DNA from: an uncultured virus (IMG/VR IMGVR_UViG_3300030118_003168) | Taxonomy: Duplodnaviria > Heunggongvirae > Uroviricota > Caudoviricetes | IMG/VR virus record: IMGVR_UViG_3300030118_003168 | Coordinates: 1 to 64,000 of that record | Reading direction: 5' to 3' (one strand) | Length of the DNA stretch: 64,000 nt | In this document: one piece after another, positions 1-64,000 of the stretch | How the letters are laid out: each line of letters begins with the position of its first letter | Numbering within the stretch: position 1 is the stretch's first letter | Notes under the pieces: generated by a model | What the model saw: the letters and a program-made list of their open reading frames with translations, nothing else | The model's database searches: none | What the model was told of the DNA's origin: nothing | Program-made: the position numbers and the translations under genes

Positions 1-29
1 TTAATTCTTCTGTCTCGCTATGTCCATAC

Positions 30-149
30 TCATTCATTTATTTCACCTGCCTTTTCTTGTAGTTCAGTCAAACAAGTATAACAATAAGGTCTTTTCTTAC
101 TGACTACTACATTACAGCCGATACATCTATATTGTGGTTTTATTTTCAT
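30..149 (-). CDS. Small Zn-finger protein (39 aa, MKIKPQYRCIGC...CYTC)
   Basis: Hand-translated; two CxxC motifs; GGAGG RBS upstream. Below the ORF-track cutoff. Confidence 0.6.
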   Translation of the reverse strand: MKIKPQYRCIGCNVVVSKKRPYCYTCLTELQEKAGEINE

Positions 150-160
150 TTTTATTCCTC

Positions 161-280
161 CTAATAATTTTTATAACTTTGTTCATTGTAGCCACAATCT
201 TTACATTGGACTCCTTCATAATTTTCTGTTTCCCATTCAAACATTGTTCCATTACATCTTGGGCATCTATATTGTTTCAT
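161..280 (-). CDS. Small Zn-ribbon protein (39 aa, MKQYRCPRC...CKDCGY)
   Basis: Hand-translated; two CxxC motifs; GGAGG RBS upstream. Confidence 0.65.
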   Translation of the reverse strand: MKQYRCPRCNGTMFEWETENYEGVQCKDCGYNEQSYKNY

Positions 281-282
281 TT

Positions 283-975
283 TTATTCCTCCATTAGTGG
301 CATAGGATATTTTCTAGGCTGAGCATTATTATATGCCCTTGCTCGCCTATTCCATTTGATTGCAAACCAATTACTCGGAAACCAATCAAACGGTTGTCTG
401 TTTTTTCTCCATTCAGCAAATTCCCATTTGCCTTCACGGTAATAATGACGATAGGATTCTATTACATAATCCCATTCATTATATTCAATTCCATACTGAA
501 CTCTTGCAGTATTATAGAATACATCACGGTCTATTCTATATGAATCGTCCATAGCAATAGTTACTGGTGTTAATTTGTTTGTAGGAAATTCATAATCAGC
601 AACAATACTACGGTGTAGAATACAATCAAGGATTCTTTGATGTGTTCCATGTTCTTTATCATAACGATAAGAGTATTCATCACAAAGAGCCAAACCATGT
701 TGATAAAGCCAATCAAAGTTAGCCAAAGATTGCCTCGCCCAAATGGTTGAGGGGTGGTTTAGCATGGCTGGCTTCATTAATTCTGAACCAATCTCTTGAT
801 GAAATGCCTTAAGTTCTTTCAATTGTGGTTCTTTACCGTGTTCTTGAACATATTGCATACAAAGAATATTAGTATGCAACATTTGACAGGTTTCAGTTGG
901 CATTTTGACAATATGCTTGTCAATCATTTGTTGTGCTGATTCTCTCGGACATTTTGATAGTGCGAATATATTCAT
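283..975 (-). CDS. Pyrimidine dimer DNA glycosylase / endonuclease V-like protein
   Basis: MNIF...DKHIVKMPTETCQML, NHPSTIWAR and LCDEYSYRY..H motifs typical of the phage Pyr_excise-like family. Confidence 0.7.
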   Translation of the reverse strand: MNIFALSKCPRESAQQMIDKHIVKMPTETCQMLHTNILCMQYVQEHGKEPQLKELKAFHQEIGSELMKPAMLNHPSTIWARQSLANFDWLYQHGLALCDEYSYRYDKEHGTHQRILDCILHRSIVADYEFPTNKLTPVTIAMDDSYRIDRDVFYNTARVQYGIEYNEWDYVIESYRHYYREGKWEFAEWRKNRQPFDWFPSNWFAIKWNRRARAYNNAQPRKYPMPLMEE

Positions 976-1196
976 TGTTCCATCCCTTCTTGACTGTTTT
1001 CTAAATTGATAATAGTGTTAATTAGTTGCTGTTTTGCTTCTTCATAGTTCTTATTATCTAAATGTAGAATAGCAACATATATCATGCCAACAATGTTTTT
1101 AAGCATAGTATTTACTATTTCTCTTAGTCTATTACATTGTTCTTCTACTGTTCTTTCAATTTCTTCAATCAATTTTCTCTTATCATCATCATTCAT
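972..1196 (-). CDS. Hypothetical protein
   Basis: ORF track; GGAGG RBS; tight overlaps with neighbours. Confidence 0.6.
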   Translation of the reverse strand: MNDDDKRKLIEEIERTVEEQCNRLREIVNTMLKNIVGMIYVAILHLDNKNYEEAKQQLINTIINLENSQEGMEQ

Positions 1197-1354
1197 TTAA
1201 ATAACCTCCTTGCTTCTTCGTATATTTTGTAATGGTCTTTACGACCACTCATATTCTGTATTTTACAATACTCGCTTCTTTGCTTTGCTACTATTACATC
1301 AAGATTCAAGTATTCTTCTTTCCATATTCTAGTTTCTTTAACTACTTCTCTCAT
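1193..1354 (-). CDS. Hypothetical protein (53 aa, MREVVKETRIW...)
   Basis: Hand-translated; fills the gap between operon neighbours with overlapping start/stop codons. Confidence 0.5.
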   Translation of the reverse strand: MREVVKETRIWKEEYLNLDVIVAKQRSEYCKIQNMSGRKDHYKIYEEARRLFK

Positions 1355-1577
1355 TTTCATCTTTCATCACATTTATTTTTATTTTTAAATCTTTTAAACA
1401 ACTAGCACATATTTCTATTTGCATTTCTTCTAATTGTTCTGTTTCTAAATCAACTGCACTCAATGATAATTCATGCGTTGCTTTTAGATAACATACTTTA
1501 CAACGAATTATTTCTTCCGTTGTAAAAGGAATTTTACCTAATAGATTTTTAATCCATTCAAACATATTAATCACCAA
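1338..1577 (-). CDS. Hypothetical Zn-finger protein
   Basis: CKVC and CASC motifs. Confidence 0.55.
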   Translation of the reverse strand: MVINMFEWIKNLLGKIPFTTEEIIRCKVCYLKATHELSLSAVDLETEQLEEMQIEICASCLKDLKIKINVMKDENERSS

Positions 1578-1582
1578 AAGGC

Positions 1583-1661
1583 GGAGGAAAACAAGTCATG
1601 TCTTAGAACCCACACTATTACAGAATGAAGTTTATTTCTTGTTTTTACTGTAAAAACCCCC
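1583..1661 (-). ncRNA. Stem-bulge-stem ncRNA candidate A
   Basis: Minus strand GGGGG-TTTTTACAGTA-AAAACAAG...CTTGTTTT-CCTCC; intergenic; same architecture as B, C, D. Confidence 0.4.
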
Positions 1662-1664
1662 TGT

Positions 1665-1771
1665 GCAGGAAAGTAAGGCTAAAATGACACCAAAATTGCC
1701 GAGGAGCAACCTGTTATACTTCGCAAATAACCGTATGACGGATTTTCCTTACTTTTATTTCATAAACCTGC
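1665..1771 (-). ncRNA. Stem-bulge-stem ncRNA candidate B
   Basis: Minus strand GCAGG-TTTATGAAATA-AAAGTAAGG...CCTTACTTT-CCTGC. Confidence 0.4.
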
Positions 1772-1798
1772 TTATCAACCTAAGCATCAAAGCGAAAC

Positions 1799-1987
1799 TT
1801 AGGGTTGAATAGGTAATTTAGTTTGGTCGGGGTCATAATACCATTTCAAAGGCTTTTGAATGGTTATTTGCACACCCTCACGACTACAACCTAAACAAAT
1901 ATATTTGGTTTCTTCAACCATATTTTGTTCTTCATCTAAGTAATAGTCGTGTCCAATCATTTCTATTTCTTCATGTTTACATATCAT
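1799..1987 (-). CDS. Small Zn-binding hypothetical protein
   Basis: CKH and CLGC motifs; GGTGA RBS. Confidence 0.55.
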   Translation of the reverse strand: MICKHEEIEMIGHDYYLDEEQNMVEETKYICLGCSREGVQITIQKPLKWYYDPDQTKLPIQP

Positions 1988-1996
1988 ATTATCACC

Positions 1997-3445
1997 TTAA
2001 TTTAATTCGGGTCTTGGCCCTACATAAAATAAATTCTTTTTTGCTCTTGTAATTGCAACATAAGCAATATTATTTTCTTCCTGCCCACCCAACGGATGAG
2101 GCATTCTTTCTGTTGCTAGAATATAAACATTATCAGCCTCAAGACCCTTAGCCTTGTGAACTGTTGAAAGCATAATCTCTCCGTTATCTGCATTATCAAA
2201 TACTCTTTTAATTTCATATTTGATTCCACCAACTGTTGTGGCTTTATTTACAAAGATAGCAATACAATCCTTCTTATCTTCTAAAGCAAGTGCTTGTGAT
2301 ATTTTATCAGCCTTGATTAGTTTATTATATTCATAATCAAAGTTATCCATAAACATGCTCCAAAATTCTTCTGTTCCCATATTGTCGTTCTTTGTAATCT
2401 TATCAACAGAAATAATCAATCCTGCCGTCATATCCCTGCCTAAAATATATGCGTTCTTTCCTTGACTAATTAAATCATAGAAAGCACTCACTAAAGGAGC
2501 ATTATACCTACAAAGAACCATATCGTTTGTTTGGGGATTGAACGGTGCATTCTCAATAACTGTTCCGTTGATTGCATCTTTACGAGCATGGAAATCCTTT
2601 ACGAATCTATTCGCCTCTTTAACAACTGATGTTGGGCATCTCCAAGAAATACTTAGAGGAAATTCGCTTATTTCTCTCTCACCAAGTTCAAGGCTCTCGT
2701 AAAACATGCCAATACTGTTTGAGTCAGCCCCTCTAAATCCATAAATTGCTTGATTTTTGTCACCGACAATGATACATCTTCCACCTTTTACGCATTTACG
2801 GATAAGTTCTCTTTGCGCTTCATTAAAATCTTGCGCTTCATCAACAAACATTACATCATAATATGGTAAAGGATAGTTATTTTCTAATGGTAGCCAAATC
2901 ATATCGTCAAAATCAACGATATGAGTCTGTGTTCGGCACATAGTCAGAATTGCAGGAATCGCTTCTAAAGCAATTGCTAATTCTCTATCCGATTGAAAAC
3001 TAATATTGTATTCTTCAATCAAATCCATTATTGCATGTTTATCAGTTCCTTCTGTAAGAGAACCTTTCACTAAAGAAATTAGTTTCTTTAATGGTGTAAC
3101 ATAGAAGTCTTTACCAAGAAGTTCTTTAATGATATTGTTTAGTTTGAATTTATTATAGCGAGTTCTAATTCCTGCTTCTTTTATTGCTGCAAAACCAAAT
3201 GAATGAAATGTTTTTGCTTCAACATCACTTGGCAATCTTTCTGCTAATTCAGTTGCAATAGATTTGTTAAACGCTAGAAAGGCTGCCTTTGTTCCAAAAG
3301 GAAGTCTATTCGCTCCTTCAACAATAGTAAAGGTTTTACCGCAACCTGCACCTGCATTAACAAATACATGGTTATTACTATTCTCTATTGCATTCCATAT
3401 GTTTTCTTGTTCTTCTGTTCCTGTTATCATTTTTATTACCTCCAA
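1997..3445 (-). CDS. UvrD/Rep-like superfamily 1 helicase
   Basis: AGAGCGKT (Walker A), VDEAQD, VGDKNQAIYGFRGA, STVHKAKGLE, YVAITRAK. The true start may be the ATG at 3430. Confidence 0.93.
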   Translation of the reverse strand: MEVIKMITGTEEQENIWNAIENSNNHVFVNAGAGCGKTFTIVEGANRLPFGTKAAFLAFNKSIATELAERLPSDVEAKTFHSFGFAAIKEAGIRTRYNKFKLNNIIKELLGKDFYVTPLKKLISLVKGSLTEGTDKHAIMDLIEEYNISFQSDRELAIALEAIPAILTMCRTQTHIVDFDDMIWLPLENNYPLPYYDVMFVDEAQDFNEAQRELIRKCVKGGRCIIVGDKNQAIYGFRGADSNSIGMFYESLELGEREISEFPLSISWRCPTSVVKEANRFVKDFHARKDAINGTVIENAPFNPQTNDMVLCRYNAPLVSAFYDLISQGKNAYILGRDMTAGLIISVDKITKNDNMGTEEFWSMFMDNFDYEYNKLIKADKISQALALEDKKDCIAIFVNKATTVGGIKYEIKRVFDNADNGEIMLSTVHKAKGLEADNVYILATERMPHPLGGQEENNIAYVAITRAKKNLFYVGPRPELN

Positions 3446-3454
3446 TTAATATTT

Positions 3455-3583
3455 GGGAATAGGTGGCCGAAGGAGGAAAACAAAGTAATTATAGGCAGGA
3501 GGTAATAACTTCCTATAATTACTTGATACTTCCCAAAGTCGCCCCTTATCCTCTACTTCGGCCATGTGTATTTTTGCAAACCC
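3455..3583 (-). ncRNA. Stem-bulge-stem ncRNA candidate C
   Basis: Minus strand GGG-TTTGCAAAAAT...TGGCCGAAG...CTTCGGCCA...CCC, with an internal AAGTAATTATAGG/CCTATAATTACTT stem. Confidence 0.45.
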
Positions 3584-3649
3584 TCCTGAAAATTTCTGTC
3601 AAATTTGACAGACCCTCCTAACAGAAAAGTTGTTAATAATGAATATAAG

Positions 3650-3776
3650 TGAGAGAAAATTGACTTTCAGGGTTTGATTCCTTACTTGCGGGGAAGGTGC
3701 TTATTTCAGCCAGTAGTTCTTATGGAATACCTTTTCTCCGTTATTACTGTCAATTTATTATTTTGCAAAACTCTCA
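3650..3776 (-). ncRNA. Stem-bulge-stem ncRNA candidate D
   Basis: Minus strand TGAGAG-TTTTGCAAAAT-AATAAATTGAC...GTCAATTTT-CTCTCA, followed by the same trailer (CTTATATTCA) as the tRNA. Confidence 0.5.
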
Positions 3777-3788
3777 TGTGAATATAAG

Positions 3789-3873
3789 TGCTGAGAGCAG
3801 GATTTGAACCTGCGAACCAAATGTGGACAGGAGTTTAAGCCCTGCGCTTTTAACCATGCTCAGCCATCTCAGC
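3789..3873 (-). tRNA. trnL: tRNA-Leu (anticodon TAA)
   Basis: Acceptor GCTGAGA/TCTCAGC+A; anticodon arm CAGGG-CTTAAAC-TCCTG; long variable arm; T arm GCAGG-TTCAAAT-CCTGC; CCA not encoded. Confidence 0.93.
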
Positions 3874-4029
3874 GTATTTACTTGAACAAAAAGAAATGAT
3901 TACTAATTATAATCACACGGATGAAAAACCCCACGCTTTGCATACTGTTCAAGTAATATGCGGGTGGCGAGCCGTATATAGTGCGACCCGCAGGGGGTCA
4001 AACATTGATTGAATAAGATTTAATGGTTC

Positions 4030-4281
4030 TCAATTGAACCATGTAAGATAAATGACCCAAGAAATGAGTCCTACGATGATACTTCCCCAAAATAACTTTA
4101 ATCGTAAGTTATTGATGGGATTACATCTTTTTTTCAGACAGTAATGACTGGTTGATATAGTTCCTTTATGCACATAAGTTTCTAAAAGATGATTAGAACC
4201 TTCGGGAATATCAATTCCGCACTTTTGGCATATTTCATCTTTTTCGGCTTTTACATATACTTCTTCAACTAAACGCATCAC
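4030..4281 (-). CDS. Zn-finger protein with C-terminal transmembrane helix
   Basis: CQKC and HYC...C motifs; hydrophobic C-terminus. Confidence 0.6.
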   Translation of the reverse strand: MMRLVEEVYVKAEKDEICQKCGIDIPEGSNHLLETYVHKGTISTSHYCLKKRCNPINNLRLKLFWGSIIVGLISWVIYLTWFN

Positions 4282-4445
4282 TAATCCTCAAAGAATTAAA
4301 AGGGGGGAAACACAGGGGAGCGAACTCCCCCATGTTTCGGCTTTATCAGAATAAATTCTGATAATTCAGTTTAAGAATCCTTAGACTCAAAAACCCCGTT
4401 GTTCAGGTCAAAGACCTGAAGTGCGTCCAAAAACCGCTATTACCT

Positions 4446-4913
4446 TCATTCATCAGATGGCAAAAGGCTTTCAACTGAACCATCCCAGTTTCCGTCCTTA
4501 AACATCTTAGATAGGTTATTACGGGTTCTTTTAACGACTGCTGAAGCATAATCTTCAGCACCCTCGTATGAACCGCCACCACTCTTAATGTGCTTCATGG
4601 TGATTGCACCAATAATTGCATCATGGTTGTAGTATTGAACACTTGCTTCTTCAACAACACCGCAAATGCGGTCAATTGCTACTCTAACGGAAGCAGGAAC
4701 AGCAGATTTTTGACCCCTTCGGAAAGGTGTTCCATCTCTACCCTTTAATAGAGCCTTTAATGCGCCTAAAGCAGCATCTCGCTCATTTGGGTTGTTCTGT
4801 CCTATTTGTAGGTTCAATTCAACAACTTGGCGCAATCCAGCATCCAAAGTCGTGTCGGCTTCAAGGTATTCGTTCACTTCAATAACAAGTGAATCCCATT
4901 GTGTGTTATCCAT
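4446..4913 (-). CDS. Hypothetical protein, distant paralog of 7491 and 9387
   Basis: RRGQKSAVP, GGSY and FKDGNWDGS align with RRGRESALP, GGAY and YKEGRWDGS. Confidence 0.7.
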   Translation of the reverse strand: MDNTQWDSLVIEVNEYLEADTTLDAGLRQVVELNLQIGQNNPNERDAALGALKALLKGRDGTPFRRGQKSAVPASVRVAIDRICGVVEEASVQYYNHDAIIGAITMKHIKSGGGSYEGAEDYASAVVKRTRNNLSKMFKDGNWDGSVESLLPSDE

Positions 4914-5139
4914 GTTTATCTAACTCCCGCCCTTTTGGGCTATACTTACCACATTTGATAGGGTATATAAACAACCCTTTGATAAATCCCTCCGATTTTT
5001 CGTTCAAGCGAAAATACAACTTTTTTCTTAGTTCCCTGTGGGGGACAAGGGGCATTTTCAACGATTCTATTTTGATTAATTGATTTCTATTTAAATCTGT
5101 TAAGATTAATTGAAATGATTTACCTTTTAACAACGGGGC

Positions 5140-5680
5140 GTTGAAAGTGGGAATTTTTCATATGAATTATCACCTTTGAGAAGATTCTCAAGATACGATA
5201 AAGTTAGATTCTTCGCATTTGTGTTGCATAACTGATTAAAAATGGCTGTTTTTGATTGAGGTTTCTCACTTTTCTCGTTTCTCACGATTCTCAATAGGTC
5301 TTTCTGTCTATTACTACATAACCCCTAAGAAACTGATAGCATAAGTAAGAAGAAATTAAGGGGTAAGTAGTAGTAGAAGAATGAATGAATGAATGAGAAA
5401 TGAGAAAATTGAGAAAAGTAAAAAAATATATTACTTATGTCTACATAACCCCTAAGATTCTTGCTTGACTTACATTTCGCACTTGCACAATCGGATGAGA
5501 AACCTAAATTAAATCATTATAATATAATATTAATATTAGAATATGAATACGAATTAATATAAGACCAATTGAAAATAAGATAGAGAAAGAGTAACTATTC
5601 TGAGGGGTGAAAAGTTATCCCTGATAGCAGGAATGAATATACTCTCATTTAGGATAAATCTGCGTTTTATGACGCATTCG
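5140..5680. repeat. AT-rich divergent intergenic region with iteron-like repeats (candidate origin/control region)
   Basis: 17-bp direct repeat CTACATAACCCCTAAGA at 5314-5330 and 5441-5457; clustered TTCTC(A/G) on the left, inverted TGAGAA copies on the right; (GAAT)n run. Confidence 0.5.
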
Positions 5681-5754
5681 CTATCATATGGTTGTAAATT
5701 GCTTTGCAATTAAGACCCTATATGCCGCAATCAGCCCGTTGTTGAAGTGATACT

Positions 5755-6474
5755 ATGTCTATACAATATGTAAGAACAATGAAGATTAATTACGGAGATA
5801 AAATGAACGAACTGGATTTTAACAAACTAAATGGTGCTTTGGCTGAAAAAGGTGTCTATTTGATTGACTCTTTTAGCCGTGTTGATACTGATAATTACGG
5901 TTATGTCCATGTTGAAGAAAACACTACTGTTTATGGAATTGTTATTGAAAATGAAGTCCAATTTACTGTTGATTGGGAAAGCGATGCAAAAATCATTACT
6001 GATGGTCTTTACAACCTTCACAAAGATTGCCACTACAATGAAATTAATACTACTGTTAAAACCCAAAAGTGGGCTGAGCCTGAAGGAACTCAATTACAAT
6101 TTACAATTCCTCTTGACGGTGAAGTTCAAAATTTTGACTGTTGGGGTAATAACCACATTCTTTATGAAAATGGTGCAAAAATGTATGCTTTCCTTGAGAA
6201 TGATTATATCGGAATGGTTTTGCGTTTCCGTGTTGTTTGGGAGCAAGAGAATGTTCAGCGAAAAGAAGCCATTGAAGACGCTATGGTTCAAACCGTTCTA
6301 AATGACATGGGTAAAATACAAAAAGCCGTTGAAAGCCGTCTTAAACTCAAAAAGTTTGGATATAATGTTGAAGAAGTCGGAATTGATTGTCATTTCGATG
6401 CTAAGACCGAATCAAGGTCAGAATGCGCTCCAGACATCATTAAACAAGTTAGGGAGGCAAGAAAGGGTAATTAA
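5755..6474 (+). CDS. Hypothetical protein (cassette 1)
   Basis: 239-aa ORF between palindromes; followed by a CCCC-ACA-GGGGG hairpin. Confidence 0.75.
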   Translation: MSIQYVRTMKINYGDKMNELDFNKLNGALAEKGVYLIDSFSRVDTDNYGYVHVEENTTVYGIVIENEVQFTVDWESDAKIITDGLYNLHKDCHYNEINTTVKTQKWAEPEGTQLQFTIPLDGEVQNFDCWGNNHILYENGAKMYAFLENDYIGMVLRFRVVWEQENVQRKEAIEDAMVQTVLNDMGKIQKAVESRLKLKKFGYNVEEVGIDCHFDAKTESRSECAPDIIKQVREARKGN

Positions 6475-6577
6475 AGCCCTTAAATCCGTAAGACCCCACA
6501 GGGGGCAGGGTTATTGCAAAGCATAACCATATGGTTGTAGTTACTTTGTTATACGGAAACCATATATTTCATTGTTC

Positions 6578-6860
6578 ATGTATTACTGTCGGAAGTCATG
6601 AGCCGACAGGGATTGACTGAATACCCTCAAGGTCGGGGGTAAAGTGCTTGTTTTCGTGTGGTGCGACATATGAACACCTAATGCCCGTATGGGTGAGGGT
6701 TTTCCTCTATGAAAGTGATTAAGGCTCAAAAGGCGCATTCTTACCAAGAATGTTCATAAACAAGGCAGATAGGCTCTTAAGATATAAGAGCGACCTAAAG
6801 TGAGTGCGACCCAATCGTATCTATCTTAGTGATACTCAATTCACTATCCCACCCTTTTTA
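6578..6860 (+). ncRNA. Structured non-coding RNA candidate (cassette 2)
   Basis: No ORF of 60 aa or more; stems CTGTCGG/CCGACAG, CATTCTT/AAGAATG, GCTCTTA/TAAGAGC and long-range TATGAACA/TGTTCATA; cassette promoter upstream and hairpin downstream. Confidence 0.55.
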
Positions 6861-7047
6861 CTCCATTTATGCCCTTAAGCGAAGAGAAAGCGATGATAGA
6901 GGCTGAAAAAGGCACATATGTATAAAAATATCAATTACCATCAAGATACTTCCCTGTGCCCCCTTTTGGGGTTTAATGCAAAGCAACACCATATGGTTTT
7001 AGAATCTTTGATGATAAAACCCTATATCTCACCAATTACCGTTTATC

Positions 7048-7326
7048 ATGTGCAAAGATTGTGTAAGAGCATTGAATACTATTAGCAACGGAATGTCCAA
7101 GTTTCTCCGAGATGGTTTTGAAACCGCTATCATGCGAGATATGTCTCCCGAAATGAATGATGAGGAAGGAATGTTCCATTTGTTCATTTACGAATTGGTT
7201 GCAGAAACAGCGAAGCATGTCATTGATATGACCGTTATGGAGGAATTGACCTCTAAATTAATGGATTCTCTCATGGAGGCCGCTATTGATTCCGAATTAC
7301 GCAGATTCCAAGATAAGCATGCTTGA
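7048..7326 (+). CDS. Hypothetical protein (cassette 3)
   Basis: ATG about 25 nt after CCCTATAT (leaderless); followed by a TGGCGAGG/CCTCGCCA hairpin. Confidence 0.7.
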   Translation: MCKDCVRALNTISNGMSKFLRDGFETAIMRDMSPEMNDEEGMFHLFIYELVAETAKHVIDMTVMEELTSKLMDSLMEAAIDSELRRFQDKHA

Positions 7327-7490
7327 ATCCCTTTGGCGAGGTTTTTCCCTCATTTTTCCCTCGCCATCGGGTTATCAAAGCAAACCATATGGTTGTAAAT
7401 ACTTTGGGTTTACAACCTTATGAATCATTAAATCCCAATATACGCTTCAAGGGGCGAAAGACTTGAAGAACACAACAGGAGGAATATATT

Positions 7491-8030
7491 ATGAAGATTA
7501 AGAACTGGAACATGAATACAAGCAAGGTTCGGGCATGGGCTGAAAACCAACCCGAATCGGATAACTTACAGGCTGTCCTACTTTCTCTCACATTGGGAGA
7601 TAATGCGGCAACTGATGAACTAAGAAGCACTTATTGGACTGCAATTCGTTCAATTGGCAGCACTATGCCTAATTTTCCGAAGGCTCGTCGTGGGAGAGAA
7701 TCAACGCTTACCGACAATCAAGAAATTGTATTGGCGACTGTGGAGGAAAAAGTAGCGGCTGCTTATGCATCAATCCCTACTGAATACCATGACATTCTAT
7801 TGTCTGTAATCGTCCCACACGGGCGAACTGGTGGAGTTTACGCCAGTATTGATGATATGGTCGCAAATTACAAGAAACAAGCACATAACTACATTATGCA
7901 GTCATTGAAAGACGGTAGAGTGGCTTTGACTGATGAAGGCGAATTTGACCTTGATAAGTCAGGTATGCTACAAATCACCCCTCGTCCAACTAAAGACGAG
8001 GATTCCGAAGGAGGTTCGGAAGACGAGTGA
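7491..8030 (+). CDS. Hypothetical protein (cassette 4), paralog of 9387
   Basis: Shares RSTYWTAIRSIGS, FPKARRGRES and PHGRTGG with the 9387 protein; GGAGG RBS. Confidence 0.85.
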   Translation: MKIKNWNMNTSKVRAWAENQPESDNLQAVLLSLTLGDNAATDELRSTYWTAIRSIGSTMPNFPKARRGRESTLTDNQEIVLATVEEKVAAAYASIPTEYHDILLSVIVPHGRTGGVYASIDDMVANYKKQAHNYIMQSLKDGRVALTDEGEFDLDKSGMLQITPRPTKDEDSEGGSEDE

Positions 8031-8142
8031 TTCGGCAAGGATTTCGCCCCTTGTCGCCCCTTGCGGGGGGTTTACACAAAGTAAAACCATATGGTAGGGC
8101 TTTGTTCTACCTTACGATATATCACCGATTTTAACGGTTATC

Positions 8143-8427
8143 ATGCGAAAGATTACAGAAGACGCAATAAGAGCATTTAGAAACAGACAAGAATTTAAGC
8201 GAGGAAATACTGAAGTTAGGGTTTTTGGGCATCTTTGCCAACTTCGCCTTCATGGAAATGTTATCGCTGAAGATAAAGACGGAGAATTGTGGATTACATC
8301 GGCAGGTTGGGAATCAAACACTACAAAAGAGAGACTTAACGGTTTACCTACTGTTTCAATCCATCAAAAGGATTACCAATGGTATTTAAACGGTAATGTA
8401 TGGGATGGGGAATGGATATTAATTTAA
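8143..8427 (+). CDS. Conserved phage hypothetical protein (cassette 5)
   Basis: GNTEV, LHGNVIA and GWESNTTKERLN motifs that I recognise from small phage proteins. Confidence 0.75.
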   Translation: MRKITEDAIRAFRNRQEFKRGNTEVRVFGHLCQLRLHGNVIAEDKDGELWITSAGWESNTTKERLNGLPTVSIHQKDYQWYLNGNVWDGEWILI

Positions 8428-8603
8428 GGAATACTGTGGAGAGCGTTTTTGATTGTTTTCGCTCAGGTAATGGAGCCACGCATAGGGTAAATGTGCAAAT
8501 AGCCGAAATAAAAAACAATCCCCGCCTTTGGGTAAAGACAAAGCAATACCATATGGTTGCACTTTGAGCAACCCTATACATACTACTCATTTAATCGTAT
8601 ATC

Positions 8604-8924
8604 ATGGCTAACCAATACAATGTTGCACTTTGCGCTGGACGACACGAAATTAAGACAAATGGGGGAGTTAGTGTCCCTAATGCTATTTATGAGCATATTC
8701 AGAACCCTATGGATTTTGATTTCCTAGAAGGTCGTGCTAGTGATTTTATATATCATTTGGAAGATAATAATGTTGAGATTCTAAATCTCTACATTACTGG
8801 TTTAACTCCAGCATTAACCTCATTTTTGGCATTAGCAAGCAATTGGGAGGGAAAAATTACATTGTGGCACTTTGACCGTGATTCTTTCACTTATATGCCT
8901 CAATACTTTCAAAACTGGATGTAA
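8604..8924 (+). CDS. Hypothetical protein, possible CARF/Rossmann-like fold (cassette 6)
   Basis: LCAGRHEI, LYITGLTPAL and LWHFDR motifs; fold assignment is inference only. Confidence 0.6.
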   Translation: MANQYNVALCAGRHEIKTNGGVSVPNAIYEHIQNPMDFDFLEGRASDFIYHLEDNNVEILNLYITGLTPALTSFLALASNWEGKITLWHFDRDSFTYMPQYFQNWM

Positions 8925-9006
8925 TCCGCCCCTTCGGGGGTATTACCAAAGATACTACCATATGCTTTGTAAGAGAGTGGTTAAGCGACGGATTCGGCCT
9001 ATTACC

Positions 9007-9249
9007 ATGCGAGCAACCCTAACAAGCGATTTATTCCACAAAGGAAGCGAGAAACTGGTTATCAAGACCTGTGCCGAGATGTTGAACTATATGCCCCAAA
9101 TTTACGGGTTTATCAAAGATATCGGGGTTGAAGCCAAATTGACCTCAAATATGTATGATGCCAGCATTGTCATTCGTGGCGAGACACTTATGCCAAACAT
9201 TGACAAAATCGTCAGATTCATTGAAAGTCATGGCTGGCAAAAGAATTAG
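9007..9249 (+). CDS. Hypothetical protein (cassette 7)
   Basis: Start re-placed at ATG 9007 (MRATLTSDLF), downstream of the palindrome at 8947. Confidence 0.65.
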   Translation: MRATLTSDLFHKGSEKLVIKTCAEMLNYMPQIYGFIKDIGVEAKLTSNMYDASIVIRGETLMPNIDKIVRFIESHGWQKN

Positions 9250-9386
9250 GGCTTGCGCCCGCCTTTACAAAGCATATGGTTGTAATCGCTTTGCGCTTGT
9301 GTAATTACAACCTTATCCGTCATTTGGTTGGTATTAGTGCTTCGGAAGGCATTGAGGCAGATTTCCCCTTATTGGAGGTAATTATT

Positions 9387-9893
9387 ATGAATGAAAAGAA
9401 TTGGATAAAAAACACAAGTGAAGTCAGTCTATGGCTTGAAAAGGAAGATAGAGGTGATAATGGCAAGGCTATTGAATTGTCTATTATGCTCGGAAACAAC
9501 AGTAATGACGACGATATGCGTTCAACCTATTGGACGGCTATTAGGTCTATTGGGAGCGTTTATGCGGATTTCCCAAAAGCCCGTCGAGGTCGAGAATCTG
9601 CTTTGCCCGACGAAGTGGAGCAAAATGCGATTTCTGTGAAGAATGCGGTTTACGCTGCCTTTGCGGGTATTTCTAACCAAGATGTCGTTTTGGCTGCGGT
9701 TTTGCCACATGGTAGAACTGGCGGTGCTTATGCTGATATTGACGCATTGGCTACCCATTACGCCAAGCAAGCGTATAATGCGCTTGTAAAGGGCTACAAA
9801 GAAGGTCGTTGGGATGGTTCTATGAACGGTGAAATCCCGACAATGACCCCACCTGCTGTTAAATCAGCCGAAGGAGGTCAAGAGGAAGAATGA
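9387..9893 (+). CDS. Hypothetical protein (cassette 8), paralog of 7491
   Basis: GGAGG RBS before ATG 9387; shared motifs with the 7491 protein. Confidence 0.85.
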   Translation: MNEKNWIKNTSEVSLWLEKEDRGDNGKAIELSIMLGNNSNDDDMRSTYWTAIRSIGSVYADFPKARRGRESALPDEVEQNAISVKNAVYAAFAGISNQDVVLAAVLPHGRTGGAYADIDALATHYAKQAYNALVKGYKEGRWDGSMNGEIPTMTPPAVKSAEGGQEEE

Positions 9894-9913
9894 TGCGGAA
9901 ATGCCTTCCGTCG

Positions 9914-9930
9914 CCCCCTTCGGGGGGTTT
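9914..9930 (+). terminator. GC hairpin CCCCC-TTCG-GGGGG-TTT ending cassette 8 (similar hairpins end the other cassettes)
   Basis: Related hairpins at about 6494, 6959, 7334, 8057, 8520, 8929 and 9249. Confidence 0.55.
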
Positions 9931-10333
9931 CCTCTACGATGGCAAAGCCAAACCATATGGTTGTTGTAATGTATATATAGACTATATATGGTTCATTATA
10001 GACGCTAAATGGATTATTTAGGGATGTATGACTCGGAACATAACATTTAACAGTTGCGTGATGCGTTCTATAGAAATCTATTCAAATAGCGCATATAATT
10101 CTATTCGATGAAATAAATCTATATATATTGCAATTTATCTCAATAGACTATATACAACCATATGGCTTTGTTTCAAATTTTTTATTTTTGTTCATTTAAA
10201 TGAATAAGCATTAATTAATCAATTTTAAACCAAAAAGCATTTATTCCACTACTTTAAAACATTAATTAGTTTAGATTAAAGGTTATTCCGAGCATATTAT
10301 ATGCTATGACTTCCACCCATTAAGTGATACAGT

Positions 10334-10564
10334 ATGTCTGCCGAGAAACAGGCATTAACTTATTTAGATGAGATATTCACCATAATACGAGAAACCCTTG
10401 AAGATGCTAAACAAAACAGAAAAGATGCTAGACAACTTACTAATTCAGAAGAAAAGGCTTTACAAGAAATATTAAAGAAGATTAAACTAATATCAAAGAA
10501 TTTAGACGATTATCTTAAACAGTTTAGAATACAAACTTCATTATACGATTTTAAAGAAGATTAA
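10334..10564 (+). CDS. Hypothetical coiled-coil protein
   Basis: ORF track. Confidence 0.6.
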   Translation: MSAEKQALTYLDEIFTIIRETLEDAKQNRKDARQLTNSEEKALQEILKKIKLISKNLDDYLKQFRIQTSLYDFKED

Positions 10565-10718
10565 ATATACTTATTTAAACTATTATAATTAAACTATATG
10601 TTTTTATTCTGGGAATATAAATCTATATAAAAAAATAAAAACGCAAGTGCCAAATAAATTCCGCCACAAAATTTTGAGATTTTTTTTATTATAACGAATT
10701 AACAGGAAAAGGATTAAT

Positions 10719-12026
10719 ATGGAAGATTGGCAAAAAGATATTATGGATGCAATTGAATCAGGTAGATGGCAAGCCGAAGATTTAAGCGATATTGCTGTTC
10801 CAAGAGCAAAAGTAAAATCTATTCCTGTTAATGATATGGAGTTTATTCTTGATATTGTGTATTTTGCCGCTAGAGAATTAAGAGGAAAGAAATTAACTCC
10901 TGAACATAAAGAATTACTTGATGAATATGATGATGTTCTAAGAAATCAAGGAATGAAGGGTTTTCACGATGCTAATGTTCAAACTCACGCTTTTAATAGA
11001 GATGAAGATACTGATGCAAGAGATGAAAAATACTATCCAAATGACCCATTACACTATGAATCAAAAAGACCCGATGTTTTTAAAAAAAGTTGGACTGATA
11101 TTCTAAAAACACCTTATCCTAATCATATGTTAAATAGAAAGGCAAGGGGCGGAAGAAGAATTAGAAGGGGAACTGGAAGGGGCGGTTTATTCAAATATAA
11201 CGAAATTGATGAAATATTAGAAGCCCGTGTTACTCCTTTAATTGATGCTCGCTATGAACAAGAAATTGAGAAGAAAACTCGTCAAAGTATTAGAGAAGCA
11301 AAAAAGCGTCTTAAAGAAAGTAATAAAGAGTTTACTGATATTTTAAAGGACTATATTACTCGTAAGGTTAGAAAGGTTTTACTTAAGCAGAAAGAAAACA
11401 ATTTATACGCTACTGCATATGGAGATTATGCAAAAAGCGGTATGGGCTTCAAAAGTGCAGGAAAGTGGTTCGCTGGAGGATTAAGTGCATTAGGCTATAA
11501 TCCCGAAGATGAACAACAAATGAGTTATGTTTTGAGAAGAGTTCACGGAATTGCTAGACAATACTTCAATGATTGGAAATCTAAGAAAGAAAAAGAAGAA
11601 GAAGAATCAGACGAAGAAGAAGGTGATGAATTGGTTAAATCATGGATTAATATAATTAAGAAAGAATCTTGGTATGATAAACAAGTTAAGCAGCAAATAG
11701 ACGCAAAAAAGCAAGAGCGTCAAGCCCATGTTAAAAAGCACCCATTTACTAAAGATTACCGATATGGCCGTTGTCAGGCAAATGATGGAACAGGCTGTAT
11801 TAGAAATCTACAAAGTCCTGAAAGAAGGTCATATGCTGGTTCAAAACCCGATGGTAGAACTTGCATGTATTGTGAGGATGACCATTACAAATACGGTGAT
11901 GTTCCTAAAGAAATTTGGAGTTCTGAACAATGGAAAAAGGGCGACAAAGAAACAAGAAGCAAGATGTTGGATAAATATGTTAAAAGAAATCCAAGATACG
12001 ATATGCGAAACTTTGAACCATTTTGA
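10719..12026 (+). CDS. Hypothetical multi-segment protein with internal WxxILK motifs
   Basis: Internal KSWTDILK and KSWINIIK; Cys/His cluster near the C-terminus. Confidence 0.75.
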   Translation: MEDWQKDIMDAIESGRWQAEDLSDIAVPRAKVKSIPVNDMEFILDIVYFAARELRGKKLTPEHKELLDEYDDVLRNQGMKGFHDANVQTHAFNRDEDTDARDEKYYPNDPLHYESKRPDVFKKSWTDILKTPYPNHMLNRKARGGRRIRRGTGRGGLFKYNEIDEILEARVTPLIDARYEQEIEKKTRQSIREAKKRLKESNKEFTDILKDYITRKVRKVLLKQKENNLYATAYGDYAKSGMGFKSAGKWFAGGLSALGYNPEDEQQMSYVLRRVHGIARQYFNDWKSKKEKEEEESDEEEGDELVKSWINIIKKESWYDKQVKQQIDAKKQERQAHVKKHPFTKDYRYGRCQANDGTGCIRNLQSPERRSYAGSKPDGRTCMYCEDDHYKYGDVPKEIWSSEQWKKGDKETRSKMLDKYVKRNPRYDMRNFEPF

Positions 12027-12034
12027 GGGATATT

Positions 12035-12142
12035 ATGACAAGGTGTAAATTATTAGATGCGTGGCTCGATGTTCAATCAAAGAAGATTGATGAAAAAGAA
12101 AAGAAAACAGGAAAGGATATTATAGCAGGTGTTTTGAAATGA
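12035..12142 (+). CDS. Small hypothetical protein (35 aa, MTRCKLLDAW...)
   Basis: Hand-translated; GAGGG RBS; ATGA overlap with the next gene. Confidence 0.5.
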   Translation: MTRCKLLDAWLDVQSKKIDEKEKKTGKDIIAGVLK

Positions 12143-12513
12143 ATTGGCAGAATATTTTAAAGAATGACGAAAGAGAAGACTTAGAAATTAAGTTAGAACA
12201 ATTAGTTGAAGATTGGGGAAGAAACCAAGATATTAGCGACTTTGAATACTTTGCTGATAGAAACGGCCCAAATCTTGATGGAGTTGAAATTGATGTTACT
12301 TTTGAAGATATGTATGAAGGTGAAGAAGATTTATCCCAAGAAGAAAAATTGGAAGAAGATGTTGGTTATTACCGAATAGATTTCCGTAGCGGAGGATATG
12401 AAGAATTTGCTATGGGTGATTACACTTACAATAATGGATTTGAAATGCATGAATTTAATCCTGAAAAATTAGACATTAACGAATTAAAAGCAGCCGTGAG
12501 GGGATTACAATGA
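12139..12513 (+). CDS. Acidic protein with WxxILK leader
   Basis: N-terminus MNWQNILK. Confidence 0.75.
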   Translation: MNWQNILKNDEREDLEIKLEQLVEDWGRNQDISDFEYFADRNGPNLDGVEIDVTFEDMYEGEEDLSQEEKLEEDVGYYRIDFRSGGYEEFAMGDYTYNNGFEMHEFNPEKLDINELKAAVRGLQ

Positions 12514-12659
12514 GTTGGAGAGATATAGTAAGAAAGAACAAACCAGATTTTTTGGATTTAGATAAAGATGGCGATAAGAAAGAGCCGATGAAAGAAGCGG
12601 CTAAAGATGCTAAAAAGAAGAAACCTAAATCTAAAAATCCGTTTACAAGGAAGGATTGA
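12510..12659 (+). CDS. Small protein with leader variant and DxDxDG motif (49 aa)
   Basis: Hand-translated MSWRDIVRKNKPDFLDLDKDGDKKEPMKEAAKD...; ATGA overlap. Confidence 0.65.
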   Translation: MSWRDIVRKNKPDFLDLDKDGDKKEPMKEAAKDAKKKKPKSKNPFTRKD

Positions 12660-12661
12660 AA

Positions 12662-12886
12662 ATGTCTTGGAGAAACCTATTGAAGTCTGATGCTCAAGAA
12701 GTAGTAGATAATATAGGTGAATTAAGAGATATTTTGGAAGACTTAGATGAAGTAGTTAGAAGTTTCAATTCTGGAGAAATGATAGACTCAAAAGAATTAA
12801 GAAGCACTTTAGAAGATTATGTTTCTCGTAGCATGAAAGTTCAAAGTGCCTTTTCACAAATGGTAAGAAGAATAGCGAGGTCTTAA
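12662..12886 (+). CDS. Helical protein with WxxILK leader
   Basis: N-terminus MSWRNLLK. Confidence 0.7.
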   Translation: MSWRNLLKSDAQEVVDNIGELRDILEDLDEVVRSFNSGEMIDSKELRSTLEDYVSRSMKVQSAFSQMVRRIARS

Positions 12887-12887
12887 T

Positions 12888-13748
12888 ATGAAATGGTTTG
12901 ATATTATTAAAGTAGAAGACATTGACTTTGACAAAGATTTACAGGCTTTTGGTCAATATGGAGAAGGAATAGATGTTAGTAACCGACAGGATATGGACAA
13001 ATTAATGAATAAATTAATAATGAGTTCTGTATTTCAAAGTAAACAACCCGACATAAAGGATTTTGTTAAAGAAAAAATTAGAATTAACCATGTAAGAATT
13101 TACGACTATCTTAAAGAAAAGTTAGGACGAGAACCAACAGATAAACAATTAATTGATTTCATTACAAGAACAATTATGCATGAAGGAACTCATGCTGCTA
13201 TGGGTTCAGAACAAGATTCAATGGCGGAACATCAAGCAGAATATGGAGCATTTACAGGACAATTCCCTGAAAGCACCTATATTAGATTATTAAATTTTGT
13301 TAAACACCCTGCTACAAGAAGAATGCTTTTCCCACCTGAACTAGCGGCTATGTTTAATATGAACATGAAAGATATTAGGCGAACTCCCGATATTATTGAA
13401 AAGGTTGAAGAACTTCTTGCTTATGTTGATGGAATAACTGAAGATATACCATCAGGTAAAAGTAAAGATTCAATGAAAGAAAAACTGACTCGTTTAGAAA
13501 TAACAGCGAGACAAAAGGGAGAACCTATTGTTAGAGAGTGGCCTCATCAAAATATTAAAGAATATTACAGGTTTGCATTGAAACGCTATGGTGATGAAAA
13601 TAAAGAATTATTAGATACTTTAGCAAGAGCAAATGGACTTGACCCTAATGAATTAAAAGCGGCTATGGCGGTAACTACTACTTCTGCACCGACAATGTTC
13701 AATAGAAAGGTTGTGCGAGGAAGAAAAAAGAAAAAGAGGGATGATTGA
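12888..13748 (+). CDS. Putative zincin metallopeptidase with WxxILK leader
   Basis: MKWFDIIK; IMHEGTHAAMG (HExxH) with a downstream AEYGA. Confidence 0.6.
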   Translation: MKWFDIIKVEDIDFDKDLQAFGQYGEGIDVSNRQDMDKLMNKLIMSSVFQSKQPDIKDFVKEKIRINHVRIYDYLKEKLGREPTDKQLIDFITRTIMHEGTHAAMGSEQDSMAEHQAEYGAFTGQFPESTYIRLLNFVKHPATRRMLFPPELAAMFNMNMKDIRRTPDIIEKVEELLAYVDGITEDIPSGKSKDSMKEKLTRLEITARQKGEPIVREWPHQNIKEYYRFALKRYGDENKELLDTLARANGLDPNELKAAMAVTTTSAPTMFNRKVVRGRKKKKRDD

Positions 13749-14893
13749 TGGTAAAAGAAAAGAAAAACTTTAATCCTTTTAAGGGCAACAAAGTGAATCA
13801 AAAATTGAAAAATTCTCGCTTTGTTGAAGAATTTAATACTTGGAGAGATAATTGTAAAGGTATAGGAAGTGGTGATTTATACACAAAGAATGTGCCTAAT
13901 CTATATATGTTTTTAAGAAGACATTTTGTTGCTCCTTTTGTTAGAGCAGGTAGCCGAAATAAACCAATAGAAGGAGAAGGAGTAAATGAATTATTAACTA
14001 TTATTGAAAAGGCAGTTGATGATGATTTGTTTACTGTTGGGAATGCAAAGATTATCAAGCAGTTAGCAGTTGTATTAAAAGAATATAAAGATACAGGAGA
14101 AGATGCTGGCGGAGAGGGTATTGCTGCTGACCCTGCATTTATTTTGTTTACTGAAAAAGTAAAAGGTAGGGGCGGTCAAAAATTAAGAGATAGAAAAGTT
14201 CAAGGACACTATAATAGAGCCGCACCTAAAGATTGGTTTGCAGGAAACAATGCACCCCATCAAGCGTTATTCTCAGAAACTTCTACTAAATATGCAAAAC
14301 CGAGAGGATTGTTATACATCATGGAAGACGCTACAAAGGAATTTGATAACCGCAATACAGATGGATTTGCTGACATTGAACTTGAAATAGATTCAATTCC
14401 AGATGATTTTGATGCAGAAGACTTTGAAGAAATTAGTGCAATTGAAAAGTATTTTGATGCAGTAGTTAGAAACACAGCCTTTTGGAGTGCTGGAGGAAGA
14501 TTACAAGTTCCTAAGTTAAGAAAAGATTTTCAAAGTCAAACTTTCAGACTAACTGAAAAAGACCAAGAAATTATTAGAGATTTAGCAAGATTAGGTAAAA
14601 GAGATGACCCTAACGCAATTGCAGGAAAAGTGACTGAATTTAAATTAACTGCTACTGCTTTACCTTTAATTACTTTGGTTGATAGAGCCTTAAGAAGAAA
14701 AGGAACTAATAAAGCCCCTAACGGTTATAGAGCGTGGCAAAATTCAAGAAAGACTGGTTTTGATTATAGAAAAACTGCAAGGGAAGTTTATGGCACTAAA
14801 GAGCGTCCTAAGAGTGGAAAAGGAAGTAGGACTAGAATGAAACCAGAATCAAGAGTTATTTCTAAAATGTGGCAAATGAATCTTTGGAGATGA
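13745..14893 (+). CDS. Hypothetical protein
   Basis: 382-aa ORF in the operon. Confidence 0.75.
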   Translation: MMVKEKKNFNPFKGNKVNQKLKNSRFVEEFNTWRDNCKGIGSGDLYTKNVPNLYMFLRRHFVAPFVRAGSRNKPIEGEGVNELLTIIEKAVDDDLFTVGNAKIIKQLAVVLKEYKDTGEDAGGEGIAADPAFILFTEKVKGRGGQKLRDRKVQGHYNRAAPKDWFAGNNAPHQALFSETSTKYAKPRGLLYIMEDATKEFDNRNTDGFADIELEIDSIPDDFDAEDFEEISAIEKYFDAVVRNTAFWSAGGRLQVPKLRKDFQSQTFRLTEKDQEIIRDLARLGKRDDPNAIAGKVTEFKLTATALPLITLVDRALRRKGTNKAPNGYRAWQNSRKTGFDYRKTAREVYGTKERPKSGKGSRTRMKPESRVISKMWQMNLWR

Positions 14894-14897
14894 TACT

Positions 14898-15206
14898 ATG
14901 TGGAAAAAGATTCTTAAAATTGATATGGAGGAAGCCCGTAGATTAGGAGATAGATATGCTCCTGAAGATATGGATGCTGCTAGAAAAGAAAAGAGCGAAA
15001 GCCTTCAAGGACAATTAAAGCCAGTTATTTTAAAGACTTTAGAAATGTATATGAAAGAAATGAATGAAAGAAACATTAGTCTTTTTAGAGATTCTATGTC
15101 CAGTTTATTAAGAGAATTTCCTAGTCCTCCCCGCTTAAGTCGTAGCACTACTACTGAAGCAAAGAACGAGAATAAAAAGAAAATACTTGATTACTTCAAG
15201 GAGTGA
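14898..15206 (+). CDS. Hypothetical protein with WxxILK leader
   Basis: N-terminus MWKKILK. Confidence 0.7.
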   Translation: MWKKILKIDMEEARRLGDRYAPEDMDAARKEKSESLQGQLKPVILKTLEMYMKEMNERNISLFRDSMSSLLREFPSPPRLSRSTTTEAKNENKKKILDYFKE

Positions 15207-15877
15207 CTACTATGACTATTAATCGTAAAAGATGTGGTATGTGCCAACATGAAGATAGAGAGGAACTTGAGTCTATGTTAGAAACAGGACAAACAACCTG
15301 CGATGAATTAGATGCACAGTTTGATTGGAGAAGTGGAACTGCCGCCCAACATCAAAGAAATCATATGGGTAATTATACTAAAGCATCAAATCCTCGTTGT
15401 AAGTTATGCACAGACCCAATGAGGAAACACTATGAACTTGCGATTAAAGAAGGTAATATATCAACGGAGGCTGTTTCTTCGGCCTTAGACATGACAAAAG
15501 AACAGGTTCAAAGACACATTAAGCACCACTTAACGCCAATCGTGCAGCAATCCGCAGCCGCTATCATAGCAAAAAAGGATGTAAATGAAGTTGAATTGCT
15601 ATCAAACAATGTTGCTAAGTTAGATATGCGTTTAGAGCAAGTCTTTAACGATTTAGGGAATGATTTAGACCCTAAGATGATTGATGCCTTAACTAAGTTA
15701 GCAAGAGAGATTAGAGAATCTTTGAAGTATCTTATGGAGTTTAAGGGTAAATTGATTCACAAGCGACAAGATACAATTATTGTCGCACAAATGCAAATTG
15801 TTCAAGAAGTGCTTGCACAGAACAATCCTGAGATTTGGTTAGATATTAAGAAAAGAATGCAGGAGAAGTTACAATGA
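15203..15877 (+). CDS. Tandem Zn/HTH protein with coiled coil; candidate terminase small subunit
   Basis: Two CxxC...HxxxH repeats enclosing HTH-like helices, then an oligomerisation-like helical C-terminus; TerS role inferred. Confidence 0.45.
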   Translation: MTTMTINRKRCGMCQHEDREELESMLETGQTTCDELDAQFDWRSGTAAQHQRNHMGNYTKASNPRCKLCTDPMRKHYELAIKEGNISTEAVSSALDMTKEQVQRHIKHHLTPIVQQSAAAIIAKKDVNEVELLSNNVAKLDMRLEQVFNDLGNDLDPKMIDALTKLAREIRESLKYLMEFKGKLIHKRQDTIIVAQMQIVQEVLAQNNPEIWLDIKKRMQEKLQ

Positions 15878-16311
15878 GTTGGCAATCTATTCTTAAAAAT
15901 GATGCTTGGAGAATGGTTCAAGCACATATGGCGGAAGATAGAATAATGAGGCCAAAAAGAAAAGAAGACCATCCTCTCCAACAAAAAAGAAAAAAACTTC
16001 TTAAAGATTTAAGAGAAAGAATAGAAAGAGAATTAGGCCCAGAACCAAAAGAACCCGATGATTACATACATGACCATCCTTATTATATATGGCATAGAAC
16101 AAAAACAGATTCACCTGAGCAAAAGGAATATTGGGCATTAGGAAGAAAAATAGATTTTGAATACGAACATGGGGTGGGTTTCTTTCAAGGGCAAGAACCT
16201 GAAGATATTACACCGTTTCATGGATTTAAACAACCTAAATTTGATGAAGCCTTTTATAGAGAAAAAGGTTATGAACCACCACAAAATAAAAAACACATGA
16301 AAAGGGATTAA
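15874..16311 (+). CDS. Hypothetical protein with WxxILK leader
   Basis: N-terminus MSWQSILK. Confidence 0.7.
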   Translation: MSWQSILKNDAWRMVQAHMAEDRIMRPKRKEDHPLQQKRKKLLKDLRERIERELGPEPKEPDDYIHDHPYYIWHRTKTDSPEQKEYWALGRKIDFEYEHGVGFFQGQEPEDITPFHGFKQPKFDEAFYREKGYEPPQNKKHMKRD

Positions 16312-16312
16312 A

Positions 16313-16633
16313 ATGACTTGGTGGAATATCATTAAAGTTTCCAAAGTGAAACGAAAGATTAAACAGAAGATGAAAGAACTCGGCTATAAAATAGTTGATG
16401 AAGATGATTCAAGAGCGCATGGAGGCGCAATCGCTTTTCTTGAACCATATCCACATGAAGGACATGAAAAGATTCACCCTCACAAATATTTTCCAGAAGG
16501 TTCTCCTAAGAACTTACAGAATGTTTTAAGAAGATTACCTGCTAAACTCCGCAATCAAACAAGAAGGGGATATAGGCCAAAGACGGGAACTATTAACTAT
16601 GACGATTATTTAAGGGAAAGAGGCGAGGCTTAG
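16313..16633 (+). CDS. Basic protein with WxxILK leader
   Basis: N-terminus MTWWNIIK. Confidence 0.7.
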   Translation: MTWWNIIKVSKVKRKIKQKMKELGYKIVDEDDSRAHGGAIAFLEPYPHEGHEKIHPHKYFPEGSPKNLQNVLRRLPAKLRNQTRRGYRPKTGTINYDDYLRERGEA

Positions 16634-16634
16634 A

Positions 16635-18902
16635 ATGAATTGGTTTAATGTTGTTAAAATCATCGGTATGCCTATGAGTAGGATATTTTTATCCAATATC
16701 GTAGTCAATAGAGCCGAGTTTGAAAACACATTAAACAAATTAAGAAGCCTACAAAAAGTTCCTAGTCGTCTTCAAGGCATAATAAACAATGATAAGTCAC
16801 ACAAATCTTATTATGATGAAGGAGTAAAAGCAAATACTACTGAAATTGACCTGTCTGAAGAAGAATCAAAAGAAATGTTTGATGAAATGCTACAAATTAT
16901 GGCAGAAAAAACAAAAGAATTTACTCCTAGAAAATATTATACCATTGAAAAGACTAGAGAATTACTTTCTGAAGCAATTAAAGCCAAAAATTCTGATGAA
17001 AAAGACAAAGTTGCTGAAATTGTTTTAGAGATTATCGAAAATAATCCTTCAAGAGCGCAATTTTGGGCTGAAAATATCCCTGAGAGAGAAAGATTGGACT
17101 TTTTAAAAGAATATTTAGAAGAAACTGAAGGAAAATCCCATCTTTTCTTTGAAAATCCACCTTCAAACAAGAAAATTTTAGCGGATTTTGCTGAAATGAT
17201 TGGCGGAACAGTAAAAGGCGACAAAATTTTCGTAAATTTTGAGTCGCAAACTGATTTGGTGCGAAGATTACGACCATCTGAGCAACAACAAAAAGAATTT
17301 GAGGCATATAGAGCAAATAATGAAGGAAAAAAGAGCGATGAAGAGAAAGAATTTGATAAACGCTTTAAATTTTACAACAAAAACATAAGACCTCTTAAGC
17401 CTAAACTCAAAAAAGGAACAGTAACTACTACAATTGATTCAAGATTGTTAGAAGCAAAAGAATTGAACATTAGAGGGGCTAAATATCAGATTGTTGGGGA
17501 GTTTGACGAGCGTTCTGTCTTTAAATACATTGAAATTGTTGAAGGATTAAGAAATTCTAAAAGAATATGGATGCCAAAAGAACTTGCTAATGGTGATTCT
17601 TTGCCTAAAGATGATGGGTTAATTTTTCTTCCAAGACAAAGCGGAAATGTTAAGTCTCTTATTCTAAATCCTTATACTTCTATTATTCTAAACAGTAGTT
17701 TTGGTGATAAAGACTCATGGTTCAAAACATTTTTCGGTGCTTTGCGAACAAATGAAGTTTTAACTGATGATGAAGTAGAACAAATAATTATTGATGATAT
17801 TTCTCTTGCTTTAATAAATAATAGTGATGAAAGTAGATTAAAAATAAGAACTGCATCTTTTTCAAGACTACCTAAAATAAGAAATCTTATTTTAACTATT
17901 AGTGACCAAAAGACTCTTAAAAAAAGATTAAATGAAATGATTAGACAAATTATTTCTGAAAATCAAGGAGAAGGTAGTTTAGGAGAAGAACTAACTAAAA
18001 AGAAACTATCTCTCCGTAGGGAACAACTTTCTTTACTTGATAAATACTTTAGCATAAAAGAGGGCGATAAAATCGCTCCTCTTTTGAAAGAAGAATATGG
18101 CGAGGATGATGTAGATATTTTATATTACGATTCAGGAGGAAATCCTGTTGATTCTAAAAATGATGCTTTTTATGTTGATTTTGATATTTATGGGGATAGA
18201 ATAAATCCTTCTAACATTAAAGAATATATACAGAAAGAAATTAAATTAACCGAAACCCAAAGAAGCAGACCAGCAAGAGGACTTGAACTTGCATTAAAAG
18301 AATTGAAAGGACTTTTAGAAAAATTACCCGAATCTGATAAATCTAAACAAATAAAAGACAAACTAAGAGAATCCTATACAAAAGATATTGCTAGACTAGA
18401 ACAAGCAATAAAGGACAGAAAAGATAAACCTGCATCTATCAAAGAATCAGAAAATAAAATACAACAACTAAGAGAGGACTTGGTTAGACCAACTAATTTT
18501 GTTGATTATGTTATTTCTGTTGCTTCTAAAGAATCCATAAATACATTAATAGATACTCCGCTAAGTAGTGCTTCTTCATTAGAACAGATTAGCCCCAAAA
18601 ATAGTTTAATCTATCTTACTTACATGGCGGAACGGGTCGCTGACGATGTAGTAGGAGAAGCGTTTAATAAAATAAACGATAACCCCAATTCAGACGAGGC
18701 GAAAGAGGTTCTTACAAAACTTAATGATAAAATACCTAAACTATTAGGAGATATTAAAACAAATGTCATTGGTGCATTCAAAAACCGACTTCAATTTTTC
18801 TTAGATAATTACGGACAAAAATTCCAAAATAAAACAAATAAAATTCAAGTAGCACCAGCACTTAAAGCATTTATAAACGCTAACATGATTCAGGAGGTTT
18901 AG
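16635..18902 (+). CDS. Large hypothetical protein with WxxILK-type leader
   Basis: MNWFNVVK; 755 aa, charged and helical. Confidence 0.8.
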   Translation: MNWFNVVKIIGMPMSRIFLSNIVVNRAEFENTLNKLRSLQKVPSRLQGIINNDKSHKSYYDEGVKANTTEIDLSEEESKEMFDEMLQIMAEKTKEFTPRKYYTIEKTRELLSEAIKAKNSDEKDKVAEIVLEIIENNPSRAQFWAENIPERERLDFLKEYLEETEGKSHLFFENPPSNKKILADFAEMIGGTVKGDKIFVNFESQTDLVRRLRPSEQQQKEFEAYRANNEGKKSDEEKEFDKRFKFYNKNIRPLKPKLKKGTVTTTIDSRLLEAKELNIRGAKYQIVGEFDERSVFKYIEIVEGLRNSKRIWMPKELANGDSLPKDDGLIFLPRQSGNVKSLILNPYTSIILNSSFGDKDSWFKTFFGALRTNEVLTDDEVEQIIIDDISLALINNSDESRLKIRTASFSRLPKIRNLILTISDQKTLKKRLNEMIRQIISENQGEGSLGEELTKKKLSLRREQLSLLDKYFSIKEGDKIAPLLKEEYGEDDVDILYYDSGGNPVDSKNDAFYVDFDIYGDRINPSNIKEYIQKEIKLTETQRSRPARGLELALKELKGLLEKLPESDKSKQIKDKLRESYTKDIARLEQAIKDRKDKPASIKESENKIQQLREDLVRPTNFVDYVISVASKESINTLIDTPLSSASSLEQISPKNSLIYLTYMAERVADDVVGEAFNKINDNPNSDEAKEVLTKLNDKIPKLLGDIKTNVIGAFKNRLQFFLDNYGQKFQNKTNKIQVAPALKAFINANMIQEV

Positions 18903-18904
18903 TA

Positions 18905-21400
18905 ATGACATATACAGATGATGATTTAGACAGAATTATTTCTTTAACGGGTGGCGCAAAAGGCAAGGCCATTAAAACAATAATGGATAAAGAAGTGGAC
19001 AGGCTTAAATTAGAAGCACAAAGAGCAGATAATGAAGAAGAAGCCCGCAAATTGATTCCTGAAAAGAGAAAAAAATATAAAGATGCTCTAATGGAAGCAA
19101 TTAAAACAAGAAAGCAAACTACTGGAAAAGGAACAGGGCAACTTAATGTTTTAGCAAAAATTATTGATATGAACATTTTTCACAACGGAAATCTTATTTC
19201 AGCCGCTACTCTTGTTGAAAACGATTTAACAGGACAGTTAGAGATTAGAAATCCAAAGCCTACAATCTTTGAAAATAATGCTTTTGCTTCTGAATTAAAC
19301 GCATCTGGAAATCTAGGACGCAACCTTAAGAGAATAAAAGAAATAATTGAAGAACAAAATGTTGAAGCGAAAGATGTTGAGATTACAAGTAATTTTCCAG
19401 TAGATAGATTCTTAGGTTCTATTGATGCTTCTAAAGGAAGTAAAAGAAAAGATATTTATGATTATTGGAACTCTATTGCTAATATATTTCCTGAATTAAA
19501 GAAAGATGCTGAAGAATTATTGGATGCAGTAAGTAAAGATGATGATTTACCTCAAGAACTGAAAGATGATTTTGAAAGAATCTTTGATATGGGAGATTTT
19601 GATAGATTAGAATATGTTGCGAAATTCCCTCTTGCTAAGGGAGAAGTTCTTGAAGCAAGGCATCGTTTCTTTAATATCGTTGCAGGATTAATTTCTGCTG
19701 AAAGACTATTTGATGCTGAAACAATTAAAGGTAAAGGATTTGACGATGATGATATAGGGGCAGGGGATATTACTGGTGAATTAATGAGAGAAATGGCTCA
19801 AGGTATTGAAGATGCTATTGACTCTAACATAGGATATGATTCTAAAGACCCTCAAAATAATACTACTCCTAAAGGATGGAATGATGAAATTGATATGACA
19901 TTGATTGATGAAGGGGTAGAATGGCTTAATGATGTTTCTATTCTTCAAGCACAGGCTGACCCATTGTTAATGTATGAAAACAACAGGGGAGGAAAACTTC
20001 TCTCAATAACCAAAGAAGGAGAAGAAGATTTAGTTGATTTATTGGATGCTGCACTTGATGAAGTAGAAGAAGCAGAAGAAAGAGAAGGAAAAAGAATAAC
20101 AGGATTTACTACTTCTTTAGACTTTAAGACTGACCTTGAAAATTGGTTAGAACAAACAAAAGACACTCTTACTTTGGATAATGATGTTGAATTTTGGTTG
20201 CCTATATCTGTAATGGATAATGCTGATTTTGATGATTTATACCCTGACAAAAAATATTTTAATGGTTTGTCTGGAGAATTTATTAATCTTGATAATCTAC
20301 AAGAAATAGAAGATTTCTTTGAAGATATGTATGATTTACTTTCAAAAGGCATTATTGCTTATGCTTCTGACATTAGAACCTCTAAAGGAAGAAGAAGGGG
20401 AACTGATATGCGGGAAACCTTGCGTGGAATTGGTAGAACTAATAGATTAGCCCAAGCAGCAAAAAGGCAGTATAGAAAAGTAGAATCAATAGATTCAGAA
20501 ATAAAAGAAGATTTGTTAAGTGATTCTATTAAAGGAGCGTTAGAAAAGTTTATGGAAACTGCTTTAGATTATTACTTTACTCCTGCATATAGCGGTAGAT
20601 TAACTATTCAAATACCGAGTTTCATGGGAAGTATTGGAGGAAAAGTCATGCAAACTCTTTCTTTAGATTTAGGACTTGAAACCGTCATGTCTGGTTCTTA
20701 TAAAAAATTAATGAGAGGTTCTGCTAAATCTTTCAAAGCAACTGATTTAAAAAATATAGCAGACTTCTTAGAAATGATTTTCTTAAAATCTATTAAGATT
20801 GATGCTTTCCTTATTGCATCTGCTGAAAGAGCAGCAAGGTCATTAACAAAAATATTTGGGAAAAAGGAAGAAAATAATCAATATTTTGCTGGTTTAGTCC
20901 ATCACTTTATGGTTGAAACAAAAGATAGAGAAAGAGAAAATAAAAAGTTTAATGGGACTCCTATTAAAGAATTAGCGGAGAAGTTTGACTTTGGTTATCG
21001 TTCAAGGAGAGCATATCCTATATTTGCTTTACCTCATTGGTTAGACATGAATCAAGGATTAATTACTCAAAAGAATCCTAGAGCAAAGTCTGAATATAAT
21101 AGATTAAAAACTGTCTTTGAGCAAGTTCAAGCAGATTTACCCGTTCTTATTCATAAGATGTTAGAGGCACATGATATTATTCGTGAACAATTAGGTTTAC
21201 CTGTTGTTCATGGATTTTTCCCGTTAAACACTATTGGTTATGATACTATGATAAATAAGATGCAAGTAGAAGATAATATAGACTTAAGCACCTATGAAGT
21301 AGAAACAATAGTTAAAGCACTAGACTCACATCAAAATATCTCAAAAGAATTTGGAATCAGCACAGAACAAGTTTATGCAATTAAAGCACACTTTAGGTGA
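18905..21400 (+). CDS. Large acidic hypothetical protein (831 aa)
   Basis: Long ORF; GGAGG RBS. Confidence 0.8.
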   Translation: MTYTDDDLDRIISLTGGAKGKAIKTIMDKEVDRLKLEAQRADNEEEARKLIPEKRKKYKDALMEAIKTRKQTTGKGTGQLNVLAKIIDMNIFHNGNLISAATLVENDLTGQLEIRNPKPTIFENNAFASELNASGNLGRNLKRIKEIIEEQNVEAKDVEITSNFPVDRFLGSIDASKGSKRKDIYDYWNSIANIFPELKKDAEELLDAVSKDDDLPQELKDDFERIFDMGDFDRLEYVAKFPLAKGEVLEARHRFFNIVAGLISAERLFDAETIKGKGFDDDDIGAGDITGELMREMAQGIEDAIDSNIGYDSKDPQNNTTPKGWNDEIDMTLIDEGVEWLNDVSILQAQADPLLMYENNRGGKLLSITKEGEEDLVDLLDAALDEVEEAEEREGKRITGFTTSLDFKTDLENWLEQTKDTLTLDNDVEFWLPISVMDNADFDDLYPDKKYFNGLSGEFINLDNLQEIEDFFEDMYDLLSKGIIAYASDIRTSKGRRRGTDMRETLRGIGRTNRLAQAAKRQYRKVESIDSEIKEDLLSDSIKGALEKFMETALDYYFTPAYSGRLTIQIPSFMGSIGGKVMQTLSLDLGLETVMSGSYKKLMRGSAKSFKATDLKNIADFLEMIFLKSIKIDAFLIASAERAARSLTKIFGKKEENNQYFAGLVHHFMVETKDRERENKKFNGTPIKELAEKFDFGYRSRRAYPIFALPHWLDMNQGLITQKNPRAKSEYNRLKTVFEQVQADLPVLIHKMLEAHDIIREQLGLPVVHGFFPLNTIGYDTMINKMQVEDNIDLSTYEVETIVKALDSHQNISKEFGISTEQVYAIKAHFR

Positions 21401-21404
21401 TAAT

Positions 21405-21611
21405 ATGACATGGGAAGAAATATTAAAGAAGAAAAAGAAGAAGTCTACCGTAAATCAGTCTGGAAACTATACAAAACCTGGAATGCGGAAAAGAATCTTT
21501 AATAGAATTAAAGCGGGAACAAAAGGCGGTGCAGCAGGTCAATGGTCTGCAAGAAAAGCACAAATGCTGGCTCAAGCGTATAAAAGGGCTGGTGGTGGCT
21601 ATAAAAATTAA
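21405..21611 (+). CDS. Basic protein with leader, DUF5872-like N-terminal half
   Basis: MTWEEILK; YTKP..R......KAG.KGG..GQWSARKAQML...YK..GGGY; family name from memory. Confidence 0.7.
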   Translation: MTWEEILKKKKKKSTVNQSGNYTKPGMRKRIFNRIKAGTKGGAAGQWSARKAQMLAQAYKRAGGGYKN

Positions 21612-21876
21612 TTGGCGTAAAATCCTAAAAGCCAAATCAAAAAGGCAACAGGACTTATCTACTTGGACTGATGAAGATTGGGGAAGTGCTGAACAACACC
21701 GAGCAAAAGCAAAAGGAAAAAAAGCACCATCTAAGACTAAAGGAAGATATATGCCGAAATCAACCTATCAAAGAACAGATAAAAAAACTTTAAGGTATCA
21801 AGACGCAAAGAAGAGAAAAGGTCGCAAAAAAGGTATTCAGCATGTTCCAACAGGAAAGAAGTTTAGTCAAAAGTGA
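21607..21876 (+). CDS. Basic protein with leader, DUF5872-like C-terminal half; probable ATT start
   Basis: ATT-AAT-TGG (I/M-NWRKILK) after GGTGGTGG; WTDEDW and GRYMPK motifs. Confidence 0.6.
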   Translation: MNWRKILKAKSKRQQDLSTWTDEDWGSAEQHRAKAKGKKAPSKTKGRYMPKSTYQRTDKKTLRYQDAKKRKGRKKGIQHVPTGKKFSQK

Positions 21877-21881
21877 TTATA

Positions 21882-22220
21882 ATGTGGCAAAAAATCTTAA
21901 AGGCTGACCCAAAGAAAGGAACAGGTAAGAAACCAAAAGGTTCAGCAAGAAGATTATATACAGATGAAAACCCAAAAGATACTGTTCCTGTAAAGTTTAA
22001 AACAGCAAAAGATGTAAGAGAAACATTTGCAAGCGGTTCATTTAAATCTAAACCACACAAAAGACAATCACAAATAATTAATTTAGTTGAACAAAGAGCA
22101 AGAGTAGCGGCTAAAAGAGCAAAAGACCCCGAAACAAAAAAGAGATTAAATGCTGCACATAAAGTTGCTTTAGCAAGAAAAGAATCAAGCAAAAGAAAAA
22201 CCGAGAGGATGAAAAAATGA
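21882..22220 (+). CDS. Basic protein with WxxILK leader
   Basis: MWQKILK; DPKKGTGKKPKGSARRLYTDENPKDTV. Confidence 0.75.
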   Translation: MWQKILKADPKKGTGKKPKGSARRLYTDENPKDTVPVKFKTAKDVRETFASGSFKSKPHKRQSQIINLVEQRARVAAKRAKDPETKKRLNAAHKVALARKESSKRKTERMKK

Positions 22221-22591
22221 CATGGAAAGAAATACTTAAAAGCGGTCAGCCATTAACACCCGAAGATGAACAGGAAATTCAAGATTTAATGAGATTTAGA
22301 AATATGGATAGACAAGAGGCTGAAAGGCATTATAGATTTAATCAAAGAAGAAAAAGCGGTCAGTCTAAAACAAGTAATGTTTCCTATGATGATTATATGC
22401 GTAATTACAAATCAGAAATTGAAGAAGAGATTCTTGATGAAGTAGAAGACGAAGGCGGAGCATTGGGTATGAAAAACTTAAAAGATATTGCTGACAAAAA
22501 TAAACTTAAAGAAACAATTTCTGATATGAAAGAAGAAGGTAAGTTATTTGAACATAAACATGGAGATTTCTATACGCATCAACCAAAGTGA
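22217..22591 (+). CDS. Hypothetical protein with WxxILK leader, possible C-terminal winged helix
   Basis: MTWKEILK; C-terminal helix-helix-hairpin pattern. Confidence 0.7.
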   Translation: MTWKEILKSGQPLTPEDEQEIQDLMRFRNMDRQEAERHYRFNQRRKSGQSKTSNVSYDDYMRNYKSEIEEEILDEVEDEGGALGMKNLKDIADKNKLKETISDMKEEGKLFEHKHGDFYTHQPK

Positions 22592-22596
22592 TTTAT

Positions 22597-23172
22597 ATGA
22601 CTTGGTTTTCTATTCTTAAAAAAAGAAAGTGGGAAGGAACACTTTCAAAGGATAAAAAGAAAATATTAGAGAGAAGCCCAAAAATGAAAATAGATATTCC
22701 TAAATTAAGTTACCCTCAAGAAGAAAAAGAAATACCTTCTGTAATAGCAACAATGAAAAAGAAAAGGATAACTCCCAAACAAATGAAAGATTCTGATTTA
22801 AAACCAGATGTAGAAATGTTTAAGATTGTAGGTGAAGATAAAAACAATTACATGGAATTTATGAAAGATATTAACTATTATGCTATGACTCTTAAGATGA
22901 AATATCAAAGACCACGACCTCATCAAATATCTGATAAAATAAAAACAACAAAAACAAAAACAGATGATACTCCTGCCTTTCCAAGTGGTCATTCAATGCT
23001 TGCTCATGGATTAGAAAAAGTTTTAGGAAAGAAATACCCAGATAAGAAAAAAGAATTAAAAGAAATGGCTGACAGAATTTCTTTATCAAGAATACAGATG
23101 GGAAGTCATTATCCAAGCGACATTGAAGCAGGAAAAAAATTAGGCTACATGATAGGTGATAAATATGAGTGA
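22597..23172 (+). CDS. PAP2 / acid phosphatase-haloperoxidase superfamily protein with WxxILK leader
   Basis: All three PAP2 motifs: KMKYQRPRP, FPSGH, SRIQMGSHYPSD; leader MTWFSILK. Confidence 0.85.
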   Translation: MTWFSILKKRKWEGTLSKDKKKILERSPKMKIDIPKLSYPQEEKEIPSVIATMKKKRITPKQMKDSDLKPDVEMFKIVGEDKNNYMEFMKDINYYAMTLKMKYQRPRPHQISDKIKTTKTKTDDTPAFPSGHSMLAHGLEKVLGKKYPDKKKELKEMADRISLSRIQMGSHYPSDIEAGKKLGYMIGDKYE

Positions 23173-23455
23173 ATGGCAAGAAATTCTTAAAAAGAAAAAG
23201 AAACCTTTTAAGGGTTATAACAAAAAAATTCATGCAAGAACAGGCGGATTAAGTGCTAAAGGTCGTGCTAAATTTAAGCGTGAACAAGGTTCTAATCTAA
23301 AACCCCCAGTAACTACTAAGCCAAGTAAATTAAAAAGAGGCAGCAAAGCAGCAAAAAGGCGTAAATCTTTTTGTGCAAGGTCAAGAGGATTTAAGCGAGC
23401 CGATGGAACTTACAGCGAAAAAGCCAAAGCAGCAAGAAGAAGGTGGAATTGTTAG
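23165..23455 (+). CDS. Highly basic conserved phage protein with leader
   Basis: MSEWQEILK; GGLSAKGR, NLKPPV, RRKSFCAR and RRWNC motifs. Confidence 0.75.
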   Translation: MSEWQEILKKKKKPFKGYNKKIHARTGGLSAKGRAKFKREQGSNLKPPVTTKPSKLKRGSKAAKRRKSFCARSRGFKRADGTYSEKAKAARRRWNC

Positions 23456-24705
23456 TGAAAGTCTTACCTGCGATATTTTCATATGAAGATATGAAAAGGA
23501 GATTTGCTCAGGATAATCCTGACGACCCATATACTCGCAGGGCTGATTTAGAAAGCGGTATCTATGAATTAGATAGTTGGCTTATTCGTGTTGATGAAAA
23601 CGATAAAGCGATTTCAACAGTTGGTTTCAAGGAACACCCATCACATACTGTTGTTGGTGGAATGTATGCTACTGCTGAAGGGAGAGAAATAGGTGGTAAT
23701 AGTAAAGCATTACAAGATGCAAGAGAACCGCAGTTAAATCAATCAAAGCCATTAGTTGCTGCATTTGGGCATAGAGATGGGGATAATGCCCGTTGGATTG
23801 CTAATGCTAAAAAGAATGGCTGGTCTTTTCCCGATAGCGATAATTGGGAGCAAATGAGTAAATTAATTCCTAATGATGTTCTTAGTGCTTGGTTGGCTAA
23901 ATATCCTGAAAGAATGGCTATCCGTTCTATTCGTGATGAAGGACAAATGGCTAAGTGTGTTTATCTTGACGACCCTACTCCACAATGGTTTAGCCTAATG
24001 AAAAGCAATTACAAAAGACAGTTAGGCAGTTCAGGTTTTAATGTTATTAGAACAAGTGATGGTAAAAGAATGAATAGTAAAGGTCTTTCTCGTTCTCAAG
24101 CAAAATCTATGATTGATGATTTAAATTCAGGTAAAGATGTTAGCCGCTATCAAAAGAAAAAGAAATCCATTACTGGTGGATGGAAAGGACAATTAAGAAA
24201 GTTTTATCCTAATCATCTATATGGGCAAGACCCAAGACCAAAAGACAAAGCATCGGAAGGTTATGCAGAAACAAGGCAATTTGATAAAACAGGTATTATT
24301 TTTATGCCTCACTTTATACACTCTAAAAAAACTAGATACCCTAATCTAAGACACCGACCAATTGATTCAGCCATAGAACAGACTTTGTTAAATCTATCCG
24401 AAGGAAAGTATTGGTGTTATATTAATGATAGTCCTAGTGATAAAAGTTATTTGATGATAGAAGTATTGGGTGCTTCTAAAAGATTACCTAGAACAAAAGT
24501 AACTGTTAGTTCTTTATTAGATGATAAAGGTAATAATTATACTAAAGCAATAGCAATAACCCATATTAATGACGGTCATCCTTATCCTCCAGATGAAAGA
24601 TTAGATATTTTATATACTGGTCTTAAGCGTAATCATAGAGCAAAAGGTTCAAGACGCAGACCTGATGAACCCACAAATCCGTTTAATATGGGTGGTAGAA
24701 GATGA
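23443..24705 (+). CDS. Multi-domain protein with N-terminal GNAT-like domain
   Basis: VVGGMYATAEGREIG resembles the GNAT acetyl-CoA-binding motif A; internal QWFSLMK. Confidence 0.5.
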   Translation: MELLVKVLPAIFSYEDMKRRFAQDNPDDPYTRRADLESGIYELDSWLIRVDENDKAISTVGFKEHPSHTVVGGMYATAEGREIGGNSKALQDAREPQLNQSKPLVAAFGHRDGDNARWIANAKKNGWSFPDSDNWEQMSKLIPNDVLSAWLAKYPERMAIRSIRDEGQMAKCVYLDDPTPQWFSLMKSNYKRQLGSSGFNVIRTSDGKRMNSKGLSRSQAKSMIDDLNSGKDVSRYQKKKKSITGGWKGQLRKFYPNHLYGQDPRPKDKASEGYAETRQFDKTGIIFMPHFIHSKKTRYPNLRHRPIDSAIEQTLLNLSEGKYWCYINDSPSDKSYLMIEVLGASKRLPRTKVTVSSLLDDKGNNYTKAIAITHINDGHPYPPDERLDILYTGLKRNHRAKGSRRRPDEPTNPFNMGGRR

Positions 24706-26135
24706 ATGAATTAGAAGAGTTCAATTTTGAACATCAAATGGATATGGAGTTATCTAAGAACTCTTTTCCATATTTCTTCCAAAATGTATTAGGTTTTGAT
24801 TTTCCTCCTTATATTCAAGAATGGCATAAATTAATGAACTCTACTCAAAGAACAGTAATTATTTGTTCAAGAGACCACGGAAAATCTGTATTTATGCATT
24901 CATGGGTTGTATGGAAATTAATCTTTGAAGAACCTCCATATCAAATGCTTTATATTTCTTCTAACCAAAAACAGACTTTAGTTCACATGAGAGACATTGA
25001 TAAAATGTTTCAACACCCGATGCTTAAAAAGTTTAAACCTGCAAGAGGTTGGGCTATTGGAAACATTACATTAACTAATGGCAATCAAATACTTGAAAGG
25101 TCGGTTGGTTCACAGATTCGTGGATTACACCCTCAAGAGATTGTTATTGACGACCCTTTGAAAGAGTTTAGTATGACTGGTATTCAAAAGGTTACTGATT
25201 GGTTTTATGGCGACATGATACCAACACTTCACCATACGGCTTCATTGAGGGTAATAGGAACTCCGTTTAGTTATACTGACATTTATCAGCAATTAGCAGA
25301 AAATCCAGCATATACTGTAAACACTTATCCATGCCTCAATGCCCTCAATGAACCCCTTTGGCCTGAAAGATGGAACTATGAAGCATTAATGGCAAGAAAA
25401 GCAGAAGTAGGTTCATTGATGTTTACAAGAGAATATATGTGTGTTCCTATTTCAACAGGAACTTCTCTCTTTAATCCCGAACATTTAGATAATGCTAAGA
25501 ATAAAGATTTAGTCTTAAAACCAATGAAAAGAGAAGGATATAAATATTTTATTGGTATTGACCCTGCTATTTCTACTGATGGTGACTACAATGTAATTAC
25601 TGTCATTGAAATGGACGCTGAAGAAAATAAATCAATAGTTTATGTAGATAGGTCTAAGAATGTTCAGTTTAGAGAGAACATACAAAAGGTAAAACTTTTA
25701 GGTCAAGTATTTAGACCAGAAGTTATTTTGTTTGAAACAAATACATTTGCTAAATCTTTTACACAAGAATTGCGCCAAGTCGCTGACTTAAATGTGCATG
25801 ATTTTAATACTACTCGTAGAAAGAAACAAGAAATAATTTTAAACTTGCAAATGACTTTAGAAAATGGTAAAATGAATTTTCCATACGGTAATGAAGAAAG
25901 TAGGAAGGTAACATCTGTTTTAGTTGAAGAACTATCTATGTTTGCTATTACAGACAAAGGAAAGTTTGAGGGAATAGGGGCGCATGACGATATGGTTATG
26001 AGTCTTGCTTTAGCGAATGCGGCCACTTACCAAGCGTCAGAAACCTTCATACTCCTTGATGATTTAGGTTTGTTTGACGATGATTCAAATGCCGTAAAAC
26101 GGCCAGTAAAGAACGCCATAGGTCTTAACTTTTGA
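24702..26135 (+). CDS. terL: Terminase large subunit
   Basis: SRDHGKS (Walker A), IVIDDP (Walker B), IGTP, FTREYMC, GIDPA nuclease motif, HDDMVMSLALA. Confidence 0.95.
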   Translation: MNELEEFNFEHQMDMELSKNSFPYFFQNVLGFDFPPYIQEWHKLMNSTQRTVIICSRDHGKSVFMHSWVVWKLIFEEPPYQMLYISSNQKQTLVHMRDIDKMFQHPMLKKFKPARGWAIGNITLTNGNQILERSVGSQIRGLHPQEIVIDDPLKEFSMTGIQKVTDWFYGDMIPTLHHTASLRVIGTPFSYTDIYQQLAENPAYTVNTYPCLNALNEPLWPERWNYEALMARKAEVGSLMFTREYMCVPISTGTSLFNPEHLDNAKNKDLVLKPMKREGYKYFIGIDPAISTDGDYNVITVIEMDAEENKSIVYVDRSKNVQFRENIQKVKLLGQVFRPEVILFETNTFAKSFTQELRQVADLNVHDFNTTRRKKQEIILNLQMTLENGKMNFPYGNEESRKVTSVLVEELSMFAITDKGKFEGIGAHDDMVMSLALANAATYQASETFILLDDLGLFDDDSNAVKRPVKNAIGLNF

Positions 26136-26144
26136 GGTATTTAT

Positions 26145-27506
26145 ATGACAGAACAAGCAGACAAATACCGACAAGCGGCTCAACAAATGGAGAGATTAGC
26201 CGAATTAGACGAAGAAGAAGAAAATATGAAGGATTCTATTCAAAGTCAATTAGGAATAGAATTAAAGTTTATTTTTACTGATAGTGCGGTGTTATCTGAG
26301 CATGAAGAAATATCTAAAATTTCTGAAGTGTATGGATTAAATGCTACTCAGGCAAGAAAAGAATTAAATGTTTTTCCTGATAAATATGTTATTCAAGACC
26401 ATAGCATACCTGACTTGGTTAGAAAAATGAGAAAGGCTCGTCGAAAATTAAAAGGGGAACAACGAGATAAAATGCTAAAGGCCATTGATACTATGATTGA
26501 TGCTTATTCAGACCACTTAAATAAATGCATTGATTCTATTACATGGCTTACTGATTATACTATACCTCTTAAAAAAATGAGATATAATGAAAAAGATTTA
26601 CATAAATTATATACAATGAAAAGTGTTGATGAAAGAAGGGAAGTTGTAGATTCTCTTTGCAAATACTGGGAAGCAGAATTAAAACAAACTAACATGGCCT
26701 ATGGTAAAGAATATAGTGATTTGTATAAGGAAATGAAAACTGCAAAGAAAGAATTTAGAGATTCATTGGCAAAGGTTTCTAATCAATCTATTACTAAGTC
26801 TAAAAAAGAAAGACAACATGATTTTATTTTAAAAACTGTTTGTGAAAATCCAGGAATTAATGCTAAAATGATTCATGAAAAAATGCCAACGCCTTTATTT
26901 AAAATATCTTCTCCTAATTCTATCTCACAAGCGATTAAAAAATTAGATATTGTTTCATTAAAAGGTAGTTTTTACAAAGCACCCTCTATGTTAAAGAAAA
27001 ACATTTGGGCTTATACTGCCGCATTCATTGATTCCGATGGATATATTACATTAGACCGCAATATGAATCCTAGAGTCGGATTAGTTGCAACAGGACAAAG
27101 AGGACGAGCATTTATGGAACAAATGCATAAATCAATAGGTTTTGGAAGAATGCACTTAGACCAAAAATCTCCTCAAGATACTAGACTAATTAATAGATTA
27201 AACTTTTATTCTCAGGCAGATGTAACAGAATTATTAACCAAGTGCTTGCCTCATTTTAGATTAAAAAAGGGTAATGCTAAATTATTACTTGAATTAATTC
27301 GTATGAAGAAGTCTTATAAAAAAGCCGATTGGTATAAGCAAAGATGTGATGAAATTTTTAAATTAATGAAATGGGAAAATCATAAAGACCATGTTGGGTT
27401 TGATTGGTTAAAAGAAGGAATTTATCTTGATGATATTCAAAAATACAAAGATAATTGTAAAATGTCTGTTATGGATTCGTTAGAACAAATAGGAACGGTG
27501 ATTTGA
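26145..27506 (+). CDS. Protein with helical N-terminus, HTH and C-terminal LAGLIDADG domain
   Basis: YTAAFIDSDGYI motif; LPHFRLKK; HTH-like ENPGINAKMIH. Confidence 0.8.
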   Translation: MTEQADKYRQAAQQMERLAELDEEEENMKDSIQSQLGIELKFIFTDSAVLSEHEEISKISEVYGLNATQARKELNVFPDKYVIQDHSIPDLVRKMRKARRKLKGEQRDKMLKAIDTMIDAYSDHLNKCIDSITWLTDYTIPLKKMRYNEKDLHKLYTMKSVDERREVVDSLCKYWEAELKQTNMAYGKEYSDLYKEMKTAKKEFRDSLAKVSNQSITKSKKERQHDFILKTVCENPGINAKMIHEKMPTPLFKISSPNSISQAIKKLDIVSLKGSFYKAPSMLKKNIWAYTAAFIDSDGYITLDRNMNPRVGLVATGQRGRAFMEQMHKSIGFGRMHLDQKSPQDTRLINRLNFYSQADVTELLTKCLPHFRLKKGNAKLLLELIRMKKSYKKADWYKQRCDEIFKLMKWENHKDHVGFDWLKEGIYLDDIQKYKDNCKMSVMDSLEQIGTVI

Positions 27507-27647
27507 ATAGCCACTTATTGTGGCATATGTTATTCAACAGGTGAAACATATCCCTTCGGGTTTTGTAAAAAATGCTGGATTAAAAATGGAAAACCAAAAA
27601 GAATGGACGGAACAAGTAATCCAATAGGTGAACATGATGATAATTAA
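27507..27647 (+). CDS. Small Zn-finger protein (46 aa); ATA start or TGA read-through
   Basis: IATYCGICY...FCKKCW; in frame immediately after the TGA of 26145-27506; GGTGA upstream. Confidence 0.5.
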   Translation: MATYCGICYSTGETYPFGFCKKCWIKNGKPKRMDGTSNPIGEHDDN

Positions 27648-27651
27648 AAGC

Positions 27652-27885
27652 ATGAGTTGGAGAGAACTCCATAAGGGAATAGTTTCGGATGAATTACCTG
27701 AAAATAGAGCAAAATATGTTAGATTTACTAATCTTGCTAGTATTAATAAAAGAATGGTTATATATTATTTAAAGAGAGGTTATCAAAGACCTGAATTAAG
27801 AAATTCACTTTTAAAGGGAATTTTAGATGAAATGCTTCGTTCAAGTAATGAAAGATATGACATAGAGGATAGAGGGCAACCATAA
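27652..27885 (+). CDS. Hypothetical protein with leader variant
   Basis: MSWRELHK. Confidence 0.6.
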   Translation: MSWRELHKGIVSDELPENRAKYVRFTNLASINKRMVIYYLKRGYQRPELRNSLLKGILDEMLRSSNERYDIEDRGQP

Positions 27886-27937
27886 CCGAAGCGTTCATAG
27901 GCGAGAATAGCATAGGCGATAAATAGGGGGTGTAAGC

Positions 27938-29578
27938 ATGGCAAATGAAAAAAGAAGATTTTCCTTTACTAACTTATTTAGGCGACAAACTCCCAAACCT
28001 GCGGATAGAACAGTCTATAATATGGGTATTCAAGAAAGAGAAAACCGTCATATGATGACTGGCCCATTACTCTATAATATTATGAATCAATCAGTAATAG
28101 GTAGAACTTGTATTACTCAATTAAAACAAGAAGTTTTTCGTAGAGGATATATTTGGGAAAAAGCCTATGAAGCAAGATGTAATGATTGTGGAAAGGAACA
28201 TAAAAGACCTGTTCAAGAATGCGCTCGTTGTGGAAGCACTAATTTAAAAATACCTGATGAAAAACAATTAGAATATGCTGAAAAGTTTATTGAAGGTTAT
28301 GTTAATAATTCTGAACAACTATTTATTGATGTATTACAGGAACTAGAAGATGATTTAAATATTATGGACGATGCTTACATTGTCATGGTTAAAGAGTATT
28401 TCTTGGACGGTAATCAAGATATAAGAATGCATAGGATTAAAGAACTATATAGAGGCGACCCAGTAACTATGTTTATTTATACTGATGAATTAGGACAAAG
28501 AGGAACTAAAGGATTTACTTGTGTAAATCATAGAAATGCCTTGCATACCGAACCTCATCAGCCTTGTGATATTTGCGGAGCAAAAACATTTCCTGTTCAT
28601 TATGTTAATAGAGCAAACGGTGAAGAACAGTATTTCTTGAAAGGAGAAGTTCTTCATTTCAGTAAATATAGCCCTTCAAGACTCTACGGACAATCACCAG
28701 TCGTTACTTTATTTAATGCTATTATGACATTAATTGCTATGGAAAACTATGTTAATTCATCTTATACTAAGAGTCGTATGCCAAGAGGATTACTCGCAGT
28801 TCAAACAAGAAATATGGATTCAATGCGTTCTTTTTGGAGAGGGGTAAAAGAAAAGATGGAAGCAGACCCTCATTTTATTCCTGTTATGGGAATAGAAGCA
28901 GAAGGCGGAAAAGGTGCGGTTGAATGGATTAAATTCATGGATAGCCTAAAAGAAATGGATTATGTTTCTGTTAAGGATGATTTAAGGGATAGAATTTCTG
29001 CATTCTTTGGAGTAAGTAAAGTGTTTATGGCTGATAATACAACAAGCGGTGGATTAAACAATGAAGGTATGCAAATTCTTGTTACAAATAGAGCCGTTCA
29101 AAAAGCACAGACTGTCTATAATAATTATGTTTTCCCATTCCTTGTAAAACAATTTGGTATTACTGATTGGAATTTAAAACTACCACCAAGCGAAGAAGAA
29201 GATGAAATTGCTGTTCTTCGTAAGAGAGAAATTGAAGTTAATATTGCTGCTTCTGTTAAGAATTTAGGATTTGAAGTAGATATGGATGAAGAAGGTCAAT
29301 TTACTTTCAAAAAGCCCGAACCTGAAGAAAAACCTCAAGGGGAAGGAGAAGAAGATAAACCAGTAGATAAAGACCCTTATGCGGGAACTAATATTGATGC
29401 TTCACAATTGGGACAAATGCAGGAACAAGCATTACAGGGAAGTAAGCCGCAACAGAACCCTGCGACAACTAGAAATAAGCCTTCTATGAATCAAGGCCCA
29501 GACAAGAGACTAACAGGATTACCGTTAGATGCGGGAAATCAGAATAATGATAAAAGAACCGAAAGGAGAGTGGGTTAA
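27938..29578 (+). CDS. Portal protein with Zn-ribbon insertions
   Basis: Position after TerL; EVLHF...YGQSPV and RISAFFGV portal-like motifs; CNDC/CARC and CVNH/CDIC inserts. Confidence 0.88.
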   Translation: MANEKRRFSFTNLFRRQTPKPADRTVYNMGIQERENRHMMTGPLLYNIMNQSVIGRTCITQLKQEVFRRGYIWEKAYEARCNDCGKEHKRPVQECARCGSTNLKIPDEKQLEYAEKFIEGYVNNSEQLFIDVLQELEDDLNIMDDAYIVMVKEYFLDGNQDIRMHRIKELYRGDPVTMFIYTDELGQRGTKGFTCVNHRNALHTEPHQPCDICGAKTFPVHYVNRANGEEQYFLKGEVLHFSKYSPSRLYGQSPVVTLFNAIMTLIAMENYVNSSYTKSRMPRGLLAVQTRNMDSMRSFWRGVKEKMEADPHFIPVMGIEAEGGKGAVEWIKFMDSLKEMDYVSVKDDLRDRISAFFGVSKVFMADNTTSGGLNNEGMQILVTNRAVQKAQTVYNNYVFPFLVKQFGITDWNLKLPPSEEEDEIAVLRKREIEVNIAASVKNLGFEVDMDEEGQFTFKKPEPEEKPQGEGEEDKPVDKDPYAGTNIDASQLGQMQEQALQGSKPQQNPATTRNKPSMNQGPDKRLTGLPLDAGNQNNDKRTERRVG

Positions 29579-29892
29579 TGAATTGGTTAAGTATTCTGAA
29601 AGCAAAAAGACAATTTAAAGATTTAAGACAACTAAGGGAAGAAGGACTTAGAGAGGACTTAAAAGAAAGAAGAGAAAATAAAATTATTGGAGATACCAGT
29701 AAAGAGCCTAAAGGCGCAAGAAGGGGTTCTATTTTTGACATGGAAGAAGACAGACTAAAAGATGAAGAACTTGCTGAAATGGCAAGAACAGATTTAATGG
29801 ATGTGGTCATGGAAAGAATCGGTCAAATGTCCAAAGATGAACTAATAGATATTCTAATTCGGACAAGAGGAACAATGGAGGCTACTGTATGA
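29578..29892 (+). CDS. Hypothetical protein with WxxILK leader
   Basis: MNWLSILK. Confidence 0.7.
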   Translation: MNWLSILKAKRQFKDLRQLREEGLREDLKERRENKIIGDTSKEPKGARRGSIFDMEEDRLKDEELAEMARTDLMDVVMERIGQMSKDELIDILIRTRGTMEATV

Positions 29893-30113
29893 CAGAAGAC
29901 AATAGACAAAAAGAAATTAGGTTGAAAAAGGAATTGGCTCAATTAAGAGCGATGAATGCAAATGCTGATGCAAAACTAAAACCTTCAAAGGATTTTAGTG
30001 TGGGTATTCCCCAAGATACATCAGTTAAAAAGAAATTGCATTCGTCAGATGTTCCTGATGTAGTTTTACTACCACCTAGTAAAAGAGGAAAGAAAGAAAA
30101 TATTCCATTTTAA
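29889..30113 (+). CDS. Hypothetical protein
   Basis: ORF track; ATGA overlap. Confidence 0.6.
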   Translation: MTEDNRQKEIRLKKELAQLRAMNANADAKLKPSKDFSVGIPQDTSVKKKLHSSDVPDVVLLPPSKRGKKENIPF

Positions 30114-30122
30114 GGTGATTGA

Positions 30123-31820
30123 ATGTTGTTTGAGTTATCTAAAAACAAAACTTTACTTAGCATACTAAGTAAAGCAGATTTAGATGAAAACACAAGTAAA
30201 TTAGTTAAAAGTAATGCTAATGCTACTGAAATCAAAAAGTCTTTGATAGACAATATTAACTCTAAAAATATTGTTGCTTATAGAAAATATATTTTAAAAG
30301 CGGAGGAAGAAGAAGAATCGCTCCGTGAGAGAGAGGAAAAACAAACTACTGATATTCAAAGAAAAAAATTAATTAGTCTTCTTGCAGAAAAAGATGATAT
30401 TTCAGAAGAAGAAGTTGATGATTCTTTAATTCCTGAAGATAAAAAAGCAGCAAGCAGGTTAATTAGAGAATTAACTAGAGAAATAAGAACACAGAAAGAT
30501 ATAGGTATTGATGAAGAAGTTGAAGAAACTTCTGAACTTACTACTGATGCTGAAGCACAAGCAAAGGTTTCTTCATCTGAAGATGATAAACAAAGAAAAT
30601 TAGAAAAGAAAAAGAAAGTTGCTATTAGAAGTGTAAATAAAGCACAGACTTACCAATCAGAAGTAAAAGAATTAGTAAGTAAATTAGATTTTTCAGTAGA
30701 AAATAATAAAGTAACTGTTAATCGTTTAGCGGAATATCAAAAGTTTGGAAACAATATTACTGAATCAAATGAAGTTATTTCTTTAGTTATGCTCTACGAA
30801 GGTGATGAAAACTATTTAAGCAATAGATATGCAGAACTATTAGAAAATTTTGGTGATAAATTTCAAAATGTATTACTACCTTATTCAGAAAATGAAAGTG
30901 GACAAATGATTCCACAAACTAAGAAAGCAATATTTGTTAATAACTTAGATGAAAGATGGGCGGAATTAACAAGACCCACCTATAAAGGAGTTAAATTATC
31001 TGATATTCTAAAAGAAATGCATCGCAAAAGACATGGTAGGCAGCCTATTGTTGATAGGAAAGATAAACAAAGAAAAGAAGAATTACAAAGACTTCAAAGG
31101 TTTATTACAGGACAGTCTCCGAGAGATGCGACTAAGTTTAAAAAGTTAGAATCAAAGGTAAAATCTATTGGGAATAGATTAATTTCCAATCGTTCTAGGA
31201 AATTAGCCATTCAAGATAAAATTAAAGACCTTCAAGGATTAGATGTAGAAAAGATTATCACTAGAAAGATAAGGCAAATAACATCAGGAATTAGCAATTT
31301 AAAAGGAGTAAAACAACTTCAAGAGGCTATGGCAAGTGTTAGAGATATTAGGGAAAATCCTGATAAATATATACAAGAATTTACTGATGAATTAAATGAA
31401 CAAATTGAAACAGAAAGAGAAAAACTTAATGTTATTCAATCTGAAATAGATAAGTTAGAAAAAATGACTCCTGTTTTAAAAAGAGTTCGCAGGGCTTTGG
31501 GTCAAATAGATACCTTAAGATTCCAAACAGGTAATGAACCAGCAGGAGAAGTTAAAAGAATATTAGGCAGATTATTTGTTCATGTGGTTCGTTTAGAAAG
31601 AACAACTAGAAAATTAGAAAATATATCTAATAGTGTAGATGATACAACAGATGATATATTACAAGGACTTGAGAGGGGAGAAACAATCAACATAGGAGAT
31701 ATTGTTGATTATGATTCAGTTAGCAGTTTACAGCGTCTTAGGGAATCTTTTGATTTAGAAAGAGAAAATATAGATTCAATTATGAATGAATACGATAACT
31801 TGGTAGGTGTGCAAGAATGA
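30123..31820 (+). CDS. Coiled-coil head-module protein
   Basis: 565 aa, helical; several hydrophobic-x-K-[AS] sites at the N-terminus. Confidence 0.75.
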   Translation: MLFELSKNKTLLSILSKADLDENTSKLVKSNANATEIKKSLIDNINSKNIVAYRKYILKAEEEEESLREREEKQTTDIQRKKLISLLAEKDDISEEEVDDSLIPEDKKAASRLIRELTREIRTQKDIGIDEEVEETSELTTDAEAQAKVSSSEDDKQRKLEKKKKVAIRSVNKAQTYQSEVKELVSKLDFSVENNKVTVNRLAEYQKFGNNITESNEVISLVMLYEGDENYLSNRYAELLENFGDKFQNVLLPYSENESGQMIPQTKKAIFVNNLDERWAELTRPTYKGVKLSDILKEMHRKRHGRQPIVDRKDKQRKEELQRLQRFITGQSPRDATKFKKLESKVKSIGNRLISNRSRKLAIQDKIKDLQGLDVEKIITRKIRQITSGISNLKGVKQLQEAMASVRDIRENPDKYIQEFTDELNEQIETEREKLNVIQSEIDKLEKMTPVLKRVRRALGQIDTLRFQTGNEPAGEVKRILGRLFVHVVRLERTTRKLENISNSVDDTTDDILQGLERGETINIGDIVDYDSVSSLQRLRESFDLERENIDSIMNEYDNLVGVQE

Positions 31821-32176
31821 CATGGGATTTTTACGGAGATGGAGAAGAATTTATTCTTAAAGAAAAGAAAAAAGAATCCCCTAAAGATATTTTAGATTCT
31901 ATGGATTCTAAGCAAAGAAAGAAGTTAAAAAAGACTTTACAGGCTGCTGAACCGACTGAATTTTTTGGACAAGACTTTACTAAATTAGGTGAACTAATAT
32001 CTGTTTTAAGGCAATTAGACTTAATGAAATCAGATAAGAAGTTAAATAAGAAAATGAAGTCAATGGATGAAAGGAATATTGATATAGTGGCTACTGCTAC
32101 CAAACTTCGTAAAGAGTATGAACTTCTTTATCGTCAATTGAGGGATTTAATCTATCCTAAAGGTAAAAAGAAATAA
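31817..32176 (+). CDS. Hypothetical protein
   Basis: ORF track. Confidence 0.7.
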   Translation: MTWDFYGDGEEFILKEKKKESPKDILDSMDSKQRKKLKKTLQAAEPTEFFGQDFTKLGELISVLRQLDLMKSDKKLNKKMKSMDERNIDIVATATKLRKEYELLYRQLRDLIYPKGKKK

Positions 32177-32185
32177 GGTGAGTAT

Positions 32186-32398
32186 ATGAGTTGGTGGAAT
32201 ATAATTAAAGCAAGAGGAATTGGTGGCGGGCCACCTAAAGATAGAAAGAGAAAGCCCAGATATGGGACTACTACTCCAAAAGGTTCTTATCAAGATAAAC
32301 TAGATAAATTAATTAATCGCATGCTTTCAGGTAAAATTTCTGAAGCAAAATACAAAAAAGAAAAAGAAAAACTTGAAAAGGAAAGGGATGAGAAATGA
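32186..32398 (+). CDS. Basic protein with WxxILK leader
   Basis: MSWWNIIK. Confidence 0.7.
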   Translation: MSWWNIIKARGIGGGPPKDRKRKPRYGTTTPKGSYQDKLDKLINRMLSGKISEAKYKKEKEKLEKERDEK

Positions 32399-32634
32399 GT
32401 GAAGAAACATCTATTAATCAAGAATTACTCGCTATTATTAAAGCATTAAGTGATAAAGTAGAAAGCCTTGAAAAAGCAGTTTACAATAAAGACAATCTAT
32501 TAATGAAATCAGGATTTGTTGTAGCAAACAGCCCTACTCCTGCTATGGTTGGTGTTGTTGGTGGTAAATCTCCCGATAATGTAGAAAACATGGAATGGTC
32601 TGAAATTCATAAAATGGTAGCCAGTTTGGAGTGA
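32395..32634 (+). CDS. Small protein ending in a scaffold-like MEWSEIHKMV motif
   Basis: C-terminus matches the scaffold C-terminus MDWSDIHKMV. Confidence 0.7.
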   Translation: MSEETSINQELLAIIKALSDKVESLEKAVYNKDNLLMKSGFVVANSPTPAMVGVVGGKSPDNVENMEWSEIHKMVASLE

Positions 32635-32639
32635 TTTAA

Positions 32640-33155
32640 ATGCCTGAAAGAGTAACAAAAGAAGAAAGATTAGTAAGCATGGTTATTGAAAAAGCAAGAG
32701 AAGTAAAAGAATTACTTCATCTCTCTTTAAATGATAATAATAGAAGTCCTATTGATGACAAGTCTGAAGTATTTAAATTAAAAAGACCGAAGGCTGAGAA
32801 CTATACTGTTAAATTCCAAGCAAACAAAGGGCCAATAAATGAACATGGTTTTGCAGGAGAAACTTACAATTTTAAGAAGGCTATTTCTTTAATGAAGGCT
32901 ATTCTCAAAGAAGACATGGATAATCCTTTTTTGAATGAAGAAAGAAAGAGACAAGCGATTGCTGACCTTGAAGCAACAGAAAAAGAATTAGACGACCTGC
33001 AACAGATGTTTAGGTCGGGCATGAATCAAGTAGAGTTTCAAGAAAAGTTTGGTGCTATGTTAAGAAGATTAACTGAGATGCAACAAATGTTAGGTGGACA
33101 ACCTGATAAAGACCCTGCCGTTCCCCTTCTTCCTAACCAGAATAAATACCGCTAA
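32640..33155 (+). CDS. Hypothetical protein
   Basis: ORF track. Confidence 0.7.
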   Translation: MPERVTKEERLVSMVIEKAREVKELLHLSLNDNNRSPIDDKSEVFKLKRPKAENYTVKFQANKGPINEHGFAGETYNFKKAISLMKAILKEDMDNPFLNEERKRQAIADLEATEKELDDLQQMFRSGMNQVEFQEKFGAMLRRLTEMQQMLGGQPDKDPAVPLLPNQNKYR

Positions 33156-33160
33156 TTGGG

Positions 33161-35680
33161 GTGGTATTATTGAAACTTGGTTCTATTGAAAAGGATAGGC
33201 AACCCTCTATTGAGTTGATGCGCCTTTTTGAAAAGACAAGAGTTGCCTATTTATCAGCCGTTCAAGACCCCGATGAGTATTCGGGTCGCTGGCGTAAAGC
33301 CGTTGAAATGATTGAAGAATCTTATGATGAATTAGATGCCGCAGGTAAAGAGTTAAAGAACTTCATTAGAGAAGAAGAAATAACCGCTAACGAGGTAAAA
33401 GACCCTCAATCATCTAAAGCACAGAATCTATATGAAAAAATTAAACTTGTTAGATATACTTCAAAAATTATTGCTGACCCCTTCGCTGAAATGTTCAAAG
33501 GTAATGTTCTTGAAGAATTATTAAATAATCCTGAAAACATGCTTAAATTTGTGCATTATGCTATGAGGGAAGACAATAAAGCCCTATCAGCAGACATTTT
33601 GGCGATTAAAGACATGCAACCTGACACAATTACGGAGGGTCTTATGGGTCTTGACCTACAAGTGGACGACATACCCCTCTATATTATTGAGCATTACGGG
33701 GATGGAAAAGACTCAAAGAAGGTTGAAAAGAAAGTAAAGGCTGCTATGGATATGTTAGAGTTAATTTTCTTTTCTCAGCACGAAGAAAAAGAATGGGAAG
33801 AACTTCAAGATATTGACATGCAAAAGTCAGAAGAAAAATCAATAGAAGAAAAATCAGTTAGTGATTTTATTATACCTAATAAACCAATGTATCGAATATT
33901 TGAAATAAAAGATATTAATGAATTAAAAGGATTTAGTGGGAACTGGTATATCCAAGAAAAATATGATGGCATGCGTATTCAAATACATAAGTTAGATAAT
34001 AAAATAAAGGTTTATTCTTATAATAAAAAAGATATAACTGAAAAGTGTGATGAAATAGTTAAAGAACTAAAGAAGAAAGAATATGGAGATTGTATCTTTG
34101 ATGCTGAACTTATTCTATTTGATGGGGAAGAAGCACTTCATAGAGCCGATACAATCGCTCATGTATTCAAAGGTAAATATAAAGATGCTAAATTAAAATG
34201 TCATGTCTTTGATATTATGCGACATGAAACACAGACATTACTTGATGAAGAACTTGATAATAGAATGACAATTTTATTCAATAATTATTCTGCTAAATCT
34301 TCAGAATATCTTAATTTCCCTTCAAAGAAAGATACAAGGCAAGCAGATAGTCTTGAAGATTTAGAAGAATATTCAAAAGAAATTATGAATATGCCTACTT
34401 CTGAAGGAGTAGTCATTAAAGACGCTACTTCAACCTACTACTTGGGAACAAAGAAAAATCCTAAGTGGATTAAAATGAAAAAGTTTGTTGATTTAGATGT
34501 TATTGTATTAGATAAGAAAAAGACTAAGAGCAATCTTTATTCTTATACTGTCGGTGTTGGGCCAGTAGATGATGAAACAGGACAAGAAATAGATGGAAGA
34601 AAATATCTAAATGTAGGTAAAGCCCTAAATACAAAAATCGCAGTTGAAGTCGGAGATATTATTAGAGTAAAAGTTGATGAAGTTAAGAAGAAGGGCGATG
34701 GATTTAGTTTATTCTCCGCAAAGGTTATTGAAATACCAGAAGTAGAGCATCCCGATAAATTAGTTACTCTTGAATTATTATCAAAAGATACTAAAAAATC
34801 TTTGAATTATAATGTTGAAGCATTTAAAAAAGGAGTAAAGGTTACTGATTACATTCATGGGGAAACTACTGCTATAATCAAATTTGATACAGATGGTTTT
34901 GTTATTTATGGTTTTGAAGAAAATAATTTAATGTCAAAAAATGCATTAAGAGATATTGATATGTGGAAAGCCAAAGCCGAAGAAATAATGAAAACAAAAC
35001 AAGGTAGACTTACTGTGGCTATTGTAAACTTTTTACAAGAAAAAGGAGATAGAACTCCTAAAGAAGTCCATGATTATTTGAAAGCAAAACACGCTGATAT
35101 ATATGAAACTGTATTAGATTCTCAATTAAGAAAGTTAGGTAAGTGGGCGCAAGAAAGAGAGCATATTAAAATGATAGGTAATAAATTGCATGCTGACCCG
35201 ACAATTAAATTGGCTGATGAAGATAAAATAGAAAAACAATATAAAACTCCTGATGAATATAGAAAAGGTAAATTTAAAATCTATAATAGAGAAGATAATA
35301 ATATTCATTTAGCAATTAGTGTAAATGGCGAAAATATGAATTGGACTATTGATTTAGAAGATGAAGAAGAACTGTTTGATTTATTTGGTGCGGCTGGTAA
35401 ATATCCAGCAGAAGTATCAAAAAATGTAGAAAGAGGAAAAGTTATTGATTCTGGAGATATAGAACTAGGTGTTCAAAAAGACGGCTATCATGAATATTTC
35501 TTGAAAGGAAATAAGTTTGAAACTAAAATGCATATTAGAGTTATTCCTATTGATAATAAGCCGATGTGGTTAGCATGGACTGGATATAAACAAGAACCTG
35601 CTGATACTGAGGGAGATAAAGGAAAGTGGAATATATATGAAGATAGGTATAATAAATTATCCATACCGACTGAGGATTAG
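33161..35680 (+). CDS. lig: ATP-dependent DNA ligase with N- and C-terminal extensions
   Basis: Motif I EKYDGMR, III IFDAEL, IIIa VFDIM, IV EGVVIK, V WIKMKK, followed by an OB domain. Confidence 0.9.
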   Translation: MVLLKLGSIEKDRQPSIELMRLFEKTRVAYLSAVQDPDEYSGRWRKAVEMIEESYDELDAAGKELKNFIREEEITANEVKDPQSSKAQNLYEKIKLVRYTSKIIADPFAEMFKGNVLEELLNNPENMLKFVHYAMREDNKALSADILAIKDMQPDTITEGLMGLDLQVDDIPLYIIEHYGDGKDSKKVEKKVKAAMDMLELIFFSQHEEKEWEELQDIDMQKSEEKSIEEKSVSDFIIPNKPMYRIFEIKDINELKGFSGNWYIQEKYDGMRIQIHKLDNKIKVYSYNKKDITEKCDEIVKELKKKEYGDCIFDAELILFDGEEALHRADTIAHVFKGKYKDAKLKCHVFDIMRHETQTLLDEELDNRMTILFNNYSAKSSEYLNFPSKKDTRQADSLEDLEEYSKEIMNMPTSEGVVIKDATSTYYLGTKKNPKWIKMKKFVDLDVIVLDKKKTKSNLYSYTVGVGPVDDETGQEIDGRKYLNVGKALNTKIAVEVGDIIRVKVDEVKKKGDGFSLFSAKVIEIPEVEHPDKLVTLELLSKDTKKSLNYNVEAFKKGVKVTDYIHGETTAIIKFDTDGFVIYGFEENNLMSKNALRDIDMWKAKAEEIMKTKQGRLTVAIVNFLQEKGDRTPKEVHDYLKAKHADIYETVLDSQLRKLGKWAQEREHIKMIGNKLHADPTIKLADEDKIEKQYKTPDEYRKGKFKIYNREDNNIHLAISVNGENMNWTIDLEDEEELFDLFGAAGKYPAEVSKNVERGKVIDSGDIELGVQKDGYHEYFLKGNKFETKMHIRVIPIDNKPMWLAWTGYKQEPADTEGDKGKWNIYEDRYNKLSIPTED

Positions 35681-35723
35681 TTGTTCTTTATATACCAGTA
35701 AGCAATAAGAAGGGTTGAGAGGA

Positions 35724-36950
35724 ATGGCATCAACGGTAATGCAGAACAATACCCATGATTTCAGGATTCTAAAAAGCGATAATTTAATGATTGGAGGATA
35801 TGCAAGCATTGAAATCGTTGATAAACAAAATGATTTAATCACACTCAAGGCTCTTAATGAAGCAGTTAAAAAATATATGGAGAACCCTAAATTTAGAAAT
35901 GTAATGACAAATCATTCAAATGTTCAAGTTGGGGAAGTAGTAGAATCATATAGAGATAAAACAGGAAGAATATGGAAAACTGAAGTTGATGATGTTGGAT
36001 TCTTTGTTGTAATTAAATTAAGAGATGATATTGAAAAAGCCAAAGAAATAAATAGAGGCATTCGTAAAGGTTCGTTAAGGTCATTTAGTATTGGAGGACA
36101 AGCATTACAAAAAGTAAAGAAAAACCATCCAGAATTAGGTGAATTTAACGAGATAAGCAAACTAGAACTACATGAGGTTACTATCTGTGAAAAAGGCATT
36201 AATCCTGAAGCAAGGTTTGATATTCTAAAACAAGACAAAAATAAGGTGAAAACTATGAGTAAGATTGAGAAAGCATTGGCTGAATTGGACGCTCTTATGG
36301 AGGAAGTTAATACTCTCCGTAAAGAAGAAGAAGATGAAAAGATGATGGACGAAAAAATGATGAACGAAAAAATGATGGAAGACAAAGAATCCATGATGGA
36401 AGAAAAAATGGGCGAAGAAGAAGATGAAAAGATGATGGAAGATAAAGAATCCATGTATGCTGATAAAGAAGCAAAAGCCCTTCTTTCTACTCTTGATGGT
36501 GCAGGTGTTGAAATCGGTGAACCTGCGGATAGAATTGTTATTGACAATGGAACTCCAAAGGCTTCTGATTTGCCAGTAGTAAAGGCATTTAACAACGATG
36601 AACTTGAAACTCTTGATTTGAGCGTTGCAAACATTGAGAAGGCTTATGAAGCATACCGTCAAGAACAACTTGAAAAATTGGCTTATGATAATCTTCAAAA
36701 GTCTTTTGAAACTCGCTTTGCTAATGAAAGAGCAAACCGTGAGAACATTCTCGCAAAGTCGCAGTATGACGCACAAAGCGAAATTTCTTCTCTAAAGGAA
36801 GAATTTACTGCACTTCGCAAGTCTTTGACGGCTGAAAAGGAAACAATCCTAAAGGCTCAAGAAGACGCTACTGTTAAACTCCCATCAATGGAAGAATTGG
36901 CCGAAATGGATTGGTCAGATATTCATAAAATGGTCGGAGGATTTAATTAA
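35724..36950 (+). CDS. Prohead protease fused to scaffold
   Basis: IGGYAS..IVDKQND, NH, SFSIGG and LHEVTICEKGINPEA (HK97-type protease); acidic coiled-coil C-terminus; directly upstream of the MCP. Confidence 0.9.
   Translation: MASTVMQNNTHDFRILKSDNLMIGGYASIEIVDKQNDLITLKALNEAVKKYMENPKFRNVMTNHSNVQVGEVVESYRDKTGRIWKTEVDDVGFFVVIKLRDDIEKAKEINRGIRKGSLRSFSIGGQALQKVKKNHPELGEFNEISKLELHEVTICEKGINPEARFDILKQDKNKVKTMSKIEKALAELDALMEEVNTLRKEEEDEKMMDEKMMNEKMMEDKESMMEEKMGEEEDEKMMEDKESMYADKEAKALLSTLDGAGVEIGEPADRIVIDNGTPKASDLPVVKAFNNDELETLDLSVANIEKAYEAYRQEQLEKLAYDNLQKSFETRFANERANRENILAKSQYDAQSEISSLKEEFTALRKSLTAEKETILKAQEDATVKLPSMEELAEMDWSDIHKMVGGFN
36324..36439 (+). repeat. 26-bp direct repeat within an EKMM low-complexity scaffold linker
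   Basis: GAAGAAGAAGATGAAAAGATGATGGA at 36324-36349 and 36414-36439. Confidence 0.8.
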
Positions 36951-36962
36951 AGGTGATTTAAG

Positions 36963-38324
36963 ATGACAGGATATATTAACACAATTGCAGATTTAGAAGC
37001 ACAAACATACGGATTAACAGGCCATACTGGTATTAACAACCAATTGCTTAAGCAAGCAGGTTCTATCGCAGGACTTCATACAGGCCATGATGCACCATTA
37101 GGCGTATCATCAACTAATTCCGCAGCAGCAGCAAGTTCGCTTAGTGCTTTGTATAACAAGATTTACGGTCAAAAAGTCTGGTCTATGCTAAACAGGGAAT
37201 GTAATGCACTTTCAGTCATTTCAAAGAGGCCATACACTTCAAGCGGTTGGAGAGTTCTTTCTGAGCGACCTGCTGGTGGTAGCGGTAATTTCCTTGATTT
37301 AACTGGTGTAAATGAAGGAACATCTGATGCGACTATTGGTTCAAATACAATGCGACCCGACTTATTGGGTGGTGTTCCTGAAAATGCGGCACTTTCAACT
37401 GCTGCTGATGGTTTAGCGTCTGTTGCTCCTAAATACGAACTATTGTTCACAAGTCCAAAGATTATTGCTCATCAATTTGAGTTCTCGGAATTGGCTATGG
37501 AAATGGCGCAAATTGACGATGGAATTGGCGATATTAGAGCGCAAATGAGAGAAGACATGGGCAAGCACCATTCAGAAACTCAAAACGCTATGCTCGTTAT
37601 GCCTCTTGAAAACTACAATCTATCGGCTACAAACCAAATTGGAACAATTGAGAGAAACTACACTTCTTTGCTAAAGGTTGTTTCTTCTAAGGAAGAATTA
37701 GATGCTATGGCTGCTGGAACTGTTCTAACTGCTTCAAATTCTGGTGTTGCAGAAATTGAAACTATTTACGGTAAGGCTCGTAGTGCCGCATCTTTCCTTG
37801 ATGCACAGGTTGATTTCGGTGGAGTAGGCTATGCTACTGGAAATGCTCGCTCTTTAACTCTAACTGTTCTAAACAACACAATTAGAGACTTGAGGGTTGC
37901 AGGTGGTTCACCAAAGGTTATTCTAACTGGATATGATACACTTCAAACCATTTCTGACCTATTACAAGCACAAGAGCGATTCATGGACAGAAAAGAAATT
38001 GTTCCTACTGTTAATGGTGTTCGTGGTGTTAAGGGTCAAGAAGTCGGATTTAGAGTTTCAACCTATTACGACATTCCTATGATTCCTGTTGCGGCTATGC
38101 CTTCAACTGGTGCAAATACTTCTTGTATTAGTGATATGCTTTTCCTTGATACAGACCATTTGTGGCTATCTGTTATGAAACCAACTCAATACTTTGAAGA
38201 TGGTATTTCAAACGGAAACCCATTCGGTGTCGGCCATCTTGGAAACAAGGCTCTTTACCGCACTATTGCGGAAGTCGGTTGTTCTTACTTCAAGGGTCAG
38301 GGTAAAATCACCAATTTGCTGTGA
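36963..38324 (+). CDS. Major capsid protein (HK97 fold)
   Basis: 453 aa after the protease; AAGGTGA RBS; PKVILTG, STYYDIPMIP and MLFLDTDHL C-terminal pattern. Confidence 0.88.
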   Translation: MTGYINTIADLEAQTYGLTGHTGINNQLLKQAGSIAGLHTGHDAPLGVSSTNSAAAASSLSALYNKIYGQKVWSMLNRECNALSVISKRPYTSSGWRVLSERPAGGSGNFLDLTGVNEGTSDATIGSNTMRPDLLGGVPENAALSTAADGLASVAPKYELLFTSPKIIAHQFEFSELAMEMAQIDDGIGDIRAQMREDMGKHHSETQNAMLVMPLENYNLSATNQIGTIERNYTSLLKVVSSKEELDAMAAGTVLTASNSGVAEIETIYGKARSAASFLDAQVDFGGVGYATGNARSLTLTVLNNTIRDLRVAGGSPKVILTGYDTLQTISDLLQAQERFMDRKEIVPTVNGVRGVKGQEVGFRVSTYYDIPMIPVAAMPSTGANTSCISDMLFLDTDHLWLSVMKPTQYFEDGISNGNPFGVGHLGNKALYRTIAEVGCSYFKGQGKITNLL

Positions 38325-38334
38325 GGTGTTTTAA

Positions 38335-38700
38335 TTGGCACATACAGTAACATTATTGGCAGACCATAAAGGTTTTACCAAGCCAAAAGTAATGGGTGAT
38401 GAATACTGCGTAGATGCAGTAATTGACATTACCAGTTATACGGCAAATGGAGAAGAAATTTTAGCAACAAGTTTAGGATTAACTAGCGTAACTGCGGTTG
38501 TAATCACAGGTGTTTCTGTTGATACAATTGCTGCTGGTTATTCTGTTTCAGTAATTAGTGCAGAAGTTCTTTCAGGAGCAGCAAATGGCGGTCAATATAT
38601 CCAAACAGGAAATAAAGACCGATTCCAAATCAATGTTCCTGCGGCAAGCAATACCGACAACATAGGTGAATTAAGAGTTAGAGTTTGGGGCAACCTTTGA
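38335..38700 (+). CDS. Putative virion (head-associated) protein
   Basis: TTG start after GAGGTG; beta-rich; directly after the MCP. Confidence 0.55.
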   Translation: MAHTVTLLADHKGFTKPKVMGDEYCVDAVIDITSYTANGEEILATSLGLTSVTAVVITGVSVDTIAAGYSVSVISAEVLSGAANGGQYIQTGNKDRFQINVPAASNTDNIGELRVRVWGNL

Positions 38701-38710
38701 AGGTGATAGT

Positions 38711-39037
38711 GTGGCTTTAGTGACATTATCTGATTTAGGTGGCTTTAAGCCTCTAAATATTAGAGGGGTTCTTGTTCAAAGAGATGTTCAGTCAGAAATT
38801 CCTGTTATACAGGCTCTTTTGCGTTGTAGTGATACAAAATTAATGTTCACTTTTGAAGAAAAGGACAGAAAAGATTTAGAGTCAATAGACCCTGAATTGT
38901 TTCCGACTATTTCAAGTGAATTAAGAAAAAAAATCACTACTCACAAAGAATTGATTGAATTGCTTTTGCCTAAGAAATCAGCAGCAAAGAAGAAAACTGC
39001 GCCAAAAGCAAAGAAATCTTCTTTGACTGAGGAATGA
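38711..39037 (+). CDS. Hypothetical protein
   Basis: GTG start after AGGTGA; Lys/Ala-rich tail. Confidence 0.65.
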   Translation: MALVTLSDLGGFKPLNIRGVLVQRDVQSEIPVIQALLRCSDTKLMFTFEEKDRKDLESIDPELFPTISSELRKKITTHKELIELLLPKKSAAKKKTAPKAKKSSLTEE

Positions 39038-39087
39038 ACCGATACGATTAAGAGGGTGCGCCCTCAATCGTTGCTTGACGGAGTAAG

Positions 39088-39375
39088 ATGAATATGCCGA
39101 GTTGCAGAAGTAGTGGGTTATTAATTGATGATACACAAGTAATTAACGGTCAATGTAAATTGATTTCAATTCATGTTAATAACGATAGTGGCGCACCTTG
39201 TCAAATTAAGGTATTTGATGGGACAGATAATACAGGTAAAGAATTAGCCCGTATTAACTTAGATGGTATTCAAATTCAAAACCTTGAATTTGACATGCAT
39301 GGCGTTATTTGTTCTAATGGAATCTTTTATGAAGAAACAAGTGGCGATGCTAATACTTACATTCATTTCGCTTAA
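39088..39375 (+). CDS. Small beta-rich hypothetical protein
   Basis: ORF track. Confidence 0.65.
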   Translation: MNMPSCRSSGLLIDDTQVINGQCKLISIHVNNDSGAPCQIKVFDGTDNTGKELARINLDGIQIQNLEFDMHGVICSNGIFYEETSGDANTYIHFA

Positions 39376-39384
39376 GGTGATAAT

Positions 39385-39777
39385 ATGGCGGCTTTAAATA
39401 CAGATACAAGATTAGTTATGACTATACTTTTTGTTGGTGCATTAAGTGGAGCAAATGTCTTTGCTTATGCAACATTTGGAACAGGCTTTCCTTATGGCCC
39501 AATAGCACATTCAGTCTTATTTGGATTGGGAACAATAGGTGCAATAATGGTAATGAAAGCATTGTTTGATTTAGCACTTAATGATAAAATAGAGATGTGG
39601 CTATTGGATAGAAAAATTGCGGCTTATTGGGAAAGAAAAGCAAGAGATGAACAACAAAGACAAAAAATGCGTGAAAGCGCAAGACAGTTTGGTGGTTCAA
39701 CACCTTTCTATCAGCCTCAATTACAACAGGAAGAAGAAAATACTGTTGGAAGCGAGTTTTTAGCCACCCTTCAATAA
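39385..39777 (+). CDS. Membrane protein (two TM helices plus coiled coil)
   Basis: Two hydrophobic segments followed by a charged helix. Confidence 0.75.
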   Translation: MAALNTDTRLVMTILFVGALSGANVFAYATFGTGFPYGPIAHSVLFGLGTIGAIMVMKALFDLALNDKIEMWLLDRKIAAYWERKARDEQQRQKMRESARQFGGSTPFYQPQLQQEEENTVGSEFLATLQ

Positions 39778-39790
39778 AGGGGTTGGTTAA

Positions 39791-40009
39791 ATGGTCTTTG
39801 GAGATTTAATGGGTTTTTCCGACTCGGACTACGCATATAATCAACAAAGAGCGCATTCAGCAGATGTTTTCTTTCTCAAGATGAGAGCATGGTTTTGGGG
39901 TAGTTTTGCTACCTTGCTATCTTTCTTCGTTGGTAATATAATGGGTGTTTTTGATATAAATATTATTGGATGGATAATTGAGGGAGTAAAAGGTTTATGG
40001 GGGCATTAA
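39791..40009 (+). CDS. Small membrane protein
   Basis: Hydrophobic C-terminal half. Confidence 0.7.
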   Translation: MVFGDLMGFSDSDYAYNQQRAHSADVFFLKMRAWFWGSFATLLSFFVGNIMGVFDINIIGWIIEGVKGLWGH

Positions 40010-40678
40010 ATGTCATTAATGACAGGATTTGCCATATTAGTTGGTGAAGCAGTTATAGGTTTTTGGAAAAAGGTTCATGCTATTAATTTCGGTGTTTATG
40101 GAGCAACAATGGTGGGAAAAACTACATTAAGTCATCAATTAAGAACAAGGGGAGAAGTGCCGACAATAAATGAAAGAACCGTTGGATTACATAGAGCCTC
40201 AAGAAAAAATGTTAAAATAGATGGAGAATCATGGACAGTTAAAAGTGCTGATATTGGAGGAGAAGCAATATACTGGAAAGAATGGGTTAAAGATATGCAA
40301 AAGCGTAAAGTTAAGTATATTATATTTATGATAGACCACAGACACTTAGATAATTCTTCAAACTTAGACCATCAAGTAGCATGGAAATTTTTAGTTGATA
40401 CAATATGTTCTAATATTTGGCCTACTGGAAGAAAAAAGAAAGAACCTGATTATCCGATGGCAGTAGGAATATGGGCTAATAAATATGATATATGGGGAGA
40501 AAAATATCCATTAAAAGAAGGCCAAACAATAGATAAACATGATATATTTGAACCGTTTAAATATGGAATGAGGCAGTTAAATGATAAAGGAATACCTTGT
40601 TTTAAATATATAGTTTCAGCAAAGTCAGACCCCGAAATGGTATATAGAGGCGTAATGACAATGATAAAAGATTACTGA
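40010..40678 (+). CDS. Small Ras/Arf-like GTPase
   Basis: G1 GATMVGKTT, G2 RTVG, G3 DIGG, G4 NKYD, G5 SAK; N-terminal hydrophobic/amphipathic helix. Confidence 0.88.
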   Translation: MSLMTGFAILVGEAVIGFWKKVHAINFGVYGATMVGKTTLSHQLRTRGEVPTINERTVGLHRASRKNVKIDGESWTVKSADIGGEAIYWKEWVKDMQKRKVKYIIFMIDHRHLDNSSNLDHQVAWKFLVDTICSNIWPTGRKKKEPDYPMAVGIWANKYDIWGEKYPLKEGQTIDKHDIFEPFKYGMRQLNDKGIPCFKYIVSAKSDPEMVYRGVMTMIKDY

Positions 40679-40688
40679 GGAATGAAAG

Positions 40689-41357
40689 ATGTATCAAAAC
40701 CAATTAATAGGACAGAACGCACCGCAACAATTTAATCCAACATTATCACCATTACAACAAGCAAGAGCAAGTGGACAAGTAGTAGAATATAAGTTTACAG
40801 AAGTTAGACCTAAAAAGCAATTAAAAGAACTTATTAAAGTATTAACTGCCGAACCCAAAAAATTATTATTCATTAAATATGGTAAGAAATTTAATTTAAA
40901 AGATAGGTGTGTTGTTTGTGGAATGCATCATGTTTGGGAGCAAGGAGATTATTTAAGACCTCCAATGCCTTTAGATAAAGTGGTTAAAGGCAGACCACTC
41001 ATGGGAACATATTGTCCTAAACATTCTTCTATGTATATGCAATTAGAGATGCTTCAACAACAAATACTGGCAGATAAGCATGGATTAGAGTTTAAGCGAT
41101 TTGTTCCTAAAATGCCAAAGATGATGAAAAGTGGGCCAATTACTGAATTAAGTAAAAAAGATGTAATGGCTCTTACCGCAAGCGGTTGGTTTATTAAGCC
41201 ACCCGCTTTAGACGATAACAGGACGGCAACACAAGAGGTCATTCAACTAATAACTGAAATTAACATAATGACTGAGAGAGTTAGCCATTTAATGCTTAAA
41301 CATCAAATTGAAGCAATTAACTCAACACCAGAAATAAAAGAAACTAAAGAGGAATAG
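40689..41357 (+). CDS. Zn-binding protein with coiled coil
   Basis: CVVC and CPKH motifs. Confidence 0.7.
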   Translation: MYQNQLIGQNAPQQFNPTLSPLQQARASGQVVEYKFTEVRPKKQLKELIKVLTAEPKKLLFIKYGKKFNLKDRCVVCGMHHVWEQGDYLRPPMPLDKVVKGRPLMGTYCPKHSSMYMQLEMLQQQILADKHGLEFKRFVPKMPKMMKSGPITELSKKDVMALTASGWFIKPPALDDNRTATQEVIQLITEINIMTERVSHLMLKHQIEAINSTPEIKETKEE

Positions 41358-41359
41358 AT

Positions 41360-42016
41360 ATGGTATTTGGAACAAGCAACAAAACTGTTTTAGGTGCAGT
41401 TCAACAACAAGGCGACCAGAATTTTAAATCAATGAACAACTTATTATCTTTGCAAGATAATCATGTTGAAGAATTTTTTCAATATCATGGTGAACATTTC
41501 TTAGCCGCACTTGAAAAACTCATGGAAGATGTTATTGAGCGTGTTGTTTCTCAAATGCTCGCAAAACTTTCCTTTGATACTAGCGGTTCATCTATTACTG
41601 TAAATAGAGATGCCTTAAGAGAATACGAAAGAATTACTCAAGAAAACATTGATTTAGATTTACAATTGCTATTACAATCAGCAATCAATACAGAAGTCGT
41701 AAATCAAAGAAAACTTGCGAAGCAACAATACCTTGAATCTCAAGGTTTTAGTGGTGGTGGAATACAACAAATTACTCAACCAACCGCAGGTATGGCAATT
41801 GCAGGATTAACAGGAACAACAGGACAATATCAGCAAATGCAAGGTGCTGTCAATAATGGTTCGGGTTATCCCGTTCCTCCAAGTGGAACAGACGGATATG
41901 GCCGTCCTTATTGGATTGATGCACAAGGTCAAATGAGTTATGAACCACCACAAAGCGGATTACATTTAGGTGCAGGTATTCAAAAGGCTGCTGCTTGGGC
42001 TAAATGGTTAATGTGA
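41360..42016 (+). CDS. Hypothetical protein, Gln/Gly-rich with amphipathic C-terminus
   Basis: ORF track; ends AAAWAKWLM. Confidence 0.7.
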   Translation: MVFGTSNKTVLGAVQQQGDQNFKSMNNLLSLQDNHVEEFFQYHGEHFLAALEKLMEDVIERVVSQMLAKLSFDTSGSSITVNRDALREYERITQENIDLDLQLLLQSAINTEVVNQRKLAKQQYLESQGFSGGGIQQITQPTAGMAIAGLTGTTGQYQQMQGAVNNGSGYPVPPSGTDGYGRPYWIDAQGQMSYEPPQSGLHLGAGIQKAAAWAKWLM

Positions 42017-42027
42017 GGTGAATAACA

Positions 42028-44334
42028 TTGGTTGATTTCTTTTGGGGTAATTCACCCGTTTCTTTTCCTTCTGTATCTAGCAGAATTAAAAAAGAAATGT
42101 TAGAATTTATTCAGGAAGAAAACATTGAATTTATTTCTTATTTACAAATAGCCAAAGATACTTTAGAAGAAAAAGGAGAAAGTTCTAAAGAATTAGTAGA
42201 TGAGTTTATTAAAATTTTTGATGAAATTAAAGCAGATAAGTTAATGCCCTTGATGAGAGGTCACGACGATGGAGAAAAAGCCATTGAAAATTTTACAACG
42301 AGTAAAATCAAAGATAAAACTATTACTAATGAAGAAAATGTTAATTTTTTAAATGAATTAACTGTTGGTGATTTAAGCGATTCTGATAAAATCAATAGAT
42401 TAAGAGGTTTCGGTGCTTTGAAATTTGGTCAAGCATTTGAAACCTTACCTGAATTTGATGCAGATGATTTTCTTAGCACATTCAAAGAAGACGATTATAA
42501 AATAGATATTGATTTAAGATTTCAAGATGTTATTCCTGACGATATGGATGATTATAATAGCGAAATATCTCCAATCAGATTTAGTTATGGTAAAGAAAAT
42601 ATTACATTTACTTCTCCTTATACTGATTCACAAATTATAGATGCTAAAAAAGAACATTTGGTAAATGAAACCAATCAAGAACCTGATTTTACTCCTAAAA
42701 AAACAAAAAGTTATCCTCCAAGAATAGTCAAAACAATGGAAATAAACATACTTGACACAACTGTTGAAGCATTAGAAGATGGTGCAAGAGTAACCGTTGT
42801 TCCTGTTGAATTAATATATAATAAAAATAATAAACTAACTGGTAAGTTTAAAGTTACTGGGGCTGAAAAAGTTTTAAACCACAATAAGTTTATTGATTTG
42901 GCAATTGCTGGTCTTAAAGATAGAAACGATACCATGATTGATAATAGAATTTATGATTTGGGTAGCGAAGGATTGGTAAGAATAGTCAAAGGTAATTTTG
43001 AAGGAGCAGGTCTTACTATAAGAGCCGATAGAAAAACAGAAGATGATATTGCAGATAAATTCTACAAAATGTTTTTACCTATTCAAACAAATGTAATAGA
43101 GCCTATGTTAAGTAATCCTTTAAATGCAATTAATTATCGTGGGGTAGTTAATTTTAAAACAGAAAGAAGTGTAAATAATTCACTAACTCGCAAAATAGAA
43201 AGATTAGCAGAAACTGTTGGTAAAGGAAAGAAAAGCGATTGGAAAGCGGGTAAAGATGAAGACGGAAACCCAAGATTTATTGAAAGTGTTGAAGTTATGG
43301 TGGATGGTAAATTTAAGCGATTAAGTGTTAAACAGGCTCAAGAACTTGAAGGGGAAGCATGGACAAATAAAGATACTAAAGAAAAAATTAGTAATGCTGA
43401 ATATATGGCTTTAGGACAACAACAAAGATTGGCATATACTCCTAATTATTATGTTATTACTATTGATGGAGAAACAAGAACTCCTACTAATGAAGTATCA
43501 ACCACGCATAGAACTATTAAAGCGTATAGATTAAAAAATGCTCCTGAAGATGCTTATGCTGAAAAACCCAAAGCAACCAAAGGATTTTTCCGTAGATTCA
43601 AAGAATCCAATAAAAGAGGCGATTTTGGAAACGCTTATAGCGGATTTAAGAGATTCCTTACAGAAGAAGAAGGAAAACAAAAAATGCAACAAATGGAAGA
43701 GAGACAGGAAGAAGAAAATAAAAAGGAAAAGCCTTCTCAATTTACTCCGTTTAATCAGATATATAGAAAAGGACTTAATTTTACTTTTGAAGGAGACTTT
43801 GTTACAAGAGAAGAATATGAAAAACTTTCTGATAAAGTTAAGGAAAGGAGTAGATTGGTTCTTTTAAACAAAAAAAGAATACAACAGATGAACTTTATTG
43901 ATAAAGATGATTATGAACCTATTTATGAAGAAAGAGAATTAAATCCTGAAGCGGTAGATGAAAAAGGAAAATTGACTCCACAGGCATTAGAAGATGCTAA
44001 GGAACTACAATTTAGAGAAACTCTAAGACAAAGAGAAGCAAAAAGAAGAGTAAGAAAACCTGCTGAAATTGATTCTCCTGCTAAATTCGGTAGAGTTACT
44101 GATAAATCATTAGCCGTAGTAACTGGCCCAGATTATGTATTAAATCCATTAGTTACTTATGCTAATATTCAAGACGCTTTTAAACCTGCAATTTTGCATA
44201 TTGAATTAGTAGTAACAGAAATAGGAGAGTTTTCTTTAAATCCTATGCAAAAAAGAAGAAATGATGAAATGACAAATGTTATTGAGGACATAAGAGAAAA
44301 CTTATCCGTTTTAGAAGATAAATTGGGTGAGTAA
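42028..44334 (+). CDS. Large hypothetical protein (768 aa)
   Basis: TTG start after GAGGTGA. Confidence 0.75.
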   Translation: MVDFFWGNSPVSFPSVSSRIKKEMLEFIQEENIEFISYLQIAKDTLEEKGESSKELVDEFIKIFDEIKADKLMPLMRGHDDGEKAIENFTTSKIKDKTITNEENVNFLNELTVGDLSDSDKINRLRGFGALKFGQAFETLPEFDADDFLSTFKEDDYKIDIDLRFQDVIPDDMDDYNSEISPIRFSYGKENITFTSPYTDSQIIDAKKEHLVNETNQEPDFTPKKTKSYPPRIVKTMEINILDTTVEALEDGARVTVVPVELIYNKNNKLTGKFKVTGAEKVLNHNKFIDLAIAGLKDRNDTMIDNRIYDLGSEGLVRIVKGNFEGAGLTIRADRKTEDDIADKFYKMFLPIQTNVIEPMLSNPLNAINYRGVVNFKTERSVNNSLTRKIERLAETVGKGKKSDWKAGKDEDGNPRFIESVEVMVDGKFKRLSVKQAQELEGEAWTNKDTKEKISNAEYMALGQQQRLAYTPNYYVITIDGETRTPTNEVSTTHRTIKAYRLKNAPEDAYAEKPKATKGFFRRFKESNKRGDFGNAYSGFKRFLTEEEGKQKMQQMEERQEEENKKEKPSQFTPFNQIYRKGLNFTFEGDFVTREEYEKLSDKVKERSRLVLLNKKRIQQMNFIDKDDYEPIYEERELNPEAVDEKGKLTPQALEDAKELQFRETLRQREAKRRVRKPAEIDSPAKFGRVTDKSLAVVTGPDYVLNPLVTYANIQDAFKPAILHIELVVTEIGEFSLNPMQKRRNDEMTNVIEDIRENLSVLEDKLGE

Positions 44335-44335
44335 A

Positions 44336-45637
44336 ATGGGAACAACAATTTCTCCAAGTGACTTTACGGAAATTAATCCGAACTATACTCAAGGTAGGGG
44401 TTTCTATACCAATGCCACAGAAGTAGCCAATTTATTACAAATACCTGCATTTAGTGGAACAACATATCCTACTACTGCTCAAGTAGGGGCTATCATTAAA
44501 AGAGTGGAAGGTATAGTTGATGATAAAGTAAAGCGTTCTTTTAGACCTATTATAACAAAAGATGAATACCATAATTTTGAATTTACAAGAGGCCCAAGAA
44601 ATCATTATTATGGTGGTTATGTAGGATTCATTCAATTAAAACAAATGAAAGTTCGTAAGATAGTTTCACTTCAATTGTGGCAAGGAAGTCATTATGAAGA
44701 AATAGCATCGGCTCAAGCAAAAGTTCTTTTACAGGATAACTTTAGAAATTTAAATTCTATTATTTTAGAATTACCAGATAACGGAGTTTCTTTTGAACTT
44801 CTTTCTGAAAACGATATAACACAATTAGCAGATGATGAATTTTGTAATACCTTTGGTATTAAAACAACATCGGCTGAAATAGTTTCTTTAATAAATGAAT
44901 CATTTCCTTCAACATCACAATATACTGGTGCAACTGCAACAAAAAGCCTTACTTCTTCTAATCTTTCTATTTCTGACTTTTTCTATGCGTCAAAGGACAA
45001 GTCAAACGGCAAGCAAATTAACATATCATCCCTACTTTTGGGTGATGATGGTTCAGATTGTGTCCTCAAGGCAACAATAAAACAGTCATGCACAACAATT
45101 AACTCATCTACTGCCCTTACTGTTGCTGATTCGTCTAAATTAGCCGTAGGTATGGCTATTAGTGGAACAGGTATTACAGGAACAATTACAATTGCTTCAA
45201 TTACTGATGCAACAAATGTTGTATTAAGCGCACCTGCTTCTGCAAGTGGAACTAATGATTTAATATTCACGACAACAGAATCTATACCTACTGTTTGTAA
45301 TTTAACTGAATTTACAGACAAAGAAGATTTAAAAAGACTTGGCTCATACTGGACTATAAATGAAGAAGGGAGAATATTCTTTTTAAGAGACTATCCTTTT
45401 CATACAAATAATTCTGTTATTGTTTCTTATATTGCAGGAGATAATAGAGTTCCTTCTGCTATACATGAAGCCACAACAAAACTTGTTGCTTCTGAAATAA
45501 TAAGAATGGACGACCAAAGTGTATTAATTGCTGAAACTGGTGGAAACATTACTGCAAAAGAAAAGTATGATATTCTTCGTAAAGAAGGAATGGAAATTCT
45601 TAAAGGAAAGGGAGACATAGTTTATTTCTTGGATTGA
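44336..45637 (+). CDS. Putative head-tail adaptor/connector with beta-rich insertion
   Basis: YTNATEVA..L start, VSYIAG..RVPSAIHEAT end (adaptor pattern); position before the tail genes. Confidence 0.6.
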   Translation: MGTTISPSDFTEINPNYTQGRGFYTNATEVANLLQIPAFSGTTYPTTAQVGAIIKRVEGIVDDKVKRSFRPIITKDEYHNFEFTRGPRNHYYGGYVGFIQLKQMKVRKIVSLQLWQGSHYEEIASAQAKVLLQDNFRNLNSIILELPDNGVSFELLSENDITQLADDEFCNTFGIKTTSAEIVSLINESFPSTSQYTGATATKSLTSSNLSISDFFYASKDKSNGKQINISSLLLGDDGSDCVLKATIKQSCTTINSSTALTVADSSKLAVGMAISGTGITGTITIASITDATNVVLSAPASASGTNDLIFTTTESIPTVCNLTEFTDKEDLKRLGSYWTINEEGRIFFLRDYPFHTNNSVIVSYIAGDNRVPSAIHEATTKLVASEIIRMDDQSVLIAETGGNITAKEKYDILRKEGMEILKGKGDIVYFLD

Positions 45638-45642
45638 TAGTT

Positions 45643-45858
45643 ATGGCAATAAAAATTGACCTTTCTAAATTTAATGAACTATTGAAAATTGAAAAGGAAA
45701 GACAATTGGCTATGCAAGAATTATCAGATATTTTAGGCTATGATGTTTCTTTTAGTGATGAAGAAGTTTTAAAAAATGCATCAGAAGCATATTCAAAATA
45801 TATTGAAAAAGAGTTAAGTGCGGAGGTATTGTTATTGATGAAGTCTCTTTACTCATAG
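45643..45858 (+). CDS. Hypothetical neck-region protein
   Basis: ORF track, ATG start. Confidence 0.55.
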   Translation: MAIKIDLSKFNELLKIEKERQLAMQELSDILGYDVSFSDEEVLKNASEAYSKYIEKELSAEVLLLMKSLYS

Positions 45859-46346
45859 ATTTAATTACAAGTAATTGGTCTTCTAATACTGCTGCTTTAG
45901 TTTCAGCAGGAGAAATAGATGCTTCTCACGCAGTAACTCCTGATGTTATTGATATTAGAAACTTAAATGCTAATAAAGGTAAGCGTGTTGATTTAAGCAG
46001 AACTCCTGCAACAATAGTAGTATTTGAAGATTCACAGGCTATTGAATATCCAACAGTTACTTATGATGTAAGAAACGAAACATATACATTTACTCTCCAT
46101 ATTAGGGTATTACATGATGAAAGAGGTGGAGAAGATTCCTCATACGGCATGGATAGGCTAAGGGCTATATACTTGATACTGCGTAGGACTCTTGAAAGCA
46201 AAAGGCATGGCTATACTGCAAGCGATGGTTCTAATTTTAGGCAATTATTTTTAGGAGCAAGAAGCGAGAGTAATGACCGAGCAAAGAGACTTTTTGGATA
46301 TAAAGTAACATTAGAAGCGAAAAGATTTGCATTAAACATTCCCTAG
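45834..46346 (+). CDS. Putative tail completion/terminator protein (about 170 aa, ATT start)
   Basis: Frame of track ORF 46149-46346 is open back to the TGA at 45804 with no ATG/GTG/TTG; GGAGGT precedes ATT-GAT-GAA; position before the tail tube gene. Confidence 0.6.
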   Translation: MDEVSLLIDLITSNWSSNTAALVSAGEIDASHAVTPDVIDIRNLNANKGKRVDLSRTPATIVVFEDSQAIEYPTVTYDVRNETYTFTLHIRVLHDERGGEDSSYGMDRLRAIYLILRRTLESKRHGYTASDGSNFRQLFLGARSESNDRAKRLFGYKVTLEAKRFALNIP

Positions 46347-46375
46347 TAAGTAAGTAAGGAAAGGGGAGAGATAGC

Positions 46376-47983
46376 ATGGTAAATAACGAAATATTTTTAG
46401 GAAGCGGAGCAAGCACAACATTTATTCCAGAACAGGATATATTTATTCCTGTTGATGGAACAGGCGGAAGCGCAACATCATTAACAGTAACACCCGATAC
46501 AGCATTTTCGGCTGTTTTTAAATTTGTTCCGAATATTTACATTGGAAGTAATATTGATATTTTTGATGCTTCTAATACTCTTCTTTCAAGTCATACTGTT
46601 GCTTCAAACGCAACAGGAACTATTACTCTTGCAACTGCGGTTGGAACAGGAACTCCTGCTTATGCTTTATTGAGGGCTTATGGTTCTCCTTCGCCTCATC
46701 CTGAAGTAAGTGGCCGACAATGTTTATTGGCTGATAATTTCTTAGGATTGATGGAATCAGTTACATTCCCTAACCTAAGCCAAGAAATTAAACAAATGAA
46801 TCTTGGTCTTGGTGGAACAAGAAACTTCTCTTTCCAGTATAAAGGAATTAGAACTGCTGATAACGGTTCTCTTGCTTTAGTCGCAAATACAGGTTCATGG
46901 CTTTATTACGCTTTTGGGGCTATGGATGCTATTACTTTTGGTAGGAAAACACACCTAACAATTACTTATCCTGCTGATAATGGGCCTCCAACTGGAACTG
47001 CTGATGCAATTTATATTGAAGGAACAAATGCAAATCCGACTGATGGAGTGGCAATAGTTACTGAAACTGGGCCACATTTTTATAGAACAGTAAAAGGCGG
47101 AACAACTCTTGTTCCTCCTGTTGATTTCACTATTTTCCCTGACAGTAATGCAAATAATCAAACTGTGGACTTTGATACTGACGGAAGACCGAAAAACATT
47201 ACTTATACAATTAAAGAACTCAATACTGACCAATTGCCTTCATTCAGTCTTGAACAATCAATGGCTAAAGACCCTGCAAGTTTAACTACAAACGCAAATA
47301 TCGGTGCAAGTCCAAGTCCTCTTGATGAATCAAATAACTTTGTTAGAATAGCAAGAGGTTGTAGAGTCAATTCATTAACAATTGAGGCATCTGAAGGTGA
47401 AGAACTAAAAATGAATATGGATTTAAATGCAAGATTGGTTGATAGTATTAGTGATTTATATGCATCTGCGTCTTTACAAACAAATTATATTTCAAGAGCA
47501 GGTCAAACAGACAATGCTAATTTATTTAATTTCAATGCAGGAACAGCACATGCTTCGCCATTCTTTTTCTCTCAAGGAACATTTAGCGCATTTGGACAAC
47601 AATTCTTGAAAGTTAATTCAGTAAGTATTGCCATTAACAATAACTTATTAGATAAAAGATATATGGGCGGTCATAGAGATATGAAAGAGGGTATTCCTGC
47701 ACAACGCTCATATGAAATTACTTTTGAAGCAGTAGTAACTGATGATTTACTATTCAAAGAAATGCTAAATGAAACAGAAAATACTACGGCTAATCGTGTA
47801 GTTTTTACTTTCACAAAGCCTGACACAAATGAAAGCATTACTTTAGAATTTAAAGATTATTTCCTTGACACGACTGAAATTACTATTCCTGATGATAAAG
47901 GGCCAGTTACTTTTAGTTCTACTATTAAGCCAAGAAACCTACATTCTTGCGTAGTAGTTAGCGATTATGTTCTTTTGGGGTGA
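46376..47983 (+). CDS. Tail tube (major tail) protein
   Basis: GCRVNSLTI, VNSVSIAINNNL and RSYEITFE tube-like motifs; upstream of chaperones and tape measure; no sheath gene seen. Confidence 0.75.
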   Translation: MVNNEIFLGSGASTTFIPEQDIFIPVDGTGGSATSLTVTPDTAFSAVFKFVPNIYIGSNIDIFDASNTLLSSHTVASNATGTITLATAVGTGTPAYALLRAYGSPSPHPEVSGRQCLLADNFLGLMESVTFPNLSQEIKQMNLGLGGTRNFSFQYKGIRTADNGSLALVANTGSWLYYAFGAMDAITFGRKTHLTITYPADNGPPTGTADAIYIEGTNANPTDGVAIVTETGPHFYRTVKGGTTLVPPVDFTIFPDSNANNQTVDFDTDGRPKNITYTIKELNTDQLPSFSLEQSMAKDPASLTTNANIGASPSPLDESNNFVRIARGCRVNSLTIEASEGEELKMNMDLNARLVDSISDLYASASLQTNYISRAGQTDNANLFNFNAGTAHASPFFFSQGTFSAFGQQFLKVNSVSIAINNNLLDKRYMGGHRDMKEGIPAQRSYEITFEAVVTDDLLFKEMLNETENTTANRVVFTFTKPDTNESITLEFKDYFLDTTEITIPDDKGPVTFSSTIKPRNLHSCVVVSDYVLLG

Positions 47984-47988
47984 TTACG

Positions 47989-48120
47989 ATGAGTTATACA
48001 AAAAGTGAAAAGAAAGCATTAGTGCTGAAAAGAAGACTAGAGGCGGAAGCAAGTAAGAAAAAACCGAAAAAGTCAAAGGCTGTTGAAAATACAACCGAAA
48101 GCACAGAATCAGCAGAATAA
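47989..48120 (+). CDS. Small basic protein (43 aa)
   Basis: Hand-translated MSYTKSEKKALVLKRR...; GGTGA RBS. Confidence 0.5.
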   Translation: MSYTKSEKKALVLKRRLEAEASKKKPKKSKAVENTTESTESAE

Positions 48121-48159
48121 TATTCCACCAACACCGTTTGTTTGTTTGTTGGTTAGAAG

Positions 48160-48540
48160 GTGGATAAAATGTTAAATGATAAAAAAGTTGTAACGGATAA
48201 AAGTGTATTATTTGCACTAGCAGAACCTACGCTACATTATGTTAAAGTAGCACCCGAAAGTGATGAATACCTCAAAGTATGGGTTAAAGAACCCACTTGG
48301 CTTGAGGTTGATAAGGCTATGAATAGTCTTATGAAAATAGACCCAAAAACACAAAGCATGGATATTGATTTAAATGCCATGTTTAGATATATGGTTGAAA
48401 ACTTTGTAGAAAAGACTGAACCACATCTCGGTGTTGTTGATATTCTCAGATTAACTCCTTTTGTGGGTAATCAATTAAAAGAAATCCTTCCGAATCCTCT
48501 TGATTCAATGTCGGGGGATGAAGAAAAAAACGAAGAATGA
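48160..48540 (+). CDS. Tail assembly chaperone (lambda gpG-like)
   Basis: Between tail tube and tape measure; ends with slippery A-AAA-AAC at 48525-48531. Confidence 0.75.
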   Translation: MDKMLNDKKVVTDKSVLFALAEPTLHYVKVAPESDEYLKVWVKEPTWLEVDKAMNSLMKIDPKTQSMDIDLNAMFRYMVENFVEKTEPHLGVVDILRLTPFVGNQLKEILPNPLDSMSGDEEKNEE

Positions 48541-48740
48541 AGCGTGTATTAAGGGGAGGTAAAGCCGAACCCAAAGACGCTTCATTAATCGTGGTATATA
48601 CCTTAGCGAAAGCATTATCAATAAGTCCCCTTGAAATATATAAAATGCCAGCCGAATTAGTTATGGATTTGTTAGCCATTCATGGAGCAGTAAAAGAATT
48701 AGAATCAGAAGAAATAGATAAACAAATGAAAAAAAGGTGA
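48537..48740 (+). CDS. Tail assembly chaperone second ORF (gpT-like, -1 frame)
   Basis: In the -1 frame of the upstream slippery site; L.ISPLEIYKMP motif. Confidence 0.7.
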   Translation: MKRVLRGGKAEPKDASLIVVYTLAKALSISPLEIYKMPAELVMDLLAIHGAVKELESEEIDKQMKKR

Positions 48741-48744
48741 TTAA

Positions 48745-51564
48745 ATGTCCGAAATAGCCACTCTAAATGCCTCTATACTTGGCTTAAGTGGAACTATGGA
48801 AAATTTCATCAAATCATTAGGTAAATTTGAAAAATTTGCTGATTCAACTAAAGGAAAAGTAAAAGAATTAACTAAAGTTCATGATGCTTTAGGTTTAAAA
48901 CTTGAAAATAACGAACTTGTTAGTAAAAGAACTGGGAATAGAGTAAACGAATTTGGTCAAGAAGTTACTAAAGTCGGAGACAAAATGCTCGCTTTTAATA
49001 AAAGAAGTTCTATTCTCAATGAAACTATTAAATCACTAAATAAAAGTAATGAAAGATTTAATTTAGGAATGAAATCTTTCAAAGAGTATCAAAAAAGAGG
49101 CGGAAACTTAGCGGAATATTTAGCGGAATTTATTTCTAGTTCAAGAGAAGAAATTACTATTTTTGGTGTTGAAGCGGCTAAAGCCCGTAAAGTCATGTAT
49201 GGGTTTTTACCGCCTGGAATGTTTAGAATGCTGAATAAAGTTTCTTCAACCCTTCAATTATTCGGTGGTCAATATAGAAAATTAGTAACTGATTCAAGTG
49301 CTGCTAAGGAAGAAATAGAACTTTTAACTGAGGCATTAAAGGTTGCTACTGACGAAACAGAAATTAAAGGATTACAAGAAAGATTAGCCGATTTAGAAAC
49401 ACCTGATAATTTATTTAGTAATGTCTTTAAGGGATTTAAAAAAGTAAAGGGTCTTTTAGATAAGCCATTACCTCTTAATTTTGACCAAGATGGAATCAAT
49501 GAAATGGACACATATGCTCAAAAAGCCAAAGCATTGTTCATGAAAAATTTTACTCTTACATTAACTCCTGATAAAAAATTAGAACTAGCAAGAACCAAAG
49601 ACTTAATTAAAACTTTAAGAAAGCCTATTGATTTTAACTTTGATGAAATGAAGAAGGCAAGAGATAAACAAGCCTCTCTTCTCGGTGTGACTGATAAAGA
49701 TGTTAAAAAAACAAAAAAGGCTTATGAAACTATTACTCAAAAAGTTCAAGATATGGAGGCTAATTTAGTTGCAGTAAGTGTTGCTAATCCTGCTATGGCT
49801 AAAAACTTTAGAAAAACTCTTGATAAATTAAAACAAGACCAAGATAAAGCACATCGAGATATGTTAAATGCTGAAACAGATTACGAGATTGAAGTAGAAA
49901 AAGTTGCGGGTAAAGTGCAAGATAAAGACCCTAATATTCAAAGACTTAAAGACTTAGAAAAAGCACTTGCTACTGAAAAAGAATTAGAAGATGAAGGCAG
50001 AAACGGAATAAGAAAAACTTATACAGATTTATACAGAAATTTAGGTGAAATGCAAGAGGCATTTAAAAAAGGAATGGATAATTCTGAAGCAATTTTACAA
50101 ATAGAAACTTCTATTGGTAAAACAGGTTCTTTAATTTCTGACGCAGAACAAACTATGGAGGCTTTAGTATCAAGAGCAGAAATGTTCCCCGATAATCCTG
50201 AATACTTTGATAGTGTAGTTAAACAACAAGAAGTCATAAATGAATTAATGGAAAGACAGGAAAATTTACAAGGGGCTTTAATTTCAAAGCAAGCCGAAGG
50301 AAAGGGATTAGAGAAACTTAAAAAAGAAATAGTAGAAAATGATTTACTAATTGCTCAAAAAGAAGAGTTTATTATGTTAATGGAAGAAGAAGTAAGATAT
50401 AATAAACAAAAAATAAGTGATGCAAAAGAACTCCTTGCGGCTGGAAATTTAAATAAAAAAGCAACAGAAGCAGCATTCAAAGAAATAGAAGAAAGAGAAT
50501 TAAACATTTCAGGTGCATTCACTAATATACAAGATGCCGAAGAATCTATTGATACTGCAAAAGAAAAGAATGTTGAAGCAGAAGAACAAATTGAAATATT
50601 AAAAGATATGAGGGAAAACTCAATAGATAAACTATTAGAAAAACACCCATTCTTTAGCGGCATCAATAAGTTAAGAAAAGGATTAAAAAAGGTATTACCC
50701 GCACTCGGACAAGCATTGAGAATGTTTATGATGGGCTTCTTATATGTAAGCATGGCAATATTGGCTGTATTAGCCCTTGTTAAATTATTTGGCCCAATCA
50801 TAAAAGAAACCATAGCCAGTATAATAACTGTTATTTCTCCTATTATTGGATTTATTATCGGAGCAGCAAGTATGGTATTTGAAGGAATAAAAAGTATATT
50901 TAATGCATTCTTTGGTGATGGGACTTTTGAAGATGCTATTGACGGATTAATTAAAATTGGTTTAGGGCTTCTTGGAATGGCAATAGGATTAATAGGAGTT
51001 GCTTTAGGGGTTTTGGGAACTCTCCTTATTGCGGGTGCTAAGGCTTTATTTTATAGAGTATATGACTTCCTTAAAGGAATGTTAAAAGATACTAAATCAT
51101 TCTTAAAAGGAATGGCTATTATATTGGGTATAGCAGCAACAATTGTTGCTTTAATTATGGGTGCGCCAGTATTATTTGCATTAGCCATAGGCGTTGCAGT
51201 ATTTAAAGGAGTAAAAATCTTAATTGACCCTATTACTAAGATTATTAAGAAAATTAAAAAAGGAATAGATAAACTAAAGAGTTTATTTAGTTTCAAAGCC
51301 AAAGGTGGCCCTGCTAGTGGATTAACAGTTGTAGGAGAAGAAGGCCCAGAATTAGTTAATTTGCCAAGTGGCTCAAGAGTTCATTCAAATAAGGATTCAA
51401 GAAAAATGGTTGCAAATAGCGGAAGAAGTAATGTTAATAATATAAATATAACAATAAATGCTAAAGATACATCAAGAGCAGAAATGGATAGAATAGCAAA
51501 AGAAGTATCAAGAACAATTACAAATAGTATTCAACGACAGAATAATACTAGCAATTTGAGGTGA
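48745..51564 (+). CDS. Tape measure protein
   Basis: 939 aa; coiled coil, hydrophobic helical C-region, VVGEEGPELV motif. Confidence 0.85.
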   Translation: MSEIATLNASILGLSGTMENFIKSLGKFEKFADSTKGKVKELTKVHDALGLKLENNELVSKRTGNRVNEFGQEVTKVGDKMLAFNKRSSILNETIKSLNKSNERFNLGMKSFKEYQKRGGNLAEYLAEFISSSREEITIFGVEAAKARKVMYGFLPPGMFRMLNKVSSTLQLFGGQYRKLVTDSSAAKEEIELLTEALKVATDETEIKGLQERLADLETPDNLFSNVFKGFKKVKGLLDKPLPLNFDQDGINEMDTYAQKAKALFMKNFTLTLTPDKKLELARTKDLIKTLRKPIDFNFDEMKKARDKQASLLGVTDKDVKKTKKAYETITQKVQDMEANLVAVSVANPAMAKNFRKTLDKLKQDQDKAHRDMLNAETDYEIEVEKVAGKVQDKDPNIQRLKDLEKALATEKELEDEGRNGIRKTYTDLYRNLGEMQEAFKKGMDNSEAILQIETSIGKTGSLISDAEQTMEALVSRAEMFPDNPEYFDSVVKQQEVINELMERQENLQGALISKQAEGKGLEKLKKEIVENDLLIAQKEEFIMLMEEEVRYNKQKISDAKELLAAGNLNKKATEAAFKEIEERELNISGAFTNIQDAEESIDTAKEKNVEAEEQIEILKDMRENSIDKLLEKHPFFSGINKLRKGLKKVLPALGQALRMFMMGFLYVSMAILAVLALVKLFGPIIKETIASIITVISPIIGFIIGAASMVFEGIKSIFNAFFGDGTFEDAIDGLIKIGLGLLGMAIGLIGVALGVLGTLLIAGAKALFYRVYDFLKGMLKDTKSFLKGMAIILGIAATIVALIMGAPVLFALAIGVAVFKGVKILIDPITKIIKKIKKGIDKLKSLFSFKAKGGPASGLTVVGEEGPELVNLPSGSRVHSNKDSRKMVANSGRSNVNNINITINAKDTSRAEMDRIAKEVSRTITNSIQRQNNTSNLR

Positions 51565-52187
51565 TAGAGGTGGACGCACAGGAACATAATGTATTTTTGA
51601 AATTACAGGCATTTGATGAATCAGATGGATTATATATTAATACCATTCCTCTTAAAGCGGAATCTGTTGATTTCTCAACAGATAAAACAATACCTGCGTT
51701 TCCTATTCCTTTATCGGGTGCGGTTACTGGTGAAGCCACAACAATTGCTTTAGATTTAGGAATGTCTAATAAAAGTATTAATTTAAGAGGGGTTATTACT
51801 GACCAAACAATTACTAAAAAGCATGGAGATACTACAAGAGTATTAAGTTTTACTGCCCATGAAATAGCACAAATGATTGCATCGGGTGTTGATTCAACAG
51901 GTCTTGCAGAACACCAAGCATTTAATGAATTAGTTATATTGATGCCCTCAACGGTAGATAAAGATTATAACCAAGTAGCATCACGACAAATACCATTTAC
52001 TTATAGAAGTAGAGGAAATTCTTTATTATTGGATAATGCGAGAGTTCCCTTACCTTTAACATTTCCAGACTCTATTACAGACGACGGAGTAAAAGGATTT
52101 ATTCGTTCTTTTGGTTTTACCTTTAGTGGTGAAACAAGGTTTATTGAATTTAATATGGATTTCCAAGTAGCAGTAATTCTTCCTTAA
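51561..52187 (+). CDS. Putative distal tail protein
   Basis: Directly after the tape measure gene; beta-rich. Confidence 0.55.
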   Translation: MIEVDAQEHNVFLKLQAFDESDGLYINTIPLKAESVDFSTDKTIPAFPIPLSGAVTGEATTIALDLGMSNKSINLRGVITDQTITKKHGDTTRVLSFTAHEIAQMIASGVDSTGLAEHQAFNELVILMPSTVDKDYNQVASRQIPFTYRSRGNSLLLDNARVPLPLTFPDSITDDGVKGFIRSFGFTFSGETRFIEFNMDFQVAVILP

Positions 52188-52196
52188 GGTGATATT

Positions 52197-53360
52197 ATGT
52201 ATGATGTATTATTAGGAAAACAAAGAGGACTTGTTTTTCCTATAATGTGTAATGGCGGTGTAGTTATTGATTATCATGATAATGTTCCTTCTTTTAATAG
52301 TGCTGTTGATGATGTTAGCGAAAATATAACTGAAGCACATATTGGTTATGGTTTGTGGGCTAATCAAGGGTCTTTTACTTTAGAAGCAGTTATTACTCCA
52401 TATGACATAAATGGATATGGAAAAATATCAAGTGCTACTCAGCCTACTATTGCTAACAGTAAAAAAATAATGCCTTCTAATGACCATCAATCAACAACTA
52501 CTGATTATCAAAGTGAAAGATATTTACCAGTAGCAAATAGAAATGATTATGAAATGACTTTGTTTAGCAACTATGACTCAACTAATAATCCTACTTTTTG
52601 GTTTGGCTTAGTTAATACTACTTTACATAATGAAAATCAACCAGCACAATATAAATTAAGAGCAGTAATGAAAATAAATAATGTAACTGAAACTTTTGAT
52701 TCTCCTGTTTGTATTAGTCCTACATATTTAAGACGATTTAAATACAACAACGATAATTTACAAACTTTTAATGAAGATGGAATGGGAGGGTATCGCTCTA
52801 TTGGCTCTATTGCGAGCCATACGGCTACGGATTTTACGGCTGACGCTGATGGATTCACGACTACAAATCTGTTCAATGGAGGCCGTTTAGAGGTCTTCTA
52901 TCGTAGCGGATTTTCGTTTGAATCGCTCGGCTTTATCACGGCTAATTCATCAACCACCATCACCATAAACGCCAGTTTTTCAGGAACTTTAGCAAGCGGA
53001 AGTGAGTTATTTATTCGCAGTTATGCAGAACCCGAATACATAAACGACCAATTTCATGTCGCTTGTGTATTTAATTCCACAACAAACTCAATTACTTTCT
53101 TTATTAACGGTAATCAAATTTTTACAAATAAACATACACAAACAACTACTTTTTCTTTTTCTCCTAATGATTGCATGATAGGTCAAGCCTTATCCCATAA
53201 AGGATTTAATACTGCTGATATAAACAAACAATATATGGGAGAAATACATGAAATGAGTATGATGGATATTGCAAGAAAAAACTTTGTAGCAACATTTAAT
53301 TTATTACCAAATTATGAAAATGTTTTGTTTTATTATAGATTTGAGGAGGTAGATTTATAA
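52197..53360 (+). CDS. Tail protein with concanavalin/LamG-like domain
   Basis: FTLEAVITP, FHVACVF, FFING and YMGEIHE motifs. Confidence 0.65.
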   Translation: MYDVLLGKQRGLVFPIMCNGGVVIDYHDNVPSFNSAVDDVSENITEAHIGYGLWANQGSFTLEAVITPYDINGYGKISSATQPTIANSKKIMPSNDHQSTTTDYQSERYLPVANRNDYEMTLFSNYDSTNNPTFWFGLVNTTLHNENQPAQYKLRAVMKINNVTETFDSPVCISPTYLRRFKYNNDNLQTFNEDGMGGYRSIGSIASHTATDFTADADGFTTTNLFNGGRLEVFYRSGFSFESLGFITANSSTTITINASFSGTLASGSELFIRSYAEPEYINDQFHVACVFNSTTNSITFFINGNQIFTNKHTQTTTFSFSPNDCMIGQALSHKGFNTADINKQYMGEIHEMSMMDIARKNFVATFNLLPNYENVLFYYRFEEVDL

Positions 53361-56300
53361 TGGCAATAAGAGTTCTAAATAAAGGAGAACTAACTCCTTC
53401 TTCGGCATCTAATCAAAATACCTCAAATAATCCTATGGTTCATTGTGATAATTTAGTTTCTAGCACAAACCCCTTAGCAGTTATTATTTATCCTGATGAT
53501 ACTACTTCCGAAACAATACAAAGAATTGTTTTAGCAGCAGATATGCTGACAGACTACTCCAATTTAGAAAAAACAGAAGGTAATACATTAAAGGTATATG
53601 ATTCTTTTTCGCAAGAAGGAATTGATTTAAGTTCATTAACTGATATAACAACTCATCATTACTTTGTTATGGTTCATTCTGATAATCATTTATTGCATCA
53701 TTTTGCTAAAATTACAGAAATACATACTACTGACGCTTTTGGTGATAGTATAAAATTTGAACCGAGTTTAGGTAATGAAATAAATCATGGAGTAAAATTC
53801 AAATTATTTAAAGGGCCAGCAGTTAATAGTGATTTCATTTCAATCGGTTTAGGAATAAAGAAGGATTTACAAAATTCACTACAAGTAGCCCGACCTTATT
53901 TTTGGTTTAATAGAGATGTGAATGAATTAGAAAGCAATACTAAACATTTTATTAGAGTTAAAGAAATAACAGTCGGAACATCTTTGAATCTATCAACAAG
54001 CAGTTCTGATACAACATTCTTAGTTTCTCAAAATTATGCTAATGAAATCAAAGACTATGGTAAATTTACTTTAAAAACAAAATTAGTAGATAATTTAAGA
54101 AATTTAGATATTGAAGGCTTTACTCCAATAACATTTACTGGAGATATGCATGCTGTAAATCATCCTGATGAAATAAGAAATATTACTGGCATTAGTTCTG
54201 GAACTATCAATGATTTATTATATAGAGGAATAGTCAGAAACAATGTTCCTGATGGAACTTATGTTACAGAAATTTTAAGTTCTAATTCAATTCGTATTTC
54301 TCAAAATGTTACTGCGGCAGTTTCTACAACCTCCTTTACTGTAAGTCATTCTAATGAAAGCCATGCATTAGCATCAAATGATTTAACAGATTATGAAACT
54401 TCTTTCTTTAATGCAAGAAGAGACGCTGATGATTTGATTTTACCTTCTGCTTCTAATTATACATCAAGAGGTCCGACAAGATATTTACACTATGATTTTT
54501 CAAAAGACAAAGCAAATTATAGTTATAATGTTATTGACTTAAAAATTAATGAATCTATTAAAGGAAAAACTTCTTTTTCTGAAACACAGATTGCAGACAT
54601 GATGAAAATATATCCCAATAAACTAGAATTACACAGTCCTATGAGGGCAAGACAAAGATTAAGTAGAGATAAGTTGAATAAATTTGTTGATACTGGTTTA
54701 AGTGTAGGAGCAAACGGAATGCTTACAGGTAATGATGGTTTGGGCAATCAAATAGTTTCTGTTCATATTGTAAATGTTAATAGTTATTTTACAACAGGAG
54801 AAGAAATAAAAATAGAAGATAGATTATATATAATTTTATCTATAAATTCAGGAACAAATACTATTACCCTATTACAAGCAGATACTACTATTGATGGTTC
54901 ACCTAACACTTATTCTCGACTTGAAACAGAATCATCTTATACAGATATTGGAACACCTACAATTAATGTGGGAGATTCTGTTTTTAGAAGAGCATATAGT
55001 CCTTTTAATAAAACTCTTATTAATAGTTTTGATTTAATTAGCAATAGGCATGAAGACTTATATTTGATTACTACTTCCCAAAATGCTACATATAATTATT
55101 TTAAATGTAGTGCGATAGATGCAAGTAATAATCTACTTACATTTACTGTTAATTTAGATAAATATTTAGAAGAAGGATTACATTTAAATAATGACTACTA
55201 TTTGTATTATGAAAAATTAAATGGAACAATAGAAGTATTAGACTATTATAGAACAGATGGACAAAGCATAATGAGAGTAGAGGGTAGAGATATTATGAGT
55301 AAGATATTGTCTCCCGTTGTAAATAATGATACTTTATTTAGTGAAGACATAATTTATTCTTCTTTTGGAACAATTAATCACTTAGAACAAATAGGTTTTG
55401 TTGAAGCAAGTTTCAATAGTCAAGTTATTAATATAAAAGATACTTCAAATGTTTCTGCTTCAATCACCTTAATTGCAGGAGACAAATTATATGTTCGTAG
55501 TAAATCAAACTTCTTTAAGCCATTAGGCACAGTTTTAACAGGCAATACAGGAAATCAATTTAATTTAGAAAGAGAAAGTAATGTTGAATGTGGCGGAGAC
55601 ACTTTTACAAATGGCGGTGTATTTGAATTATATAAAGCAGTAAAAAATGGTAGTCAGCCCGTTAAGAATTATATATTTAATAAAGCATTATCAAGTAATA
55701 TACTGGTTGATTCAGTTACCTCTTTATCGGGAAGTTCAAACAAAGGATTATATTTTACTTCAGGAGTTTCTTTAAATAATTTAGGTAATGATGATACTCC
55801 TTTAGTTAATACTTCTTCATCAACTGATTCAAGAGCAATAGGTTATCATATAAGTAAAGTTAGCGGTGATATTGACGGTGCAGACTATCAATGTGTTTTA
55901 GGAGATGGGGCATCAACTGAATCACACGAAAATATATTAACAATAAATACTTTGATGGATTTTTCTGTTATATCTGTAAAAGAAAACGATGGCGGGAAAA
56001 TAATAGAAATTGCTCCTTATATTCCAGCAACTCTAGGAAGACTAGAATCTAACTTAGCAAACAACTATGATGCTACAAAAACTTCAATTGGATTTACTTT
56101 AGGAGATGCTTTGATAACAGATTTACAAAATTTTATTAATGTTTCTAGTTCTGATAGTTCATATGTTGCACTTTCAGAATTATTTATCAGAAGAAATGAT
56201 TCTGTATTCATTAATGATAGATTTGTTGGTTTTGCCTTAGAACAGCATTTATCAGAAAATCATTGTTTTATTGTATTAGATAGACAGGTATTTTATGAAA

Positions 56301-59300
56301 CAGGTCAAACTGTTACAATTATTCATAATAGATTTGGTCTTAGTAAAGGAACATTAGGTGATGGCCCAAGTTCTGATAATAAAAATACTCATGAATTAGA
56401 ATTGATAAATGTAGGACACTTACACGGAGGTAAAATTATTTCTAATGTGTTTGATTATGAATCAGTTAATGGATTAAGAACCTTTGATTTTGGTTTAAAA
56501 TATAATGATGGTAGCGAAATAACTTCTTTTGAAAAGTTTGGTAATCCCAGTTATGCGATATATAGTCTTGAAAAAGGAGATAATACTAATTATGCTGCCA
56601 GTTATAAAGTTAATTTTCATAGAGATACTTATGCTAAAGTTAAAAGTAGATTGGTAGATTCATCTAATATTTATAACCATTTACCAATTGAAGGCAGGGG
56701 ATTTTACACCCCTACTTATTCTAATTTTGATGATAAACAAATAGGAGTATCAAGCACCCTTCAAACATACGGTTATCCTTCTACTTTCCCATTTATTATT
56801 GCTAGTGGAAATGTCTTTTCAACAGCCGCAAACGCACAATTAGTCGCAGGTAAATTCAATACAAATACTTCTCAAAATATACAGATTAGGAAAAAATCGG
56901 TTGATAGAATGTTTTTATTTGTTAATTCAGATGAGAACCCTTACCATGAAAATAGATTAGACAGTTTGTGTAATCCTTTAAGAACCAGAAATATTTCTGA
57001 TTATGGAATAGTTGGTTTATTGCCTCTCAAGAATACAAATACTCAAGATGACAATAATCAAGATATAAACACCCAAAGACACACTAATGTAGATGAAGAA
57101 TATTCTTTTTCTAATATTGTTTCTTCTGATAAAAGCATAAATTCTTTAATGAATGTAGGTATTATGAGATTAACAGAAGTCGTAGTTGATTGGTCTTTTA
57201 ATCAAATAGACCCCGAAGATATTCAAGATGAAATGATTACTGATGCGGCAGTAAAAGAAATTTTTACACCAATAACATTAGAAGAAGATGGTGTTGCGAT
57301 TTATGCTCAAGCAGGAAGTTATAATGTAGGTGGCAACCCAAGCAGCATACAATTTTATGATGCTCCTACTGGCGGAAATATTGTCAATTTCGCTTCAACC
57401 CTTGTAGAAGCGGGAGATGCTATAATTGCTGATGGAACAGGATTTTTAATTGGTTTTTGTTTAAACAACAACCCCAATTCATTAATGTCAGATGCTTTGT
57501 TTGCTAATTCAAGTAAAAGTGCATATTACATAGGAGAAGTTAAAAAAATTAAAAAGGCTAATATTGCAGGAAGCGATTTAAAAGGAAGACAAAAAGATAC
57601 TTTCATGGGCTTTGATGATACATTAAGTATGTTAAGAACAGGATATTTCAATAGTCCTGCCCATACTTCTACACAAAAGCAATTAGTTCTTGATAATAAC
57701 TCATTGTTGCCTATTCATGCTCATAGCGGAGGTAGCACACCTGCTGAATCATTAAGTTGGTTTGCTTTACAATTTAATGATAGTAACGGAAATAAAGTCG
57801 GTTTCTTTTTTTGGTTTAATGTAGAAAATTCTGACGGTAATCAAATAGATACTATTCCTGCTGAATACGCTAACAATTTTTCGCCTCATTCCGATGGCAT
57901 AACATATACTTCTGTTGAAATACAATTATCAAACGGATATAGTTCAACCGACTTTCATGCGGCTTTAGCAACGGCTTTTGATTCTGTTAATTTAAGAACA
58001 AATCATGTTTTTGGCGGAAATCAAGCAAATGATTCTGATGCCGCTACTTATGGTGGAACAACGGTTACTCAATTAAGAACAAAAAGAGCCGCACCAAGTA
58101 ATTTTTATCAAACCACTTCCACACTTAATCATCACCCCGATTCTACCGTTACTACGGTAAATGTAGATATTACCGCAGATAATACAGGATGGGGTGGCAA
58201 TCCAAGTGCATATTACAATAAATGGAGTGAGATTCTAGGAGGGCAAATAAATAATTATGTTTCAATACCAAGAAAAGGAGGAACTTATTTACCAGTTTCT
58301 ATTACAACTCAATATACTTCTACTCCTACATTTTATTCAGATATATTAACTAATATTGCAGGCTCTCCTTTATCTACTTCTTTTGCTGATATTTCTACAA
58401 CAGATGTTAATGAGTTAAAATATACTGATTTTATACCAGTAGCACTAAGAGGATTTGTAATAGAAGACTCAAAAGGTAAAAAGAAAATAAATGCTGGCGA
58501 ATCATTTCCTAAAATTAAATCACTATTTAGAAAAAATATTAGCAGTTCTCATACTATATTTGGTTTAACTTCAGAATACTCTACTTGGTTTAATAAATAT
58601 AAATATTATATGGATGCAGGAGTAACAAAAGAAGAAAATGCAGATTTACCAAATGAAGGGAATGGTTTAAAAATAGGATTTAAACCCAGATTAGATGCTT
58701 CTTTAGCGACTCTAATTTCAGGAACTCAAAGAAGTAATTCAGGAAATAGAATATATAATTATTCTTTTAATACTAATAATACTAAATTATCTTGGTTAAG
58801 AGATTTAGACTTAACTGGTTGTTATTTAGTTAGAGTAAGCGGAACTAATATTGATAATAACTATTTTGTAGAAGGCTTTGGTTTCGCCTATGTTATTTCA
58901 CATGAAATAGACCCAAGCGATTCTAATAAAGTAATCTTAACTACTTCAACAAATTTAGGCCCGAATACATATAGAATACTACAACCTAATCATACTTGTT
59001 TTTATGACTTTACTCCGACTCAAATAAATATAGGCCAACTTTCAAGTTCTTATACAAAAAAGCCCAAGATAGATGAATGCTATGAAGATTCTTTGAAAAG
59101 CCATGCACTTGATGATGTAAGCATGGATAATGATAGTATTAACGACCAAGAAGCAATAGGTTCAGTATATGTTTTAATTGACTTAACAGGTGATGTTTCG
59201 TCTGGTGATAAAATAATAAATACTAGCATGAGAAGAGAATTTTTCGATAATTTACCCACTACAATTTGTTTAAGTGACGGAGAAGAAACTTTCAAAACAG

Positions 59301-60358
59301 GAATGCAATCTAACAGTTTTAGTCTTACATTTGATAGTCTGAAAGAATTAAAAGGAATAGTTAGCCTTAGTGAAATAATTACTTTAAATGTAGGGAAAAA
59401 TTTTAACAAAGATAGCAAACGATGTTTGATAGGAAATACTGTAAATATTGTTCAAGAATCTGAAGAACTGGCTAAAAGTTTATTAGAAAAAGAAAACATA
59501 AGTTTCACTTCTATAAATGAACCTAGTTATCCTTTATTTACTGCTCCTAACTTTCAAGGAAATGATTTGTTATCCGCTACTAGATTTTTATTAGGTAAAA
59601 AAGATAGAGATATTGAAGTTATTGATGGTAATTTTGTGATTGATGATGAAGAAGCGACTAATAAATATGCAAATGTATTATTATCAGAAAACAGTAAATA
59701 TCAAATATATGAATTTGAAAAACAAAAAACGACCTTTTCTTTCTATAATGAAGTCATTGTTTATGGTAGTTCGCATAAATCAATTAAAAAAGATTTACGA
59801 AGCGTTAAAAAGATAGGAAGAAAAACATTAGAAGTGTTTGATAATAAATTAATTACTCAAGAAGATGTGGATAAAGAAGCAAGAGAACTATTGAAACTGC
59901 ACTCTCAATTAAATGAGTCGTATAAAGTCACGGTATCAACAACGGGATTAGAACAAATAAAAAGCGGAGACATAATACAATTTGAACTTAAAAGAGAAAA
60001 TGTAGATAGAGATGAATATATTATATTATCCGTAGAACATAGACTCTCTAATCTTATGGAATTAGAATTAGGAAAATATGCTAAATCATTGGATGATAGA
60101 TTAGTAGAAATTTTACAGGAAACTAAAGATACTAAATCTCACTTAAGAAGTAAACAATTCGCTGAAAAAACAGAAACCATTGAAACCTTAGATACTATTA
60201 AAATTAAGGAAATAAGAACATTAATAAGAAAAAGAAGCACTACTGGAAATCCTCTCACGCTTGGCTTTGGAACAAATCTAAATACAAGTAGCGTTGAACT
60301 AGGATTTGAGGGTGGGCAAACTATCACGATTACAAATTTAAGGGAGGAAAACATATGA
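53360..60358 (+). CDS. Very large tail tip/hub protein (2332 aa)
   Basis: VEGRDIMSKIL and YNEVIVYG...GDIIQ hub-like motifs flanking long beta-rich inserts. Confidence 0.65.
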   Translation: MAIRVLNKGELTPSSASNQNTSNNPMVHCDNLVSSTNPLAVIIYPDDTTSETIQRIVLAADMLTDYSNLEKTEGNTLKVYDSFSQEGIDLSSLTDITTHHYFVMVHSDNHLLHHFAKITEIHTTDAFGDSIKFEPSLGNEINHGVKFKLFKGPAVNSDFISIGLGIKKDLQNSLQVARPYFWFNRDVNELESNTKHFIRVKEITVGTSLNLSTSSSDTTFLVSQNYANEIKDYGKFTLKTKLVDNLRNLDIEGFTPITFTGDMHAVNHPDEIRNITGISSGTINDLLYRGIVRNNVPDGTYVTEILSSNSIRISQNVTAAVSTTSFTVSHSNESHALASNDLTDYETSFFNARRDADDLILPSASNYTSRGPTRYLHYDFSKDKANYSYNVIDLKINESIKGKTSFSETQIADMMKIYPNKLELHSPMRARQRLSRDKLNKFVDTGLSVGANGMLTGNDGLGNQIVSVHIVNVNSYFTTGEEIKIEDRLYIILSINSGTNTITLLQADTTIDGSPNTYSRLETESSYTDIGTPTINVGDSVFRRAYSPFNKTLINSFDLISNRHEDLYLITTSQNATYNYFKCSAIDASNNLLTFTVNLDKYLEEGLHLNNDYYLYYEKLNGTIEVLDYYRTDGQSIMRVEGRDIMSKILSPVVNNDTLFSEDIIYSSFGTINHLEQIGFVEASFNSQVINIKDTSNVSASITLIAGDKLYVRSKSNFFKPLGTVLTGNTGNQFNLERESNVECGGDTFTNGGVFELYKAVKNGSQPVKNYIFNKALSSNILVDSVTSLSGSSNKGLYFTSGVSLNNLGNDDTPLVNTSSSTDSRAIGYHISKVSGDIDGADYQCVLGDGASTESHENILTINTLMDFSVISVKENDGGKIIEIAPYIPATLGRLESNLANNYDATKTSIGFTLGDALITDLQNFINVSSSDSSYVALSELFIRRNDSVFINDRFVGFALEQHLSENHCFIVLDRQVFYETGQTVTIIHNRFGLSKGTLGDGPSSDNKNTHELELINVGHLHGGKIISNVFDYESVNGLRTFDFGLKYNDGSEITSFEKFGNPSYAIYSLEKGDNTNYAASYKVNFHRDTYAKVKSRLVDSSNIYNHLPIEGRGFYTPTYSNFDDKQIGVSSTLQTYGYPSTFPFIIASGNVFSTAANAQLVAGKFNTNTSQNIQIRKKSVDRMFLFVNSDENPYHENRLDSLCNPLRTRNISDYGIVGLLPLKNTNTQDDNNQDINTQRHTNVDEEYSFSNIVSSDKSINSLMNVGIMRLTEVVVDWSFNQIDPEDIQDEMITDAAVKEIFTPITLEEDGVAIYAQAGSYNVGGNPSSIQFYDAPTGGNIVNFASTLVEAGDAIIADGTGFLIGFCLNNNPNSLMSDALFANSSKSAYYIGEVKKIKKANIAGSDLKGRQKDTFMGFDDTLSMLRTGYFNSPAHTSTQKQLVLDNNSLLPIHAHSGGSTPAESLSWFALQFNDSNGNKVGFFFWFNVENSDGNQIDTIPAEYANNFSPHSDGITYTSVEIQLSNGYSSTDFHAALATAFDSVNLRTNHVFGGNQANDSDAATYGGTTVTQLRTKRAAPSNFYQTTSTLNHHPDSTVTTVNVDITADNTGWGGNPSAYYNKWSEILGGQINNYVSIPRKGGTYLPVSITTQYTSTPTFYSDILTNIAGSPLSTSFADISTTDVNELKYTDFIPVALRGFVIEDSKGKKKINAGESFPKIKSLFRKNISSSHTIFGLTSEYSTWFNKYKYYMDAGVTKEENADLPNEGNGLKIGFKPRLDASLATLISGTQRSNSGNRIYNYSFNTNNTKLSWLRDLDLTGCYLVRVSGTNIDNNYFVEGFGFAYVISHEIDPSDSNKVILTTSTNLGPNTYRILQPNHTCFYDFTPTQINIGQLSSSYTKKPKIDECYEDSLKSHALDDVSMDNDSINDQEAIGSVYVLIDLTGDVSSGDKIINTSMRREFFDNLPTTICLSDGEETFKTGMQSNSFSLTFDSLKELKGIVSLSEIITLNVGKNFNKDSKRCLIGNTVNIVQESEELAKSLLEKENISFTSINEPSYPLFTAPNFQGNDLLSATRFLLGKKDRDIEVIDGNFVIDDEEATNKYANVLLSENSKYQIYEFEKQKTTFSFYNEVIVYGSSHKSIKKDLRSVKKIGRKTLEVFDNKLITQEDVDKEARELLKLHSQLNESYKVTVSTTGLEQIKSGDIIQFELKRENVDRDEYIILSVEHRLSNLMELELGKYAKSLDDRLVEILQETKDTKSHLRSKQFAEKTETIETLDTIKIKEIRTLIRKRSTTGNPLTLGFGTNLNTSSVELGFEGGQTITITNLREENI

Positions 60359-60693
60359 TAACTAATGAATTAAAAAGTTATTTGGCAGGACAATTAAAAG
60401 CAAGAATAGATACAGCACAGATAGGATTTGGAGGAAATAGCACAAGTCCTTCACAAAATACATTAGATGTTCCTAGTGGTTTTTCTACTTCAATAGTTAA
60501 ATCAGATTCAGATGAAAATGTTATTGAAGTAAAAGTTTCTATTGCTGGTTCTCTACTTACTGGTTCAGTTACTAGAGAAATGGGATTGTTTGATTCTTCA
60601 AATAATTTACTTAGTAGAATTAATTTTGAAGGAGTCGGCCCTTTTGCAAGTAATGAAACATTAGAGATATTTTTATTAATTGAGGTAGATTAA
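60355..60693 (+). CDS. Tail/baseplate-associated small protein
   Basis: MITN...IGFG...REMGLFD...LLSR pattern of tail-fibre attachment domains. Confidence 0.6.
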   Translation: MITNELKSYLAGQLKARIDTAQIGFGGNSTSPSQNTLDVPSGFSTSIVKSDSDENVIEVKVSIAGSLLTGSVTREMGLFDSSNNLLSRINFEGVGPFASNETLEIFLLIEVD

Positions 60694-60694
60694 G

Positions 60695-62833
60695 ATGACT
60701 GTAACAAACCCTAAATTTTTTGGACAAAGCACGACTGGAACTCCTAATCAAGTAGAAGATTCCGTAGATTTCCCGCATACTGGTTTATTAAAAGCATTAA
60801 GCACCGCTTCTTCAGGAAGATATGCTTTATCAGGATTTAATATTACACCCGCAGGAACAACTGGAATTACTGTTGCTGCTGGAGAAATTCTATATAACGG
60901 TAAAGTTACAACAGTTAATGGTGCTTCTCTTACTTTAAATGCTACTTACACAAATGGTTATCATTTACTTGTAGCACCAAGACCTACTAATGAAGACGGA
61001 AACGGAGCAACTCCATTAACTTCAACCGTTGTTCTAAGAAATCCTACTGCTGCAAATAAAGTGGCAGAATATACTTTAGGAGATACAATTATTGCAGTTA
61101 TTACTCATACTGGTTCAGACCCTCATATTCAATATTTAACTTATGATAAAACTTCTCAAGCGTTCAGTATTGCACATGATAATTCAATAGATGGAACAGG
61201 AACAACATATACCGAAATGGGAACTATTGAGGCTACTGCTACTGGAATAGTGATTCAACAAGATTCTGCAACTAACTTAGGAAACATACAAATCAAAAAC
61301 AATGACCAAGATAGAGATATTATTTTTACTATGGACGATGGAGGCGTTGAAAAATCAATTACATTAAATGCTGATATTGCTACTGCTCAATTTGGTGATT
61401 TCAGTATTACTACAAATGGCTCAGTAACCGCTAATGGAGTTACATTAACAGGTGGAGGAACAGTTACTAATCATGGTGCGGATAGATTAATTACTTCAGG
61501 AGCAGCAAATACAGATTTAATTGGTGAATCAAATTTAACATTTAATGGTTCAACTAATACTTTAGCAGTTACAGGAGGAATTACTGGAACAACTCTTGAA
61601 ACAACTGGTTTAATTACAACAACTGCAAATAACATTACTGCTCCTGCTGGTTCAGTTTCAGCAGTTTCAATTGGTGCTGGAACAAACGGATTATCTAATT
61701 TAGGTAAATATACTCAATCACAAGAATTAGCGGCTGATGCTGCTTCGGGATTTGGAATTACTACTCATGGTCATGTTAGTATATCAGAAGCATTAACACC
61801 CGCTAATCTAATTAATTGTTCTAAAGAACACTATTATGTTGGATTAGATACACAAGCACAAGCGACTCATTCAGGTCAAGGAACTCCAATTTCACCCACA
61901 GGAATAAATGCTGTAACAGAATATGGATTATTAACAAAAGCAAATGAAGCAAATAGGCTTGCTAGTGATGCACTTGCTCATACATATAATGTAGATGATG
62001 TATTTGGCGGCCATACTTTCTTTGTAGGGATTCAAAGACCTGAATCTCATGTAGGAGGAACAGTTAGTATTACTAACATTACTGCTTTTTATCTTTATGT
62101 TGTTGTAGGAAATGAATCTGCTGGTGACCCTTCATTATATGAACAAAGAAGAAGAATGAATGGAGGTCTTTGGAAATCTGTTCATACTGTTACTGGTTTT
62201 AATCATGTAGGAAATACTCGTTGTGTTAGTATGAGTAATATACTTCTTGGTGGTGCTTTACACACATCAACTTTTTATGATATTTCTACATCATTTGGCG
62301 GTGATTTAGATGCTATTTTAGTTAAACCAAGAGAAACAATTACCTTATCTTCTCTTGAAATAACAGGAGAAGGAGGCGGAACACACGGACATGATGTATT
62401 TCAAGAACAGGGTTTAGCACATGCACAAAGCGGAAATAACGGACAATGGTTTTTAAAAGGAGTTTCAGGAGGTTCAGGGTTTGCTCATGTAGTAAATATA
62501 ACTGATGGTTTTTTGCATATTCCTGTTGCTATGACTGGAACAACTTTTATTTGCACAGGAACAAATCAAATACTATTACCTAATTCTCCGCCAATAGGGA
62601 CACAATATTCTTTTTTGGTAAAAGCGGGAACAACTTCTTTAAATAGACCTGACATAACTAGCGGCATTCCACCTACTAATTTTCATTTATGCCCATCAGC
62701 AGTTCAAAATGGGGGACAAGATGAATTTTATGAATTATCTTCATCTTCTTCTGCATCTCCATTAAGTATTACTGCTGGTAATGGTAAAACAGTAATTTAT
62801 ACATCAAGTCAAAATTGGGAAGTTATTGGGTGA
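60695..62833 (+). CDS. Tail fibre / receptor-binding protein
   Basis: Gly/Thr-rich; ITVAAG and GESNLTFNGS fibre-like motifs. Confidence 0.65.
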   Translation: MTVTNPKFFGQSTTGTPNQVEDSVDFPHTGLLKALSTASSGRYALSGFNITPAGTTGITVAAGEILYNGKVTTVNGASLTLNATYTNGYHLLVAPRPTNEDGNGATPLTSTVVLRNPTAANKVAEYTLGDTIIAVITHTGSDPHIQYLTYDKTSQAFSIAHDNSIDGTGTTYTEMGTIEATATGIVIQQDSATNLGNIQIKNNDQDRDIIFTMDDGGVEKSITLNADIATAQFGDFSITTNGSVTANGVTLTGGGTVTNHGADRLITSGAANTDLIGESNLTFNGSTNTLAVTGGITGTTLETTGLITTTANNITAPAGSVSAVSIGAGTNGLSNLGKYTQSQELAADAASGFGITTHGHVSISEALTPANLINCSKEHYYVGLDTQAQATHSGQGTPISPTGINAVTEYGLLTKANEANRLASDALAHTYNVDDVFGGHTFFVGIQRPESHVGGTVSITNITAFYLYVVVGNESAGDPSLYEQRRRMNGGLWKSVHTVTGFNHVGNTRCVSMSNILLGGALHTSTFYDISTSFGGDLDAILVKPRETITLSSLEITGEGGGTHGHDVFQEQGLAHAQSGNNGQWFLKGVSGGSGFAHVVNITDGFLHIPVAMTGTTFICTGTNQILLPNSPPIGTQYSFLVKAGTTSLNRPDITSGIPPTNFHLCPSAVQNGGQDEFYELSSSSSASPLSITAGNGKTVIYTSSQNWEVIG

Positions 62834-62837
62834 TTAA

Positions 62838-63596
62838 ATGGATAATCCTTTATTTCTCGTTACTAAGGGCTTAAAGGCTAAAAAGAAGCGTTTAGGCGGT
62901 GGCGGTGGCGGTAGCGGTGCGTTTCCAACAGGAAGTTCGCCCCATGAATTAGGAATTGTAAGTTTTACAGAAGAAACAGGCTCACCGCCATTTAATACGC
63001 ATACTATGGCAAGTGTTTTTATTAGAGATTCAGCCACAATTAACCCTTCAAATGGTAATCCTATCGGCCATGCTACTGTAAAGAATAGTGGCGGAACAAA
63101 TATAAATAGCGCAACTCAACCAGAAATAAATGTTGCTGATTATATTGCTACAATACTACAAGGAGAAACAGCCCCAAATACAGACGCAAATAGTTTTCCT
63201 CATTTAGCAGGAACTAGAATGGAAAGAGGAGAAATACAAATTTCAACTAATAATTTTACTGAAGATATATTTTTAATGTTTATGTTTTCAGGATATAATC
63301 AATCTGGTTCATTTAATCAGGGTAGTGGAAATGTTAATTTAGCAGTAAATACTAGCAATTTAACTATGACACTAGCAAATCCAAATCCATTCAATATAGG
63401 TGGAAGCAACCCAATATCGGGTAGGGTTGATATTACATTTCATACTTCATTACTTTCAAGCCAACATGAAATTATATTAGAGTTTAAAGCAGATGCAATA
63501 GGAAAAGCGGGAACAGGAACAACGGCAACAACATCACCAATTGCAGGAGCAACAAAGGTTGGTTCTTGTTATCTTAAAATAGTCTTTACTGCCTGA
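62838..63596 (+). CDS. Putative virion/fibre-associated protein
   Basis: Poly-Gly linker followed by a beta-rich domain; last late gene. Confidence 0.6.
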   Translation: MDNPLFLVTKGLKAKKKRLGGGGGGSGAFPTGSSPHELGIVSFTEETGSPPFNTHTMASVFIRDSATINPSNGNPIGHATVKNSGGTNINSATQPEINVADYIATILQGETAPNTDANSFPHLAGTRMERGEIQISTNNFTEDIFLMFMFSGYNQSGSFNQGSGNVNLAVNTSNLTMTLANPNPFNIGGSNPISGRVDITFHTSLLSSQHEIILEFKADAIGKAGTGTTATTSPIAGATKVGSCYLKIVFTA

Positions 63597-63634
63597 TTTA
63601 AGCGAACAAAATTTCCACTAAGGGTTAAAAAACC

Positions 63635-63675
63635 AAAAAAAAAGTTGAGGGGCTATTGCCCCCCAACGGTTTTTT
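63635..63675. terminator. Bidirectional terminator-like hairpin between convergent units
   Basis: A-run, GTTGAGGGGC-TATT-GCCCCCCAAC, T-run. Confidence 0.6.
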
Positions 63676-63805
63676 CTGACCATATGCCTTTACAAGCCCT
63701 ACATTCCCACAATTTTATTTGTTCAGTAGAACCTACATAAAAGCCTAAAAGTCTTTTTGCTACTGTATATTCATTACAGTAGATACATTTTTGCTTTAAT
63801 CCCAT
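63653..63805 (-). CDS. Small Zn-ribbon protein (50 aa)
   Basis: Hand-translated MGLKQKCIYC...WECRACKG. Confidence 0.6.
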   Translation of the reverse strand: MGLKQKCIYCNEYTVAKRLLGFYVGSTEQIKLWECRACKGIWSEKTVGGQ

Positions 63806-63809
63806 GTCA

Positions 63810-63965
63810 TCACTTAATGTTCTTATCTTCGCCCATTAAACGCTTCATGTATTCTTCAACGCTTTCATCAGTAACCGAAGTTCCACCGAAAGCAGCGAAA
63901 AACAGAAGCATTAGAACGACGATGAAAACAAACAAGCCGAACCATTCCCAACCAGTCATTACCAT
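63810..63965 (-). CDS. Small single-pass membrane protein (51 aa)
   Basis: Hand-translated MVMTGWEWFGLFVFIVVLMLLFFAAFGG...; GGAGGTGA RBS. Confidence 0.6.
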   Translation of the reverse strand: MVMTGWEWFGLFVFIVVLMLLFFAAFGGTSVTDESVEEYMKRLMGEDKNIK

Positions 63966-64000
63966 TTCACCTCCAAATCTAAATATTCTCCTTTTTCAAC

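Follow-up and report, generated by a model that had tools for sequence, protein, structure and literature searches.

The RNA cassette and its surroundings

The window analysed here, the whole 64,000-nucleotide stretch of the uncultured ocean virus IMGVR_UViG_3300030118_003168, contains an array of small accessory cassettes, one of which, at 6549–6978, had been reported in a preliminary description to carry a structured non-coding RNA within the full cassette frame. That frame is present in the sequence, with its palindrome, its promoter-like box, an ATG at 6578 that indeed opens only seven codons before a TGA, and the hairpin at its end (Table 1). The inverted repeat at the cassette head introduces seven cassettes between 6.5 and 10.2 kb, and the RNA cassette in every relative; it is presumably the binding site of a dimeric regulator. 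Neighbouring cassettes end in equivalent G+C hairpins, and the next one (gene 7048–7326) comes with a separate palindrome, TATA-like box and ATG at leaderless spacing, with a G+C hairpin separating the two units.

The TATA-like 8-mer occurs among the copies as CCATATAT/C, CCCTATAC, CCTTATTT or CCTTATAA and precedes the 5′ strand of P1, the first hairpin of the RNA, by exactly 19 nt in all 15 copies, across a spacer of variable sequence. Protein cassettes have their ATG 20–21 nt past the same box, and P1 in the RNA cassette begins, relative to the box, at the position that the ATG holds there. Sigma-70 promoter-like sites are not in excess (20 found, 22.1 expected).

Cassettes are shuffled between related viruses. 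The RNA lies approximately 110 nt downstream of a 239-aa gene in the window and approximately 480 nt downstream of it in L239, and in L240 and L241 it precedes that gene by 1.5–2.5 kb. Four of ten loci encoding relatives of the upstream protein are in contigs with the RNA (L238 through DNA identity with L250, L239–L241 through Rfam), and the other six (L242–L247) gave no manA match within 3 kb. The array is analogous in its logic to the PeSL cassettes of T4-type phages (PMC2839356 and PMC4122927), which are also small accessory units with repeated promoter-plus-hairpin frames and shuffling. It is not a PeSL member, and the virus is not T4-like: the frame here combines a CCATATGG-centred palindrome with a TATA-like box at leaderless spacing, whereas the PeSL frame has a sigma-70 early promoter, and one slot here holds an RNA gene instead of an ORF.

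Table 1. Features of the RNA cassette, with positions in the window
Feature	Position	Strand	Composition or basis
Inverted repeat CAAAG-N-AACCATATGGTT-N-CTTTG, cassette head	6517–6548	+	Read from sequence
Core palindrome AACCATATGGTT	6525–6536	+	Read from sequence
TATA-like box CCATATAT	6560–6567	+	Putative archaeal-type promoter element
Core structured RNA, enlarged manA-type fold (268 nt)	6588–6855	+	Rfam, covariation, RNA-library contigs
P1 hairpin	6587–6608	+	6587–6592 with 6603–6608; consensus fold
Fold-closing helix	6609–6612 with 6847–6850	+	GGGA with UCCC; 5′ strand invariant in 14 of 14 relatives
P3	6616–6645	+	6616–6618 with 6643–6645 and 6622–6628 with 6635–6641
P4 multi-stem domain	6647–6764	+	Closed by CUUGUUU 6647–6653 with AAACAAG 6758–6764
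P5 hairpin, L5 loop GUGGUG	6654–6666	+	UGGU 6659–6662 complementary to ACCA 6743–6746
Enlarged P6, irregular 34-nt hairpin	6671–6704	+	Folds as one hairpin in each of 14 relatives
Added three-way junction	6715–6757	+	Helix 6715–6718 with 6754–6757, hairpin 6724–6726 with 6732–6734, and P7
P7, L7 loop UUACCAA	6735–6740 with 6748–6753	+	Inside the added junction
Enlarged branched P8	6768–6825	+	Stem 6768–6772 with 6821–6825; hairpins 6773–6778/6786–6791 and 6804–6809/6815–6820
P9 hairpin	6827–6846	+	6827–6832 with 6841–6846; two pairs changed on both sides
T5 run abutting the fold	6856–6860	+	Likely 3′ end, through putative oligo-T termination
Conserved non-coding 3′ tail module (GCCCUUAAGCGA...AAAGCGAUGAUAGAGGC...)	6861–6957	+	
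Cassette-end hairpin	6959–6974	+	CCCCC 6959–6963, UUUU, GGGG 6968–6971, then UUU; read from sequence

Relatives and covariation

Homologues were collected and tested for covariation, and the fold is supported in 14 distinct relatives of 271–280 nt that form two subgroups. All 14 have three traits in common: where the short GNRA hairpin would stand there is a hairpin of 34–36 nt, one helix and one hairpin have been added, and P8 is branched. Across the 74 base pairs, 99.7% of the cells in the alignment of 14 distinct sequences are paired, and 28 of the pairs have changed on both sides, against 3–8 in controls with slid alignments; the covariation score is 0.382 compared with 0.140 in shuffles, of which 0 in 500 reached the observed value. 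The energy of single-sequence folding is modest (z = −1.71 for the + strand and −0.59 for the − strand), and it is covariation together with homology, not thermodynamics alone, that places the stems beyond chance. There are many conserved G–U pairs that would become C–A mismatches on the opposite strand, which supports the + strand as the coding one.

One relative, G001, is 97% identical, and it was the only match to the pattern GACTGAATAC...TAARGTG...GTGGTG. The patterns GGGANTGACTGAATA and GGGANTGACTGAATAB matched at least 120 and at least 113 loci, respectively; among the matches listed for these two, a motif filter left classical manA RNAs and, of the subfamily, only the G001 copy. The variant features occur in 12 of 43 metagenome loci and in 1 of 22 genome-contig loci. 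Searches of a phage collection with 6480–7000 (blastn) and 1–20000 (megablast) gave no DNA match, and a search for the family within the genome itself returned a single partial local match (24.4 bits, 6587–6710).

The five stems of the preliminary description are all complementary as written, and the consensus retains them to different extents. The stem at 6586–6592/6603–6609 is P1 and is conserved, with one C–G to U–A swap in G001, and the CTTGTTT/AAACAAG pairing is the closing helix of the multi-stem domain, in which three of seven pairs have changed on both sides. The stem placed at 6736–6742/6746–6752 is P7, although its conserved register is the one in Table 1, which leaves a 7-nt loop containing ACCA. 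The pairing 6773–6779/6785–6791 is likewise conserved, but its proposed extension by TAGG/CCTA is not, the consensus forming the P8 stem with different partners. The long-range pairing 6669–6676/6751–6758 is complementary in the window, but a perfect complement of at least 7 nt exists in only 8 of the 14 relatives and competes with better-supported helices.

The GGGA strand of the closing helix and the invariant junction UGACUGAAUA that follows it match the Rfam consensus GGGaGUGaCUGAAUA. In P3, the pair at alignment columns 36/62 is A–U in eight relatives and U–A in six. The base stems of the enlarged P6 covary (GAACA/UGUUC, CCAAUG/CAUUGG and CAGUUU/AAACUG), and its tip reads GUAU, UAAU, AAAA or GUAA among relatives. 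In the added junction, a new 4-bp helix encloses P7 and the extra hairpin, with 2, 1 and 4 pairs changed on both sides in helices 9–11; the corresponding counts for helices 12–14, which make up P8, are 4, 2 and 5. In the Rfam alignment this part of P8 appears as an insertion of 43 nt at the tip of the helix. A further helix proposed by RNAalifold, GAG/CUC (6695–6697 with 6705–6707), was rejected; it shows no covariation and is incompatible with the enlarged P6, which does covary.

Relationship to manA RNA

The preliminary description had recognised no known family at the locus, which proves to be wrong: the RNA is related to the manA RNA of cyanophages (RF01745), in an enlarged form that had not been recognised before. 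Infernal scanning of the window against Rfam at the gathering threshold reported tRNA only, with no entry at 6549–6978, and the family appeared at a permissive threshold, at which 6587–6855(+) matches manA with 52.4 bits (E = 2.2e-12) and aligns to the covariance model from end to end (positions 1–192 of 192). This score is 2.8 bits short of the gathering cut-off of 55.2 bits and so falls outside formal membership at that cut-off. Three relatives scored 53.3, 43.7 and 41.9 bits in the same permissive scan (E = 7.7e-11 to 1.9e-7). The whole subfamily lies under the gathering score, and standard annotation therefore misses it. We nevertheless assign 6588–6855(+) to a manA-type structured RNA with high confidence.

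The helices follow the same order, P1 to P9, as in manA. A core made up of P1, the closing helix GGGA/UCCC, the junction and P3 followed by UAAgGUG shows little or no variation across all 14 relatives. Also retained are the segment UAAAGUG, GUGGUG in the loop of P5, an ACCA-type loop on P7 and UCCCACC at the 3′ end, and classical manA is likewise marine and viral. The two large insertions sit at the tips of P6 and P8, where the Rfam alignment already has insertions of variable length. The RNA may be described as manA with three enlargements: the long P6, the helix and hairpin added around P7, and the branched P8. It measures 268–280 nt, whereas classical manA RNAs measure 186–204 nt, and scores 42–53 bits, whereas those in viral contigs score 125–195 bits. 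A 5-nt deletion follows AAUA. Classical P6 is a GNRA-capped hairpin of 16–20 nt, in contrast to the 34–36-nt hairpin seen here, which lacks a GNRA tip in all but one of the 14 relatives; P7, which classically adjoins the 3′ strand of P4, is nested here in the new helix with the extra hairpin, and P8 has become a three-way junction. The element that carries the RNA is a magrovirus-like virus rather than a T4-like cyanophage or a gamma-proteobacterium.

Rfam assigns manA the type Cis-reg, implying a position in a 5′ UTR. The RNA in the window does not lead into a gene; downstream of it lie the T-run, the non-coding tail, then a hairpin and the promoter of the next cassette. At 13 classical manA loci, an ORF starts 18–31 nt downstream in five, and a terminator-like hairpin, judged by eye, comes first in seven.

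Transcription and putative RNA ends

Comparison of 6400–7400 with marine metatranscriptomes identified contigs that cover 6588–6857 in four runs, all belonging to a single study; the records start at 6588 in three of the four runs and end at 6853–6857 in all four, although assembled contigs carry no information on the ends, strand or level of an RNA, and DNA may be present in RNA libraries. Stretches 6400–6587 and 6858–7400 have no contig cover, which is no evidence of absence there. Variants of the second subgroup are also present in RNA libraries, and one contig of the L256/L280-type variant extends 37 nt beyond the 3′ end. The run after the fold is T4–T5 in most relatives and only TATT in L296. 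The 3′ tail module is found in 12 of 12 relatives with downstream sequence, and the second subgroup has an extra module of approximately 175 nt ahead of it.

The fixed promoter spacing, the T-run, the separate promoter elements of the next cassette and the lack of a conserved ORF together indicate that the RNA is probably an independent transcript. Transcription would proceed from the TATA-like promoter of the cassette itself, starting at about 6588 and ending at the T-run (6856–6860), and with its own promoter and such an end the RNA would not be the leader of a gene. Given the conserved tail and the variant contig that passes the 3′ end, the transcript may exceed 268 nt. A length of roughly 280–400 nt had been proposed; the conserved core has 268 nt, and about 400 nt would be reached if the conserved 3′ tail and the hairpin belong to the transcript.

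Loops L5 and L7

RNA-only multimers are formed by ROOL, GOLLD and OLE, structured non-coding RNAs that are often borne by phages or prophages; they are much longer than the manA-type RNA described here and unrelated to it in sequence and fold. According to a cryo-EM study (bioRxiv 10.64898/2026.07.01.735769), manA RNAs assemble into decamers built from pentamers and into a 60-mer cage, in vitro and at high RNA concentration with Mg2+, with no evidence from cells in the portion of that report available to us. Both of the architectures detailed there share L5–L7′ kissing loops, peripheral helices set the geometry, and the core is conserved while the peripheral helices vary among the characterised variants.

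A search among the unpaired columns of our alignment for further covarying helices returned only L5 with L7; two 3-bp candidates for tertiary helices were discounted. L5 reads GUGGUG in seven relatives, together with ACCA, ACCG or UCCA in L7, and GUAGUG in the other seven, together with ACUA; the ACCG of L284 and L288 gives a G–U pair with L5. The double change separates two clades and may be a single event, and the covariation fits pairing within one molecule and between molecules alike. On our own mapping, made from the order of the hairpins and the GNRA L6, the GUGGUG and ACCA loops would correspond to the L5–L7′ kissing pair of the cryo-EM structures. As in those homo-oligomers (10.64898/2026.07.01.735769), L5 and L7 are still complementary here, and the pattern of core and periphery is the same; unlike in them, the GNRA L6 and the L8–L9 partners are unrecognisable, so that assembly would need other secondary contacts. 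Inspection by eye for an L8–L9′ counterpart and for any partner of L9 found none. 

Self-association would proceed by RNA–RNA contacts between L5 (GUGGUG) and L7 (ACCA), and the changed peripheral helices would alter its geometry. We propose only tentatively that the RNA acts by self-assembly, and any role in infection is likewise putative; the most likely reading is nonetheless that of a viral RNA that stands alone and associates with itself, not of a riboswitch.

The virus and its probable host

To our knowledge, few structured RNAs have been described for viruses of marine group II archaea. All six matches of the capsid protein in the phage collection belong to Haloarcula, Methanomassiliicoccales or Methanofastidiosa viruses (22–27% identity), and cluster look-ups with it gave 849 relatives, many of them on 90–97-kb contigs. 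The family-B polymerase is split into two ORFs of approximately 550 and 300 aa; there are two ATP-dependent ligases (window 33161–35680 and L327:17954–19483) and a chaperonin (Cpn60_TCP1, 149 bits), and further genes encode an ERCC4 nuclease and an RFC-like ATPase (AAA, with a weak Rep_fac_C match). The genome of G001 comprises 96,129 bases and is rated 100% complete. Magroviruses, as described by Philosof et al. 2017 (PMC5434244), have a capsid protein that resembles only those of haloarchaeal tailed viruses and a genome of approximately 100 kb; they encode a chaperonin, ATP-dependent ligases (one or two) and a family-B polymerase that is split in group B1, and also a sliding clamp, RFC, an archaeo-eukaryotic primase, MCM and a RadA-like ATPase. 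The virus matches them in capsid type, split polymerase, ligases, chaperonin and genome size and, judged by this gene content, looks magrovirus-like, with a genome of approximately 96 kb.

It is likely an archaeal virus, and a marine group II archaeon is its probable host, the link of magroviruses to these archaea being itself an inference in the source (PMC5434244). Several observations count against an archaeal host. A contig binned with a Flavobacteriaceae MAG has a segment in which all 1,418 bases compared agree with the window, and homologues of one neighbouring cassette gene occur in 405 records of bacterial phages. A Pfam search of G001, which may be too insensitive, found no PCNA (PCNA_N), Rad51/RadA or primase small subunit (DNA_primase_S), and its MCM match of 15.9 bits lies below the cut-off.

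Competing explanations

Taken as a whole, the statement that a magrovirus-like virus produces a stand-alone, self-associating, manA-homologous non-coding RNA of approximately 268 nt, its gene filling one slot in the accessory-cassette array, is one towards which we lean slightly. It is unlikely that the RNA is instead a cis-acting riboswitch or attenuator, in which a ligand would decide between a stop at the T-run and read-on into the tail and gene 7048–7326. Such a role would agree with the Cis-reg class in Rfam, with the 2010 proposal of manA as a 5′-UTR riboswitch candidate (Weinberg et al. 2010, PMC2864571), with the T-run abutting the closing helix, and with the conserved tail and the variant contig that passes the 3′ end. 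The long-range pairing 6669–6676/6751–6758 would also break P6, P7 and the added helix, and the relatives in which it is possible form it through different sequences in the two subgroups. In the remaining 6 of 14 relatives, however, it is absent or at most 6 nt long; the next gene has promoter elements of its own behind a G+C hairpin, the window's subgroup has no ORF after the RNA inside the cassette, and in the literature on its function available to us manA is still only a riboswitch candidate, with no ligand known for any of its RNAs. Many viral structured RNAs work as protein decoys or scaffolds, and a monomer that acts by binding or titrating a protein of the host or the virus, with the conserved loops as protein contacts, would fit the apparent stand-alone transcript in RNA libraries and the invariance of the junctions UGACUGAAUA and CUCUAUGAAAG. 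We consider this quite improbable: the G-to-A change in L5 that is matched by C-to-U in L7 is expected for RNA–RNA pairing and not for protein contacts, and classical manA is reported to assemble without protein (10.64898/2026.07.01.735769).

Two further explanations appear extremely improbable. That the cassette encodes a small protein after all finds its candidates in four ORFs that do exist in the window, namely the 7-codon ORF at 6578, an 18-codon ORF at 6869–6925, a 55-codon ORF at 6918–7085 and a minus-strand ORF of 54 codons at 6583–6747, the last of them lying in a frame of 40–54 codons that 11 of 14 relatives keep free of stops over the 5′ half. The first has its ATG upstream of the start of the RNA contigs; the ATG of the second is AAG in L284 and L288, and L254, L284 and L291 have +1 indels in it; the third is frameshifted in G001 by a 1-nt deletion, and the minus-strand ORF is absent or at most 34 codons long in L254 and L296. 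Stops interrupt every frame of the core in nearly every relative, and substitutions track base-pair partners, not codons. No ORF is conserved, and the earlier proposal of a structured non-coding RNA in place of a protein is borne out. A DNA-level signal for recombination or replication of a mobile cassette, to which the RNA would be incidental, could draw on the shuffling of cassettes and the varying position of the RNA relative to the 239-aa gene, but the conserved G–U pairs function on one strand only, the locus shows homology to a known RNA family and occurs in RNA-library contigs, and the boundary element that is repeated is the shared palindrome and not the RNA region.

Implications for the manA family

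On the literature available to us, manA has been without a known function since 2010, filed as a cis-regulator, and its cages were seen in vitro without biological context (10.64898/2026.07.01.735769). The subfamily described here supplies a natural case of a manA-type RNA that is probably transcribed as a separate unit and has no gene under its control. It is also present in ocean RNA libraries, and a compensatory change has preserved its putative kissing-loop pair; both points favour the assembly reading over the riboswitch. It widens the range of the family to viruses whose hosts are probably marine group II archaea, and suggests that the shuffled cassettes carry RNA genes as well as accessory proteins from virus to virus.

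A bolder generalisation, which we regard as doubtful, is that viruses on both sides of the divide between bacteria and archaea use the manA fold as an RNA particle that assembles itself: magroviruses would transcribe an enlarged form from an archaeal-type promoter as an abundant free RNA, the covarying L5–L7 contacts would build a closed assembly sized by the lengthened P6 and the branched P8, and the gene would have moved between cyanophage and archaeal-virus cassettes. If this were true, manA was never a riboswitch. Movement of the RNA gene between the two kinds of cassette is suggested by a neighbouring gene, which belongs to the Kyano_Gp96 family. The alignment of 14 sequences could serve as the seed of a new Rfam-type model for the subfamily.

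A divergent relative of manA RNA

The RNA is homologous to manA and probably works like manA. The preliminary description had recognized no known family and had called for a comparison with Rfam. At gathering thresholds, nothing but a tRNA-Leu was found in the window; at a permissive setting only, a scan of 6300–7200 identified 6587–6855 (+) as a relative of manA RNA (RF01745), matching model positions 1–192 with 52.4 bits (E 2.2e-12), below the gathering score of 55.2. The elements kept in the Rfam alignment are P1, the closing helix GGGA/UCCC, the junction UGACUGAAUA, the P3 hairpin with UAAAGUG, the multi-stem helix CUUGUUU/AAACAAG, a small hairpin with a GUGGUG loop, P8, P9 and the end UCCCACC. 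The 75 and 43 extra bases of the window RNA fall at sites of variable-length insertions in that alignment, and three relatives likewise match over the full length, with 53.3, 43.7 and 41.9 bits. By comparison, classical manA RNAs, retrieved from IMG/VR by a core-motif search (13 of 20 scanned loci, the remaining 7 having no match), score 125–195 bits and measure 186–204 nt. Because the RNA lies under the Rfam threshold and fails two architectural features of manA, a short GNRA P6 and a 5′-UTR position, it is set apart from ordinary members as a subfamily. In the literature on manA, no paper was found that ties it to archaeal viruses.

The window is part of a 73.7-kb IMG/VR virus record, and its near relative G001 (96,129 bases, rated 100% complete) is 97% identical across the RNA region. 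More distant relatives were collected from viral, metagenome and genome contigs via the protein encoded just upstream and a subfamily-specific motif. Removal of duplicates left 14 distinct sequences of 271–280 nt, which form two subgroups. No manA match was present within 3 kb at six further loci that encode remoter relatives of the upstream protein.

Fold and covariation

The fold of this manA-type subfamily is strongly supported. RNAalifold, applied to the 14-sequence alignment, predicted 74 pairs, 28 of them with changes on both sides, and 99.7% of cells over the predicted pairs are paired. The covariation score of 0.382 (0.140 in shuffles) was reached by none of 500 shuffles, and sliding the partners by 1–3 columns as a control left 3–8 pairs changing on both sides. 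Even in G001, one P1 pair differs by a C-G to U-A exchange. Conserved G-U pairs identify the plus strand as the RNA strand; folded singly, the sequence is not unusually stable (z = −1.71 for the plus strand, −0.59 for the minus strand). The five stems named in the preliminary description are all complementary as written, and three are conserved helices, whereas the TAGG/CCTA extension is not conserved. The long-range pairing 6669–6676/6751–6758 retains a complement of at least 7 nt in 8 of the 14 sequences but competes with supported helices.

The sole helix of the RNAalifold model without support, a 3-bp GAG/CUC helix, was rejected, as the segment forms one P6 hairpin instead. Folding gave a single irregular hairpin of 34–36 nt between two invariant blocks in all 14 sequences, and its base covaries (GAACA/UGUUC, CCAAUG/CAUUGG, CAGUUU/AAACUG). 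In contrast to classical manA, the subfamily has a long P6, uncapped by GNRA in 13 of 14 sequences; it also has a linker, CUCUAUGAAAG, that never varies, a new 4-bp helix around an extra hairpin and P7, and a P8 in the form of a three-way junction.

Protein coding does not account for the region. Two relatives lack the ATG of the 18-codon open reading frame (ORF) and others have frameshifts in it, the 55-codon ORF is broken by a 1-nt deletion in G001, and a minus-strand ORF of 54 codons is disrupted in two relatives (L254 and L296). Across the core, all six frames contain stops in nearly every relative.

The cassette as a probable transcription unit

Direct reading of 5800–7800 bore out the cassette frame originally described, comprising palindrome, box, a start codon opening just 7 codons and terminal hairpin (table). 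At least seven units open with this frame. Neighbouring cassettes that encode proteins have their ATG (context TTATCATG) 20–21 nt past the TATA-like box, a distance that fits TATA-dependent, leaderless transcription as known from archaea and points to putative leaderless mRNAs from these cassettes. One cassette differs, with a leader of about 70 nt and AGGAGG before its ATG. A sigma-70 scan found no excess of promoter-like sites (20 versus 22.1 expected). PeSL units of T4-type phages (PMC2839356, PMC4122927) offer an analogy to this frame, with another type of promoter.

The RNA cassette looks like a transcription unit of its own. An 8-mer TATA-like box stands exactly 19 nt 5′ of P1 in all 15 copies, across a spacer of variable sequence, and a run of T4–T5 follows the fold in most. 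Logan contigs from four metatranscriptome runs of one study cover 6588–6857 at 88% likeness or more; records start at 6588 in three runs and stop at 6853–6857 in all four, and second-subgroup variants are also represented. This coverage is support rather than proof, because contigs cannot show ends, strand or level and the libraries may contain DNA. In some Logan records 6853–6855 is joined, without a change of strand, to the earlier positions 6716, 6725 or 6743 (in one case with an additional C), and one contig connects 6588 to part of the interior of a variant; our guesses are template switching at the native 3′ end or circularized fragments.

Coordinates of features in the window and in related loci
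Feature	Position	Strand	Remarks
manA-type RNA	6588–6855	+	about 268 nt
Inverted repeat	6517–6548		contains the palindrome
Palindrome AACCATATGGTT	6525–6536
CCATATAT box	6560–6567
ATG	6578		opens 7 codons
CCCCC-TTTT-GGGG hairpin	6959–6971
Units with shared frame	6.5–10.2 kb		order: G+C hairpin, palindrome, CTTTG, TATA-like box, start about 20 nt on
Protein cassettes, 20–21-nt spacing	6932–7062, 8030–8160, 8492–8622
Cassette with leader	7377–7491
18-codon ORF	6869–6925		not conserved
55-codon ORF	6918–7085		not conserved
Non-coding 3′ tail	6861–6957
Kyano_Gp96 gene	8143–8427
tRNA-Leu	3788–3873	−	anticodon TAA, long variable arm; also in relative L239
Extra module	L240:1524–1700		also in L252, L255, L256, L280, L293, L295
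Classical manA loci with terminator-like hairpin			L015, L017, L033, L043, L044, L064, L068
TFIIB zinc-ribbon match (G001)	L328:6335–7267		310-aa ORF
Glutamine-II riboswitch-like match	L043:772–828

Mode of action

When first described in 2010, manA was proposed to be a candidate riboswitch located in the 5′ UTRs of marine and cyanophage genes (PMC2864571), and a 2023 cyanophage paper gives its role as still unverified (PMC9964418). A July 2026 cryo-EM preprint reports pentamer-based manA octamers, decamers and a 60-mer cage; the two architectures it details share an L5–L7′ kissing loop, peripheral helices set the geometry, and one variant uses an L6 GNRA–receptor contact (10.64898/2026.07.01.735769).

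By our own assignment, counting hairpins on the Rfam consensus, L5 corresponds to GUGGUG, L6 to GNRA and L7 to ACCA. Among the 14 sequences, an extra covarying helix between unpaired segments is formed by L5 and L7 alone; seven sequences have UGGU/ACCA, two of these with ACCG and hence a G-U pair, and seven have UAGU/ACUA. This split tracks the two subgroups and so may be one evolutionary event, and it is compatible with pairing within one molecule or between two. Given the covariation and the stand-alone context, RNA–RNA self-association is, tentatively, the best-supported mechanism, in which the stand-alone viral RNA would self-associate through L5–L7 kissing loops. Control as a riboswitch or attenuator, which would suit the T-run directly adjoining the closing helix, the alternative pairing possible in 8 of 14 sequences, the conserved 3′ tail and one variant contig extending 37 nt beyond the RNA end, is unlikely. 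Less probable still is a monomeric protein-binding RNA.

Virus and host

PHROGs and Pfam searches identified a terminase, portal, protease, capsid protein, tail tube, tape measure, UvrD-like helicase and ATP-dependent ligase. In a phage collection, matches of the capsid protein are limited to viruses of Haloarcula, Methanomassiliicoccales and Methanofastidiosa. A family-B polymerase, split into two ORFs, is present in G000 and G001; G001 also encodes a second, three-domain ATP ligase, an ERCC4-HhH nuclease, an RFC-like ATPase and a chaperonin. These features fit magroviruses as characterized in the published description, with a capsid protein resembling those of haloviruses only, an archaeal-type replisome, one or two ligases, chaperonins, a split group B1 polymerase and a genome of about 100 kb (PMC5434244).

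The host is probably archaeal. Counting against this, PCNA, RadA and primase are absent from the Pfam results and an MCM match is sub-threshold. A 14.8-kb contig placed in the bin of a Flavobacteriaceae MAG (labelled Altibacter sp.) matches the window without a difference along the 1,418 bases retrieved (G001 at 96% identity), which could be mis-binning or a host hint. The Kyano_Gp96 (Pfam) gene likewise counts against an archaeal host, having homologues in 405 bacterial phage records, mostly Synechococcus/Prochlorococcus cyanophages plus Pseudomonas phages (50–56% identity among the best matches listed); it suggests that cassettes may have been exchanged between bacterial and archaeal viruses. 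The TFIIB zinc-ribbon match in G001 (25.9 bits, under the cut-off of 29) could represent a virus-encoded TFB-like factor acting on the cassette promoters.

The 3′ tail and neighbouring elements

The non-coding tail is kept in all 12 relatives with downstream sequence and holds a direct repeat, AAGCGA...AAGCGAUGAUAG, inside a covarying stem (GCC/GGC versus GGUG/CACC). In members of the second subgroup, the manA-type fold and this shared tail are separated by an additional module of about 175 nt; it begins with its own CCATATGG and TATA-like ACCATATAG box, contains hairpins with covariation between relatives, and is a possible second gene for a small RNA. Seven of the 13 classical manA loci show, by eye, a terminator-like hairpin and T-run within about 60 nt, ahead of the next ORF, so many classical copies may also be stand-alone RNAs or terminator-coupled. 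One IMG/VR contig with a classical manA RNA also has, 100 nt downstream of it, a match resembling the Glutamine-II riboswitch (31.5 bits; cut-off 33).

Follow-up and report, generated by a model that had tools for sequence, protein, structure and literature searches.

Genes A and B, two paralogs in a stretch of 64,000 nucleotides from an uncultured virus (positions 1 to 64,000 of IMG/VR record IMGVR_UViG_3300030118_003168; this whole stretch is called the window here), are each enclosed by a 5′UTR and a 3′UTR that are complementary to one another, and this complementarity is strongly conserved via compensatory change. A sequence-only reading of the window had claimed such pairing for these two genes; the claim holds and can be widened to 97 distinct cassettes, every one of which possesses complementary 5′UTR and 3′UTR segments. 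The most likely role of the pairing is to protect the message or to help its translation and, on balance, I lean towards the view that the A and B mRNAs are panhandles with both ends structured, an arrangement that would serve stability and maybe also the handing back of ribosomes.

Two genes flanked by complementary arms

Both exact inverted repeats that had been reported are present: in cassette A, CAAGGGGCGAAA (7448-7459) is the exact reverse complement of TTTCGCCCCTTG (8042-8053), and in cassette B, CGGAAGGCATT (9343-9353) is the exact reverse complement of AATGCCTTCCG (9900-9910). As an observation, the end complementarity is therefore confirmed. The features of the two cassettes are as follows.

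7415..7424, + strand: TATA-like promoter box of cassette A (ACC + TTATGAA); predicted +1 26 nt after ACC, at 7444
7444, + strand: putative transcription start of mRNA A (G of GCTTC), from RNA contig starts and T(-1)/G(+1) conservation
7445..7468, + strand: alternative 5′-terminal hairpin of A (CTTCAAG 7445-7451, CTTGAAG 7462-7468; core in loop)
7448..7470, + strand: 5′ arm of the A closing helix (12-bp core 7448-7459, then CTTG, GAA), from repeat search, fold and covariation
7477..7482, + strand: Shine-Dalgarno (SD) AGGAGG of gene A, from sequence
7491..8030, + strand: gene A, 179 aa, without known family
8010..8014, + strand: conserved SD-like GGAGG, 13 nt upstream of the A stop
8031..8053, + strand: 3′ arm of the A closing helix, from the first base after the stop codon onward, from repeat search, fold and covariation
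8056..8073, + strand: G+C hairpin and TTT 3′ of the A 3′ arm (3′-end hairpin, terminator-like)
9310..9319, + strand: TATA-like promoter box of cassette B; predicted +1 at 9339
9338..9359, + strand: alternative 5′-terminal hairpin of B (TGCTTC 9338-9343, GAGGCA 9354-9359)
9339, + strand: putative transcription start of mRNA B (G of GCTTC), from RNA contig starts
9343..9359, + strand: 5′ arm of the B closing helix (11-bp core 9343-9353, 3-nt loop, GCA 9357-9359), from sequence and fold
9387..9893, + strand: gene B, 168 aa, paralog of A (46% identity)
9873..9877, + strand: conserved SD-like GGAGG, 13 nt upstream of the B stop
9894..9910, + strand: 3′ arm of the B closing helix (TGC 9894-9896, loop, core 9900-9910), from sequence and fold
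9913..9930, + strand: G+C hairpin (CCCCC TTCG GGGGG) and TTT 3′ of the B 3′ arm

Each exact repeat extends into an imperfect helix of ~20-25 bp that closes the whole ORF. The arms of cassette A (7448-7470 / 8031-8053; 23 nt, 83% complementary in the repeat search) form, from the outside in, 12 bp, a GA/GA 2x2 loop, CTTG/CAAG, an AA/GG loop and GAA/TTC, the last lying directly 3′ of the stop TGA (8028-8030), and those of cassette B form 11 bp, a 3x3 loop (GAG / GGA) and GCA (9357-9359) opposite TGC (9894-9896), which adjoins the stop codon (9891-9893). Both stems were said to continue inward to the stop codon through a tandem GA/GA mismatch; the continuation is seen in A and B, whereas the tandem GA/GA holds for A and is replaced in B by the 3x3 loop. 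When sequences upstream and downstream of the window ORFs are paired, gene A has a duplex energy of -41.2 kcal/mol, by far the lowest among 105 (next -27.9), and that of gene B is also low at -32.1 kcal/mol. Across the cassette set, the median 5′UTR is 48 nt long, the innermost 5′ pair lies ~23 nt upstream of the ATG and the innermost 3′ pair at -2 counted from the stop codon's end. In most cassettes the helix, with 16-30 predicted pairs, starts at or in the stop codon, and the true SD lies ~10-15 nt from its inner end.

Compensatory change across cassettes

The set comprises 53 distinct cassettes from 32 viral loci together with 44 from metagenomes. All 53 of the viral-locus cassettes possess a perfect core of 7-16 bp, written in many different sequences, and over the full set (n=97) the cognate 5′/3′ duplex stands at -34.9 kcal/mol (sd 4.0) versus -22.0 (sd 5.6) for non-cognate arms, the cognate arm being the best partner in 50/97 and within the top 5% in 85/97. 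In a 54-row alignment (A2), 88.4% of cells pair versus 70.9% in shuffles, with 0/500 reaching the observed value; core pairs have changed on both sides in 11 of 11 cases, and the covariation score is 0.424 versus 0.156 when shuffled and at most 0.191 when slid. Covariation is absent from the outermost GC/GC pairs, and in the MFE the 3′ hairpin competes with them. Furthermore, the A and B arms carried in one genome are orthogonal (cognate -34.9 vs cross -21.5), both cognates being better in 23/26 genomes. Sense duplexes are only weakly better than antisense ones (-34.4 vs -32.6; 34/53 cassettes).

Inverted repeats might also act at the level of DNA, as cassette boundaries for recombination or replication rather than as RNA structure. 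The location of the cassettes within a shuffled, palindrome-bounded array would suit this, as would a wobble-pair strand test that gave no signal (single mismatches flanked by Watson-Crick pairs: G-U 6, A-C 14, other 53). However, arms that are free in sequence yet complementary are the signature of pairing and not of a protein-recognised site, they fall within the transcription unit, the 5′ arm downstream of the predicted +1 and the 3′ arm flanked by the stop codon and the 3′ hairpin, neighbouring cassettes in the same array have no such arms in the duplex scan of window ORFs, and a DNA hairpin would need a loop of 560 nt, which is implausible; I regard a DNA-level role as barely probable.

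Predicted folds and the start site

The MFE and centroid folds of both window cassettes keep the closing stem (z -6.5 and -3.4), and the MFE of the full transcript retains at least 8 long-range pairs, and with them the closing helix, in 52/53 cassettes. With a mean of -31.2 for the long-range duplex versus -15.5 for both local hairpins summed, and an ensemble probability of 0.90 for pairing of the 5′ core with the 3′UTR (24 cassettes), the end-to-end helix is predicted to dominate the folding ensemble. The alternative local hairpins proposed for the two window cassettes both exist (CTTCAAG/CTTGAAG in A, TGCTTC/GAGGCA in B), and a 5′-terminal hairpin using nt 1-5, with the core in its loop, occurs in 42/48 cassettes; a two-state element is plausible because this competing hairpin has in its turn been conserved, again through compensatory variants.

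That there are two conserved conformations which exclude each other, the local 5′ hairpin and the long-range helix, also invites the idea of a hok-like (fold-back inhibition) or icaR-like switch, in which the end-to-end helix would keep the mRNA untranslatable until it is processed or refolded. Pairing of the 5′ and 3′ ends is the core of hok fbi. It is likewise central to icaR (PMC7821165). However, the SD and AUG lie outside both structures, the unpaired probability predicted for the SD-AUG window is the same with and without the 3′UTR (0.57 vs 0.56; 24 cassettes) and the product, at 170-180 aa, soluble-looking and all-alpha, is no small toxin, which speaks against the hok-like inhibition that the sequence-only reading had offered and makes a switch quite unlikely.

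The position of the stop codon at the base of the helix in most cassettes raises a further reading, closed-loop translation, in which the helix would bring the stop codon beside the 5′ SD, a GGAGG would hold the terminating small subunit and ribosomes would be handed back. Such a GGAGG occurs 13-14 nt upstream of the stop in 36/53 cassettes, in frames that read Gly-Gly or x-Glu-Val/Ala, and because it is found in two reading frames it points to selection on RNA rather than protein; the short distance between the true SD and the inner helix end fits as well. In addition, joint action of 5′ and 3′ UTRs is needed for translational control in the haloarchaeal system described in PMC2636863, and termination-reinitiation coupling has been reported for archaea and bacteria (PMC6728339). 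However, the terminating ribosome must unwind the inner helix, an E-rich acidic C-terminal tail may partly account for the purine-rich codons, GGAGG is absent from the last 45 nt in 6/53 cassettes and the literature search found no experimental prokaryotic precedent. Closed-loop translation in general is possible but rather unlikely, and I am doubtful of the specific proposal that the helix, together with a stop codon placed at its base and a GGAGG independent of frame, would hold the terminating ribosome on the message and return it to the 5′ SD in an RNA-only closed loop.

Transcripts and promoters

The RNA data are assembled contigs from four marine metatranscriptome runs (two samples of one study, three of the four runs being from one sample). 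These contigs, which give neither exact ends nor strand, begin at 7444 in 4/4 runs for gene A and at 9339 (2 runs), 9343 (1 run) and 9437 (1 run) for gene B, covering the 5′ arm in 4/4 runs for A and 3/4 for B, and they end short of the 3′ arm, at 8007 or 8012 for A and at 9869-9889 for B. The 3′ arm is thus outside all RNA contigs, with the stop codon on one side of it and the 3′ hairpin on the other. The contig of run X2 has 30 further letters beyond 7444 that are unlike the window. Four other small genes in 7048-9249 have no contig in the four runs, an absence of cover that is no evidence in itself.

Upstream of the contig starts, the blocks CAACC (-31..-27) and TATAC (-25..-21) are conserved in 48 cassettes, with T(-1) in 42/48 and G(+1) in 48/48, and an archaeal-type TATA box with a 26-nt rule predicts +1 at the same bases at which the contigs start (7444, 9339). 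Elsewhere, the same rule falls on the A of the ATG at 7048 and at most 1 nt from the first base of a manA-like RNA, and by this promoter geometry there are leaderless genes nearby. An Rfam scan of 5500-10800 returned manA and no family over the arms. A sigma-70 promoter was also considered and dropped: a consensus scan found none before the arms, promoter-like sites numbered 8 vs 12.7 in shuffles and the conserved upstream blocks misfit sigma-70 spacing.

Virus and probable host

Magroviruses, as described by Philosof et al. (2017; PMC5434244), combine a tailed-virus structural module that has an embedded ATP-dependent DNA ligase with a genome of ~100 kb, a family B DNA polymerase (split in group B), a chaperonin and an MCM-like helicase, and their Marine Group II archaeal host is an inference in that paper itself. 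The virus studied here fits this description by gene content: an ATP-dependent DNA ligase (33161-35680) is flanked by the portal (27938-29578) on one side and the protease/MCP (35715-38324) on the other, PolB is split over two ORFs at 69.7-71.8 kb of the record, and five complete relatives of 94-97 kb all have a Cpn60/TCP1 chaperonin above cut-off and MCM-like matches, the latter all under cut-off. The host is probably an archaeon, for which the evidence here is the promoter geometry, namely the 26-nt spacing between a TATA-like box and +1, the T/G found at -1/+1 and the leaderless genes nearby. A cyanophage or bacteriophage reading, suggested by a Kyano_Gp96 neighbour and the manA RNA, was dropped after the magrovirus traits were tested. 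The cassettes sit in a shuffled array bounded by the CCATATGG palindrome.

Processing stem or protein platform?

The helix might instead be a site for RNase III, or for archaeal splicing endonuclease acting on a BHB motif with ligation by RtcB, at which the message is trimmed or circularised. With 16-30 predicted pairs it is of a length that a dsRNA nuclease could act on, flanking stems of this kind are used by archaeal rRNA precursors and the virus encodes an ATP-dependent ligase, the one in the structural module, with a weak RNA_ligase Pfam match under the curated cut-off. However, most archaea are not known to have RNase III; motifs like the BHB (bulge-helix-bulge), in which a 3-nt bulge lies on either side of 4 bp, are not enriched (36/97 vs 31% in non-cognate controls) and are mostly slipped versions of continuous helices, and the contigs start at the outer edge of the helix, at the promoter-predicted +1, and not within it. 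Similarly, no back-joined (circular) contig over A or B was seen in the four RNA runs, a weak point since contigs drop rare forms. The circularisation once suggested thus finds little in its favour, and a processing stem in general seems very unlikely.

The proteins encoded by A and B might themselves bind the helix, or the junction at the stop codon might be a kink-turn bound by L7Ae, with autoregulation as the outcome in this protein-platform reading. An archaeal host, if it is one, would have L7Ae, and a pattern scan for a 3-nt bulge and a tandem G.A/A.G set between a canonical and a non-canonical stem does find the kink-turn claimed for window cassette B (AAG-AAT-GA-TG opposite CA-GA-TTT, a sequence pattern only). 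However, the claim does not generalise: most B cassettes have a plain helix, GCATCA opposite TGATGC, K-turn-like patterns are found in 37/97 cassettes vs 24% of non-cognate controls and at heterogeneous positions, and the stop-codon type seen in window B occurs in ~11/97. A protein platform is highly improbable.

The A and B products are soluble-looking, all-alpha proteins of 168-179 aa and not small toxins, the all-alpha fold being that of the AlphaFold model (pLDDT 80). Pfam and PHROGs gave no family, tblastn against a phage collection gave no match, the structure matches are unconvincing (best Foldseek PDB E 0.08; best VIA wide Z 8.1, to generic three-helix bundles) and the best ESM Atlas score, 0.86, was to clusters without a name. 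The C-terminal tail is acidic and E-rich.

A proposed panhandle

In the panhandle that I favour, gene A (7491-8030) and gene B (9387-9893) would each be expressed as a single-gene, leadered mRNA, in which nt ~5-30 of the 5′UTR (~48 nt) would pair with ~25 nt beginning at or in the stop codon, with a short G+C hairpin 3′ of the 3′ arm. During synthesis, the 5′-terminal hairpin would form first and show the G-rich core in its loop and, once made, the 3′ arm would capture this loop and give the more stable end-to-end helix, so that the 5′ end would always be helical and the 3′ region would be locked too. The SD and AUG would be free in both states. The likely purpose would be protection of both message ends against exonucleases that depend on free termini, yielding long-lived, highly expressed transcripts, and stabilisation, among the functions that had been suggested, would fit best. 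Stability may also be coupled to translation, because each terminating ribosome must melt the inner helix.

Comparison with known systems

In the hok mRNA (fbi/tac), the two ends of the full-length message, 5′ and 3′, pair with one another and local structures are available as alternatives; the cassettes are alike in their predicted end-to-end pairing and local alternatives, and unlike in having no predicted RBS sequestration and no small toxin ORF. Intramolecular 5′-3′ UTR pairing is otherwise known for a handful of bacterial mRNAs only (hbs, icaR and RNAIII besides hok), as single-species cases with little conservation.

In the Bacillus subtilis hbs mRNA, a 14-bp 5′/3′-UTR interaction modulates RNase Y cleavage (Braun, Durand and Condon, 2017; PMC5737220), and there as here a single-gene mRNA has its ORF looped out by a long-range helix of 5′UTR and 3′UTR, which in hbs (~14 bp) is reported to affect ribonuclease access and not the RBS (PMC5737220). 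Unlike in hbs, the helix here is longer (~20-25 pairs), begins ~5 nt into the RNA and adjoins the stop codon, the probable host is an archaeon, and conservation is deep and covarying over two paralogs and ~100 cassettes, whereas the hbs 3′UTR is described as unconserved in close relatives (PMC7821165). The Staphylococcus aureus icaR and RNAIII are likewise prokaryotic RNAs with intramolecular 5′-3′ UTR pairing (PMC3868564, PMC7821165); in icaR, as described, the 3′UTR covers the RBS and makes an RNase III site (PMC7821165), whereas the helix of the present cassettes leaves out the SD and AUG, with no change in how accessible they are predicted to be. For a haloarchaeon, the 5′ and 3′ UTRs of one mRNA were reported to have to act together (Brenneis and Soppa, 2009; PMC2636863), and no UTR-UTR base pairing is demonstrated in the account given there, whereas here the pairing is the conserved feature. 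Like the PeSL cassettes of T4-type phages (PMC2839356, PMC4122927), these are small single-gene units with a repeated hairpin and promoter motif between them; unlike in PeSLs, which are described without 5′-3′ mRNA pairing, the motif here is the CCATATGG palindrome with a TATA-box-type promoter.

Literature searches found no published description of the arrangement, and two magrovirus papers are silent on UTRs, hairpins and palindromes. What is distinctive here is that a whole ORF is enclosed by pairing that runs from a few bases off the RNA 5′ end to the stop codon, and that this pairing is kept up by compensatory change in two paralogs and ~100 natural variants of an abundant uncultured ocean virus whose host is probably archaeal, which places it among the best comparative cases for a functional prokaryotic mRNA panhandle. 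The cassettes offer a ready-made natural set of orthogonal arm pairs for experiments, and a way to test ideas on how mRNA is stabilised and translated in Marine Group II archaea and the viruses that infect them, so far uncultured. If the closed loop were true, eukaryotic mRNA circularisation would have a prokaryotic equivalent in an archaeal virus, one that arose with neither cap nor poly(A).

A helix that closes around each gene

The sequence-only reading held that pairing of the 5' untranslated region (UTR) with its 3' counterpart encloses two paralogous genes, A (7491-8030, +) and B (9387-9893, +), and reading the sequence directly recovers both of its exact inverted repeats:

7448-7459 with 8042-8053, + strand: exact inverted repeat of cassette A (reverse complement, 12 nt)
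9343-9353 with 9900-9910, + strand: exact inverted repeat of cassette B (reverse complement, 11 nt)

By repeat search, the arms of cassette A extend to 23 nt (7448-7470/8031-8053, 83% complementarity) and run through 12 bp, a GA/GA loop, CTTG/CAAG, an AA/GG loop and GAA/TTC touching the stop codon. Cassette B has an 11-bp core, a 3x3 loop in place of a clean tandem GA, and GCA/TGC immediately past the stop. The closing stem is retained in the MFE and centroid RNA folds of both cassettes (z -6.5 for A and -3.4 for B), and the duplex between sequences upstream and downstream of gene A (-41.2 kcal/mol) is by far the lowest among 105 window ORFs, the next being -27.9. At 8043-8063 (+), cassette A carries TCGCCCCTTG twice in tandem: the last part of its 3' arm repeats the first half of the hairpin that comes after it, so that either copy could serve as partner for the 5' arm, in competition with the 3' hairpin; this duplication was seen only in the nearest relatives (L003, L004 and similar).

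Homologs were collected as gene plus flanks from 32 viral contigs, nearly all of which carry both A and B (53 distinct cassettes), and 80 metagenome loci brought the pooled total to 97 distinct cassettes. A perfect core of 7-16 bp is present in the arms of 53/53 cassettes of the viral set, while its sequence diverges widely, for example CAAAGGAGTAACAAAC with GTTTGTTACTCCTTTG, CGGTAGGCAT with ATGCCTACCG and CGAGTGGTAGTGA with TCACTACCACTCG. The mean duplex energy is -34.9 kcal/mol (sd 4.0) between arms of the same cassette and -22.0 (sd 5.6) between arms from different cassettes (n=97); as a partner, the cognate 3' arm ranks first in 50/97 and within the top 5% in 85/97. Covariation was tested at 13 named pairs in alignment A2 (54 whole cassettes, MAFFT), where 88.4% of cells are paired compared with 70.9% in shuffles (0/500 reach the observed value), each of the 11 core pairs has changed on both sides, and the covariation score is 0.424 versus 0.156 shuffled and at most 0.191 with the partner slid; the two outermost GC pairs of this alignment show no covariation. 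Arms of A and B from one genome are orthogonal (cognate -34.9, cross -21.5), both cognate pairings beating the cross pairings in 23/26 genomes. In the MFE folds of full-length transcripts, 52/53 cassettes show 8 or more long-range pairs, and pairing of the 5' core to the 3'UTR has a mean ensemble probability of 0.90 (24 cassettes). The 5'-3' pairing, compensatory changes included, is real and under selection.

The cassette array and its transcripts

Genes A and B lie in an array of single-gene cassettes (6527-10165) that resembles the PeSL cassettes of T4-type phages:

6587-6855, + strand: manA-like RNA (Rfam RF01745, 52.4 bits, E 1e-11)
7048-7326, + strand: neighbouring cassette gene, no Shine-Dalgarno (SD)
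8143-8427, + strand: neighbouring cassette gene, no SD; product matches Pfam Kyano_Gp96 (E 1e-19)
8604-8924, + strand: neighbouring cassette gene, no SD

The array is a G+C island (0.41-0.42 versus about 0.33) in which each cassette head consists of CAAAG-N5-ACCATATGG(T), a variable hairpin whose loop contains CTTTG, and a TATA-like box; there are 7 copies of CCATATGG in the array (0.44 expected) and none in the rest of the window. Assembled contigs for the region come from four marine metatranscriptome runs (two samples of a single study); they cover A, B and the manA-like RNA, with none over the neighbouring small genes. Contigs over A start at 7444 in 4/4 runs and those over B at 9339 (2 runs), 9343 (1 run) or 9437 (1 run), these being contig starts that fix neither the exact end nor the strand; 1-3 unaligned letters precede 7444 and 9339, and in run X2 30 contig letters beyond 7444 do not match the window. 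Each of 7444 and 9339 falls on the G of a GCTTC that is conserved. The sequence upstream has blocks common to 48 cassettes, namely CAACC (-31 to -27), TATAC (-25 to -21) and TTAgT (-5 to -1), and these cassettes also share T at -1 and G at +1. A spacing of 26 nt, measured from the ACC in the TATA-like box, predicts starts at 7444 and 9339, the same bases as the contig starts, as well as at the A of the ATG at 7048, position 8600 (4 nt upstream of the ATG at 8604) and 6588, within 1 nt of where the manA match begins; the ATG at 8143 lies about 5 nt from its predicted +1 (hand count). Starts at or near +1 and the lack of an SD imply leaderless mRNAs for these neighbours, unlike the leadered, SD-bearing A and B. 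Archaeal promoters combine a TATA box with a pyrimidine/purine initiator, and the conserved blocks with their spacing fit this geometry; they do not fit a sigma-70 promoter.

Whether the pairing acts in RNA was approached through wobble pairs, which gave no strand signal (G-U 6, A-C 14, other 53), and through folding, which is only slightly better for the sense strand. GGAGG stands 13-14 nt ahead of the stop in 36/53 cassettes (within the last 45 nt in 47/53) and is read in two frames, as Gly-Gly or x-Glu-Val/Ala, which argues for selection at the RNA level. Action of the pairing in RNA is well supported, and not proven, because contigs end at 8007 or 8012 for A and at 9869-9889 for B, leaving the 3' arms outside their cover.

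The manA-like RNA scores just below its gathering score (55.2), and RNA contigs over 6660-6854 are 50-100x deeper than over A and B. In run X2, a single contig of 158 letters, at a depth of about 967, runs from 6854 back into 6727 (+); since 158 = 128 + 30, it looks like a cycle of 128 nt in a graph with k=31. It points to a 128-nt RNA, circular or present as tandem repeats, that derives from the element's 3' half in a close relative (6 mismatches). The manA RNA was described in marine phages and bacteria (PMC2864571), and finding its like in a probable archaeal virus is unexpected.

The genes and their virus

Proteins A (179 aa) and B (168 aa) share 46% identity, match no Pfam or PHROG family in profile searches, and belong to a family for which marine data gave 241 homologs; AlphaFold predicts an all-alpha fold (pLDDT 80), and structure searches returned no convincing relative. 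Elsewhere in the window are:

4446-4913, - strand: third, distant A/B paralog (155 aa, ~28% identity)
3788-3873, - strand: tRNA-Leu gene, anticodon TAA

The third paralog is present in many relatives and has a small hairpin beside its SD, and its flanks lack 5'-3' complementarity. A reading of the 73.7-kb record as a bacteriophage was dropped in favour of a probable magrovirus on ligase position, PolB and the chaperonin of relatives. The ATP-dependent DNA ligase (33161-35680) sits within the structural module, portal on one side and protease/capsid on the other; two distinct ORFs (552 and 300 aa; record 69707-71757, -, outside the window) match family B DNA polymerase, which fits the split polymerase described for group B magroviruses (Philosof et al., PMC5434244); and five complete relatives (94-97 kb) all encode a chaperonin, with weak, below-cut-off MCM-like matches in 5/5. 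Ligase, PolB, chaperonin and MCM-like are among the magrovirus features given by Philosof et al. (2017; PMC5434244), who inferred an archaeal host, and the host here is probably an archaeon.

Two conformations and a possible function

The putative mRNAs have 5'UTRs of ~48 nt whose first paired base lies at most ~5 nt from the 5' end; the helix ends ~23 nt ahead of the ATG, leaving the SD free, and its 3' side extends into the stop codon (median innermost pair 2 nt inside), followed after the 3' arm by a short G+C hairpin and TTT. The alternative 5' hairpin that had been proposed does exist, as a conserved second conformation: nt 1-5 pair locally in 42/48 cassettes, exposing the core in an 8-13-nt loop, with compensatory variants (GCUAC/GUGGC, GGCAC/GUGC, GCUCC/GGAG, GCUCA/UGAGU, GACUUC/GGAGUC, GCGUC/GACGC). 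The long-range duplex (-31.2) is far stronger than the two local hairpins together (-15.5), and this holds in 52/53 cassettes. By analogy, the arrangement looks like an intramolecular form of loop-mediated antisense pairing.

Fold-back inhibition of the hok kind finds no support, nor does an icaR-like block of initiation, as the SD-AUG region is predicted equally open with (0.57) and without (0.56) the 3'UTR. Circularisation is not supported by BHB-like motifs, which show no enrichment (36/97 cassettes against 31% of non-cognate controls); the 4 runs gave no back-joined contig over A or B, and contigs can miss rare forms. The kink-turn is present as a pattern in cassette B of the window and is not a general feature: such patterns occur in 37/97 cassettes versus 24% of non-cognate controls, at differing positions, the stop-codon type in about 11/97, and in the majority of B cassettes that junction is a plain GCATCA/TGATGC helix. 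The GGAGG hints at a role in translation, and combined with a helix abutting the stop codon it would allow closed-loop translation with ribosomes handed back, a model that I consider unlikely. For function, I infer that a panhandle with a permanently structured 5' end fits best: the local hairpin would form first and the long-range helix afterwards, keeping the 5' end helical throughout, and the panhandle would also lock the 3' region. A leaderless message would not tolerate 5' structure, which may be why, within the array, the panhandle is limited to the two genes that have a leader and an SD.

Relation to known systems

A literature search found no published description of the A/B panhandle, and the text of magrovirus papers, as searched, has no mention of UTRs, hairpins, palindromes or secondary structure. 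Relatives in kind are hbs, through its 5'-3' UTR pairing, and hok. Others are icaR and RNAIII (PMC7821165) and the functional 5'/3' UTR interplay of haloarchaea (PMC2636863). What sets the present case apart from all of these is that the panhandle encloses the whole ORF and adjoins the 5' end of the RNA as well as the stop codon, that covariation attests its deep conservation, and that it occurs in two orthogonal paralogs, in a virus whose host is probably archaeal.

Follow-up and report, generated by a model that had tools for sequence, protein, structure and literature searches.

In a 64,000-nt stretch of an uncultured virus genome (record IMGVR_UViG_3300030118_003168; hereafter, the window), we identified a small GTPase that belongs to the Arf/Sar/SR-beta/G-alpha branch and looks functional, carries a conserved hydrophobic N-terminal helix and is encoded in a same-strand late block with constant partners, two membrane proteins and one Cys/His protein. 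We hold this description with high confidence. Tentatively, we regard the block as a membrane module that is core in magroviruses, specific to viruses and arranged around a nucleotide switch, with a role that we infer below. The source is a magrovirus, a tailed virus of Poseidoniales (Marine Group II ocean archaea). The nearest named homolog of the GTPase, gp088 of Poseidoniales virus YSH_150918 (77% identity), indicates an archaeal virus and agrees with the host domain proposed in an earlier note on this DNA. Magroviruses rank third in abundance among marine viruses, behind SAR11 phages and cyanophages (Philosof et al., PMC5434244). No description of a block combining the GTPase with these membrane, zinc and g218 genes was found in the searchable literature.

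Table 1 Features of the GTPase block in the window.
Feature	Position	Strand	Description
Hairpin/palindrome, imperfect	39045..39070	+	~18 nt upstream of g95
g95	39088..39375	+	95-aa soluble protein, always heads the block
g130	39385..39777	+	130 aa, two TM-like segments
g72	39791..40009	+	72 aa, one TM-like segment
Small GTPase	40010..40678	+	222 aa, Arf/Sar/SR-beta-like
Cys/His (CCCH) protein	40689..41357	+	222 aa, probably zinc-binding
g218	41360..42016	+	218 aa, glutamine/glycine-rich

Reading of the open reading frames (ORFs) in the window placed five of them, all on the + strand and spaced by 0–13 nt, between positions 39385 and 42016. The capsid gene (36963–38324) precedes them, in line with the location downstream of a head gene given earlier, and the tail tube gene (46376–47983) follows. 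Among 52 window proteins, transmembrane (TM)-like segments were present only in g121, g130, g72, the GTPase N terminus and the tape measure. The order g95, two-TM protein, one-TM protein, GTPase, Cys/His protein and 218-aa protein was kept in 68 of 69 evaluable loci, so that the five-gene proposal survived the outcome named in the earlier note as its refutation, a lack of co-conservation; the order also persists in a lineage of 64% identity. When records were selected by their capsid gene, the GTPase was found in 26 of 35, the other nine ending within ~1.3 kb of the capsid locus, and in all 26 that reach far enough. Among 12 genes it ranks first in conservation, with a median identity of 88% versus 72% for the capsid protein.

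A second magrovirus clade, clade B, encodes a GTPase ~30% identical to that of the window and its close relatives (clade A). Its layout comprises two TM proteins, the GTPase, a homolog of the zinc protein, a ~210-aa protein and a further two-TM ORF. The clade-B block precedes the capsid gene by 22 kb and TerL by 9 kb, whereas the window block sits between capsid and tail tube genes; with its layout unchanged on the opposite flank of the capsid gene, the block therefore moves as a unit. A lysis-cassette position in clade B was considered and dropped, as the flanking genes were not identifiable as terminase or portal and TerL is 9 kb further away.

All motifs of a complete G1–G5 small GTPase were readable in the protein, as reported earlier: G1 GATMVGKTT, G2 R56-T57, G3 DIGGE, G4 NKYD and G5 SAKS, with GxxxxGK[ST], DxxG, NKxD and SAx in the order characteristic of the Ras superfamily. 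G1, G3, G4 and G5 were intact in 80/80 close (clade A) loci, and the motifs in 119 of the 120 homologs listed; the P-loop reads GKT in 80/80 clade-A and GK[ST] in 80/80 clade-B loci. Across 28 aligned sequences, down to ~20% identity, G31, G36, K37, D81, G84, N157 and K158 did not vary, and Thr39 and Asp160 were close to invariant. The replacement of the Arf motif DVGGQ by DIGGE was confirmed, and the window protein thus lacks the catalytic Gln that marks Arf proper. Glu occupies this position throughout clade A (80/80 loci), while clade B has Q, E or D, with Gln kept in 45/80 loci as well as in family member P0121. The invariant Lys37, Asp81, Gly84 and Asn157-Lys158 point to selection on nucleotide and Mg binding. 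Two insertions, at residues 134–150 (carrying a GRKKKE patch) and 163–177, interrupt the domain.

The Arf family is defined by an N-terminal amphipathic helix that is freed on GTP binding (bioRxiv 10.1101/2024.02.28.582541). For the viral protein, the AlphaFold2 (AF2) model predicts an N-terminal hydrophobic helix at residues 2–22, and a hydrophobic N terminus was present in 28/28 aligned family members. Residues 1–19 have a Kyte–Doolittle value of 1.63, a mean hydrophobicity of 0.93 and a moment of 0.25, values that describe a hydrophobic but not classically amphipathic helix. The N-terminal hydrophobic helix noted before is supported. With its low moment and an invariant Glu13, it matches poorly both a clean TM anchor and the amphipathic helix of Arf; of the two, it is closer to an anchor. 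An upstream extension of the gene is impossible because the g72 stop codon abuts the GTPase ATG. Longer fused forms were not found, which is weak evidence.

The AF2 model built on a 28-row alignment (pLDDT 92, against 60 for a shallower input of 13 close relatives) shows the six strands and five helices of the G-domain fold in canonical order. Foldseek matched this model to G-alpha-i, Rab and Ras (E ~1e-9), and VIA gave Z scores of 15–18 across 160–175 residues, led by Arf6 (18.1), followed by Sar1, SR-beta (2fh5_B) and LokiRagO (17.5 each) and mimivirus Rab (17.1). In searches against the Protein Data Bank (PDB), a profile of close relatives alone retrieved only Ras (E ~0.08, N-terminal half) and was too shallow to classify the protein. 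A virus-only profile of clades A and B best matched Asgard ArfR 8OUN (2.5e-5) and Arl8/Arl10 (2e-4 to 2e-3), with lower matches to Rab33B (0.017) and SR-beta (0.035); the wider family profile matched mini-Gq (8.5e-13), 8OUN (6e-12) and Arl3 (8e-12). Together, these results uphold an Arf/Sar-type small GTPase. The window GTPase itself falls below all Pfam GTPase cut-offs (best Roc, E 0.0066, 17.1 bits versus 27); it gave no match to Pfam Arf (PF00025) at E ≤ 0.1 and stayed below the SRPRB cut-off (E 0.027, 14.3 bits versus 25). Among the 28 family members, eight pass the Arf cut-off and six match SRPRB.

A search of 185,579 species genomes yielded just two loci, which come from a single mis-binned metagenome-assembled genome. 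A phage collection, from which near records may have been withheld, gave no match at either the DNA or the protein level. The named neighbors of the GTPase in feature space are bacterial Arf-like G proteins of unassigned role. For distant relatives (clade C), viral and metagenome scans returned no loci, and a cluster look-up led to short contigs.

Two membrane proteins precede the GTPase, as described earlier. In g130, TM-like segments at residues 9–29 and 39–65 are followed by a charged, Gln-rich C-terminal half; g72 has one such segment at 41–63. Each occurs in 79 of 80 loci, with median identities of 81.5% and 73.6%, respectively, and neither matched any holin family in Pfam or PHROG. Their clade-B counterparts are assigned by position: a protein of ~191 aa with at least one TM segment in 63/72 loci for g130 (hhalign E 0.073), and one of ~82 aa with a single TM segment in 53/73 loci for g72. 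Cross-clade homology of the two was not demonstrable by profile comparison.

Downstream of the GTPase, the earlier note had described a Zn/coiled-coil protein, and the conserved CCCH residues argue for the zinc part of this assignment. Residues C74, C109, P110 and H112 do not vary, and clade A also retains C77, which completes a CCCH site with C74, C109 and H112; the protein is probably zinc-binding. Its conserved core (72–188) contains G101-R102, invariant and near-invariant, respectively, and T107-Y108-C109-P110-x-H112. This protein is homologous to the clade-B gene directly after the GTPase (HMM match in 71/80 loci; hhalign 93%, E 2.8e-7). Its family comprises 922 relatives; the 120 listed are all ‘hypothetical’, none with a Pfam domain. 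The window protein gave no sequence relative in the PDB, no Atlas neighbor above 0.84 and no Pfam or PHROG match. A predicted complex with the GTPase (GTP and Mg bound) scored 0.00, in a run lacking controls and with an uncertain partner fold, and counts neither way.

In the last protein, g218 (median identity 79.7%), the N-terminal half is helical, the middle part is rich in Gln and Gly, and the C-terminal tail is Trp-rich and conserved. The amphipathic C terminus ascribed to it earlier was partly borne out: clade A conserves the terminal sequence QKaAAWAKWLM, though its moment of 0.21–0.29 makes it only weakly amphipathic. A weak profile link to the second clade-B gene after the GTPase (hhalign 23%, E 8.7e-4) left homology not demonstrable.

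Among the closest known systems, the Arf family (Arf6, Arl3, Arl8, Sar1 and Asgard ArfR 8OUN/8OUM) provides the same fold, the best profile matches and the top structural rows. Shared features are the GKTT P-loop, the DxGG start of switch II, the IIFxxD strand that follows it, NKxD and a helix before strand 1. The viral GTPase differs in falling below the Pfam Arf cut-off, in having Glu for the catalytic Gln and no Gly2, in its longer and far more hydrophobic helix and in its two insertions (222 versus ~180 aa). SR-beta, a eukaryotic protein, likewise places an N-terminal membrane anchor ahead of an Arf-like G domain and ties with Sar1 in VIA; however, the SRPRB cut-off failed and Pfam and PHROG recognized no SR-alpha/SRX-like neighbor. 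Giant viruses also encode Ras/Rab/Ran proteins of this fold (for example, mimivirus Rab, PDB 5XC5), and of 83 BFVD matches at E ≤ 0.001 the best 50 were all from named giant viruses except for an unnamed one at rank 47. Those GTPases are recent captures from eukaryotic hosts, whereas the magrovirus protein has no close cellular relative and has partners of its own.

The failure of the earlier note to recognize a holin or endolysin was reproduced, as the 56 window ORFs scanned contained no lysis-category PHROG and no lysin or holin Pfam family. Just these features, namely the membrane features, the position in the late block and the lack of a recognizable lysis gene, point indirectly to egress. 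On how archaeal tailed viruses leave the cell, a review states that ‘the main players ... are still completely uncharacterized’ (PMC10791045). Taking the proposed steps together, we rate a release-related membrane role of the block somewhat below an even chance. Late in infection, an N-terminal helix probably packing against those of g130 and g72 would place the GTPase at the host cytoplasmic membrane; the GTPase would alternate between GTP and GDP states, with the Cys/His protein and g218 as putative regulator and effector. A GTP-dependent step could then gate or drive a membrane event for progeny release, either timed permeabilization or local remodeling or vesiculation. The block would thereby take the place of the holin-type cassettes of bacteriophages and of ArvA in haloarchaeal vesicle formation. 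The stronger claim, that this cassette is the sought-after release machinery of archaeal tailed viruses, in which a membrane-anchored Arf-type GTPase and its partners breach or remodel the host membrane in a GTP-timed manner, appears doubtful.

Holin-based cassettes resemble the block in that they, too, lie among the late genes of lytic tailed viruses and encode small proteins with charged tails and one or two TM segments. In the window, however, neither a holin nor an endolysin family was detected, and no GTPase is known in bacteriophage holin lysis cassettes. The 74–82% conservation of g130 and g72 is unusually high for holins, whose genes are usually variable, and counts against egress, as does the clade-A Glu at the catalytic position. 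The location among head and tail genes in the window also counts against egress and fits morphogenesis equally well.

Morphogenesis or ejection is unlikely in our view. Here the module would help to build particles at the membrane, or its proteins would travel inside the head and, like the internal or ejection proteins of some bacteriophages, breach the host membrane on infection so that DNA can enter. The block lies between capsid and tail genes in the window and its relatives, it is core in every evaluable record, and it is more conserved than the capsid protein, as is often the case for structural partners. Yet in clade B it is far removed from the capsid gene, a GTPase requires cytoplasmic nucleotide, PHROG structural families showed no similarity and sipho-type viruses already carry membrane-active segments in their tape measure.

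The very high conservation also suggests a conserved partner, as would be expected if an anchored switch disturbed a conserved membrane process of the host (protein targeting, division or signaling) or blocked superinfection. The SR-beta-like architecture and the bacterial Arf-like neighbors in feature space fit such host takeover or exclusion, but the block belongs to late same-strand virion genes with promoter room only before g95, and exclusion genes are usually accessory while this block is core, which renders the idea rather improbable.

A cellular precedent is ArvA-ArvB-ArvC (OapABC) of Haloferax volcanii and other Euryarchaeota/DPANN, which (PMC10927574) shares with the block an Arf-like GTPase, an N-terminal membrane-binding helix, an operon with a zinc protein and, putatively for the block, action on the archaeal cell membrane. 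There, archaeal vesicle formation is driven by and depends on the Arf-like ArvA, which has an N-terminal helix and is encoded together with ArvC, a Zn-ribbon protein. A viral GTPase might similarly bud host membrane for decoys, non-lytic release or lipid supply, in a host that may lack ArvA: that paper mentions neither Thermoplasmatota nor Poseidoniales and assigns ArvA mainly to Halobacteriota, Methanobacteriota and DPANN. We nevertheless give this explanation little credence. ArvC/OapC (PF09845) and ArvB/OapB (PF09846) gave no matches in a six-frame search of the whole 73,752-base record, the zinc protein included, with positive Haloferax controls, and naked tailed capsids require no envelope. 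No NCBIfam ArvA model hit was obtained. ArvABC is also chromosomal, whereas the magrovirus block is viral and adds two or three small membrane proteins. A pseudo-GTPase scaffold, a nucleotide-bound adaptor that kept the fold but lost GTP hydrolysis, would accommodate the uniform clade-A Glu and the Q/E/D alternation in clade B but is very improbable given the conserved nucleotide-binding residues and the fact that Glu need not disable catalysis, Ras Q61E hydrolyzing GTP faster than the wild type.

Judged from its genes, the magrovirus block is a plausible candidate for acting on, or exit through, the host membrane. Core, strongly constrained and furnished with biochemical handles in its GTPase, zinc protein and membrane proteins, the five-gene block is amenable to expression and assay with no need for a host culture. 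With it, Arf-like membrane GTPases now include one from a virus of Thermoplasmatota-type archaea, which bears on the spread of membrane-acting small GTPases before and outside eukaryotes. If the release reading is true, it would represent a lysis principle unlike holin–endolysin lysis in bacteriophages and unlike the pyramids or the ESCRT-based budding used by other archaeal viruses, and an Arf-like membrane machine working outside Asgard archaea and eukaryotes.

The leader protein g95 is variable (median identity 49%), without a Pfam or PHROG match or a detected counterpart in clade B, and its membership of the unit is uncertain. Upstream of it lies the hairpin CGATT-AA-GAGGG-TGCG-CCCTC-AATCG, possibly a boundary or regulatory element, in a gap that is the block's only intergenic space of any size. 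Among 56 distinct upstream 70-mers of related loci, 34 contained a GC hairpin, whereas 200 shuffles averaged 6.7 and never exceeded 12, and the hairpins comprised 17 distinct stem pairs.

The window comes from a magrovirus, a tailed virus of archaea, and its source record comprises 73,752 bases at an estimated completeness of 78%. The nearest named relative of its GTPase is gp088 of Poseidoniales virus YSH_150918 (77% identity), a virus reportedly first described by Zhou et al. in 2023 (Environ Microbiol). According to the ICTV profile of this virus's family, genomes measure 90-100 kb and carry a late morphogenetic block; the GTPase is not among the genes annotated there. The five ORFs outlined in the earlier note, g130 to g218 (ORFs are named by length in amino acids), were found at the positions claimed with 0-13 nt between them, and together with g95, a less certain member, they form the cassette considered here. 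Within the late block its genes are tightly packed, carry Shine-Dalgarno-like sequences and leave no room for internal promoters; from this packing we infer that they would be co-expressed with the virion genes.

Features of the window, with median identity of the window's proteins to those of 80 viral loci whose GTPases are 83-99% identical
Feature	Position	Strand	Median identity
Pyrimidine-dimer glycosylase	283-975		
UvrD-type helicase	1997-3445		
tRNA-Leu (anticodon TAA)	3788-3873	minus	
224-aa ORF	15203-15877		
PAP2-superfamily lipid phosphatase	22588-23172		
Large terminase	24702-26135	+	
Portal	27938-29578	+	
839-aa ORF with DNA ligase domain	33161-35680		
S78 prohead protease	35715-36950	+	79%
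HK97-type capsid protein	36963-38324	+	72%
Hairpin/palindrome	39045-39070		
g95			49%
g130	39385-39777		81.5%
g72	39791-40009		74%
GTPase	40010-40678		88%
Zn protein	40689-41357		73.5%
g218	41360-42016		80%
g768	42028-44334		24.5% (21 loci with >60% cover)
g436	44327-45637		74.8%
Tail tube protein	46376-47983	+	
Tape measure	48745-51564	+	
g121			42%
g108			38%

The complete G1-G5 set announced for the GTPase was recovered in canonical order in its 222-aa product: GATMVGKTT (G1), R56-T57 (G2), DIGGE (G3), NKYD (G4) and SAKS (G5). An alignment of 13 relatives (71-89% identity) has 95 invariant columns, every GTPase motif among them, and G31, G36, K37, D81, G84, D109, N157 and K158 are invariant across 28 family members reaching down to ~20% identity. 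GKT, DxGGE, NK[YFH]D and SAK occur together in 80/80 close loci (clade A) and in 119 of the 120 homologues listed. The protein falls under every curated Pfam cut-off, with Roc (E 0.0066), MMR_HSR1 (0.01), SRPRB (0.027) and Ras (0.047) as best matches, and no PHROG family matched it; we therefore regard it as a real but very divergent GTPase. AlphaFold2, run on the 28-row alignment, gave a model (pLDDT 92, pTM 0.87) with a helix at residues 2-22 followed by six strands and five helices in G-domain order. Foldseek matched this model to G-alpha-i, Rab and Ras (E ~1e-9), while an all-against-representatives structural aligner returned Arf6 (Z 18.1, rmsd 2.5, 163 aligned), Sar1, SR-beta and an Asgard RagA-like protein (each Z 17.5), mimivirus Rab (17.1) and G-alpha-i (16.8), values that amount to a tie at the aligner's resolution.

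A GKTT P-loop, a DxGG start of switch II and an IIFxxD strand characterize the Arf/Sar/SR-beta/G-alpha branch, whereas Ras and Rab proteins carry DTAGQ. A virus-only profile (two clades, nine sequences) placed PDB 8OUN on top (E 2.5e-5), then Arl8A/B and Arl10B/C (2e-4 to 2e-3), before Rab33B (0.017) and SR-beta (0.035); a wider family profile retrieved mini-Gq (8.5e-13), 8OUN (6e-12) and Arl3 (8e-12). The 8OUN entry belongs to the Asgard ArfR structures of bioRxiv 10.1101/2024.02.28.582541. The Pfam Arf threshold was passed by 8/28 family members (best 1.9e-15), all from a distant clade that is rare and found on short metagenome contigs. Named Atlas neighbours are bacterial 'Arf family' G proteins, and a few homologues bear the JGI automatic label 'GTPase SAR1 family protein'. 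Since the window protein fails the Pfam cut-off and has Glu for the catalytic Gln, we do not file it in the Arf family, whose defining trait is the toggle of an amphipathic helix; motifs and profiles suggest reading it as Arf-like.

That substitution, noted earlier as DIGGE in place of Arf DVGGQ, is fixed in clade A, where Glu follows DxGG in 80/80 loci. Gln stands at this position in P0121, a relative of 61% identity, and clade B, a second group of loci, shows Gln in 45/80, Glu in 24/80, Asp in 7/80 and motif types not listed in 4/80. That the position tolerates acid or amide speaks against a dead enzyme. The N-terminus, whose start is unambiguous because the g72 stop abuts the GTPase ATG, had been described as an Arf/Sar-like hydrophobic helix. 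Its hydrophobicity recurs in 28/28 aligned family members (H 0.65-1.27); in the window protein, residues 2-19 combine a mean hydrophobicity of 0.93 with a moment of 0.25. On these values the segment resembles an SR-beta-type anchor more than Arf's amphipathic helix. Glu13, which is invariant, and a face of Gly, Ser and Thr on the helical wheel would nevertheless fit packing against other membrane helices.

Membrane segments are also predicted in the two preceding proteins, as proposed: g130 shows a pair of TM-like segments followed by a charged, Gln-rich tail, and g72 a single segment. Across 52 window proteins at the same threshold, TM-like segments were confined to g121, g130, g72, the GTPase N-terminus and the tape measure. 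In the 222-aa Zn protein, C74, G101, T107-Y108-C109-P110 and H112 are invariant and R102 nearly so; C77 is kept in clade A, and the Cys is shifted in clade B. This CCCH site probably binds zinc. The 120 matches listed from its family (922 relatives) bear no Pfam domain and no name other than 'hypothetical', and no PDB relative was found. For g218, with a helical N-terminal half and a Gln/Gly-rich middle, the suggested amphipathic C-terminus held up in part: the Trp-rich tail is conserved, but its amphipathicity is weak.

The cassette is conserved as a unit. Among the 69 clade-A loci with enough flank, 68 show the order g95 > g130 > g72 > GTPase > Zn protein > g218, so the lack of co-conservation that would have counted against the earlier proposal was not seen; in the single exception, only a g218 match is absent. 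In a lineage whose GTPase is 64% identical, the protease and capsid genes are again followed by this order. When records were picked by capsid gene instead, 26 of the 35 searched (five further loci lie outside this count) hold the GTPase, which amounts to 26/26 evaluable records because all nine others end within ~1.3 kb of the capsid locus. Directly behind the cassette, g768 is hypervariable relative to neighbouring genes (72-88%) and may be a surface or host-contact protein. An imperfect hairpin lies in the 50-nt gap ahead of g95. A GC hairpin recurs there in 34/56 distinct upstream regions of related loci (shuffles: mean 6.7, maximum 12), with stem letters differing between loci (17 stem variants), and could be an RNA element or operator marking the cassette start.

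A representative search of 1.84 billion proteins with the GTPase gave only 79 clusters at E <= 0.001. Clade B adds 80 viral loci with full-length relatives of ~30% identity (240-264 aa). These are magroviruses too; in two complete records (101 and 109 kb), the capsid protein is 45% and the terminase 37-38% identical to those of the window. Before the clade-B GTPase lie proteins of about 191 aa (at least one TM in 63/72 loci) and, adjoining it, about 82 aa (one TM in 53/73), which match g130 and g72 in location, length and topology only (hhalign E 0.073 and 0.037). After it come a Zn-protein homologue (HMM match in 71/80 loci; hhalign 93%, E 2.8e-7), a Gln-rich protein of about 210 aa weakly linked to g218 (hhalign 23%, E 8.7e-4) and one of about 81 aa (two TM in 44/73). 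The genome position of the block differs between the clades: in clade-B record G002 the GTPase lies at ~9.3 kb, with terminase at 18.8, capsid at 32.1 and tail tube at 38.7 kb, while in the window the block follows capsid (37.0 kb) and precedes tail tube (46.4 kb). The gene adjoining the clade-B block, directly after the cassette and with HTH-type matches, is a homologue of the window's 224-aa ORF (34% identity, E 4e-47), which lies 24 kb upstream of the window's block. Within the late block, the cassette has thus changed place as a whole, and this joint move is the best evidence, drawn from gene order, that the cassette genes may work together. The 224-aa ORF is the sole flanking gene besides the GTPase with a BLASTP match in 80/80 clade-B loci. 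A 184,733-base IMG/VR record (G013; loci L194 and L240) has two capsid and two GTPase genes and, at ~2x magrovirus size, is taken as a concatemer or chimeric assembly.

Close relatives in 185,579 species genomes were limited to two loci (L161 and L162) in one MAG labelled Maricaulis. Both show magrovirus gene order, so these contigs are most likely a binning error in an alphaproteobacterial MAG. Among BFVD structural neighbours, 49 of the 50 matches listed come from named giant viruses of eukaryotes, and Arf GTPases have also been reported from a putative Asgard mobile region (PMC11529989).

As the earlier note had remarked, no holin or endolysin is recognizable: a scan of 56 window ORFs gave no lysis-category family. 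A review attributes envelope disruption by archaeal tailed viruses to an uncharacterized system and names the small GTPase OapA (ArvA) as the driver of Haloferax vesicle formation (PMC10791045). According to a second paper, the GTPase ArvA is Arf-like, has an N-terminal helix, shares an operon with ArvB (DUF2073) and ArvC (Zn-ribbon, DUF2072) and is found mainly in Halobacteriota, Methanobacteriota and DPANN (PMC10927574). Like such switches, the viral cassette is a putative membrane switch, with partners of its own. Identity with the Arv operon was rejected, as PF09845 and PF09846 had zero matches in the whole virus record and were both found in Haloferax controls; the cassette would work like an Arf/ArvA-type switch, yet is no Arv operon. 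Control of egress is our preferred reading of this candidate's function, held tentatively and at less than even odds; roles in assembly or ejection, in host takeover and in vesiculation are live alternatives. A literature search found, among the searchable papers, no report joining magroviruses and a GTPase, including the main text of three magrovirus papers and two Philosof et al. supplements; the original YSH_150918 description may hold an annotation. Papers that bring together Poseidoniales, a GTPase and viruses deal, to judge by title and abstract, with Asgard archaea and eukaryogenesis.

Other genes of the window also deserve mention. The PAP2 phosphatase (Pfam E 1.5e-12), just upstream of the terminase region, is a possible second membrane-lipid function of the virus. 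Within the morphogenetic block, an ATP-dependent DNA ligase domain (Pfam E 8.8e-30) lies in an ORF between the portal and protease genes, and the protease ORF continues after its S78 domain into a long stretch of low complexity, rich in Glu, Lys and Met (EEKMM-type repeats), probably a fused scaffold. The helicase and glycosylase genes lie near the tRNA-Leu.
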